This document shows positions 1-49,200 of a stretch of DNA of 49,200 nucleotides, piece by piece. Position numbers and translations under genes: made by a program. Positions within the stretch are counted from its first letter, which is position 1, and each line of letters starts with the position of its first letter. The DNA comes from Octopus sinensis (Eukaryota), in assembly GCF_006345805.1 (NCBI RefSeq), contig NW_021834546.1, forward strand, positions 1 to 49,200, written 5' to 3'. The notes beneath the pieces were generated by a model. The model made no database searches. It worked only from the letters and a program-made list of their open reading frames with translations, and had not been told where the DNA came from.

Positions 1-111
1 TATACCTATATATATAAATATAGACATATATATATATACATATATATATACATATATATATAAATAATACATATATATATATAAATATATACATATATAT
101 ATTAAAATATC

Positions 112-142
<31 letters not shown>

Positions 143-154
143 AATATATATATA
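1..154. repeat. (TA)n-rich microsatellite
   Basis: Imperfect TA dinucleotide run seen directly. Confidence 0.95.
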
Positions 155-642
155 TCTATATATATAAAACTGTAGTTGTATGAGTGTCTGTCCCCTTCGA
201 TTTAGATTCCTAACTACTCCCACATTTTGCGGTGCAGTTTAACCAAATTCGGGTATCTTATAGTCGTGATTCATATCGAGCCCGTCTGAGTATTAGCGCA
301 CGTCTACGATGAGTCTACGATTTTAAAAATAATTTAGCATCATTTTTTATCCCATTTTAATGCATAATTTTTCGTGTGTCGATGGCGGCGGAGTTGGCGT
401 CCATGGTCACACTGCACCTGTTTGCTTCTCCCCCTTATCCCCTCCCTCGTGAAGCTGTGGGGAAGGGAGTGTAAGGAAATCAACGTCGTAAAGCGTTGTC
501 AAGGAGACCAGCATTCTTTTAGAACAACGATTTTTAGAACAACAGAAATGGCTAAGAAAGCCCAAATTGGCATCTATAAGGGAAGTAACTCTCTAAAAAT
601 GCTTATATAGTTATTTCCCTTATCGCCGGGCGATACTGCTAG
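155..642 (+). mobile_element. Non-autonomous Helitron
   Basis: 5' TC (155-156) after A, start TCTATATATATAAAAC; 3' hairpin TATCGCC-G-GGCGATA (621-635) then CTAG (639-642) followed by T, the A|TC...CTAG|T Helitron signature. Confidence 0.75.
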
Positions 643-690
<48 letters not shown>

Positions 691-758
691 ATATATATAT
701 AAATACACAACACACACACATTATTATATATATATATATATATATACCTCAGACGAAA

Positions 759-1649
759 ATGTCAAGAAACTGGTCTGTGAGAGAGGTGCAATTGTTCGTC
801 CGCGCTTGGAGGATTGCTGAGGACGACTCGCCGAACAATATCATTGCAGCGGCGCTGAAGAGCAATGAATTTTCAAGAACCACCGCCCAGATAGAGCGAA
901 AGAAACGAGAATTTATCCGTTCATACACTCTAATCAGGCAACATGTAGACACCCTGGACATCATCCTAGGAGGTGACGGCACCAGGGAAGGCCAAAAGGA
1001 TGAAGAAAACATCCAGAACCCAACGAGAAACAAAACCGAGAAACCTAGAACACAGGGAAACAATGACACATGTCCAGCTCCCAACACCACAACTGAAGAC
1101 CAAAGAGGTGCGATGGCCGCAAGAAAAGAAGAGCACCCTAAAATTGATGGGAAACAGGAGGTAAAAGGCGACAAAATCAAAGCTAAAAGAAACCCTGTCC
1201 AGAGAAAACAAAAGGACCCCAGCAAGAACTATAAGGGCAAAGAAAGAAACATCTGCAAATTCTACCTGAAGGGGGACTGCTGGTACGGCATCGAAGGTGC
1301 AAACTGTCGCTTTGCACATCAGAGGCCCTACCAAAACCGCACGGACGCGAGACAGGGGTCCCTCCCTTGGGGAGAACAAACAGAAAAAGAAAAATATAAA
1401 AGAAGGAAACAAAGCGCACTGACCACTCCTGAAAGATGATATGTGGATATGGTGCGCGGTAACCCAACAAATGGCCAGCTTCACCCAGATGTGAGAAGGG
1501 CAGCAGCTGAACAGCTATCTTTTTTGTGCATGGCACAAAAAATTGTTCAGCAGCTGACCTGGCTACAAGCACAAAGCTGGAACTACCACCACATAAGGCC
1601 ACCACAGACACCAACACTAACACACACAATACAAAAATATTTCTACTGA
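759..1649 (+). pseudogene. LINE ORF1 with Myb/SANT-like N-terminus and CCCH zinc finger; in-frame TGA at 1437-1439
   Basis: ORFs 759..1439 and 1443..1649 share a frame. CKFYLKGDCWYGIEGANCRFAH is C-x7-C-x8-C-x3-H. N-terminal WSVREVQLFVRAW...IAAAL...RTTAQIERK resembles Myb/SANT. Confidence 0.7.
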
Positions 1650-4608
1650 ACGTAGGAGGGTTGCTGCGTGGAAACTGTAAAAGGAAAATCTCATTCCTGG
1701 GAGACCTTGTGACATGCAATCAAGCTATATGCATGGCACTCACAGAAACGCATCTTGAACCCGATATAGGTGATGCAGAAATACACATGCTGCAATATGC
1801 AGTCATACGCACAGATAGAAAAGGGAGGAGCCATGGTGGAGTTGCAATGTACATCCGAGATGACCTCACGCCCCAGGTCCTGTTGTCATATTCAAACTCA
1901 GTGTGTGAAACTCAAATTGTACACATAAGACAACTGAATATCGTCATATGCACTACATATCGCCCACCAGATGCCCCAAATCACTCAGGCATGTTTAAAG
2001 ACTGCCTAACAAAAATAGGAGAAGTCCTCACCAACCTTGAACAACACAACAGTGTATTCTTCATGGGTGACTTTAACCTCCCCAATGTGGAATGGCCTGG
2101 GGGGCAGATGCTCCCAGGGATGACACACCATCAGCGGGCGCAGGTAGAGTCCCTGCTCCATCTCACAAATGCCTCTTTCATGGAGCAAATAGTTCTGCAA
2201 CCAACAAGGGCAGATAATATACTGGATCTCTGCTTCACAAACAATATGGATATTATCCATAATGTTAATGTGATGCCGACAATGATCTCGGATCACTACA
2301 TAATAGAGCTGTCTATGTATGGAACAAAAGCCCCCGTAGACACACAGCCTATACGAAGCATCCACCATCTCTCCAACTTAAACTTTCATAAAGCAAACTG
2401 GAAGTTGATTGAGAAAGAGATCCTCAAACAGGATTGGCCTAAATGTCTCTCCACACCGGACATAAACATGAAACACAAACACTTCATGTCCATAATACAA
2501 GCCATATGTGACAAATATGTCCTAGTGTGCAGGGCCAGCACACACAAAAACAAAAACAGGATCCCTAGAGAAAGGAAGATTCTTATGAGACAATGGACAA
2601 GGATTGCGAACCGCCTGAGCAAGCACACCAAAAGTGGTGAGAAGTCTCGGCTCGAGAGAATGCTAATGGAAACTGAGAAAAGTCTGCATCAGTCCCATGA
2701 AAAGGAGAGAGCAGATAAAGAAGCTTGGGTAATTGAAAATATAAAATCAAACCCTAAAGCTTTCTTTAAGTTTGCCAAAGAGACAGCCACAGTGCACCAG
2801 AGAATAGGACCTCTCTTCCAAAAAGATGGCTCTCTCACAGGAAATCCCACGAGGATAAGTGAAATACTGAACGAACAATTCCAAAGTGTGTTCACTACAC
2901 CCCTAGGACACAGGCAAGTAAACAACCCAGAAGAATTCTTTGCCACTTTACCTGCAGCCAAAGAGGCAAAAATTGAGTACATCAACATCGAAGATGATGA
3001 TATCACACTAGCCATAGATGAGATTGACACAAACTCAGCTGCTGGACCTGATGGATTCCCAGCGATCCTTCTCAAATCGTGCAAACAAGCCCTTGCAAAA
3101 CCACTACAGCTTCTTTTTCAGAGCTTTCTTGCAAGTGGTAAGCTCCCAGTCAAATTGAAAGAGGGGGTAATATGCCCTATCCATAAGGGAGGTAGCAGAG
3201 CAGATGCTAAAAATTATAGGCCTATCTCTCTGACCTCACACATCAGCAAAGTCATGGAACGAATAGTCTGTAAGAAACTAATCATGTTCCTTGAAGAAAA
3301 TGACTTGCTGTCTGACACCCAGCATGGATTTCGACCATGTAGAAGCTGCCTAACACAGCTCCTGCAACACTATGACTGGGTGTTGAAACAGTTACTAAAT
3401 GGCTCAAATGTGGATGTAATATATCTCGACTTTGCAAAAGCCTTTGATAAGGTCGACCATGGTATGATCTGTCACAAACTGCGTGGTCTCGGCATATACG
3501 GAAAACTTGGAGAGTGGCTGCACAACTTCCTAAAAGACAGAAAACAGGCAGTTGTGAGCAATGAAGCCACCTCCAAGGAAACACAAATAGCAAGCGGTAT
3601 CCCATAGGGCACTGTCTTGGGGCCACTGATGTTCATAGTGGCCCTTTCAGACATGCCTTCAGTTGCTACGATGACCACCCTTGCTAGCTATGCAGATGAC
3701 ACAAAAGTCTCCCACGCAATACAAAACCCTGAAAATATTGTGCATCTGCAACAGGAGTTGGACACAATATACAGGTGGGCTGAGGACAACAACATGCAGT
3801 TTAATGCAGGTAAGTTCCAGGCCCTGCGCTACTGGCACACAAAGGTAAACGACGTGAAGACTGGATACACTGGCCCAGGAAGAATTGCAATCCCTGAGTC
3901 AAAATCAGTGCGTGACCTGGGCATTGACATGAGCAATGATGCATCTTTCCAAGTGCATATTGCTAATCTGGTGATAAAATGCAGACGGCTAGCTGGATGG
4001 ATTCTCCGAACTTTCAGAACAAGAGAGAAGGAGACACTGATGGTCCTATGGAAAACATTCGTCCTCAGCCGCTTGGACTACTGCTCCCAACTGTGGTCAC
4101 CACACAATATAAAACTAACAGCAGAACTCGAAGCAATTCAGAGAAGCTACACAAAAAGAAAATCGTCTCAATGCAAAATATCAGCTACTGGAAAAGACTG
4201 AAGGTATTAAACCTCTTCTCCCTAGAGCGGAGGCGGGAGAGATATGTGGTGATATACATCTGGAAAATCCTGGAGGGTCTTGTCCCAAACTTTGGCATTC
4301 AAAGTTACCCCAACCGCAGAACGGGGCGCCACTGCATGGTGCCAAGGATTCCAACATCACCATCAAAATACAGGTAAGGATACTGCAACAGCTTGGGTTC
4401 CAGAGGACCACAGCTCTTTAACATCCTCCCTAAATGCCTGAGAGACTTACATGGTGTGGATGTGGGTTTCTTTAAAACTAAACTGGATCTCTTCTTGTCG
4501 GGAGTCCCAGATGAACCTACCTCACGACAGGAGACACAGATGTGGGCAGCAGCATCAAACTCCCTTGTTGATCAAGTGCCACGTATCAGAGGTGAATTCA
4601 CAAATTAG
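1520..4608 (+). pseudogene. LINE ORF2: apurinic endonuclease + reverse transcriptase
   Basis: APE motifs LTETHL, YRPP, GDFN, LDLCF, SDH; RT motifs QHGFR, YLDFAKAFDKV, GIP*GTVLGP (TAG 3605-3607), YADD. Frameshift near 4155 and in-frame stop 4375-4377. Confidence 0.92.
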
Positions 4609-4687
4609 TGTAGCTCATTCAGCGGTGGTGCCCCAGCATGGCCGCGGCCTTCAGGCTAAAACATTTGTAAGGATTTTTAAGGATTTA

Positions 4688-4725
<38 letters not shown>

Positions 4726-4730
<5 letters not shown>

Positions 4731-5400
4731 TCATCCTCACCATTTAATGTCCGTGGTCTATGCTGGCATGGATTGAATGGTTTGATCAGAGATGGCAAGC
4801 AGGGGAACCACACTAGATTTGGCATGGCGCTGCAGCAGGTGCTTTTTACATGGTGCCAGTACAGGACTCTTGCAGGTCAATCCTCACATCAGGATGACTG
4901 GTCTTAATACTTCTGTTGTGAAGTACAGGTCTTCATGAGTACAGCAAGGCACCAGGCATCTCCTTCCTTTGTCATCTCGCCTGAAAGGTTTAACATTGTA
5001 AGATCTTTCTTCAGCGCTTCCGAGTTTCTCACTTTCATGTTTTCCATTTACTTTGAGAGATCAGTACTTCATTATGGGGCTGTTGGCATCCATCCACATC
5101 ACATGACCCAACCAATGCAGTCTTCTCTCTTGCACACAGCAACTAATTCCTTTCAGATGAGATAACAAGGACCCAGATGCTTGGTGCCTTGCTATACAGA
5201 AGAAGACTCCACAGTAGGAGTATTAAGACTGGTCTCTCTGAAGGTGAGAAGGACTCATGTCAGTGTTACGTAAAATCGCCCATATGGTGCCATGTAAAAG
5301 CGGGATGTGAAATGAGACTGGAATCTGGTGCAGCTTCCCAGTTTTGATCAAACTGTCCAACCCATGCTAGCATGAACAGGCATTAAAATGATGATGATGA
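4726..5400. mobile_element. Two decayed RTE 3' fragments head-to-head, tails outward
   Basis: Left end CATCATC..ATTTAATGTCC..ATGCTGGCATGG is the reverse complement of the RTE 3' tail; right end CCAACCCATGCTAGCATG..(GAT)n is the same tail on +. Confidence 0.6.
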
Positions 5401-5961
5401 TATTTATATATAAATATATGAGTGTGTGTCTATATATGTATATGTTTCTGCTCTCATTCTTGATCACTCTCTTTCTCTTGCTTTTTGCTTCAGGCTAGGT
5501 AACCAAACATCTCCTTTACACCCCCTGTACCTCTCTCTCTCTCTCTTGCCGGGTAACCATGTACCGCCTCTATAGCAAGACACCTGTTTCTGCCTCTATT
5601 TCTGTCACACTCTAATCTTTCATCATCTGATACAAGATCCCCCCCTCCTCTCAAAATTCCTTGTCTTGCAAGTTACTTGGTGACCCTGCAGGTGCTGGTG
5701 CTGTGTAAAAAGCATTCAGTCTATATTGTTAAGTGGTTCGCATTTCGAAGGGCATCCAGCTGTAAAAATCATGCCAAAACTGACTAGCTCTAACCTCTCA
5801 TTACCTGACACAAAGCCACCTCCTTCGCTACTACTCCCCATATCAGTTGAAGGATTTTGAGTTGCAAGTTAATATATATATATATAAAATATTAGAAAAA
5901 AACACCTTTTATCAATTCAAAATGAATAATTAAATTACACCATCTAGAAAATTACATATAA

Positions 5962-6028
5962 ATGGCGGTGCCCCAGCATGGCCACAGCTCATAAGCTGAA
6001 ACTGGAAAAATCAAAATCAATCAAAATC
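5962..6028 (+). mobile_element. Tail-only retrocopy (LINE/SINE 3' end) with 4-bp TSD ATAA
   Basis: GGCGGTGCCCCAGCATGGCC...CAGCT-CATA-AGCTG-AAAC plus AATC-type tail. Absent from the right pLTR copy, where the empty site reads CAT-ATAA-TAG; ATAA is duplicated at 5958-5961 and 6029-6032. Confidence 0.8.
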
Positions 6029-6117
6029 ATAATAGAAAAGTTAAAATTAAAATAACAATTAAAAAGTAAAGATTAAGTAAATTACAAAAATAATATAATG
6101 TATATAATAGGTAGAAA

Positions 6118-6204
6118 AACGACATGTGTTTCGCTTCTATATTTAAGAAATGATTATAGTAGTAGAGAAATCACTTGCATATAAATATAGTCGCTCATCA
6201 GGTT
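6118..6204 (-). ncRNA. Type I minimal hammerhead ribozyme in inverted pLTR
   Basis: AAC-CTGATGA-GCGACTATATTTA...TAAATATAGAAGC-GAAAC-ACAT-GTC-GTT: core, long stem II, short stem III, GUC site, 3-bp stem I. Confidence 0.7.
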
Positions 6205-6248
6205 AAAAATATAATAGAACAATTAATTAATAAATATACTTTGATATA

Positions 6249-7933
6249 TTGAAGGATATTCCTATACCATCTAGAAAAGAATATCTTTTAAAACTTATTA
6301 ATAATATTAAGGATTTTATTAATAGAATTAAACGGAAAGCCTACTATTTTAATAATAACAACATTAATGATGTAGATATTATAATTTTATTAATTCTAAA
6401 TTTAAATCTAGAAAAGAACCCCCATATAATAGAGAAATACAGATTTTAGAGGATAATATTTGGAAGGTAGTGAAAAACATTAAATTTCATAAATACCCTA
6501 ATAGACATAACGAATATTTAAGAAATTTAGCCATTAAAATTAAAAAAATGCGTAATATGGAAGGCATTATAGTAGAATCAGCTAAAACCAAGAACCTATA
6601 CAAATTAGATATTAAATTATATGATTTCCTTTTAAATAAAGAAATTAATAAAAAATATAAAATTGTTCCAGAAAATACACTATATAAATAAAGCCTCTAA
6701 ATTAATAATGATGAAATATAATTTGGATAATAAAGCTGAACCTTATGTTCCTATGCACCCTAGAATAACTTTGAAAGATCATAAAGAAAATTTTTACTCT
6801 GACCCTAAGGTTAGATTGATTTGTCCATGTAAATCAGATTTAGGTAAATTAAGTAAAATTATTCTGGATAAATACATTTATAGGTTAAATGAATTGAATT
6901 ACCTTAAACTTTGGAACTGTACTAATGATACTTTAAAATGGTTTCATAATACTAATGATAAAAATAAATCTAAATTCATTCAAATTGATATAGATAATTA
7001 TTATTGTTCTATTAATGAGATAGTACTTAATAAAGCCCTTATATTTGCTATGAATAAGGTTGAAATGACTAATGATGAAGTTAATGTTATTAAAATGGCT
7101 AGGAAATCGTTAATAAGATATAATAATAGATTATGGGCTAGGAAAGATACTAGAAACTTTTTTGATATACCTATGGGGGCACCAGATTCTGCTCAGGCTA
7201 CTGATTTAGTAGGTATTTATTTATTATTAGAACTTCAATTAGAAAATTAAAATTTTGATGGTGGTTTATATAGAGATGACATTTTATTACTTACCAGGAA
7301 TTGTACTAATAGAAAATTAGAATTATATAAAAAGAAACTTCATAATTTCTTTAAAAGAAATGGTTTAAGTATTACTATATATAATGAGAACTATAATGTT
7401 AAATATTTAGATGTTAACTTTAATTTAATAACGGGTAAAACCCAACCTTTCCATAAAATTAATGAAAATCTTAGATATTAATGCTTATAGTAATCATCCA
7501 CCTTCTGTTAAAAAATCTTTGATAAATAATGTTGGTAAAAAAATATCATTACTTTTTTATGATTTAGAGACTTTTAATATACATGCACCTTATTATAATA
7601 AAGCTTTGAATGAGGCTGGATACAATAATAATATTAAATACTTTAACATTTGTAAATGTAATTATAATTTAAAAGATAATTATTTTAATGATTTTTATAA
7701 TGATAAACCTAATTGTCTGTGTTATGATAAATCTTATTTAGGAACTTATCGCCTTAATAATATGTATTTTGATGATGAAAATCTTAAATTTAATGTTAGA
7801 ATAAAAAATAAAAAGTATAGTAATAATAATAAAAATAAAAATTAAATTAAATTAAATTCATTTAATGAAGATAATAAATTTAATAATATGGTAAATAATT
7901 TTAGTAATAATGATGATAGTTATAATAATAATT

Positions 7934-7981
<48 letters not shown>

Positions 7982-8728
7982 TTAATTATAATCATAATAT
8001 AAAAGATATAAATAAAAATAAAACTTGGTTAATTATTCCTTTTGGGACTCAGGTTAAAACAAATCTTATAAAAGAGATTTTACATCATCATTATTGAAAT
8101 ATTTATTAGAGATAATAAAAAATATAATATTTTTTCTAAAGATAATTTGGGTGTTGGATTTTCTACTACAAATAATGTTGGTAATATTTCTTCATATAAT
8201 AGTTTCAAATTAAAGAAATTTTATAAAGATAGATTTAATACTAATTCTAATTATAATAATAAAGACCAAGAGTTGATTTCTTGTACATGTAGGTATAAGT
8301 CTACATGTAAATTGAAAAATTATTGTGATTGAGATAATGTAGTCTATAGATGTAGGGTAACTATAATAGATGATAAGAATTTGAATCATCGTAATTTAAA
8401 TACTATTTATATTGGGTCTACTTCGAATAAAATTAAAAATAGAATTTCCCAACATATGTATTCTTTTAGGAATAAAAATCTTATAAACTCAACAGGTCCC
8501 AGTAAATATATTTGGGACCTTAAATTTAAATCTATTAAATTAAAATTAAATTGGGATATTATTTGTAGGGCTAAATCTTATACTATAGGGAGTAATAGTT
8601 GTTCTCTTTGTAATAACGAATTTAGGGAGATATTATTTCATAAAAATTGTGCGTTGATAAACTCTTTAGAAGAACATAAAATTAAATGTAAACATAAATT
8701 AAAGTACCTTTATAATAGATTTAAATGA
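6249..8728 (+). pseudogene. PLE RT + C-terminal GIY-YIG endonuclease, fragmented
   Basis: DIPMGAPDSAQ; GLYRDD (in frame after TAA 7248-7250); SNHPP thumb motif; CTCRYKSTCKLKNYC linker; VVYRCRV...YIGSTSNKIKNRISQH. Several stops and frameshifts. Confidence 0.88.
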
Positions 8729-10641
8729 TAAATAAATAATTATATTATTTTTAAATAAATATTATAGTAATATAAATTATTTTCAAAATAATATATATGT
8801 ATTTTATTTGATTACTTATTATTTAGACTTTAAATTTATAGTAAATGTTTTTTTTAAATTAAATAATATTTTATGTAATTATATATTATATTTAACTTAT
8901 CTTTAGTATTATTAAACCTTATCTTGTCTTATGTGGCTTATTTATTTATTATAGATATTATCTAATAGTACCAGAGTTTTTTTTACTGTTTTATTACAAA
9001 TCATATTATATTTTAAAAATAATGATGAATAATATTTGATGGTGAGTTTGAGATGAGTTTTGGGCTTCATCTGTTAGAGTCTTTAGGAAGGGTTGAATGG
9101 TAGGAAATAGTCGGCTGTGAATGAATTTGACATTAGTTGGCAGTTTGTTGTAGATTGGAATTTGTTAATGATGGTCATAATTTATAAAGATATTAATAAT
9201 GTTAATTTTTATGTTAATTATTATAATATTAATGATAATAATATTTATAATCGCGTATAGCTTGTTATAGGATCCGGGTAGTGATGATGAAAAAGTAATA
9301 CTTTATATACTATTTTTACTATTACTACTTTTATTAACTTTATTTGATTCATGAAGTTTAGATAATTCCCATATTTCATTAATAATTTCCTTTAGCCCTT
9401 TTCATTAATAGTTATGTTCTATTTTTCCATGTAACGTCTCCATGAGTTTTATTTCTTATAGACGCTAAGTAGTATTCTTTACGTTTATAAACTAGTGATT
9501 TTCTCTAATTAACTTAACGTTATTATCTCCTTTATTTTGGATTTGTATTTTGGGGGGCGGTTAGTGTTTAGCTGGGATTAATTTTGTTTTTGATATAATA
9601 ATAGGTGTCTGTTATTTTCATTTGCGTGTCTTTATAGTAGTTTCTCCGTTAGTTGTGGTTTTCTCTAATTTTTTAGTTCATGAGGCTTTAAGTTTTTTCG
9701 TCTTTTCGTATTTTTCATTCATAATAATTTTGCCACATTCATTGACTATTTATTGTATTCCACGCGATAAATTTTATAAACGTTTTTCTCGTATTTTTCA
9801 TTGTTAAATGTTTCGCTACGTTCATTAAGGATTTATTCTATTTCTTTGCACTATGCGATAATTTTAGAAACGCTTTAAAATGTATATCTCTTTTAAAAAT
9901 CAGTTACTCTTCATTCTTCACTAAAGCTAAGTCTGATTTTATCGTTTCTCTATTTCATTTGATTATTGAACTGTTGTGTTTTTGAAATTATTATTATTGT
10001 TGATATTATTTTTGTTTGAAGTAATATTTTTATTTATTTATAGTTTCTCGATAGTATTTTTACGTCCAATGTTTAATTGTTATAAAAGATTTTACGTTTT
10101 ACATATCATTTAATTTGAGAATTTATAATGGTTAAACTTTTTTCTTATAATTAGATAATATTTTCATTAAATAGTACTTTTTCTTAAATAAACTAGTTTT
10201 TATTTTAATATAATGTTTATGTTTAACTTTTTATCGTGTGATATATTAAATCTATAGATTTTATACATGGATATTAATATAACAAGTTTATATAATGGAT
10301 TTGAGTGTATTTGTACTTTTTCAAAGTTTTGATTGTATTTTCATGAATGAAATTGATTGAGTTGATTAATTAGATGCTTATCATTTTAAAATCTAGATAG
10401 ATTAATCAGAATCGTTGAACTTAGTAATTTAGTTTGCTTATCAATATTAGTTAGTTCTTGCTATTATTTTGACTTTGATCGTTTTTATTATTGTTAATGT
10501 TATTGACTGGTTTGGTAGAGGACTGGTGATTGTGATTGTACATCTTCATAGTATATTGTTCTTTGGTTTGAATATTTTAGCACCTTTCTTTAATTTGGGG
10601 TTGATAGATTTCTTACTTTCCATTAACATATTATTCTTGCT

Positions 10642-10687
<46 letters not shown>

Positions 10688-11013
10688 AAAAATTAAAAAA
10701 AATTTTTTTTATAATATATTATATTATTTATTGATATATAGGTGGATTATGTATTTGTAATACTAAATTGAAGTTAATATTATTTGATATTTAGTCTATT
10801 TTGTTACAGTTTGTTATATTAAATCTATAGATACTACACATGTATATTTATTATATGGTTAGCTTATGTAAGGAGTTTGTCTATATTTGAAACATTTCTT
10901 ATTTTGATTACAATTTAATGACTTGTAATAGCTTTGTGTATTTTATTTAATTTTAAAGTATTTAATTATTGAAGTATTATTTTATTTTTCAATTATGTAT
11001 ATTTAGAATTTTC

Positions 11014-11051
<38 letters not shown>

Positions 11052-11086
11052 GTATATTTATTAATTAATTGTTCTATTATATTTTT

Positions 11087-11173
11087 AACCTGATGAGTGA
11101 CTATATTTATATGCAAGTGGTTTCTCTACTACTATAATCATTTCTTAAATATAGCAGCAAAACATATGTCGTT
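11087..11173 (+). ncRNA. Hammerhead motif in 3' pLTR, G12 mutated to A
   Basis: AAC-CTGATGA-GTGACTATATTTA...TAAATATAGCAGC-AAAAC-ATAT-GTC-GTT; palindromic stem III ACATATGT. Confidence 0.6.
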
Positions 11174-11579
11174 TTTCTACCTATTATATACATTATATTA
11201 TTTTTGTAATTTACTTAATCTTTACTTTTTAATTGTTATTTTAATTTTAACTTTTCTATTATATGTAATTTTCTAGATGGTGTAATTTAATTATTCATTT
11301 TGAATTGAAAAAGGTGCTTTTTTCTAATATTTTGTATATATATTATATTGTGTGGAATTTGATTTAGTATTTCTAAATTGAATTCTTTTTCCTTGTAAGT
11401 TTGGATTTTATTCCCTCAAATAATAATTATATATATATATATATTAATCAGCCGAAATTGCGAAGATGATCTGGTTCTTGACTGATGACTGAGAGCTTCG
11501 AAAGTCCCGTCTGTGTGTTTTTTTGCCGTCTTCAAAATGTTTCACGTTCTTGTCCCAGTTTGTGTTTTTTTAACGTTTA

Positions 11580-11620
<41 letters not shown>

Positions 11621-11625
<5 letters not shown>

Positions 11626-11680
11626 CCCCAGCATGGCCACAGCTCATAAGCTGAAACTAGAATCAATCAATCAATCAATC
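11621..11680 (+). mobile_element. Tail-only retrocopy, same family as 5962-6028
   Basis: CGGTGCCCCAGCATGGCCACAGCTCATAAGCTGAAAC followed by (AATC)n, inside (TA)n. Confidence 0.75.
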
Positions 11681-11736
<56 letters not shown>

Positions 11737-12091
11737 AATTACAAAGTGAGATAGGGGTTATGAGTGTAACCCACTATGGGATATCATTTATCCAATATAC
11801 TGCCAGTAAAGTACCCAGAAAGGCTAATACATAAATGCTAAGAATTGCAATGCAATGAATTCATTTATTGTATTATATGGGCGAAGGTAAAATGTTTTAC
11901 CTCAAATTCATAATACAAAATAAGAAAATGGAGGAATAGATTTTTTTCAATCATCAACTACTAGATAATACCAATTCATATAATTTATTAACTAATTATT
12001 TAGGAACATCCAGATTAAACAGAATAATACAGAATAAAACATCAATAAGTAAGATAATACCATAAGAACAATACATATAAATATAAAATGG

Positions 12092-12221
12092 ATCTTACAG
12101 CTGTTTCAGCCTGGAGCTAAGAGTATCTCATTATGCTCATATTAGTCAGATGTATGTATTGAGGTAATATGCAGTTATAAATGAGCTACTTATATATATA
12201 TCTCAAGGCCTCGTCAGAGAT
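12092..12221 (-). ncRNA. Type I hammerhead motif (second family), probably a PLE pLTR remnant
   Basis: ATCT-CTGACGA-GGCCTTGAG...CTCCAGGCT-GAAAC-AGCT-GTA-AGAT; 4-bp stem I, palindromic ACAGCTGT stem III, GUA site. Confidence 0.7.
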
Positions 12222-12459
12222 TATAAAGTACAATTATAAAGGTATAAAATGACATGGGGAGTAGTAGTGAAGGAGGTGGCTTTGTGTCAGGTAATGAGAA
12301 CTTAGAACAGGGGTCAGTTTTGGCATGATTTTTACTTATTTGTTAAACTTTGGTACTTACTTAGTAAGTCTATTATGCCAAACAGCTAAGTTACCTATAC
12401 CAATGTTTAATGGTGGTGAAAGCAAACACAAAGAGACACACACATACACTTATATGCAT

Positions 12460-12490
<31 letters not shown>

Positions 12491-12569
12491 ATTGCAGCAT
12501 GGAAGGTGTTTATAAGCCATTTAAGAAACACACAAAAGCCGTTCGATTTACTTCAACATTTAAGTTTAA

Positions 12570-12619
12570 TTTGTCAAAATATTTTCGTCGCTAAAATCCA
12601 CGACCTGTTCACTGACAAA
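12570..12619 (-). ncRNA. Hammerhead-like motif with G3:C8 core swap
   Basis: TTTGTCA-GTGAACA-G-GTCGT(ggatttta)GCGAC-GAA-AATATT-T-TGACAAA: 7-bp stem I, 5-bp stem II, palindromic stem III. Confidence 0.55.
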
Positions 12620-12659
12620 AATCCGTGCTGCATCTGATAAAATAACAGTTAGTTCGTCA

Positions 12660-13370
12660 TATATATGTACATATGTGTGTATGTATGTATGTATACATGT
12701 GTGTATGTATGTATGTATGCATGTACGTACATACGCCTGTGTATGCATTATGTATGTATGTATGTATGTATATATGTATGTGTGTGTATATGCATGCACA
12801 TACACACTATAAACATAAAGCTATAAACCTGTAGCGATGGATAGATGTAGAGTGACCACTCATCACAATAATATCAAATTTCAACCCCCCCCCGCCGAAG
12901 CCTCGAAGTGATTTACGACCCTTACTCCCAAAACTATACCCTAAAACCTATTATCAGATATTATCTCTATATCACAGAACTTTTGTTTTACTATTGTGCG
13001 TATGTATGTATGTATGTGCGTGTGTATGTACATACGTACGCATGTGCGTATGTATGTATACGCGCACGTATGCATGTGCCCATGTATGTGTGTGCGTACA
13101 TGTACGTGCGTATGTACGTGTGTATGCCCATACGTAGGTATGTATGTATGTTTGTACTCATGTGCTACGTATGTATGTGAGTGTCTAGGAGAATGGGGGA
13201 ATGGGCGTGTCTGTGAGAGTGTGTACATGTGTATGTGTATGTGAACGTATGTCCGTGTACTGGCATGTGTCCGTCCAAGTTGTGTACATGACTGTTACTT
13301 TGTTGAAGGTTGTATACATATTCACATATATGTTTGTATAGACCCACACACATATATATATATGTGTGGG
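12660..13370. repeat. (TATG)n/(TG)n compound microsatellite blocks with short unique spacer
   Basis: Seen directly at about 12660-12810 and 12995-13370. Confidence 0.85.
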
Positions 13371-13537
13371 TGTGTGTTTGTTCCTCTCATCACCGTCTAA
13401 CTGTGAATGGATACAACGCCTAAGTGCAACTGTACGTATCAAACAACGTACGCTCATACGGTTATATATAACTGCACATACGCATTGCAACCTGTATGTA
13501 AGGACGACAAGTAAACGAGAGAGAGAGAGAGGGGTGG

Positions 13538-14203
13538 TTATAGAATAGTCCTTCTGAATAGGATCTGGATGTTACTCCATTCGGACTTTCGGTTGAGAGT
13601 AGGTTTGTATTCTTGTATACAAACAGCTTCTGTGACCTGTCTCAACATTGCATCGGTGGGATGTGTTGATAGGATGTTCAACTTAAGTTTCCCTAAGGAT
13701 CCTTTGTGGCAGTCTACAGCATGTTGGTAGAAGATGGAGTTTGGCTTCCTTTCAATGTAGTTGTCCAGGTATTCTTTGAACCTATCATTGATGCTTCTAG
13801 AAGTCTCACCTATGTATGACTCTGGGTTAGTCGCGCAAGCTCCCTCCTGGCACTTAATCTGGTATACAGTGCCCTTGGTTTTGCAATTTACATGTGGATT
13901 TGTCGAACATACTGCACAATTACTTTGACAGGTGATTCTATCAAATGGATATGATCTGCATAATGCCGATTTGATAGTCCTACCTGTCTTTTCTACAACT
14001 TTAATTTTTTAGGCCAGTAGTGCGCAGGATTTTCTTGAATGCCTTACTTAGCTCGTTCTTAGGTGTGGCATCAACGAACATTACTCTGTGAAATCTCCTG
14101 TTATCGTACCAAGTAACGTTTCTCATCCTTTTGTTGGTGTCCCTCTCTAACCTATTCCAGAACTTGTTGCGGTATAGGGGGCATATACCGTTTTCGTCGT
14201 TCC
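13538..14203 (-). mobile_element. 5'-truncated PLE (Neptune-like Cys-rich linker), GIY-YIG C-terminus
   Basis: PLYRNKFW...WY...VMFVDATP...KIKVVEKTG...C-x3-C-x2-C...GTVYQIKC...YIGETSRSINDRFKEY...QHAVDCH...EAVCI...LNRKSEW; CCHH residues present; one +1 A near 14005. Clade label is inference. Confidence 0.85.
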
Positions 14204-15399
14204 TTGGTACGATAACAGGAGATTTCACGGAGTAATGTTCGTTGACGCCACACCTAAGAACGAGCTAAGTAAGGCATTCAAGAAAATCCTGCACACTACA
14301 TATAACCCACTGTCTGCCAAACTTTTAAGAGGTGAGGAAGCATTGGAGGAGGTGGTGAACAAAAGGTTATAGTGAGACAGATACAGATGTCTTGCTGTAG
14401 AGGAAGTACATGGTTACCAGGCTGGAAAGAGAAAGATCAGGAATAAAGACAGAAACAAGTGTGCTACCACAAAGAAAATACATGGTAGCCCAACTTGAGG
14501 GAAGTGCAAGAGATAGAGAGAGAGAGAGAGAAAATGGGAGATTGCAGGATAGAGATAATGGCAAAATGCCAGGCATACTCACAAGGAATGGGGATCAAGT
14601 ATAAATGAGATGGTTGAGTAAAGGAAGAGAGAGATATAGATAGTGGTAAGTGACAGGATATTATGAAGGGAGTACGAGTAAGTGGCGAAAGACCTGGGTA
14701 TATATACAGTTGGAGGGGCTACTGGGTAGCAATGACACAGAGGAACAGGGGTGTGAGGACAAGATTGGGGAGTGAGAGCTAGGCATAGTGAATGAAGGAG
14801 GAAATGTGAGAAAGAGATGAGTTGTAAATTGATTTGTTGGGGTAGGGTGAGGGAAACGTTTTCTTGTTAAATGTGGGTGGAACACCCAGATGGCAATAAT
14901 AGAGTGAGAAAAGGCATGTAGGGGCAAGTAGAGAGCAATGATACAGTGGCACTGGGCCAAGAGGACAAGATTGGGAAGTCGGAGGTAATCATAGTATATG
15001 AAGTGGAAATATGAGGAAGAGAAGGGATGAAGAGATGTAGTTTGGTTTGTTGTGGTAAAGTGTGTGAGAAGTTTTCTCATTATAGTAACAATAAAATAAC
15101 ATTGTTTTATGAACATAGATAATATAATACAATAATAATGTTTTTAGTGAGAAGGATGTAATTGATTTTGAGAAAGAATTTTGTCAAAATGCAGCTCTAA
15201 ATTAATTAAACAAATATGTAACTTCTCATCTACCACCTGTAATCATTCCTGTTTTTTTTTTTTTTTTACTTCATTTCCATATGCACAGAGATAACTAATT
15301 TGCAAAGGTACAATGATCCAAAGGGCGACAGAGATTTAATGGCTGTAGTAGTTAATTGAGGATATTGGCTCCAAAGTAAAATCCAAAATTCTGACAATT

Positions 15400-16892
15400 C
15401 TAGTACAGAAAGCGAAGCTGTGTGCAAAAGGATTGTTTTTCAAGTCTATTGAAATTTTTTCTTGTTAATGTTAATGGCAGGTGTGTATTGTCGTATCTTG
15501 TGAAAGGATTGATAATCCACTCATACATTTGATAATCAAGTGATAGAAAATACTTAGAAAATGATACAGAGAGGTTTTCTACTGCCTTCTGCACTTCTGA
15601 CAAAATTTAAAATTTGTTTGGAAAAGCCTCTACACCTGGGAAGCAATCAAGCTGCAAGTTTTTAACTTTCCTTATCCACAGTTCTAACTTGTTGGTGAAA
15701 GACTTTAATTTGCTTGTAATTGTAATAATATTTTCATTCACTCCTTGCAGAATCACATTTAAAACGTTCAACTTCTCAAAAAGAATTTTCAGCATTGAAG
15801 AAACATTTCAGTTCGCAAAGAGATAAATCAAGAGAGCACTTTTCCTTTCAAGAGCTATGACACTTCTGTATGAAGCAGTAGTAAACACTTAAAATCAGAA
15901 TCTATAGTTTCACATAAGGATACAAAAAGTCTACACTGCAGTGAATGCGATTTTATGTCCATCCTCTCCAGGAGACCATCATATAGAGATTTTGACATCA
16001 AAACTTTGCAGTGAATCAGGCGATGTACAATCTTAACTTGTGAATTTTTTTGTAATACATGAGTCACAAAGCCATTTTTTTCAACCCTGCATGGATGGAG
16101 TGCCATCAATGCAAACACTAATACAAGTTTTCCACTGCATCCCTCTCAATACGACAATTTGGTTTACCAAATTAAAGACATCTCCTGTCATTCTTTCCTT
16201 CAATTCACAACTGATTTTACCACCTCTGATGATTAGCAGAAATGAAATTAGTTGAGCTTTGCTGCTGATGTCTGTACTTTCATTAATTTGCAAGCCCACA
16301 AGTTTTTGAGTTCATTTTTTGCTTCAGTGAAATGTTCATGGAGCTGATCATCATTGTCTCATGAAATGTCTTGAATTTTATGAGAAACTGTGTGGGCAGA
16401 CAAAGGAATGGTCTTAATTTGTTTGATGGTTTCATCACTAATCATTGTGCCAATGACGATCTCCAAGACTGGTAAAATAATGTTTCCGGCATCAAAATGT
16501 GTTATTTTCTTCTTTGCCAAAAGCTGGGCAATCTTGCAACTAGCAATTTGAGCTTTCTTGGGAATTGAGAGAATTTTCTTTAGCCTTTTTTATTGAATTT
16601 TAAAATTATTTTTTACCATCTCAAAGTATTATTTTGGTTTGTTCTTATGTTGCGGATGATTTGTTATTAAATGACGTTAAAGTTTACTGGGAACCATTAC
16701 TTCATTTCAGGGTACTGTTAAACAAATCATACAAAAAGGAACTGAGATATCTTTTTTCAATGATATAAAACCATATTGAATGTAATTTTCATTATATTTT
16801 TGTTCTGAGGTGGACTTTTTATTCTGGTGTTTGTCTTGTTTGCTATGACTCTCTTTCACATTTTTCTGAGGTCGCAATAAAAATTTGTCCAT
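15400..16892 (-). pseudogene. hAT (Charlie/Buster, ZBED5/FAM200-like) transposase remnant
   Basis: KYNENYIQYGF...PFCMIC (BED finger start), LQINESTDIS, CIDGTPSMQG, LKILFEKLNVLNVILQG, EWIINPF. Many stops; no TIRs found. Confidence 0.82.
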
Positions 16893-17077
16893 GTTTAAAT
16901 CTAAAACTAAAAATCAATTAAAATTAACATAAAATAACTTATGTAAATTTTAATGTAGTATGTTGTAGCAAAACTGCTGTTCATCATGTAACGTAATTTA
17001 TATTTACTGTATTTTACAAATTATATAATTAATTTCCATCCATCCATCCACCCATCCACACATACATATATCAGAAT

Positions 17078-17312
17078 AGGAGATTGGAAAAATTTTTTGG
17101 GTATTATTTATTCACCATTACACATATTTCACTTGCTAATAGGAGTTACAAAATTGTACACATAGGACATCTGTCATTGGATTCTCGGTCTAAAAAATTT
17201 CTAATAGATGTTCTACATGTTTTTCCTACATGTACAATTTCGCAACTCCTATTATCAAGTGAAACATGTGTAATGGTGAATAAATAATACCAAAAATATT
17301 TTCCAATCTCCT
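17078..17312. mobile_element. Foldback/MITE with ~90-bp inverted arms
   Basis: AGGAGATTGGAAAA...GTATTATTTATTCACCATTACAC... mirrored by ...GTGTAATGGTGAATAAATAATACC...TTTTCCAATCTCCT. Confidence 0.7.
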
Positions 17313-17340
17313 GTTTAGATGTGTGTGTGTGCAGACAAGG

Positions 17341-17374
<34 letters not shown>

Positions 17375-17945
17375 ATATATACACGTACATGCTTATATGT
17401 TTACAAATTGGTATTTGTGGATGTATGAATCCACTGATATCAAATCATAAATCAACCCAAGTGACTAGATAACAATTGTATGCTGCCTTAGCAATGTATG
17501 AGTGAACACATGCATTAGCCTGTTGGCTGATGTCTGTGTGTGGTGCTGGTGAAAATGGGTAAACGAGTTTTATATGTGTATGCATGGACATGTGTATGTA
17601 TATCTATTCATATAAAATAGAAGTCACCTAGGATCAGTCTGAATGTCTTCATGTTTTGTTTCTTGCTTCATTGATGGTTGTTTTATTGTTTAAAGATTTT
17701 ATTTAATGTTTTTCATTATCAGTGTAAAGCATAATATTTGATTCACTTGTCTATTTATAAGCGAAGTGTTCTTCATTCTAACTCATGTTTCTCCTGTATG
17801 TGAGTGGCTACAGGCAAATACCAGAAAGTATGCTAATCAAAATAAGTGAAATATAGATTAAAGTACAAGGTACCTTTTGACAAATCACTTGATAAGACAC
17901 ATCTGCATCAAAAGATACACCACAAGTATTTGTACAGAATCTCAC

Positions 17946-18057
17946 CTGCGAAGAACTGATGCTCAATGGGTTGAAATGATTGTAGTGATTAATAAAGACT
18001 CTCATGAATTCCATTTCTTTCTCTTTTATATTACAAACTTTAGACATGAAGGTATTC
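17946..18057 (-). CDS. Candidate host-gene exon, unidentified protein (xNTFMSKVCNIKEKEMEFMRVFINHYNHFNPLSISSSQ)
   Basis: Acceptor TTTACTTCAG, donor CAG|GTGAGA, only one open frame (phase 2 to 0). Not phase-compatible with the 33.5-kb exon without an intervening exon. Confidence 0.3.
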
Positions 18058-18099
18058 CTGAAGTAAATCCATTGGCATTTATATCCATAATGTTGATGA

Positions 18100-19390
18100 C
18101 ATTAGGTAGCTGAATACAGTGAACAGACTTTAAACAGCATACTACAAGGTGTATACCCAAATTTAAAATTGTTATTTATACATATGTATACATATATGAA
18201 AGGAAAAGCAGAAAGTAGATCTACCAATGTTTTAAAGTATGAGGTGTTCCAGACTACAAAGAAGTGGATCAGAGAGAATAGAGATATTGTAGGTGAGAAA
18301 TGTGTGTGAATAGATACTGGTATACTTGCACTCAGTGATTCAAAGAAGAAATGTGCATAGAAGTACCACAATGTATGAGAGAAGGAGAGTCTTTCAAATA
18401 TAGACTCAACTGAGGGACTAACAATCACAGTTAACAACAGTATGATAGCTGAGGCAATTAAAGATATGAAGACAGGGAAAGCCCCTGGACCATCAGGAAC
18501 CACCATTGAGATACTTTAAATATCTGGTGGAGAAGGATACAGTCTAGTTATTCATAAAGTAAATCAGGTTATCCCCAATAACTGGTATTATATTTAGCTG
18601 CTACAAGGGTAAAGGTGATGCCTTAGATAGAAACAACTACAGAGGTATCAAACTGCAGGACCAGGTCATAAAAATTAGAAAGAGTTAAAACCCAATTGAT
18701 TAGGATTAAACTAGATGAAATGCAGTTTGATTTTGTTTCTGGGAAATGTACCACAGATACCATCTTAGTAGTGCAACAGCTGCAGGAGAAATATCTAGCC
18801 AAAAGTAAGCCATTATACTTGGCTTTCATCAACTTGGAGAAAGCTTTGACAGAGTCCATTGCTCTCATTTGATGGTCCCTAATGAAGTTAGGATCAGACA
18901 TGCAGCTTGTCAGAGCTGTACAAGCCACGTATAGCAGTACTGTCAACAGAGTGAGAGTCAGCCCTGAGTACAGCGATGAATTTTGTGTACAAGTAGGGGT
19001 TCACCAGAGCTCAGTTCTCAGTCCCCTCTTATTCATCATAGTCCTCCAGGTCATAACAGAGGAATTCAAAATTGGATGCCCATGGGAACTGCTATATGTT
19101 GATGACTTTGCTCTTATAGCAGAATTGGAAAAGAAATTCCAGGTATGGAAGCAAAACCTGGAAAATTAAAGTTAATCTAGCAAAGACCAAAGTTGTTAGC
19201 AAGAAAGCAGTAAGACTCTCTTTCCATCAGGTAAATGGCCCTGCTCAATATGTAGGAAAGGTGTTGGAAGGAATTCCATTTGTTGCACCCGGTGCAAGCT
19301 ATGGACACATAAAAAGTGCAGTAGAATCACAGGCAGATTAAGAGAGAAAGTCATCATTGTATGTGGCAGATGAACCGGAACAATAAGCAC
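18100..19390 (+). mobile_element. Decayed RTE-clade LINE fragment (RT with PHD-like insert)
   Basis: GKAPG, NYRGIKL, VGVHQSSVLSPLLF, LLYVDD, WPCSIC...C..C..W.H..C. Confidence 0.85.
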
Positions 19391-19552
19391 CTTTAAAATA
19401 TGATGAGATATATTTGCATGAATAAATGCTTTGTGTATGTAATTTATTTGAACCTTTAATTAATAAATTAAAGCTTGAAATTCAAAAAAATCTGTTGACT
19501 CAACCTGGTATATGTGTTCTTGCATACACATATAAACAGATGTGTATGTATG

Positions 19553-19596
<44 letters not shown>

Positions 19597-20027
19597 ACAC
19601 ATATGCACCAGCATAGGTACACAGGAGCACAAGTACATCATATATAATGTAAAAGCAAGGGTGGTTACGAATTGCTAGGGAAACGTGGGGAAGAAAGATG
19701 CATGGCTATCGTGGAGATTGTGAGGGCATGGGGAGGGAGTAGAAACAGGAGATAAAATGACAACTTATTTAGTAATTATTATGAGAAATCCTAATTCGTA
19801 ATTGTGTGATGCTAAATGGAGACTCCCAAGAATATTTATTAACTAAAATGGCAATCACCATAAACAGTAAACTATTTTATACCATATACAAGAATCAACA
19901 AATTAACAACATATTACCATAATATTTTAAGGCTGAGGGAATGAGGGATGAGTAGAAGCTAGAGAGTAGATGTTACAAAACAGAATTTAAAACTTAAAAC
20001 TCTTTTTCATTTTTCCAATATAAAATG

Positions 20028-22995
20028 GGTAACTAAACAAAAACAATCAGCCATCCCCTGTATATCATCGCCATCTGAAATCCAGATACAAACTGCTGTC
20101 CTTGAATGCCCATAGTTTATGCAACAAGGTACATCTTTTTGACTCTTACGGCAAAAGTATCAACCCAGATTTCATCACAGTCACTGAAACATGGGCACAT
20201 TCTGCACTCTGTGATGGGGTTTTCAGCATAGCCGGCTACAACATGTTCCGCAAAGGCCGCATTAACCGCCGTGGAGGGGTTGTGATGGTTTATGTTCGAT
20301 CAAATCTATCGGCAATTCCTTGTGATGATTTGAACCAATCTCAACAGGAAGTATTTTTCTGCAATGACCATGTCAACACTTCTGCTTGATGTTGTTTACC
20401 CCCCCCCCTCCAAAATTATTGTCAAGACACACAACTTTTTTATATCCTCAGAGCTGCTGCCATGAAAACAGCCATTTATGTTTATATTGCAGGGGACTTC
20501 AATTTCCCTGAGATTGATTGGGAGGCCTTCCATTGGCCACAAAGTGCAGCTAATTTCCTTGAACTGGTGCTGAATTCAAATTGGTCCCAAGTCATTACCT
20601 CCCCCACAAGGGGTAACAACACTGTGGATCTGCTACTTACCACTTCTCCTGAAACAATTATTAGTGTCACTACTGAAGAACCTTTAGGTGACTCTGATCA
20701 TTCCATGATCATGGCCGACTTGTCTCTGATTAGTTGTAACAAAAACCACAACCATCTTCAAACTGCCCGCTTTGACTGGAATAAAGCAGACTGGAGCTCT
20801 TATTGTACGGAGCTGCGATGCCCAAACTGGCTCGAATTTTATGCCTCTGGAGATGTGAACACTATACTTCAGAACATTCTGAATTCAATATGGGCGGCAT
20901 GTGCAGCATCGGTACCACGCAAGCACAAAAAAAAACACCCAATAGTGCAATTTGGGAGACTACAGCAGTCCGACTTGCCAGGAAAGAACGCCATAATGCT
21001 GAACAGGAATACAAATTGCACAAATCAGAGATCAACAGGAAAAAGCACAATAGATCAGCCAACCACCTCAAGCAGGTAACAAAAAAGGCAGTGCTTGAAT
21101 TCGAACAACACATAACAACCAACCCTGACAGCAAAGTCTTCTGGAAGTATGTACACTCAAAGCTGAGACCTCACTCTCCAGTTGGTCCTCTTCGCAATCC
21201 CCACACAAGGCAGATTACTGGCAATCCCAAAGAATGTGCAGAAATCATTGCTGGATGCTATGCAGGCATCTTTACTGACGAAGATCAAAATGTTCCATCT
21301 CCATCACCTCTGACACTGGACTCTATATCTACTATGAAGTTTACACCAGCAATGCTACAACGCCACCTTAAGAATAAACGCAACTATGCCTCTCCTGGTC
21401 TCGATGGTGTGACATACCTACTTCTCAAACATGGTGGGTACTTTCTTCTAAACCAGCTTTCACTATTCTTCCAATTCAGTCTTGACAATGGTGTTACTCC
21501 AGAGTAGTGGAAAACTGCCAGTGTTATCCCTCTGTTAAAAAAAGGTGACCGCACATCGCCTGTCAACTATCGCCCCAATAGTCTTACTAGCTGCATCGCC
21601 AAACTGATGGAATCCTGTGTCAGAGAAACCCTCTGGAACTTCTGGAAGTCTCACAGCCTCATCCAGCCGTCACAATTTGGTTTTATTCCTAACTCCAGCT
21701 GCTGTAATCAACTCATTGAGTTTCTTGAAGACATTACCCAAATCACTGATCGCGGATCCTGGGTGGATGTTGTTTACCTGGACTTTGCTAACGCTTTTAA
21801 CTCTGTGCCACACAAAAGACTTATGGTGAAACTCTCTGCATTGGGTGTAAGAGACGATCTCTATAACTGGTTGAAGTCCTTTATTATCGGCCGAAAAGAG
21901 GTTGTCACAGTTCTAGGACAGCACTCTTCACCCTATGAGATGACATTTGGTGTACCACAGGGATCTGTTCATGGCCCCCTTTTATTTGTTGCATATGTTA
22001 ATGGCAGATGCCAACTTAAAGAATGCCACAGTGCTGAAATATGCAGATGACCTCGAAATAAAGAGGTCAGATCCTGTACACTATAGATCTCTATTGCAAT
22101 CAGACCTGGACACAATGCACAGCAGTGGATCATGGACTGGCAACTCAAGCTGGCTGTGGACAAATGTACCACCATGCATTTTGGGAGGAAAAACCCAGCG
22201 TCTACTTACTCCCTCCACAACACTAATCTCAAAAAGTCTTCGTGTGAACGTGACCTGGGCGTTATTTTCGACAGCGATTTGCGTTGGACAAAACACATCG
22301 CTAAAATTGCTAAGAAGGCTGAGGGTGTCTTGGCATCACTCACCAAGTCCTTTGTGAGCTGCTCTCCGGCTATCTATCTGCGGCTTTATATAGCTATGGT
22401 ACGACCTCACCTGGAATTTGCATCACCGGTCTGGAACCCCTATCTTGCCCAGAATATTAATCGTCTGGAAGCCGTTCAGTGACGTGCAACCAAGAGAATA
22501 CCCATCATCAGGCATTTGCCATATTCTGAACGCCTTACTTCCCTGGGCATGGACACATTGAAACTCTGACGTCTGGCAGCTGACTTGGCAGACACCCATA
22601 AAATTATTAACCATCTTACAAACAATAACTCTGAGCACCTTTTCAAACTCCACCTGTCTAACACTTGTGGACATGTTTACAAAGTCAGAAAACAGCACAG
22701 CTCCCATGATTTTTGGAAACATTTTTTCACGCTAAGAGTTGCTGAAGCATAGAACAGACTGCCGGCATCAGTTGCTAGTTGTCGGAGGACTGCATCCTTC
22801 AAAACTTCCATGCTTCCTGAGATTCGCCAACACTACACCTGATTTTCTCCCCTCCATACACACGCAAGCATGTATCTGACTATACACTGTTCACTTTCCA
22901 GACATTTGTACATTACTGCATATACTTTATACGCACTTTTTGACAAGCTGTGGTGCACCAGAGCACTGTATACAATAATTTCATTATATTATATT
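20028..22995 (+). mobile_element. CR1-group LINE, 5'-truncated just upstream of ORF2, with 10-bp TSD
   Basis: APE (ITVTETW, GDFNFP, SDH) and RT (QFGF, YLDFANAFNSV, GVPQGS, YADD, ERDLGV) in broken frames; (ATTAT)n tail; ATATAAAATG at 20018-20027 and 22996-23005. Confidence 0.9.
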
Positions 22996-23029
22996 ATATA
23001 AAATGAGAAAAATGACATTTATATGTTAG

Positions 23030-23170
23030 GCATGGTCGTGTGGTTAAGAAGTCACCTTTGCTACCACAGGGTTCTAGGTTCATTCCCATCGCGTAGTACA
23101 CTGGGCAAGCTTCTTCTCATACAGTTCTGAGATAACCAAATGTCTTGTTAGCGAATTTGGTAGATGGCAT
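23030..23170 (+). mobile_element. Decayed tRNA-derived SINE 5' part
   Basis: GTGTGGTTAAG...GGTTCATTCCC...TGGGCAAG...GAATTTGGTAGATGG, similar to 47229-47380. Confidence 0.55.
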
Positions 23171-23899
23171 GTGGTGTGTGTGTGCATGTATAGATATATA
23201 TATATACATTCATACACAGGGTGTTTGGGCCAAATTTGATTATTTCTTTATGACTCCTTTTTGCAGGAACAGCTTGATTTATTGGAGAACAGTCAACACT
23301 GATGAGAGTATAAAGATTAAAGCTGCAGTTGAGAAAAAGTTAGCTGACATGGAGGGCTGGAAGCCATCTGAGTGTTGAAAGAAGTTACCTGTACATGATG
23401 ATTTGTGCTGAGTATCAAAATGCAACATCACAACTGCTGCTCAATGATCTGTGAACACTTTAAATGCTGTAAGACACGACATGTACAGCTGCAACAGAGA
23501 TGACAAAGAGGTGGCCAGTGTGAAGGGACACAGGAGGTATTCTGTGTCCATATACATATATTGTTGTATCAATAATAATAATACACCTACTGGTTCAATA
23601 TCACTTCTTTATTATTAGTTAATTGGTTAAATATCTAACCAACTAACTAATTGACTGTTTGGTTAGCATTCAAACTGGCCAAATCCAACCAAAATAATCT
23701 CCCCTTTATTTGTTCAAATCAGCTATAACCAGCTGTAATTGACTTCTGTATGAAATTGATAAAAAAAATAAACAATCATGTTATTGAACTTTCATAGCTT
23801 TGTGATAATGTGAGATAAAGCCTTTCTGCCTTTACTCAAGTATAAATACTGTGAAATTTTTTAGACCACATGACTTTTTCAACATTGGAAGTGAAGTGT

Positions 23900-24185
23900 C
23901 TATATGGTGTCAGTAAGTAGAAATTCTGAATTTGAAGGTTTTACACTTGATGATATACGAAATGTAAAAGGAAACAAAATAGTGAGTGGTCTTCAGATGA
24001 ATCTGATATTGATATTAATGAAGTTTCATCAGATGATGATGAAGATTTCGACAGTGAGAGTGAAGAAAATGACAACATTCAAAACATTACAGCAACATGG
24101 TTGAAAATTACATCAACCACAATTCCAGGTTCTACAGAAAAGACTGGTCCATAACACAATTTACCTCCTGATGCTCAACACTTGA
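23900..24185 (+). pseudogene. Possible piggyBac-type transposase N-terminal acidic region
   Basis: NSEFEGFTLDD...SSDESDIDINEVSSDDDEDFDSESEE...W...TGP..LPP resembles PGBD N-termini; no TTAA ends or catalytic domain seen. Confidence 0.35.
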
Positions 24186-24187
24186 GT

Positions 24188-24472
24188 TCATCATCATCAT
24201 CATCATTTAATGACCACTGTCCATGCTGGCATGGGTCGGATGGTTTGACCAGTGCTGGCAAGCTTGGAGGCTGCACTGGACTACAGTCTGATTTGGCATG
24301 GTTTCTATGACTGGATGCTCTTCCTAACGCCAACTACTCTGAGAGTGTAGTGGGTGCTTTATATGTCACTGGCATGACATTTGCATGACACTGGTATCTG
24401 TCAAGACTGCGATTTTACTTGGCTTGATGGGTCTTCTTCTGAAGCATAGCATAATGCCAAAGGTCTTGGTCA
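24188..24472 (-). mobile_element. RTE 3' end, left half of a copy split by the TIR transposon
   Basis: (CAT)n tail and RTE 3' UTR ending ...GCCAAAGGTCTTGGTCA; continues at 32377 as CTCGGTCATTTGTCATTGCC. Confidence 0.75.
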
Positions 24473-24829
24473 GGTCAAACTAAAGTGTTTGACCAGAGCA
24501 AAAAATAAATTAAAAACTAGTGTAATAGGTGTAAAATAAAAATGCACTCACGAACGGGGGTGGGGGAGAGGACTCGGAAAGTTCACATCGTGAATGTTCC
24601 AAGTCATCTCACCACAGCCCCCCAAAAAAATGGTGTAATAGGTGTAAAACAACTTGCTGTAAACAAATATAAAAAAAAATGTGTGCTCATGAACAGGGGT
24701 GGAGAGAGGACTCGGAAAATTCACATCGTTAGACCATGACCATTAAACTCCAGTGTTTGACCCGAGCAAAAATAAATTAAAAATTAGTGTAATAGGTGTG
24801 CAACAAATGAGGCATTTGGCTATTGTGAA

Positions 24830-26665
24830 TATTGACTTTGCCAATTCTTTCCCTCTTATCATGGTGGGCGGTCTCACTCATACCTCGTCATTAGTGACAT
24901 GCACAAACACAGCACTACAAAAAAGTCATTCCTGGGGCGACTCCCACTGTCCCACCAAGGGAACATGTGAACCACCTTATAATTTTAGTTACTGCTAGTC
25001 ATCATACAGGGGTCCTGCCTGCAAGACCCCTATGCTGAGAGCTAATCTCTCAGCATATTCTATGTGTGTAGCATAGCCATCCTGCTGAGTAGTCATCAGA
25101 ATGACCTGTCCTTAATGCCCAAGCCATCTAGCGCCGCACTCACAGGCCAGCACCAGGCACCACAGGCACTGATTGGGAGTCCATGCAGTTCTACCAGCTG
25201 ATCAAACTCTTGCAAAAGCAATAGTATAACTGGTCAATACTTGTGCACTTTCTCAAGAGATGCCTCTCTCAAGGCATCTCCCTCCTCTAACCAGATGGTC
25301 ATGTCTACTACTACTACTTTCTCAGGACAGCTAAAGACTAAGTCAGGTATGAGCCTGGAGCCTCACACAATGTACGAAGGCTCCACACTGATACTCCAGC
25401 CATAGGCAGCAGCTTCTTTCGCTACCAGATTACAGATTTTGTTGTGTCTGGCAAGTCGTGGCCCTTTAAGAGCACCACAAACTCTGCTGATGTGAGATAT
25501 TGTCTCCACCCCTACTCTACACTTTGGACGCATGAAGACCCCTCGGCTACCACGTATCATGGTCTCTCGAGTGGGAAATATGTTGGAGCGCATCTTGAGT
25601 AAACTCAAGAAACACTTCTCTGTAATCCCACCCAGTCTACTTATCCAACTATTGCCAACCACATCCCCACAAAATGCTGCTACACATGCCCTGTGCACCA
25701 GCTGGGCTTGCCCATCTATGGGAGTGCACCAGCCAGATATCAAGGTCGTGTTTGGTAGCATCAGCAAGTTGAAGGAAGCTACTAATTGCTGATTCTGTTC
25801 AGCTAATCCGGCAGAATCAGCAATCTTTTTCACAAAGGCGTATCTCGACATCAGAAGGCGAAGATTACAGCGGATGATACATTTGGGGATCAGCCTCACC
25901 ATCTGGTGAAGTCTTAACCTGCTATCACACCGGCTGCTATATAGAAAGTAAGAAGTGGTATCTGGGAGATGAAGAATCCACCTAGCTCCCACACAGATAA
26001 CCATGTCAAGTCTCTTGAGAATTCCTCACCTGCTTGAGACTATAAAATAGTCTTGGCAAATTGTACTGCTGTAACAAGAGGAATTTCTGTCAGGGTTTCA
26101 GTGGAGCCCTGCAAATCTTATCAATATCCAGGGACACCTGCCCCACTGAATCTAAACAAAATTCCTGACTCGAGCTCGAAGTCCATGTAGGAACATTAAG
26201 TCCTAGGTTGGACATCTCTCCCGGTTCTACCTTTTTCATCGCACTACCATGGAGAGTGTTAGAGTGTTGACAAGACAGGACTTGCCCCAGCCACAAATGG
26301 AGAACCACTCACACTTACTAATATTGATTCCCAGCCCAACTGCGCGATAGAACTCCAGGCATCTATTCATAAGAGCCTGGAGACTATCACGTAACCCAGC
26401 GACTAGGACCAAATTGTCAGTGTATGTGAGTTCTTCTATTCTGATCCCCTCAACACTGAGACCTTCGCTGTCCGACAGAACATCTAACAGTGGGTTGGTT
26501 GCAATGTTAAAGAGGACTGGCAAGAGTGCGTCCCCTTGTCTAACACCCTGGCGAATCTTGATGGGCTCGCTAAGTTGCCCACTGACTGAGAATCTGGTAA
26601 TGCTACTTTCATAGATCCCCTCCACGAGCACTATAACGTGCTCATGGAAGCCAAGCCTGGCAGGA
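24830..26665 (-). mobile_element. R2-superfamily (RLE) non-LTR element, 5'-truncated and decayed
   Basis: RT QGVRQGDALLPVLFN...YTDN...GINISKC; knuckle CRVGVETISHISRVC; RHNKI; RLE motif RLIPDLVF...VVDMT...EKVHKY. Confidence 0.85.
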
Positions 26666-26769
26666 CCCATTCCTGTAAAGAATGGTGTCAAGCAGGATGA
26701 CATCCTTGCCCCGACTATCTTTTCTTTGTACTCTGCTGCTGCTTTTACTCATGTTATTGCTAAGGTTAG

Positions 26770-28850
26770 CTCTCTGGGAATACCTGGACAAGGACATCAT
26801 TTACGAGGCACCCATTCAGGCAGGTAAGAAGAATATTTGCCAGAACCTTGCCAGCAGCTGATAGTAGAGCAATACCTCTAAAGTTACCACACATTGTTCT
26901 GGCTCCTTTTCCTTTATAGAGAGGAAGAATAATTGCATCCTTCCAGTCCTTAGGTAGTGCACCATTCCTCCAGACTGCACTAATAAGTTCGTGAAGGGAC
27001 TGTATGATGTAATCACCACCAAATCGCAAGACCTCAGCACAAATTCCATCCTTTCCAGATGCCCTATCAAGATTCAAATTACTTACTGATATCATTACTT
27101 CATCTATTGAGGGCGTGGAATTTAAGGAGCCAATGATAGGTCTTTGTTGCATAGTATCCATCACTATTTCATCCACAACTGACTCATGGTTTAGGAGTTC
27201 AGGGAAGTGTTCGATCAAGCAACCTGCAATTTTTGTTGATTTAGTAGTTAGAGTGGAAGACTTCTTGGAAAGCAAAGGAGCTGATGTGGAGCTCTTAGGC
27301 CCATAAACTTGCTTCATAATGTGGTAAAGCTTCTTGCTGTCATTTGCATCAGCAGCAGCCTAAACATCACGAGCATGATCCTCCCACAAAGTGTTCTGTA
27401 CCCTCCTGAGAGATCACTGCAGTAATGATTTTACACTGATATAGTGGACAAGTACTAGATTTCACTGCACAACAGAAAGTCCTCCATGTAGCAATACATT
27501 GTGGGCATTGCGCTTTACAGCCAATAGTCGATGAACTTCAGCATCATTTACATCAAACCAGTCTCTGAGTTTGGCAGTAGCATATCCCAGTGCTTCAGCA
27601 GCATTTTGAAGAACCTGGTCTTGAAAATCTTCCTATGTTGCAGTATGCGAGTCAGAAGCTCTTTCCTCAACACAGCATCATATATCTCATGGACATTCAG
27701 ACGCCGAGAAATGCTGACAGGCCCTCTTCCCGCTTTCACTGTAATCATCATCAGGAAGTTTGCTCATACCAGACTGTGGTCTGTCCAGTATTCCGATCCA
27801 TGAAAGAACTTGACATTACAAATGTCATAGATGTCACGCTTGTGGATGATGACATAATCCAGTAAGTGCCAAACTTTAGGCCTTGGATGCATCCATGTTG
27901 TCGTGTGATCACCTTTGTGTATAAAATGAGTGCTTGCAAATGTAAAGTCCATGTTCATCGCAAAGCTCAAGCAGCATGAGACCATTACTACTCATTTTCT
28001 CTACTGGAAAACATTCTAGAGAGTTCTATGTTTGCCAGTCAGTTCCAACCCTGGCATTGAAATCCCCCAGTAGAACAACCTTATCAGAATTAGGGATTTT
28101 CATAAGTATGGCTCTCAACTAGGTATAAAAAATACTTGTATTTTCATCACAGCTAGTCAAAGTAGGTGCATAGGCACTTATTAGAATAGCAAACTATCCA
28201 CCTTTCAGGTGAAATCGCAGAGTCATTAGATGTTCATTTATAGGAAGAGGAAGCTCCTCCAACTTCTTAAGGATATCAGATCGAACTGCAAAGCTAACAC
28301 CAGCTTTTCTGCACGCCCCCTCCATTTCCCAGAAAAGGTGTATCCACCTCCAACTTCCTCAAGCTGACCATCACCTTCTATACAAGTCTCTGAAAGTGCA
28401 GCTATATCAATGTTATAATAGTTCAGCTCATGAACAACAAATGCAGTGTGTCTTTCAGGCCTACAATCCCTCTTGTTATCCAACAGAGTGCGCACATTCC
28501 TACATGAAATGTTTAAGTTCCATCCAAATTTTGTAAATAAAAGTCTCTTTGTTTTTTGAGTGCAGGGTGGACATCTGTCAGTCACACTAAACTGACCAGA
28601 TATAGAAAGACAGGCAATTTTTGGTTCACCTTTATTAGAACCTCCCCAGCCTCTGGGTGAGCAGTGCCCTCTCCAAATGGAGTTGCTCAGACACTGATGA
28701 AGCAATAGAATCCTACCGCTGTCTTGTGCGACAAGGAGACGGCTTTATATCTAGCATGGGCTGTTTGCGTGCAGGTCGCTGACTATATGCTTCCAACCCT
28801 TCAGGTCTGCATGCTTCACCACCTTCCCATCACCACAGGACTTCCGAATA
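26770..28850 (-). mobile_element. RTE-BovB-like LINE 5' portion (EN to start of RT), 3'-truncated
   Basis: RNVRTLLD...RPERHTAFVVHELNYYNIDIAALSET; WHLLDYVI; WTDHSLV; KQVYGPKS; GNFRGIALLSAAGKVLA. Confidence 0.85.
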
Positions 28851-29028
28851 AAAAGAAATGTACAAAAAATATATAAATATATATACTAAAAATAAAATAA
28901 TGGGAAAAAAACAAAAAAAAACGCACATATCGAGCAGAGGTCAGCAATGCCTGTGCAGAGTTTTAGGTTCAATAAGGCTGGCACAACACCTCACAGACCC
29001 TGTCCACTTTATTGACATTATCCCTCCT

Positions 29029-29081
29029 CACAAAACTATCTGACGAATGGGAATGTGAAACTCTGAGTAACAGGTTTTGTG
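29029..29081 (+). ncRNA. Degenerate hammerhead motif
   Basis: CACAAAAC-TAT-CTGACGA-(collapsed stem II)-GAA-ACTC-T-GAGT-A-ACAG-GTTTTGTG. Confidence 0.35.
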
Positions 29082-29381
29082 ATATTTTTGCTGCTTTTTA
29101 ATAAAGCATATTACTCTACCTCTGGTATTCGAGTACTATTTTTTTCACCTTGTTTCGCATTTATGTGCTTACTCTGGTGTGTGTATATATATATATGTGT
29201 GTGTGTGTACATATGTACAAGCACATGCAATCATATAAACACATATACACACTCATATATATATGTATAATCTTAAAGTATACACATATATATGCTTATC
29301 CATCTACACATATATGTCACTATTTTCACAGACAATGGTTAAAACTGAAAAATTTTTTTATACATATACATATATACATAC

Positions 29382-29429
<48 letters not shown>

Positions 29430-29441
29430 TATAATATATAT

Positions 29442-29769
29442 ATATATAGAAAATAGTAAAAAGTGAAAAAACTACAGAAGGTTTAAAGGTTAAAAAATAT
29501 ATATTTAAGTCAATATGTCTGAAGAATATTAAAAATTTTTTTCTTACAATGACATAGTTTAGAAGAAAGACCAGTTTCGCATTTAGCTTTTCAAATTTCT
29601 TAACGTCGTAAGAAATTTGAAAAGCTAAACGCGAAACCGGTCTTTCTTTTAAACTATGTCATTGTAAGAAAAAATTTTTTAATATTCTTCAGACATATTG
29701 ACTCAAATATATATTTTTTAACCTTTAAGCCTTCTGTAGTTTTTTCACTTTTTACTATTTTCTATATAT
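29442..29769. repeat. 328-bp near-perfect palindrome, 6-nt loop at 29603-29608
   Basis: Arms match by eye along their whole length with few substitutions. Confidence 0.92.
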
Positions 29770-29816
29770 TCAACCACGTGCTTTCACAAACCAACTTTCT
29801 TATCTATATATATATA

Positions 29817-30380
29817 TCATCATCATTGTTTAACGTCCGCTTTCCATGCTAGCATGGGTTGGACGGTTCAACTGGGGTCTGGGGAGCCCGAAGGCTGCAC
29901 CAGGCCAGTCAGATCTGGCAGTGTTTCTACAGCTGGATGCCCTTCCTAACGCCAACCACTCTGAGAGTGTAGTGGGTGATTTTATGTGCCCCCGACACAG
30001 GTGCCAGACGAGGCTGGCGAACGGCCACGCTCGGATGGTATTTTTTATGTGCCACACCGACACAGGTGCCAGACGAGGCTGGCGAACGGCCATGATCGGA
30101 TGGTGTTTGTTACATGCCCACAGCACGGAGGCCAGTCGATGCGGTACTGGCTACGGCCATGTTCGGATGGTTTTCTTATGTGCCACCGGCACTGGTACCA
30201 CAAAGATACAAATTCCATTGATGTTCATCTATTTTGATTTGGTTTTTGGTTTTCACTTGCCTCAACAGGTCTTCACAAGTGTCACAAGAAGGAAGGTATG
30301 CACAGGTGGACTGACTACGTCCCAGGTAGGGGCCACGGGTTATGGCCTCACTAGTCTTGCCGGGTCTTCTCACGCACATA
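29817..30380 (-). mobile_element. 5'-truncated RTE 3' end with tandem 3' UTR repeats
   Basis: Reverse complement of 40910-41558 (YAVREKTRQD*, UTR repeats, GAT tail). Confidence 0.85.
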
Positions 30381-31000
30381 TACATATATTTACACACATA
30401 CTCATACACACACATATACTCACACAACACACACACATACATAGGTACGCTAAAATATACATACATCTTGAAGCTGGCTGGATGTGGTGTGCCATATCAA
30501 GTCAATACAATGTAGCCCACTACTAAATGTAGCATATAAATGTAACACTTCGAGGTTGGAGTAACCAGCGAACATCAAATAATTAACACCAAGAAGGAAG
30601 AAATGTTATTTACATATATTTATTCCCTTACCCCACAGGTTGTTAAAGAGCCAGTAGCAATTCTAGTGATAGTGATGACAAGGATGACTTGCTGGTTAAT
30701 AGTTGATATGATTGTCTGTCAGTAGAGAGTGAAAGACTAAGGTAGCCATGGTGCTGATTAGAAAGGAAAACAGGATAAAAGCAGCATTGTCTTTCTTATG
30801 GCCGAACGCCTCTCTTAGCATGTGAAGGGTGAATGGAAGTGCTGCTCTTGGTTAAGGCTGATGCAAAACATAATTTCTGTAATTCATTGTGGTAGCACAC
30901 ATTTCTCTTTGAGAATGTTTTCTGACACACGGTTTCTATTTTATTATTACTTATATTCCACCGCTTCATCATTTAATGGGAGAAAAGTACTGAAGAAATA

Positions 31001-31046
<46 letters not shown>

Positions 31047-31047
31047 C

Positions 31048-31148
31048 TTGTTGTTTATACCCAAAAAATGGACTTGTTATTTATACTCAAGAAATGGACT
31101 TGTTTGTGCCCAAGAAATGGATTTGCTGTTTGTACCCAAGAAATGGAC
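31048..31148. repeat. About 26-bp minisatellite, 4 imperfect units
   Basis: Units resemble TGTTGTTTATACCCAAGAAATGGACT; no spacers between them. Confidence 0.75.
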
Positions 31149-31491
31149 AACGCACAGGTTATACTTATTTCTATAACATCATTCTCTATTAGTAAATTTC
31201 GTTTCTTGTAACAATTTAAAGGAATGTTAAAGACAAGTTATTTTAATAACATGAACTGTCTGGATAAAGAATCAAATAAAAGAAAATGAAAAACAGTGGA
31301 AGGTTTTGTAATTAGGAGCAGAGTAAGGTTGAATATCTAAAAGAATTTGCAACATGTAAGATGTTTGTAAGCAATTCCATAACAACAAAAACCGTTCCTT
31401 TCACTGGAACATTTAAATTTCGTTTGTGTCTAAATATTTTCATTCTTTGAAACCACGGAAATACCCTGACAAAAATTTGTGCTACATCTGT

Positions 31492-31534
31492 TTTGTCAGT
31501 GAACAAGTCTCGGTTTCAAAGCGACAAAAATATT
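31492..31534 (+). ncRNA. Second, degenerate G3:C8 hammerhead-like copy
   Basis: TTTGTCA-GTGAACA-A-GTCTC...GCGAC-AAA-AATATT; G12 and the stem I 3' strand are lost. Confidence 0.4.
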
Positions 31535-32376
31535 GGGATTGAAATGAGATTTAAATCTTGGAGTGAAACCAAATTTGTGTGTGTGTGTGTGCATATGTTC
31601 TTGAGTGGTATACAAACATCTACGCTGCAATTGTTTTTGTTAATACCATTATGTAGAAGACAGAATCGAAAAAATTTTGCGCGCAAATTTTTGTTTTCAT
31701 CTTTGTTTATAGCATAGATAATTTTTTCTGAAATGCCACCTTTGGCCTGCAGGACGCATTGGTTGGCCTGAGGCAATAGTTGAAAACACTTACTGGCAAA
31801 CAGGGGCGGAGGACCAGGAGAATTCACACGATCCAATTTTTACCCTATAGAAAATGGATATTCTTTCTAACCACAAGGTTCCAGGTACAGTCCCACTGCA
31901 TGGCACCTTGGGGAAACACTGGAGTTTAAAGGTCAAGGTCTGATGATGTTAACTTTCCAAGTCCCCCCCTGTTTGCAAGCGCGCATTTTTTTCCACATAC
32001 ATTTAAAGCAAGTTGTTTTATACCTATTACACTAAATTTTAATTATTTTTTTGCTCAGGTCAAATGCTAGAGTTTAAAGATCATGGTCTGACGATGTGAA
32101 TTTTCCGAGTCCTCTCCCCCACCCACCGTTCACAAGTGCGCATTTTTTTTAATATTTGTTTACAGCAAGTTGTTTTACACCTATTACACTATTTTCTTTT
32201 TTGGCTGTGGTGAGATGACTCGCAACATTCATGATGTGAACTTTCCAAGTCCTTTCCCCCACCTCCCATTAGCGAGCGCACATTTTTTTCCATATTCATT
32301 TACTACATGTTGTTGTACACCTATTACACTGATTAAAAAATTTTTATTTGCTCAGGTCAAGCACTTTAGTTTAACA

Positions 32377-33080
32377 CTCGGTCATTTGTCATTGCCTCTG
32401 TGAGGCTCAACACTTGAAGGGTGCTTTTGAAGTACCACTGGCATTGGCCACTTCATCTCTGTGAGGCCCAATGCTCAAAATGGCACCCATGCTACTGGCA
32501 TGGGTGCCATTTATGTGACACCAGCATTGGCCACGACTACAATTTGACAAGTCTTCTCAAGTGCAGCATACCACCGAAGTCACTAGTCACTGCCTCTGTG
32601 GGGCCCAAAGTTTGAAGATCATGCTTCACCACTTTGTTTTCCTGAGTCTACCTCTACCGCAAGTTCCCTCCACAGTTAGAGATCAGCACTTCTTTACCAG
32701 TGCAGTCAGCTCTCTTGCACACCACATCTGATATCTCTTATGCCCAACTTTTCTCTCAAGATGCATACACTTTTGAACATGCACACTGACGTTGTACATC
32801 CAACGAAACATACTTGCTTAATTTCTTTCAAGGTTACACATGTCTTTGGCTGTCACAGCCCAGGTTTCACTGCTGTATAGCAAAGATGTTTGTACATAGG
32901 CATCATATAATCTCCTTTCACTCTGAGGGAGAGGTCCTTTGTTGCCAGCAGAAGTAGGAGCTCTCTGAACTTTGCTCAGCCCATTCTTATTCTCACAGCT
33001 ACAGTCTCAGAGCATCCACCTCCGCTACAAACTTGGTCATCTAGATAATGGAAGCTATCTACTACCTCTAGCTTACCCAA
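32377..33080 (-). mobile_element. RTE copy, right half (UTR and ORF C-terminus)
   Basis: Continues the UTR broken at 24472 and runs into RT C-terminal sequence (GRGR-like, ETWAVT-like, YLDDQV-like). Confidence 0.75.
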
Positions 33081-33495
33081 AACTATCAGAGGAAATAAAC
33101 AGATATCCCAACAAATTTCTATTCATGGCAGAAATACAAGCTTTTTTTTACTATAAAATAAGTCTCTCAGCAGTTGCTCACTGTCATAAATAGAATATTA
33201 CTTCCACATCTCAGACAATGCCAACACAATCATTAAGCCTTCTCTCATTATCCAAATTGTCTACTTCCCTACCTTCATTCAGGTTTTGTACTAATTATCA
33301 TACCCAATTCCTCAGAATGTTAGCACTCTTGAATAATTTCTTTGTCCATGTTTTTCCAGCAGCCATTGGCTTGAAGCTGTTCAATAACATCAATCTCAAT
33401 GATTTTAGAGAATTAGGAAGGCCATGAGCACAGCCCTAGCCTATACATTGAACCATTAAAAATACTGGTAGTAAAAAAAAAAAAAGAGCAAATAC

Positions 33496-33591
33496 CTTGT
33501 AGATGTTTTATCTTTGCACAGAGTGATTCAAAAGATTCTACTGATTCAAAATATAGTGAAGCATCTTCAGGCTCGTCTTTGAAAAATTTTT
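33496..33591 (-). CDS. Host-gene exon, phase 1-1, 96 nt (E)KFFKDEPEDASLYFESVESFESLCAKIKHLQ(G)
   Basis: Acceptor TTCTATGTTCAG, donor AAG|GTATTT, open frame, joins in frame to the 38574-38816 exon. Confidence 0.55.
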
Positions 33592-34628
33592 CTGAACATA
33601 GAAGAAATTTCAAGAAAAATGGGAAAAAACCCTTCAAATCAATTATACAAAATCCACAAATACAATCACAAATGTAGAAAACATTTATTTGCTATGAATT
33701 ATCATAAGATTATTGAGTTAATTAAGTATTTGATTGATAAGAAGAGAAATGGTTGAGTGCAGAAGGTATCAGATGAACAAGTTGTGAGTTCCACAGGAGA
33801 AACAATTCTGCTTGTTTCTGTTCATCATCATCACCGTTTAACTGGAAAAAATATCAAGTCTTCTGAGAAAGGTTAGCAGTGATAAATAAGCAGCGCACCC
33901 ACAGATTTCTTATGTGACATGGATGACTGAATACAACTGGCCAATCACAGGCACTGTGGTGAGTCCATGGCTAAAAAGTATCTCCCAACCACCTAGTCCA
34001 CTTGCATGTGTTACACTGGGAAAGTTCGATATTAAGAGCACTAAGTGCTGTTGAACTGAAGACAATTTGAATTGCAGTCCTAAAATCAATTCCTACAAGA
34101 AAGTTACTTGCAATAGACTGGTGTACTATACAAGCTGAAATCTGACATTCTTCTACTTAATTCTATGAAAATCAAACTTAAACCTTAGTTCAGCAAACAC
34201 TAAAGTTTGAAAAGTTTAAATGTTTGTGAATCATTAGTTATAATGAAATGTTTAATCAACTAGGAGACAAAAATGACAATTCCAAACATACCTTTATATG
34301 AATTTCTAGATTTTGTTAAAGATAGCAATAACAATGTTTTAAACACAGAAAACAGAAACTAAGTATTTTTTTAATCTTTGTTTTATTTTATTCTAATGTA
34401 ACCTGCTTTAATGTCTCTCCCATTCAGCATCTCCACCCCACCCGAATTTTTTGATTTTTTTGATATGTTTATATGATAATATGTAGCTTAGACTAGTATG
34501 AGTTCTATGCTTTTATGTTAGTATGTGGATTAGAACAGTATGATTTCTTATATGTTTATATGAGAATATGTAGATTAGAAATAGTATGGTTTCTTATGTT
34601 TTTTTATATTATGTGGCTTAGAGTGATT

Positions 34629-34661
<33 letters not shown>

Positions 34662-35219
34662 TTAAATATTAAAGAAACATTGAAACAATGGTGTCCATCT
34701 TTGCTAACAAGTCTGCCCTCCCACTCCTACCGCTTCAATTTAAACATACATGACTTTCTTCCTTAGCTAACTGTACTCCTGCTCTGTGAGTAGAGGTTCC
34801 CCCACCTCTTGTACCCATATGCTTGTGTGCATATGCCTGTCAGAGTACCATATAAGTGTATGGATGTATGTGCTTGCAGGTATGTATGTATATATTTCTA
34901 TCTAAGTGTATGCTTATGTGGACTACACGTTCATATATGTATATATATATGTGAGTATGTGTGTGTGTATATATGAATATGTAAGATTCATACCGTGCTG
35001 TGTAGTGTTTGTATATGTATATATATAGACATATAAGACTGCTTTTTACCCCTCTCTTTACTGGCCCTTAATCTGGATGCTGTATGGTAGTAAAGAAATT
35101 GTCCCTCATTGAACTGAATACACAGTGTACCAAGGTTATCTGCTACCTGGAAAGTGTTTGTGCAGATCTTCTTTTCAGATAGACAAAAGCCCCACAAAAA
35201 CTACCTTCACATTGTCCCT

Positions 35220-38200
35220 CCCAAGTATACAATTTTAGGGTCACAACCATCAATGTTGGTACAATGAAGAAGAGATCTAATGAAATTATCAAAATGAAAG
35301 ATCATCACGATGTCGATGTATGTGATGTGCAAGAAGTGAGATGGAAGGGGGCTTCTGCTTAATTCCCCACAGGTAAGAAACAGAGGTTCAAATTCTGGGT
35401 AGGCAGGAGTGATGGAGTGGGTGATGTGAGCATACTCTTAGTAGAAAAGTGGGTAGATAAGGTAATTGAGGTAGTCAGACTATGTGATAGGGTTATTAAG
35501 TTGAGACTTATCATAGATAGATTAGCAGTTACATTTATCTCTGCCTATACTCCACAGGTTGGGCTGGCTGATGACCAGAATGACCAATTCTATGAGGTCC
35601 TTCTGCAGACTGCCTCAACAACAAATGACAGAGAATTAGTTATTGTGGTTGGTGACTTTAATGGACATGTTGGGTAGCATTCTCATGGATTCCATGGTGT
35701 GCATGGTGGTTATGATTTTGGCCCCAGGAATGAGGAAGGAACAAGGCTACTGGTGTTCTGTAATGCAAATGATCTCATGACCTGCAAACCTAACTTCAGA
35801 AAATCAGCCAGCCACCTATCACTTATTAGTCTGGTGGGAACATAAGCTAGGTCAATTACCTCCTCACCAGGTAATGAGATAGGCTGATGCTCACAAATGT
35901 GAAGTCTTTACCAGGGAAAAAGTGTACACCCCAACATAGGCTACTAGTTAGTGACTTCAGAATTAGGGCTATGAAGACTCGGAGAAATAAACCATATTGG
36001 AAAATAAGATTATGGAAGCTCAAAGACCCAGCAAACAAACAAAATTTAGAGACATTCTCCTGAAAGCCTCTGAATATAGAGGAGGAAGGGATATATAGCT
36101 TAGAGGACAACTAGAAGTTCCTGTGGGACAATTTACTGGGGCCACTGACCAAATCTGAGGTCAGTGCAAAGTCCCAGCTAGGCTGAGGGTGACATGGTAG
36201 TGGAACAAGAAGGTGGACAGCACTATAAAAGCAAAGAGACAGGCCTGGAAAGATTGGAAAAATGGTGGAAGGAGAGCATTATATCAGGGAGCCAGAAGGG
36301 AAGCTAGGTGACAGGTTTACCTATCAAAAGAATAGCAGAAGGTAAAAGATTTTCCAATGTTCTACAGCATAAGGAACAGAGGCAATGAGATGGATTACAA
36401 AGTAGTGTCTCAGAAAGAATAGAGATTTGGTGAGTGAGAAATGTGTGTGAATGGATAATGTTATGTTTGCATCTAGTGACACAGAGAAGACAGATGCATG
36501 GAGATGCCATTATGAAAGGTTATTAAATGTGGAGAATGATTGGGAGGAAAGTCTTTCAAATATTGAACCAATTGAGGGACCAGCTGTCAGAGTTGATAGC
36601 AGTATACTCTAGATAAGGCAATTAAGGATGTGAAGGCTGGGAAAGCCCCAGGACCATTGGGTATCACTGCTGAGATGCTTAAAATATCCGGTAGTGTATG
36701 ATACAGACTAGTCACTCGTATGGTTAATCAGGTTATTTATGAAAGCATCATTTCCAAAGACTGGTGTAGTAGTATTATAGTTAACTGCTACAAGTGTAAA
36801 GGTAATGCTTTAGATAGAAACAACTACAGAGGTATCAAACTACTGGAACAGGTCATGAAATTTAGAGACAGTTATAGTTCAATTGATTAGAAATAGAATT
36901 AAACTAAATGAGATGCAGTTAGGTTTTGTTCCTGGGAGAAGTACCATAGATGCCATCTTCCTAGTGAGACAGTTGCAAGAAAAGTATTCGGCTAAAAGTA
37001 AACCATTGTACTTAGCTTTGGTTGACCTGGAGAAAACTGGTGGTCTCTAAGGAATCTAGGAGTAGAGGAGTGGCTTGTTAGAGCAGTACAAGCCATGTAG
37101 AGCGGTGCTGTCAGTAAAGTGAGAGTCGGCCTTGAATACAGTGATAAATTATGTGTACAAGTTGGAGTTCACCAGGGATCAGTTCTTAGTCCACTCTTAT
37201 TCATCAGAGTTCTCCAGGCCATAACAGAGGTATTCAAAACTGGATGCCCATGGAAACTGCTATATGTTGATGATCTTGCTATTATTGCAGAACTAGAGAA
37301 GTTCCAGACATGGAAGCAAAACCTGGAATCAAAAGGCCTTAAAGTTAACCTAGCAAAGACTAAAGCTGTTAGCAAGAAAGCAGGTAAGATTCTATTTCCA
37401 TCAGGTAATTGGCTCTGCTCAATATATAGGAAAGGAGTGGGAAGTAATTCCATTTGCTGCATCCTGTGTAAGCTATGGATGCATAAGAGATGCAATGGAA
37501 TCACAGGTAGGTCAACAGACGAGGTTGTTTTCGTGTATGGCAGATGTGCAGAAACATGTGACTTAGACTCTCTCAAATGGCCAGGAGGCTCTTTTGAGGT
37601 AGTAGATTGTTTCTGCTACTTAGGTGATCAAATTAGTAACCATGGTGGATGCTCTGAAAGTATTGTTTCTAGAATAAGAATAGGATGGAGGAAATTCTGA
37701 GAGCTACTACCTCTGTTGGCAACAAAAGGATTTTCTTTCAGAGAGAAAAATAGATTGTATGATGCTGGTGTATGAACGACTATACTCCATGGTAGTGAGA
37801 CATGGACTCTGAATGCGGAGGACATGTGTAGACTGGAGAGGAATGAAGGCAGTATGCTCCATTGGATTTGCAACATCAGTGTGCATAACTAATAAAGCAC
37901 AACTATGTTAAAAGAAAAGTTAGGCTTAAGAGGAATTAAATGTGGCATGCTGGAGAGGAGAATGTGTTGGTTTGGACATGTGATGCGTATGAGTAAAAAC
38001 AGCTGCATACAGAAGTGCCTGTCACTAAAAGAGGATGGAACTTGTGGAAGAGGGAGACCCAGGAAGACGTGGGATGAAGTGATGAGGACAAATCTCAGGA
38101 AGTTAGAGCTCATGTCTGGCAATATGAGGTTCAAGAGAAGACCCATCCACGTCAGCGAAACTGAGTGCTAGAAGCATTGTGCTCCACCCACATGTAGCAA

Positions 38201-38480
38201 TAAACTTTTCACACACCCTACCCCAAGAAACCAAACTACATCTCTTCTAAATTGCATCTTTCTCTTCCTCACATTTCTCGTCATACACTATGATTGTCTC
38301 CCACTCCCCTTCCCTGCCCTCACTGCCCTGCTCAATGTATCGCTGCTTTCCCCCCACTCCATTTTACACTCAAGTTTTCACCAGTCGCTGCAATCCCCAC
38401 TTCCTACTTGCACCTACATGGCCAGCTCCTCTCAACAGTCCTACTAATGCATGCATGGAAGTTGGACGTTAAACGATGAT
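35220..38480 (+). mobile_element. Near full-length decayed RTE-clade LINE
   Basis: INVGTMK, QEVRWKG, SAYTPQVG, GDFNGHVG; GKAPG, NYRGIKLL, VGVHQGSVLSPLLF, YVDD, PHD-like insert, GRGRPRKTW; GAT-type tail near 38475. Confidence 0.88.
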
Positions 38481-38573
38481 AATAACGTAATTTTCACTAT
38501 GGTGAGACATGTTTTGTTGGTAATTTTCAAAAATTAATTTTGTGACAAAATCAAATCTAAGATACTAACTTAC

Positions 38574-38816
38574 CTGTTTGTTTCTCTCTGCTTTCATTTT
38601 CAACATTTTCTTGATCCAGTTGTTTAGCTGCACCTATATGGATGTTATCATCAACCACACAATCTTCTTCAGGCTGTGAATTTTCTAATTTTGATATTTC
38701 TTCTAGATGTGGTTTTCTATCACATTCTAAACCACAACTGATTTTGTTAGAAACCTCAGAACCTGTCTTCGACACTATCTCATTCAAAAATGTTTTACAA
38801 AATGGTGATCCAGGTT
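38574..38816 (-). CDS. Host-gene exon, phase 1-1, 243 nt (EPGSPFCKTFLNEIV...ENESREKQT)
   Basis: Strong acceptor CTTTCTTCATGACTTCTTTCCAG, consensus donor CAG|GTAAGT, 80 open codons, no TE motif recognised. Confidence 0.65.
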
Positions 38817-38853
38817 CTGGAAAGAAGTCATGAAGAAAGTCAAAAAAGATATA

Positions 38854-38908
<55 letters not shown>

Positions 38909-39072
38909 ATATAATGTTAGGTATATTTGCCATCTCAATATGGCTAACCACAAGGGTGGGTGTTACTGTAGCCCCAGGAGAACATCTTCTCCAGCTGGCT
39001 TTAGGCACACTTTCTGCACCCTATCGGTATTTGCAAAGGGAGGTCATCCTTCCCTCGTCAACCTAAGTGATA

Positions 39073-39117
39073 CGCACGGACTGCAGTTTCTCGGTACTGA
39101 CCCGTCATCAGCGCACG
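39073..39117 (-). ncRNA. Minimal hammerhead motif (third family)
   Basis: CGTGCG-CTGATGA-CGGGTCAGTACCGA-GAAAC-TGCA-GTC-CGTGCG; 6-bp stem I with two G.U pairs, palindromic ACTGCAGT; stem II base non-canonical. Confidence 0.6.
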
Positions 39118-39407
39118 ACAATCACCGGTTTTTGATGAAAGGAGTCCCAATGCAAATATTTATATCCTTTTTCCAGTAACTTTTCGTCACTGATCTTGAA
39201 AAAGTGTATACAAGCAATAATAAATCTCTGAACGAGGTATAAACAGTAACTGCATGACAATGTGAGGTATATTTGCCACCTCAATATGGCTAACCACTAA
39301 GGGTGGGTGTTACTGTAGCTTGTAGCCCCAGGAGAACATCTCCTCCAGCTGGAAAAAGGATATAAATATTTGCATTGGGACTCCTTTCATCGAAAACCGG
39401 TGATTGT

Positions 39408-39452
39408 CGTGTGCTGATGACGGGTCAATACCTAGAAACTGCAGTCCGTGCA
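39408..39452 (+). ncRNA. Minimal hammerhead motif, inverted copy of 39073-39117
   Basis: CGTGTG-CTGATGA-CGGGTCAATACCTA-GAAAC-TGCA-GTC-CGTGCA. Confidence 0.55.
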
Positions 39453-39678
39453 TATCACTTAGGTTGACGAGGGAAGGATGTCCTACCTTTGCAAATACTG
39501 ATAGGGCACAGAAAGTGTGCCTATAGCCAGCTGGAGAAGATGTTCTCCTGGGGCTACAAGCCTACAGTAACACCCACCCTTAGTGGTTAGCCATATTGAG
39601 ATGGCAAATATACCTCACATTGTCGTGCAGTTACTGTTTATATCTCGTTCAGAGATTTATATATATATATATATATAT

Positions 39679-41558
39679 CAATACCTAGCCAAAGATAAGC
39701 CCCTGTACCTGGCTTTTGTTGACATGGAGAAAGCCTTTGACAGGGTCCCCTGATCCCTTATCTGGTGGTCAATGAGAAAACTAGGGATAGATGAATGGTT
39801 AGTGAGAGCTGTGCAAGCCATGTACAGAGACGCTGTAAGTAAGGTGAGGGTTGGCAACGAGTACAGTGAAGAATTCCGGGTAGAGGTTGGGGTCCACCAA
39901 GGTTCAGTCCTCAGTCCCCTCCTATTTATCATAGTCCTCCTGGCAATAACGGAGGAATTCAAGACAGGATGCTCCTGGGAGCTCCTCTATGCTGATGACC
40001 TTGCTCTAATTGCTGAGTCACTATCAGAACTGGAGGAGAAGTTTCAGGTGTGGAAACAAGGATTAAAATCGAAGGGCCTTAGAATCAACCTAGCCAAAAC
40101 CAAAGTCCTAATAAGTAGGAAGGTAGACCAATCACAAACGACTTCAGGTAGATGGCCCTGCTCGATCTGTAAAAAAGGTGTAGGTAGAAACTCTATAAGG
40201 TGCACCAAGTGTAAGCTATGGACACATAAGAGGTGCAGCAATGTCAAAGGAAGGCTAACTAGGAAAATAGTTTTTGTCTGTGGCAGATGCTCAGGTGTAA
40301 TAAACACTGGAAATGTGCAGAGACCAACTTCTGCCACGTTCCAGGGAGACAAACTAGAAGTAGTTGATAGCTTCCGCTACCTAGGTGACCAAGTCTGAAA
40401 GTGTGCTGAAAGTGTAACTGCTAGAGTAAGAATAGCCTGGGCAAAGTTTAGAGAGCTCTTACCCCTGCTGGTGACAAAAGGCCTCTCGCTCAGAGTAAAA
40501 GGCAGACTGTATGATGCATGTGTACGTACAGCCATGCTACATGGTAGTGAAATATGGGCCGTGACTGCTGAGGATATGCGTAAGCTCGCAAGAAATGAAG
40601 CCAGTATGCTCCAATGGATGTGTAATGTCAGTGTTCATAATCAACAGAGTGTAAGTACCTTGAGAGAAAAGTTGAACCTAAGAAGCATCAGTTGTGGTGT
40701 GCAAGATAGACGTTTGCGCTGGTATGGTCATGTGACAAGAATGGCTGAAGATAGTTGTGTGCAAAAGTGCTACACCCTAGCAGTTGAGGGAACCTGTGGA
40801 AGAGGTAGACCCAGGAAAACCTGGGACGAGGTGGTGAAGCATGACCTTCGAACTTTAGGTCTCACCAAGGAAATGACTAGAGACCGAGACCTATGGAAGT
40901 ATGCTGTGCGTGAGAAGACCCGGCAAGACTAGTGAGGCCATAACCCGTGGCCTCTACCTGGTATGTAGCCAGTCGACTTATACGTACCTTTCCTTCTTGG
41001 GACACAAAACTCCACTTGTGAAGACCCGTTGAGGCAAGTGAAAATCAAATCAAATCAGATATCAGAAAGCAGAACCAAAATCGAAGTCGATCAACATCAG
41101 CTGTGATACCAGTGCCGGTGACAAGTAAGCGAACCATCCGATTGTGGCTGTTGCCAACGCTGCCCCGACTGGCCTCCGTGCCGGTGGCACGTAAAAAGCA
41201 CCATCTGTTCGTGGCCGTTGCCAGCGCCGCCCCGACTGGCCTCCGTGCCGATGGCACGTAAAAGCACCATCCGTTTGTGTCCGTTGCCAGCCTCGCCTGG
41301 CCCCCGTGCCGGTGGCACGTAAAAGCACCATCCGTTCGTGGCCGTTTGCCAGCACCGTATGGCACCTGTGCGGGTGGCACGTAAAAAGCACCCACTACAC
41401 TCGCGGAGTGGTTGGCGTTAGGAAGGGCATCCAGCCATAGAAACACTGCCAGATCAGACTGGGCCTGATGCAGCCTTCTGGCTTCACAGACCCCAGTTGA
41501 ACCGCCCAACCAATGCTAGCATGGAAAGCGGATGCTAAATGATGATGATGATGATGAT
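39679..41558 (+). mobile_element. 5'-truncated RTE LINE, younger subfamily, complete 3' UTR
   Basis: DMEKAFDRV, VGVHQGSVLSP, YADD, PHD-like insert, YLGDQ, GRGRPRKTW, tandem UTR repeats, (GAT)n tail. Confidence 0.92.
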
Positions 41559-41650
41559 ATAGTTAATCCAAACAAGAAAGCACAAAAAAAACACAACACG
41601 AGGACTTGGAACAAATATAGTATTATTGGACGCTCAGGAAAGAAGGAGGG

Positions 41651-41683
41651 TTTAACGTTTCGAGTGGAGCTCTTCGTCGGAAA
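41651..41683 (-). ncRNA. Minimal hammerhead-like motif with U4C change
   Basis: TTT-CCGACGA-A-GAG(ctcca)CTC-GAAACGTT-AAA. Confidence 0.45.
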
Positions 41684-42120
41684 CATAGGAGAAGGAAAGA
41701 TCCAGAGAAGGGAAGACAGAGGAAAAAAGATCGCCAACGGTACACACGAGGTCACATTTTGATATATATACACACACATATACACACACACACACATATA
41801 TATACGTACACATATATATCTAAAATAGAGAAAAACATAACAAGAAATACAAGTAACTTTTCTTTTAAATAATTAATTTGAAAACAATTTTGTAGAGGCA
41901 GCATATTGTTGATTGTATAGATTTTAGCACTAATATGAAAAATGAATAAAAACATAAAAAAGAAACAAAAAGACCTTTAAAGATGAAAGTCAAAGACAAC
42001 TGTGCTATGATTCAAACACTAAAATATCCAATAAACTGCTCTCCTAACTTGGTAATCTCACTCTCTCAGCGAAAACAGTAAACCATATATTTGCAAAAGT
42101 TTACTAAATCCTGTGTTTAC

Positions 42121-42190
42121 CTCTGCAATAATTCTGGGAAATTTACTTAACCTCATATAGAGATCAAGGTAAGAATACTTGAATTCACAG
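42121..42190 (-). CDS. Candidate host-gene exon (xCEFKYSYLDLYMRLSKFPRIIAE)
   Basis: Acceptor TTTTCATCTACAG, donor GAG|GTAAAC, only one open frame (phase 2 to 0); linkage to other exons not shown. Confidence 0.3.
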
Positions 42191-43450
42191 CTGTAGATGA
42201 AAAGAATGAAATTAATACTTGAAAGAAGCATCTTTCTAAAACTGTAATCAACTTTACATTAAGTTGAGCTTGTAATATAATTGAATACTGACCGAATTGT
42301 ATTACCAAGTATGGTAAAATTATGTAGTACTGTCTCATTTCTTAAATCCTTGTCTGATTTTTCCTAGTTACATGTGTGGGAAGCAAAAAAGTTCAGTAAT
42401 ATTAAAAAGAAATAAAATTATTGTTCATAGAATTCAACATCACGATCATCAATATCTATACTGCCATATAACACTTTCACCAAAATAATTGGATCCCAAA
42501 TCTGTCCACTCTTTTAAACCTTCCAATACCACTTCAGAATGCACGCACACACACAGAGAGAGATAGAGTATTATATTCAAATAACATCACAATAATCTGG
42601 TTAGTAAGGGACACAATTTGTTGCAGTAGTAATCTCCAACTCTCATACTCCTTGGCAATATTTGTACAACCATCCCCAAATGCACCAAGAACACTATATT
42701 TACTACTCTGTTCAGACAAACATAAAAGAACACATATACACAAAAATAGCAGTAGCGTCAATAACTTCATTTATAATAAACACTACTTGGATAAATATCA
42801 GCAAAATGAAGTGCACAGCTGCTTTTGCAACTGTTGCATTCTGATTGAGTCCACTATGGTCATTAGTCTCAGATATGACACTACTAGAGCCTACAAGCAT
42901 AAAAACAGACTTAATGCTGGAAAAAGAATAAATGTCGAAATTTCCACATTGCACTTCAGACCCTTGTATGTCAGAGTATGATCTTCCAACAAAAAAAGAG
43001 ACATAGCAATATCTAGAGAAAAAGAACCTGTGGCTTGCACCTAGTTGTTTGAGAGAATACCCATGTAATCTGAGCTGTGGTTAATAAAGAAAAACAACAT
43101 TAAAATAGGAGTAGAACCTTTTTTGTTTTTTTATCAGTCAGGTAAAATGCAACAGAATTATTTGAGGTCATAGATTTGAAATTATGATCAAGAGCTTACA
43201 ACGGTTGTTCTTATTTCATAATAAATGTTTGGAAATATTAAACAAAAATCTTAAATTTACTGCATGTATCTTTAATTCCATAACACTTTAATTTGATCAG
43301 GAATAATGGATGTTCCTACATCAATTTCCAGTGCATTTAGGAATTTATAAAATAAATAACAAAGTGGTACATACAAAGGAATTAGAGTATGTTAACACCT
43401 GTAACAAGATGAGAGTTTCATGAACACTTGAGGGGTGTCTGGTCTTATCT

Positions 43451-43859
43451 TGTCACATACAAGTCGAAGAAAAGGAACCAAAAATCCGGCTGTCTTCAAT
43501 AACAATAAATAATGCTTTATTCTTCGGGTTCACAGGTAAAATATATACATATATATTTCTTAAGGGCAAACCGGCAGCCAAGTCCACAGGACTGTTTACA
43601 AATGTTCACTCGGGTGAGCCAAGAAGATAAGGTCTCCGTTCCTGCTTCGAAGAGAGCTTCTCTATGTGTAGGATTTTCCCAGAGAGAAGTTTTAGTCACG
43701 TCCACTCGTTAGGGCTGCTCTTCCAAAAAGGACAGATTTAGCGGAGATGCTTTCAGGTTGCAGTTCCTGCGCATGCACATGAGGGAACTTCCAACGGCCT
43801 ACCGGAAGTAATCCAATTCTGCGCATGCGCGCTGAAACTTCCACAGTAGCGTCACTACA
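43451..43859 (-). mobile_element. Probable solo LTR
   Basis: TGTAGTG...TGACA ends on minus strand, about 410 bp, AATAAA at 43516-43521; flanks TATCT/CACCT only partly match. Confidence 0.5.
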
Positions 43860-44454
43860 CACCTGTCATAAAACCTATGTTTACTACTATCACAGAAATT
43901 ATAGCATGTTTACCGTCATCAGAGAATTATATAATGTTTAACAGTCTTATCCTTATAATATACAAGTTATAGTTGCAAATAATTTACAAATGTAGTAGTT
44001 ATGGTTTGTAGCAATAATATTAATTGAGGTTTATCTTTAATAATATCAAATAAAAGAGGTTTAAATAATAATTATGTGAACCAGCAATCTTAATTCAGCA
44101 CATGATTATTATAATACTCTATGCTTTATGTCACACTCATCAATGATCAGCATTGATAAGAGCAAACCAAAACTCCAGCATTTGTCAACTTGGATAAGAC
44201 CTCTGATAGGACATTATGCTCAGTAGTTTGGTGGTTACTAAGAAAACTAGGAGTAGATGAATGGCTTGCTGGCTTGTGAGATCCATACAAGGTGTGAAGA
44301 GAGATATAATATAAGAGTTCTAATGACTTCATCAAGAATTTAACATGCAGATAAGTGATCATCATTGTTCAGTTCTCAGCCCTCTTCTCTTTGTTATATA
44401 CTAGCAGAGATACCAGGTGTTGCTCAGGATTAAAATGGCATAGTTTTTTATTGT

Positions 44455-44640
44455 TTTACTTGCTTACTGCGGCCAGCATGGCACCACCTTTAGTCAAAGA
44501 AATTGACAACAGGATTTATTCTTTGTAAGCATAGTACTTATACTATCTGTGTTTTTAGCATACGGCTAAGTTATAGGGACGTAAACACAGCAACATCGGT
44601 AGTCAAGTAACGGAAGGGGTACAAACACAGACACACAAAC
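44455..44640 (-). mobile_element. 3' half of the SINE family seen at 47229
   Basis: Reverse complement matches 47415-47600 (TAAGTACT..CTTACAAAGAATAA..GACTAAAGGTGGTGC). Confidence 0.6.
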
Positions 44641-44751
44641 ACACACATACATGCATATATATATACACACACACATATATAAATATATATATATACACAA
44701 GTATATATATATACCTACATATATATATATATATATGCGCATGTATATATA

Positions 44752-45048
44752 ACGTGATCATGTGACCGACCAGACCATCAGATGTTGTTACACATCACTG
44801 GTCACAATGCATTCGCATTGTTTCAGCCTTCGAATGACGCCACCCCGCTGGCTAAGCGAGCAGGCCAACAGAAGAAAGAGTGAGAGAAAGTTGTGGTGAA
44901 AGAGTACAGCAGGGATCACCACCCCCTGCCGGAGCCTCGTGGAGCTTTTAGGTGGTTTCGCTCAATAAACACTCACAACGCCCGGTCTGGGAATCGAAAC
45001 CGCGATCATGCTACCGCGAGTCCGCTGCCCTATCCACTAGGCCATTGC
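44752..45048 (-). mobile_element. tRNA-derived SINE (Arg-like head)
   Basis: GCAATGGCCTAGTGG (A box), CTCGCGG loop, GGTTTCGATTCCC (B box), then a non-tRNA body. Confidence 0.8.
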
Positions 45049-45295
45049 ACATGTATATATATATATATGCATGTATATGCGCATGTATATATATATGTAT
45101 GTATATGCGCATGTATATATATATATATATGTATGTATATGCGCATGTATATATATATAATATATATATATATACATGTATATATACACAAGTATATATA
45201 TATATATATATACACACATGTATATATACACAAGTATAAATATATGTATATATATATATGCAGGAATATAAATATACATGTATATATATATATGA

Positions 45296-45341
<46 letters not shown>

Positions 45342-45347
45342 CATATA

Positions 45348-45621
45348 CAAATTAGTAATAAATGGCACAACTAAGTACCGATATTTACTGGAAATAGCGA
45401 ACGTAAAAATACGACGCTAATGTGTAGCTTCACCGCGTATGTATTAGCAAAAATGCGTGTGTGCAACAAAATAGAGAAAAAAAAACGTCTTACCTCCAGG
45501 GAGAACATCTGAAAGATGAAACACCCGGAAAGTGGATAATGTGGTACCTGCAGGTTTCAGGTTTTGCAAGATATGTCTCTTATATATCGGTACTTAGTTG
45601 TGCCATTTATTTACTAATTTG
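45348..45621. mobile_element. MITE with ~37-bp TIRs
   Basis: CAAATTAGTAATAAATGGCACAACTAAGTACCGATAT ... ATATCGGTACTTAGTTGTGCCATTTATTTACTAATTTG. Confidence 0.8.
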
Positions 45622-45711
45622 TGTATTTTTCCCTCACGGGCTACTTTTTACTGGAAGGCAATACTTTGTATTGCATTACTGATATATATACATATATATA
45701 TATATATGTAT

Positions 45712-47215
45712 GTATGTTTGGTTTCGTGCCAGGAAATGCACCACTGGTGCCATATTTCTGGTGAGACAGCTGCAGGAGAAATACCTAGCCAAGGATAAGC
45801 CCCTGTACCTGGCTTTCGTTGACATGGAGAAAGCCTTTGACAGGGTCCCCCGATCCCTTATCTGGTGGCCAATGAGGAAACTAGGGATAGATGAATGGTT
45901 AGTGAGAGCTGTGCAAGCCATGTACAGAGACGCTGTAAGTAAGGTGAGGGTTGGCAACGAGTACACTAAAGAATTCAAAGTAGAGGTAGGTGTCCACCAA
46001 GGTTCAATCCTCAGCACCCTCCAATTTATCATAGTCCTCCAGGCAATAACGGAGGAATTCAAGACAGGATGCCCCTGGGAGCTCCTATATGCTGATGACC
46101 TTGCTCTAATTGCTGAGTCACTATCAGAACTAGAGGCAAAGTTTCAAGTGTGGAGACAAGGATTAGAATCGAAGGGCCTAGCTAAAATCAAAGTCTTAAT
46201 ATGTAGGAAGGCAGGCAAATCACAAATGCCTTCAAGTAGATGGCCCTGCTCGATCTGTAGAAAAGGCGTAGGTAGAAACTTTATAAGATGCACCAAGTGT
46301 AAGCTATGGACACATAAGAGGTGCAGCAATGTCAAAGGAAGGCTAACTGGGAAGATAGTTTTTGTCTGTGGCAGATGCTCAGGAGCAATAAACACTGAAA
46401 ATGGTCAGAGACCAACTTCCGCCACATTCCAGGGAGAAAAACTAGAAGTAGTTGATAGCTTCTGTTACCTAGGTGACCAAGTCAGTAGCGGGCGTGGGTG
46501 TGCTGAAAGTGTAACTGCTAGAGTAAGAATAGCCTGGGCAAAGTTCAGAGAGCTCTTACCTCTGCTGGTGACAAAAGGCCTCTCACTCAGAACAAAAGGC
46601 AGACTGTATGACGCATGTGTATGAACAGCCATGCTACATGGCAGTGAAACATGGGCCGTGACTGCTGGGGATATGCGTAAGCTCGCAAGAAATGAAGCCA
46701 GTATGCTCCGATGGATGTGTAATGTCAGTGTTCATACTCGACAAAGTGTAAGTACCTTGAGAGAAAAGTTGGACCTAAGAAGTATCAGTTGTGGTGTGCA
46801 AGAGAGACGTCTGCACTGGTATGGTCATGTAGCGAGAATGGATGAAGATAGTTGTGTGAAAAAGTGCCACACCCTGGCAGTTGAGGGAACCTATGGAAGA
46901 GGTAGACCCAGGAAAACCTGGGACGAGGTGGTGAAGAACGACCTTCAAACTTTAGGTCTCACCGAGGAAATGACCAGAGACCGAGACCTTTGGAAGAATG
47001 CTGTGCGTGGTAAGACCCAGCAGGACAAGTGAGACCATAACCCGTGGCCTTTACCTGGGACGTAGCCAGCCCACTTATGCATACCGTTCCTTCTTGTGAC
47101 ACAAACCCTACTTGTGAAGACCTGTTGAGACAAGTCAAAATCAAAATCAAAATCGAAATCTTTCAACATCAATGGAAATTGTAGCTGTGATACCAGTGCC
47201 GGTGGCAAGTAAGAG
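45712..47215 (+). mobile_element. RTE LINE copy, truncated at both ends, same subfamily as 39679-41558
   Basis: ORF 45710..46624 with YADD and PHD-like insert, then 46631..47032; 3' UTR stops at the first repeat unit with no GAT tail. Confidence 0.92.
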
Positions 47216-47228
47216 ATATATATATATA

Positions 47229-47620
47229 GGAGTGGCTGTGTGGTAAGTAGCTTGCTAACCAACCACATGGTTCCGGGATCAGTCCCACTGCGTGGCATCT
47301 TGGGCAAGTGTCTTCTGCTATAGCCCCGGGCCAACCAATGCCTTGTGAGTGAATTTGGTAGACGGAAACTGAATGAAGCCTGTCGTATATATATATGTGT
47401 GTGTGTGCTTGTATGTCTGTGTTTGTCCCCCTAGCATTGCTTTACAACCGATGCTGGTGTGTTTGCGTCCCCGTCACTTAGCGGTTCGGCAAAAGAGACC
47501 GATAGAATAAGTACTGGGCTTACAAAGAATAAGTCTCGGGGTCGATTTGATCGACTAAAGGTGGTGCTCCAGCATGGCCGCAGTCACATGACTGAAACAA
47601 GTAAAAGAGTAAAAAGAGTA
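47229..47620 (+). mobile_element. Full-length tRNA-derived SINE with LINE-like 3' stem-loop
   Basis: TGGCTGTGTGG A box, GGGATCAGTCCC B-box-like, internal microsatellite, GGTGGTGCTCCAGCATGGCCG-CAGTC-ACAT-GACTG-AAAC, (GTAAAAGA)n tail. Confidence 0.85.
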
Positions 47621-47623
47621 GAG

Positions 47624-47985
47624 TATATATATAAACGGCAAAATGTCTGCGTGTGTGTCCTTTATGCAAATCTACAATTTTTCAGTTAGAGGGCTCGCAC
47701 TTTCTTTGGTCATTCAAAACTGTCCAAGGGTGGTCGTGCACATCTTTACATTTCCCCAGTCACCCCGCAAAGCCATTAAAAAATATCAATAGAAGTGACT
47801 TTTTTGTGAATTTTCTATCCAAAACCCAATCAAAATGCCCAAAACTTGATACGCCAATTGAATGTCAGCTAGCTGTATGTGATTGGTCGGAGATTTGGAC
47901 AGTACTTGCGTGTATGTGCGCACGCACACAGCTGTATATGCATGCACTAGCACTATGACCCGGCGTTGCTGGGTCACAGTGCTAG
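47624..47985 (+). mobile_element. Non-autonomous Helitron
   Basis: TATATATATAAACGGCAAAATGTCTG start; 3' hairpin TGACCCGGC-GTT-GCTGGGTCA then CTAG|T. Confidence 0.7.
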
Positions 47986-48067
47986 TATATATATATATAT
48001 ATACACACACACACATGTATATATATATGTATGCATACATATTCATGTATATATATATATATAAGAG

Positions 48068-48700
48068 AACAGGAGAAACTAGAAGTAGTTGATGGCTTCC
48101 TCTACCTTGGTGACCAAGTCTGTAGTGGGGGTGGATGCACAGAGTGTGTTACCACTAGAAGAAGACTAGCCTGAGCAAAGTTCAGAAAGCTTCTACCCAC
48201 TACTGGTGACAAAGGGCCTATCATTCAGAGTGAAAGGTAGAATGTATGATGCATGTGTGTGAACTGCCATGCTTCACACCAGTGAAACATGGGCCGTGAC
48301 TGCTGAAGACATGCGTAGACTCAAAAGAAATGAAGCTAGCATGATCTACTGGAAGTATAATGTCAGTGTGCACAAATGACAAAGTGTAAGAGCCCTGAGA
48401 GAAATGTTAGACATAAAGAAGCATTGGATGTGGCATGCAAGGGGGACGTTTGCATTGGTATGGTCATGAGGAGAGCTGTGTGAAGAAGTGCCACTCCTAA
48501 AACAGTGGAAGGAATCTGGGGTAGAGGGAGACCCAGGAAGACATGGGACGAAGTGGTGAAGAATGACCTTCAAACGTTGGACCTCACAGAGGCAATGACA
48601 AAAGACTGACACCTCTAGAGGTATGCTGTAACTAGAAGACCTAGTGTTGCAAAACCAGCCCACTCAAAAGTACCTTGGATCATAGGGCAACATGCCGTGC
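48068..48700 (+). mobile_element. Decayed RTE 3' fragment
   Basis: KLEVVDGFLYLGDQV, SETWAVT, GRGRPRKTW. Confidence 0.85.
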
Positions 48701-48749
48701 TTGAGGAGACCTATTAATTTAATACAGTTCTATATTTACGAGATGAGGA

Positions 48750-48878
48750 ATTTGACGGATATTTGTCTTCATCTTTTTTGTTGTTAACACACCATTTCGG
48801 CTGATATACCCTCCAGCCTTCATCAGGTGTCTTGGGAAAATTTCGAACCGGGGTTCTCATTCCTAAGGTATTTTTCGA

Positions 48879-48916
<38 letters not shown>

Positions 48917-49145
48917 TCATTGCCTGGAATCAAACTCGGAATCTTGGGGTTAGTAGCCCCCAAGATTCCAAGTTCGATTCCAGGCAGTGACCTAAATAAT
49001 AATAATAATAATAACAACATTGAAAAATACCTTAGGAATGGGAACCCAGGTTCGAAATTTCGCCAAGAAACCTTACGAAGGCTGGAGAGTATATCAGTCG
49101 AAACGTGTTAACAAATAACAAGATGAGAACAAATATCTGTCAAAT
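48750..49145. repeat. About 400-bp palindrome; each arm has a hammerhead-like motif, (TAA)n and half a tRNA-like head
   Basis: Centre GGGGTTAGTAGCCCC near 48950; arms carry CTGATGA-A-GGCTG..CAGCC-GAAA and GTTCGATTCC. Confidence 0.8.
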
Positions 49146-49200
49146 GTAAATAAGGCTACTGAGTTAAGTACATCAACATCAAAATCAAATCAAATGGAAA

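What the first reader, a model, noticed from the sequence alone, without database searches (positions are those of the whole stretch)
24465..32384. Hidden 7.9-kb long-TIR DNA transposon that splits an RTE and carries nested cargo
Seen: an RTE 3' UTR breaks at 24472 and resumes at 32385, flanked by an 8-bp TSD with one mismatch. The ends are inverted repeats of at least 330 bp built from 2-3 tandem ~130-150-bp units (GTGTAATAGGTGTAAAA...GAGGACTCGGAAAGTTCACATC). Inside are R2-like, BovB-like and RTE pieces, hammerhead repeats and about 1.4 kb of unassigned sequence (30530-31920); I found no transposase. Known: 8-bp TSDs fit hAT, P or Merlin. Inference: GG-start TIRs with internal repeats suggest Merlin or an unclassified foldback-type family.
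Basis: partly seen in the sequence, partly recalled or inferred. Interest (0 to 1): 0.7.

Follow-up and report, generated by a model that had tools for sequence, protein, structure and literature searches.

The report
Old long-TIR DNA transposon, no transposase
A 7.9-kb piece of DNA bounded by 330-460-bp inverted repeats and an 8-bp target duplication really did insert into an older RTE retrotransposon, but it is an old, decayed, non-coding cut-and-paste transposon of a familiar "foldback-like" kind whose superfamily cannot be named from this single copy.

Summary
Window 24473-32376 is bounded by inverted arms (left 24473-24806, right 31914-32376). The arms are collinear over about 336/366 bp at 85.7% identity and are built of the same order of ~115-157-bp units. 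The flanks carry the 8-bp repeat CTTGGTCA/CTCGGTCA, whose one mismatch is CpG decay. Joined with one TSD copy, the flanks align without a gap across the junction to three other RTE copies in the window, which is a paralogous empty site. The unit occurs nowhere else in the 49.2 kb, and neither arm has a TSD of its own.

The interior has no transposase domain. It holds an R2-clade LINE half with its 28S junction, an APE-type LINE half, an RTE 3'UTR piece, SINE pieces, microsatellites, a 328-bp palindrome and about 1.3 kb of unassigned DNA. Rfam finds no hammerhead.

Best reading: an old non-autonomous foldback-like class II element moved in trans by a transposase that makes 8-bp staggered cuts. 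Merlin, Mutator/foldback, P/Galileo and hAT all remain possible. Whether the interior was carried cargo or accreted later is unresolved. No other copy was found in any collection I could search. I rate it an ordinary kind of element and of low-to-moderate interest.

The parts
24186..24472 (-). Host RTE-derived sequence, left part: 3' tail with (ATG)n at 24186-24205, then 3'UTR up to the insertion point
   Evidence: Matches the RTE 3' ends at 41557-41379 and 29816-29987. Contiguous with 32385 onward when compared with the paralogues.
24465..24472 (.). Left copy of the 8-bp target-site duplication, CTTGGTCA
   Evidence: Read. It occurs once in the paralogous RTE copies.
24473..24806 (+). Left TIR arm: terminal 47 bp (GGTCAAACTAAAGTGTTTGACC...), unit 1 (24520-24632, with a 26-bp deletion relative to the right arm), unit 2 (24633-24786) and the first 20 bp of unit 3
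24807..24822 (-). 16 bp of 28S rDNA (TAGCCAAATGCCTCAT on the minus strand; 15/16, with the mismatch being CpG decay). This is the canonical 3' flank of an R2 insertion, and it abuts the arm.
   Evidence: Exact 14-mer, the top 28S-downstream hit in the whole window. The 28S reference was typed from my memory of the conserved LSU region.
24823..26750 (-). 3' half of an R2-clade LINE: RT motifs 3-7, CCHC/RLE C-terminal region and 3'UTR, with frameshifts
   Evidence: RVT_1 E=1.8e-10. PDB R2 proteins E=1.4e-13 for the RT part and 5.7e-21 for the C-terminal part.
26769..28744 (-). 5' half of an APE-type LINE: endonuclease remnants, linker and RT N-terminal part. It is 3'-truncated and fused in the same orientation to the R2-clade half.
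   Evidence: L1 ORF2 hits E=5e-6. 28% identity, E=4e-12, to the window's LINE ORF2 aa 430-581. Weak Exo_endo_phos match, E=0.03.
29178..29448 (.). TG/TA/TACA microsatellite tract
29442..29769 (.). 328-bp near-perfect palindrome (161-nt arms, 96% complementary, 6-nt loop). Probably a young secondary insertion of another foldback or MITE family into (TA)n.
   Evidence: I1; I3.
29809..30378 (-). 5'-truncated RTE 3'UTR fragment of the same family as the host RTE. It is flanked by TA-rich microsatellite, with a possible low-complexity TSD.
   Evidence: No hammerhead match.
30471..31755 (.). Unassigned non-coding sequence, with (AT)n at 30998-31043 and a 26-bp x 4 tandem repeat at 31047-31148
   Evidence: No Pfam hit, no repeat match elsewhere in the window, tandem repeats.
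31756..31915 (.). Two head-to-head fragments of a tRNA-type SINE: 31756-31816 on the minus strand (diverged) and 31863-31915 on the plus strand. The plus-strand fragment is 3'-truncated exactly at the inner edge of the right arm.
   Evidence: Alignment to the full SINE copy at 47229-47420.
31914..32376 (-). Right TIR arm: unit 3 (31914-32033), unit 2 (32034-32190), unit 1 plus the terminal 47 bp (32191-32376; the end reads ...GGTCAAGCACTTTAGTTTAACA)
32377..32384 (.). Right copy of the 8-bp target-site duplication, CTCGGTCA
   Evidence: Read.
32385..33400 (-). Host RTE-derived sequence, right part: the rest of the 3'UTR (with an internal duplication of the GTCATTGCCTCTGTGAGG block) and the decayed RT C-terminal ORF

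Best explanation
Window 24473-32376 is one old, inactive copy of a non-autonomous class II (cut-and-paste) transposon of the foldback-like type.

Shown:
- It entered an RTE-derived 3'UTR as a single insertion unit and duplicated 8 bp of target.
- Its two ends are collinear inverted arms of about 334 and 463 bp, built from the same series of ~115-157-bp units.
- Each arm carries an internal copy of the terminal ~56 bp.
- It encodes no recognisable transposase.

Inferred:
- It was moved in trans by a DDE-type transposase that makes 8-bp staggered cuts.
- That transposase probably bound repeated sites in the units. The invariant GTGTAATAGGT core is the best candidate, by analogy with the secondary binding sites in Galileo and Tetris TIR repeats.
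- The arms were near-identical at insertion and have since diverged by about 0.16 substitutions per site. The one CpG-decay mismatch in the TSD fits that age.
- The 7.1-kb interior is non-functional filler. It is a patchwork of retroelement fragments joined to the arms by illegitimate junctions, not by TPRT junctions. Part of it was probably present when the element last moved or was captured during gap repair. Other parts (the 328-bp palindrome and the RTE tail fragment in microsatellite) were probably inserted later.

The superfamily is undetermined. Merlin and Mutator/foldback are the leading candidates.
For: - TIRs: (85.7% over ~336 bp; E=1e-78).
- Collinear unit order in both arms, with 16 invariant columns.
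- Terminal 56 bp repeated internally at 91%.
- 8-bp TSD and gap-free paralogous empty site against three RTE copies. Both TSD copies share a private A.
- No other copy of the unit in the window by BLAST or by a six-unit nhmmer profile at E<=10, so the arms are not independent solo insertions.
- No transposase domain in any stop-to-stop frame of 40 aa or more.
- Illegitimate inner junctions (a 28S flank on the left, a 3'-truncated SINE on the right).
- Literature. Foldback elements with TIR-internal tandem repeats, a non-coding middle and 8-10-bp TSDs (Tetris, PMC4079207). TIR tandem repeats expand and contract independently in the two arms and hold secondary transposase sites (Galileo, PMC3573991). 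Merlin has 24-462-bp TIRs, a terminal GG and 8-9-bp TSDs, and is abundant in Octopus bimaculoides (PMC8101967).
Against: - Only one copy is available. Repetitiveness in the genome, a family consensus, a TSD-length distribution and an autonomous partner are all untested.
- The arms make up only about 10% of the element, whereas classic foldback elements are mostly arm.
- The outermost 4 bp of the two ends match at only 2 of 4 positions (GGTC vs TGTT).
- The transposase-binding role of the units is an analogy, not a result.
- Tandem Repeats Finder does not score the arms as arrays.
Confidence: 0.8

Rival explanations
1. Merlin superfamily. The element is a non-autonomous Merlin (IS1595/IS1016-related DDE transposase).
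For: The TSD is 8 bp. TIR lengths of 334-463 bp lie within the reported Merlin range of 24-462 bp, and the left end starts GG. Merlin transposase-like sequences are unusually abundant in Octopus bimaculoides (191 sequences; PMC8101967). The closest named relative of a LINE in this window is from Octopus sinensis.
Against: The right end reads TG, not GG. No DDE_Tnp_IS1595 remnant was found inside. None of the met features is exclusive to Merlin. The source organism is only inferred.
Confidence: 0.3
2. Mutator/foldback, P/Galileo-like, hAT or another 8-bp-TSD superfamily (Zisupton, Novosib). The element is a foldback-type derivative of one of these.
For: Most foldback elements with TIR-internal tandem repeats and 8-10-bp TSDs have been assigned to Mutator (PMC4079207). 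Galileo, of the P superfamily, has long TIRs with tandem repeats whose number differs between the two arms, as seen here (PMC3573991). An 8-bp TSD is the hAT and P norm; that last point rests on my own knowledge.
Against: Mutator TSDs are usually 9 bp and Galileo's are 7 bp. hAT TIRs are short and begin YARNG, which these ends do not. No MULE, THAP, P or hAT domain was found inside.
Confidence: 0.45
3. Composite (macro-)transposition. Two separate short elements or arrays in inverted orientation flanked about 7 kb of ordinary genomic DNA (rDNA/R2 debris, LINEs, SINEs, microsatellites), and a transposase acting on the two outer ends moved the whole block as true cargo. FB-flanked transposing elements and Ac/Ds macrotransposons work this way.
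For: Each arm contains an internal copy of the terminal ~56 bp. The interior is an unrelated patchwork joined to the arms by illegitimate junctions. The LINE decay inside is about as old as the arm divergence (my estimate from the segment lengths and the distance).
Against: Neither arm has an inward-facing terminus or a TSD of its own (the 8-mers were read). The 96% identical palindrome is clearly younger than the arms.
Confidence: 0.12
4. Not a transposon. A DNA fragment that happened to carry an inverted duplication was captured at a staggered double-strand break in the RTE, and fill-in repair created the 8-bp repeat.
For: There is no second copy, no transposase, and the outermost 4 bp of the ends are imperfect. 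The window holds several other inverted-repeat structures.
Against: The inverted repeats end within 0-4 bp of the duplicated target on both sides. The arms have an ordered, unit-based architecture typical of foldback TIRs, and the duplication is clean and exactly 8 bp.
Confidence: 0.05

Closest known systems
Tetris (and its MITE relative DAIBAM), a foldback transposon of Drosophila virilis (PMC4079207)
   Same: Long TIRs made of an outer domain plus internal tandem repeats partly derived from the terminal sequence. A variable, non-coding middle domain. TSDs of 8-10 bp. No autonomous copy known, so the superfamily can only be guessed from TSD length.
   Different: No sequence relationship was tested or is expected. 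The Tetris repeat unit is 220 bp and has spawned a satellite. Here the units are ~115-157 bp with only 2-3 per arm, and the middle is very large (7.1 kb) and full of retroelement debris.
Merlin superfamily (Feschotte 2004, as summarised in PMC8101967)
   Same: 8-bp TSD, TIRs up to 462 bp, GG at the (left) terminus, and abundance in octopus genomes.
   Different: No DDE_Tnp_IS1595 transposase is present, and the right terminus reads TG. Merlin TIRs are not generally described as arrays of ~150-bp units.
Galileo (P superfamily) of Drosophila (PMC3573991, PMC3688188)
   Same: Foldback-like long TIRs with internal direct repeats whose copy number differs between the two arms. The repeats are proposed as secondary transposase-binding sites. 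Many two-TIR non-autonomous copies exist.
   Different: Galileo makes 7-bp TSDs and has a THAP-type transposase. Here the TSD is 8 bp and there is no transposase remnant.
Pack-MULEs and filler-DNA-bearing internally deleted DNA transposons (my own knowledge)
   Same: Long TIRs enclose unrelated captured host or repeat fragments, joined by illegitimate junctions.
   Different: Capture is not demonstrated here, because there is only one copy and no parental locus. Pack-MULE TSDs are typically 9 bp.

Membership tests
Class II TIR (cut-and-paste) transposon | Terminal inverted repeats at the exact ends of the inserted segment | tested here: met
   Arms 24473-24806 and 31914-32376, 85.7% identity, E=1e-78. 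The outermost 4 bp match at only 2 of 4 positions.
Class II TIR (cut-and-paste) transposon | Target-site duplication of fixed length, with an empty site lacking the element | tested here: met
   8-bp CTYGGTCA repeat. Gap-free paralogous empty site in three RTE copies. No orthologous empty site was available.
Class II TIR (cut-and-paste) transposon | Multiple dispersed copies, each with its own TSD | not testable with these tools
   No other copy in the window. Nothing in the protein collection, or in the metagenome, prokaryote-genome or viral contigs. The source genome is not searchable here.
Class II TIR (cut-and-paste) transposon | A transposase gene, for an autonomous member | tested here: not met
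   No transposase domain in any frame. If this is a transposon, the copy is non-autonomous.
Foldback-like elements (FB, Tetris, Galileo-type architecture) | Long TIRs composed of tandem or direct subrepeats, with the arms variable in repeat number | tested here: met
   2.1 units on the left against 3 on the right, in the same unit order, with a 26-bp indel in unit 1.
Foldback-like elements (FB, Tetris, Galileo-type architecture) | Arms make up most of the element, with a short non-coding middle | tested here: not met
   The arms total about 0.8 kb of 7.9 kb. The middle is 7.1 kb of retroelement debris. The middle may be partly secondary.
Merlin | 8- or 9-bp TSD | tested here: met
   8 bp. Criterion from PMC8101967.
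Merlin | TIRs with a conserved terminal 5'-GG | tested here: inconclusive
   The left end reads GGTCAAAC. The reverse complement of the right end reads TGTTAAAC. With 14% divergence between the arms, the ancestral base cannot be called.
Merlin | DDE_Tnp_IS1595-type transposase in the autonomous partner | not testable with these tools
   Absent from this copy. The partner element cannot be searched for.
hAT | Short TIRs (about 10-25 bp) beginning YARNG, plus an 8-bp TSD | tested here: not met
   The TSD length fits, but the TIRs are over 330 bp and the termini read GGTCA/TGTTA. The criterion is from my own knowledge.
Mutator/MULE | Long TIRs with a 9-bp TSD (range 8-11) and a MULE transposase | tested here: inconclusive
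   Long TIRs are met. A TSD of 8 bp is at the edge of the range. No MULE domain was found.
   No Rfam hit at gathering score in the window, and no hammerhead at E<=1 in 24000-33000. The repeat is a 65-bp RTE 3'UTR tandem repeat.
R2 LINE (interior fragment) | R2-clade RT and C-terminal CCHC/RLE region, with insertion at the 28S TAGCCAAATGCC site | tested here: met
   PDB R2 proteins, E=1.4e-13 and 5.7e-21. An exact 14-mer of the 28S downstream flank sits at the expected 3' junction (the 28S reference is from memory).

The most novel reading that the evidence does not exclude
The element represents an uncatalogued cephalopod foldback family. Its arms are arrays of ~150-bp units, each carrying a copy of the terminal ~56 bp. 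Any unit boundary could therefore serve as a transposon end, and the family would pick up and move unrelated DNA. In this copy that DNA would be a chimeric APE-LINE/R2 retrocopy still attached to 16 bp of 28S rDNA, moved as true cargo in a Pack-type manner.
Probability: 0.12. Interest if true: 0.5.

Novelty: new member of a known kind. Interest (0 to 1): 0.25.

Why it matters
If the family proves to be repeated in the source genome, it would add a foldback-type DNA transposon to the cephalopod repeat catalogue and give annotators a long-TIR query they are likely to have missed. Such long inverted repeats promote hairpins, inversions and ectopic recombination, so copies could mark rearrangement hot spots. 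The nested-terminus architecture and the rDNA/R2 fragment inside offer a small test case for how non-autonomous elements acquire filler DNA. On its own, one decayed copy changes little, because the kind of element and its mechanism are already well known.

Tried and rejected
1. Finding other copies.
- Protein-collection search with the longest TIR reading frame found nothing.
- A 21-mer scan of metagenome contigs gave six chance hits that match only the 21-mer.
- A 20-mer scan of prokaryote-genome and viral contigs gave zero hits.
- Full-text search for TIR and SINE strings in papers gave zero hits.
- I ran no further search on another TIR frame. The best database hit to an intact LINE of this window is only 71% identical, so the source species and its close relatives seem not to be represented.

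2. Extending the TIR inward past 24806/31914. The score of 32 lies within the shuffle range.

3. Solo units or arm-specific TSDs. None were found.

4. Transposase remnants. None were found in any frame of 40 aa or more.

5. Hammerhead ribozymes. None were found.

6. A unit-like piece in plus orientation at 31778-31832 (nhmmer E=0.003). It overlaps a diverged SINE fragment, so I treat it as ambiguous.

7. SINE halves as complementary parts of one inverted SINE. Rejected, because the two fragments overlap in SINE coordinates.

8. A sense-oriented 28S stretch at 24880-25039. It is marginal: 11 of 500 shuffles reach the score.

9. A plus-strand RT motif at 26615-26824. Not supported.

10. A single 'Dualen-like' LINE carrying both APE and RLE. 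Rejected as the default reading, because the 5' half matches L1-type proteins and the 3' half matches R2-type proteins. A chimera is more likely.

11. Organism look-up by exact ORF. The ORF is not on record.
Full report
**What is there.** Reading the two boundaries and searching for repeats shows long inverted repeats at the ends of the stated interval.
- BLAST of 24440-24830 against the reverse complement of 31900-32410 gives a 272-bp core at 85% identity (E=1e-78), plus flanking pieces.
- A global alignment of 24473-24808 with the reverse complement of 32011-32376 has 288 matches, 48 mismatches (28 transitions) and 30 gap columns. That is 85.7% identity and a JC distance of 0.158.
- Attempts to extend the similarity further inward fail, with the score inside the shuffle range.
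- The arms are therefore 24473-24806 (334 bp) and 31914-32376 (463 bp).

**Architecture of the arms.** Aligning the six units shows that both arms have the same order:
- a terminal ~47 bp (GGTCAAACTAAAGTGTTTGACCAGAGC... on the left; TGTTAAACTAAAGTGCTTGACCTGAGC... for the reverse complement of the right end);
- unit 1, which ends in a short head-to-head hairpin;
- unit 2, which ends in a copy of the terminal sequence;
- unit 3, complete on the right but only 20 bp long on the left.

Every unit begins with an invariant GTGTAATAGGT core (16 invariant columns). The terminal ~56 bp recurs 268 bp further in at 91% identity. Because the two arms share unit order and unit types, the repeat structure predates their divergence. 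The unequal unit number and a 26-bp indel are the kind of independent arm change described for Galileo (PMC3573991). Tandem Repeats Finder does not report the arms, because there are too few and too unequal copies.

**Is it one insertion?** The flanks are RTE-derived. The left flank carries the (ATG)n-tailed 3' end (24186 onward), which matches other RTE 3' ends in the window. The right flank runs into a decayed RT C-terminus on the minus strand.
- Joining 24400-24472 to 32385-32450, so that one copy of the 8-mer is kept, gives a sequence that aligns without any gap across the junction to three other RTE copies, at 40750-41000, 46800-47050 and 48500-48750.
- The 8-mer occurs once in those copies and twice here: CTTGGTCA at 24465-24472 and CTCGGTCA at 32377-32384.
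- The single difference is a CpG-to-TpG change.
- Both copies share an A at the last base where all three paralogues have T, which is what a duplication of this particular target would give.
- Two random 8-mers match at 7 or more of 8 positions with probability about 4e-4.

This is a paralogous empty site with an 8-bp TSD. The host 3'UTR itself carries an internal duplication of the same block further right (32455, 32585). That complicates the RTE but not the junction.

- Solo units: BLAST with the left arm and an nhmmer profile of the six units find nothing else in the 49.2 kb at E<=10. The only exceptions are the hairpin inside unit 1 and one ambiguous weak hit next to the right arm. Neither arm has a matching 8-mer at its inner edge.
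- Different RTE subfamilies: the junction-spanning alignments argue against this.

Neither criterion is met.

**Interior.** No frame of 40 aa or more has any Pfam domain except RVT_1.
- On the minus strand, 24823-~26750 is the 3' half of an R2-clade LINE. The RT part matches PDB R2 proteins at E=1.4e-13, against 1.7e-4 for L1 ORF2. The C-terminal part matches at E=5.7e-21.
- Directly 3' of it, abutting the left arm, lie 16 bp (24807-24822) that are the antisense of 28S rRNA TAGCCAAATGCCTCGT. They match at 15 of 16 positions, and the mismatch is CpG decay. This is the canonical R2 3' junction. The exact 14-mer is the best 28S-downstream match in the whole window.
- 26769-28744 on the minus strand is the 5' half of an APE-type LINE. 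It matches L1 ORF2 at E=5e-6, the window's own LINE ORF2 at E=4e-12, and Exo_endo_phos weakly. It is fused in the same orientation to the R2 half, roughly in register within the RT. The most economical reading is a chimeric retrocopy made by template switching, but this is inference.
- Further right are microsatellites, a 328-bp palindrome with 96% identical arms, and a 5'-truncated RTE 3'UTR piece with a 65-bp tandem repeat.
- About 1.3 kb is unassigned. Two head-to-head SINE fragments follow, and the second is cut off exactly at the right arm.
- Rfam finds no hammerhead at gathering score or at E<=1.

**Cargo or later accretion?** Both inner arm edges are illegitimate junctions: a unit cut at 20 bp against a 28S flank, and a unit cut inside its terminus-like motif against a 3'-truncated SINE. 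These are not TPRT junctions into the arms. They fit either gap repair with filler capture, or deletion. The palindrome is clearly younger than the arms. The open stretches of the LINE fragments, about 100 codons on average, are roughly what about 0.08 substitutions per site would leave, so their age is similar to that of the insertion. One copy cannot settle the matter. My rough split is:
- 0.5 that a shorter foldback element was later enlarged or rearranged;
- 0.35 that most of the interior was already present when it inserted;
- the remainder for other histories.

**Mechanism.** Shown: an insertion with TIRs and an 8-bp TSD. Inferred: trans-mobilisation by a DDE transposase that makes 8-bp staggered cuts, with the unit cores acting as repeated binding sites. 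The inference rests on analogy with Galileo and Tetris. The copy is now old and inert.

**Comparison with known families.**
- Merlin fits on TSD (8-9 bp), TIR length (24-462 bp) and a terminal GG, though only on the left end. It is abundant in Octopus bimaculoides (PMC8101967).
- Foldback elements such as Tetris share the architecture and an 8-10-bp TSD, and are usually assigned to Mutator.
- Galileo shares the architecture but makes 7-bp TSDs.
- hAT fits only on TSD length.
- No transposase is available, so membership of any superfamily is untested.

The source organism is inferred to be a cephalopod, probably an octopod. The best named hit to a LINE ORF2 of the window is from Octopus sinensis at 54% identity, and the best overall hit is a 71% identical Logan contig. 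The SINE also resembles octopus SINEs as I remember them.

**External copies.** None were found in the protein collection or in the metagenome, prokaryote-genome or viral contigs, nor in full-text papers. These collections are not expected to hold this genome, so the negative result says little.

**Verdict.** The element is a new member of a known kind. The window also holds several other inverted-repeat structures, so such elements seem common in this genome. Interest is low to moderate.

Noticed in passing
window 29442-29769: A 328-bp near-perfect palindrome (161-nt arms, 96% complementary, 6-nt loop) sits inside a (TA)n tract. It looks like a young foldback or MITE of a different family, and its boundaries are blurred by the microsatellite.
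   Followed up: partly
window 24807-28744 (minus strand): The 3' half of an R2-clade LINE still carries 16 bp of its 28S rDNA target flank. It is fused in the same orientation, about in register within the RT, to the 5' half of an APE-type LINE. This may be a template-switch chimera, or a relocated piece of an R2-bearing rDNA unit.
   Followed up: partly
window 31756-31816 (-) and 31863-31915 (+): Two fragments of a tRNA-type SINE (full copy at 47229-47420) lie head-to-head. The second is 3'-truncated exactly at the inner edge of the right TIR arm.
   Followed up: partly
window 6029-6249 and 11042-11262: A second long inverted-repeat pair of about 221-238 nt, 94-97% identical, lies 4.8 kb apart. 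It is AT-rich, unrelated to the finding's TIR, and has no obvious TSD at the outer edges. It could be another long-TIR element or two inverted copies of a short repeat.
   Followed up: partly
window 38967-39660: A complex foldback of about 700 bp, with 210-nt arms (95%) and 99-nt arms (97%) interleaved. It looks like two inverted copies of a ~330-bp repeat.
   Followed up: no
window 597-4201 (+): A nearly intact LINE. ORF1 has a CCCH zinc finger (759-1439). ORF2 has an APE endonuclease and RT: 693 aa open, then one break, then 194 aa more. The best database relative is 71% identical (a Logan contig), and the best named relative is from Octopus sinensis at 54%.
   Followed up: partly
window 13541-14008 (-) and 14017-14299: An ORF with a GIY-YIG nuclease domain, as in Penelope-like elements, lies next to a 102-nt inverted repeat (96%).
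   Followed up: no
window 39754-40395 and 45683-46621 (+): The RTE-family ORFs carry a PHD-finger-like domain right after the RT (E=4e-5 to 6e-5, scoring at about the Pfam cut-off).
   Followed up: no
window 29980-30119 and about 41100-41400: The RTE 3'UTRs contain 65-bp tandem repeats whose copy number differs between copies. The unit has a CAGACGAG...CGAAC string that only loosely recalls the hammerhead core, and it gets no Rfam match.
   Followed up: yes
window 32385-32640: The host RTE 3'UTR to the right of the insertion repeats the block GTCATTGCCTCTGTGAGGCCCAA three times (32385, 32455, 32585). Either the UTR carries an internal duplication, or two RTE fragments abut here.
   Followed up: partly
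window 44550-45350: A dense cluster of mutually inverted ~100-130-nt repeats at 71-79% identity, which looks like a palindromic or tandem-inverted array.
   Followed up: no
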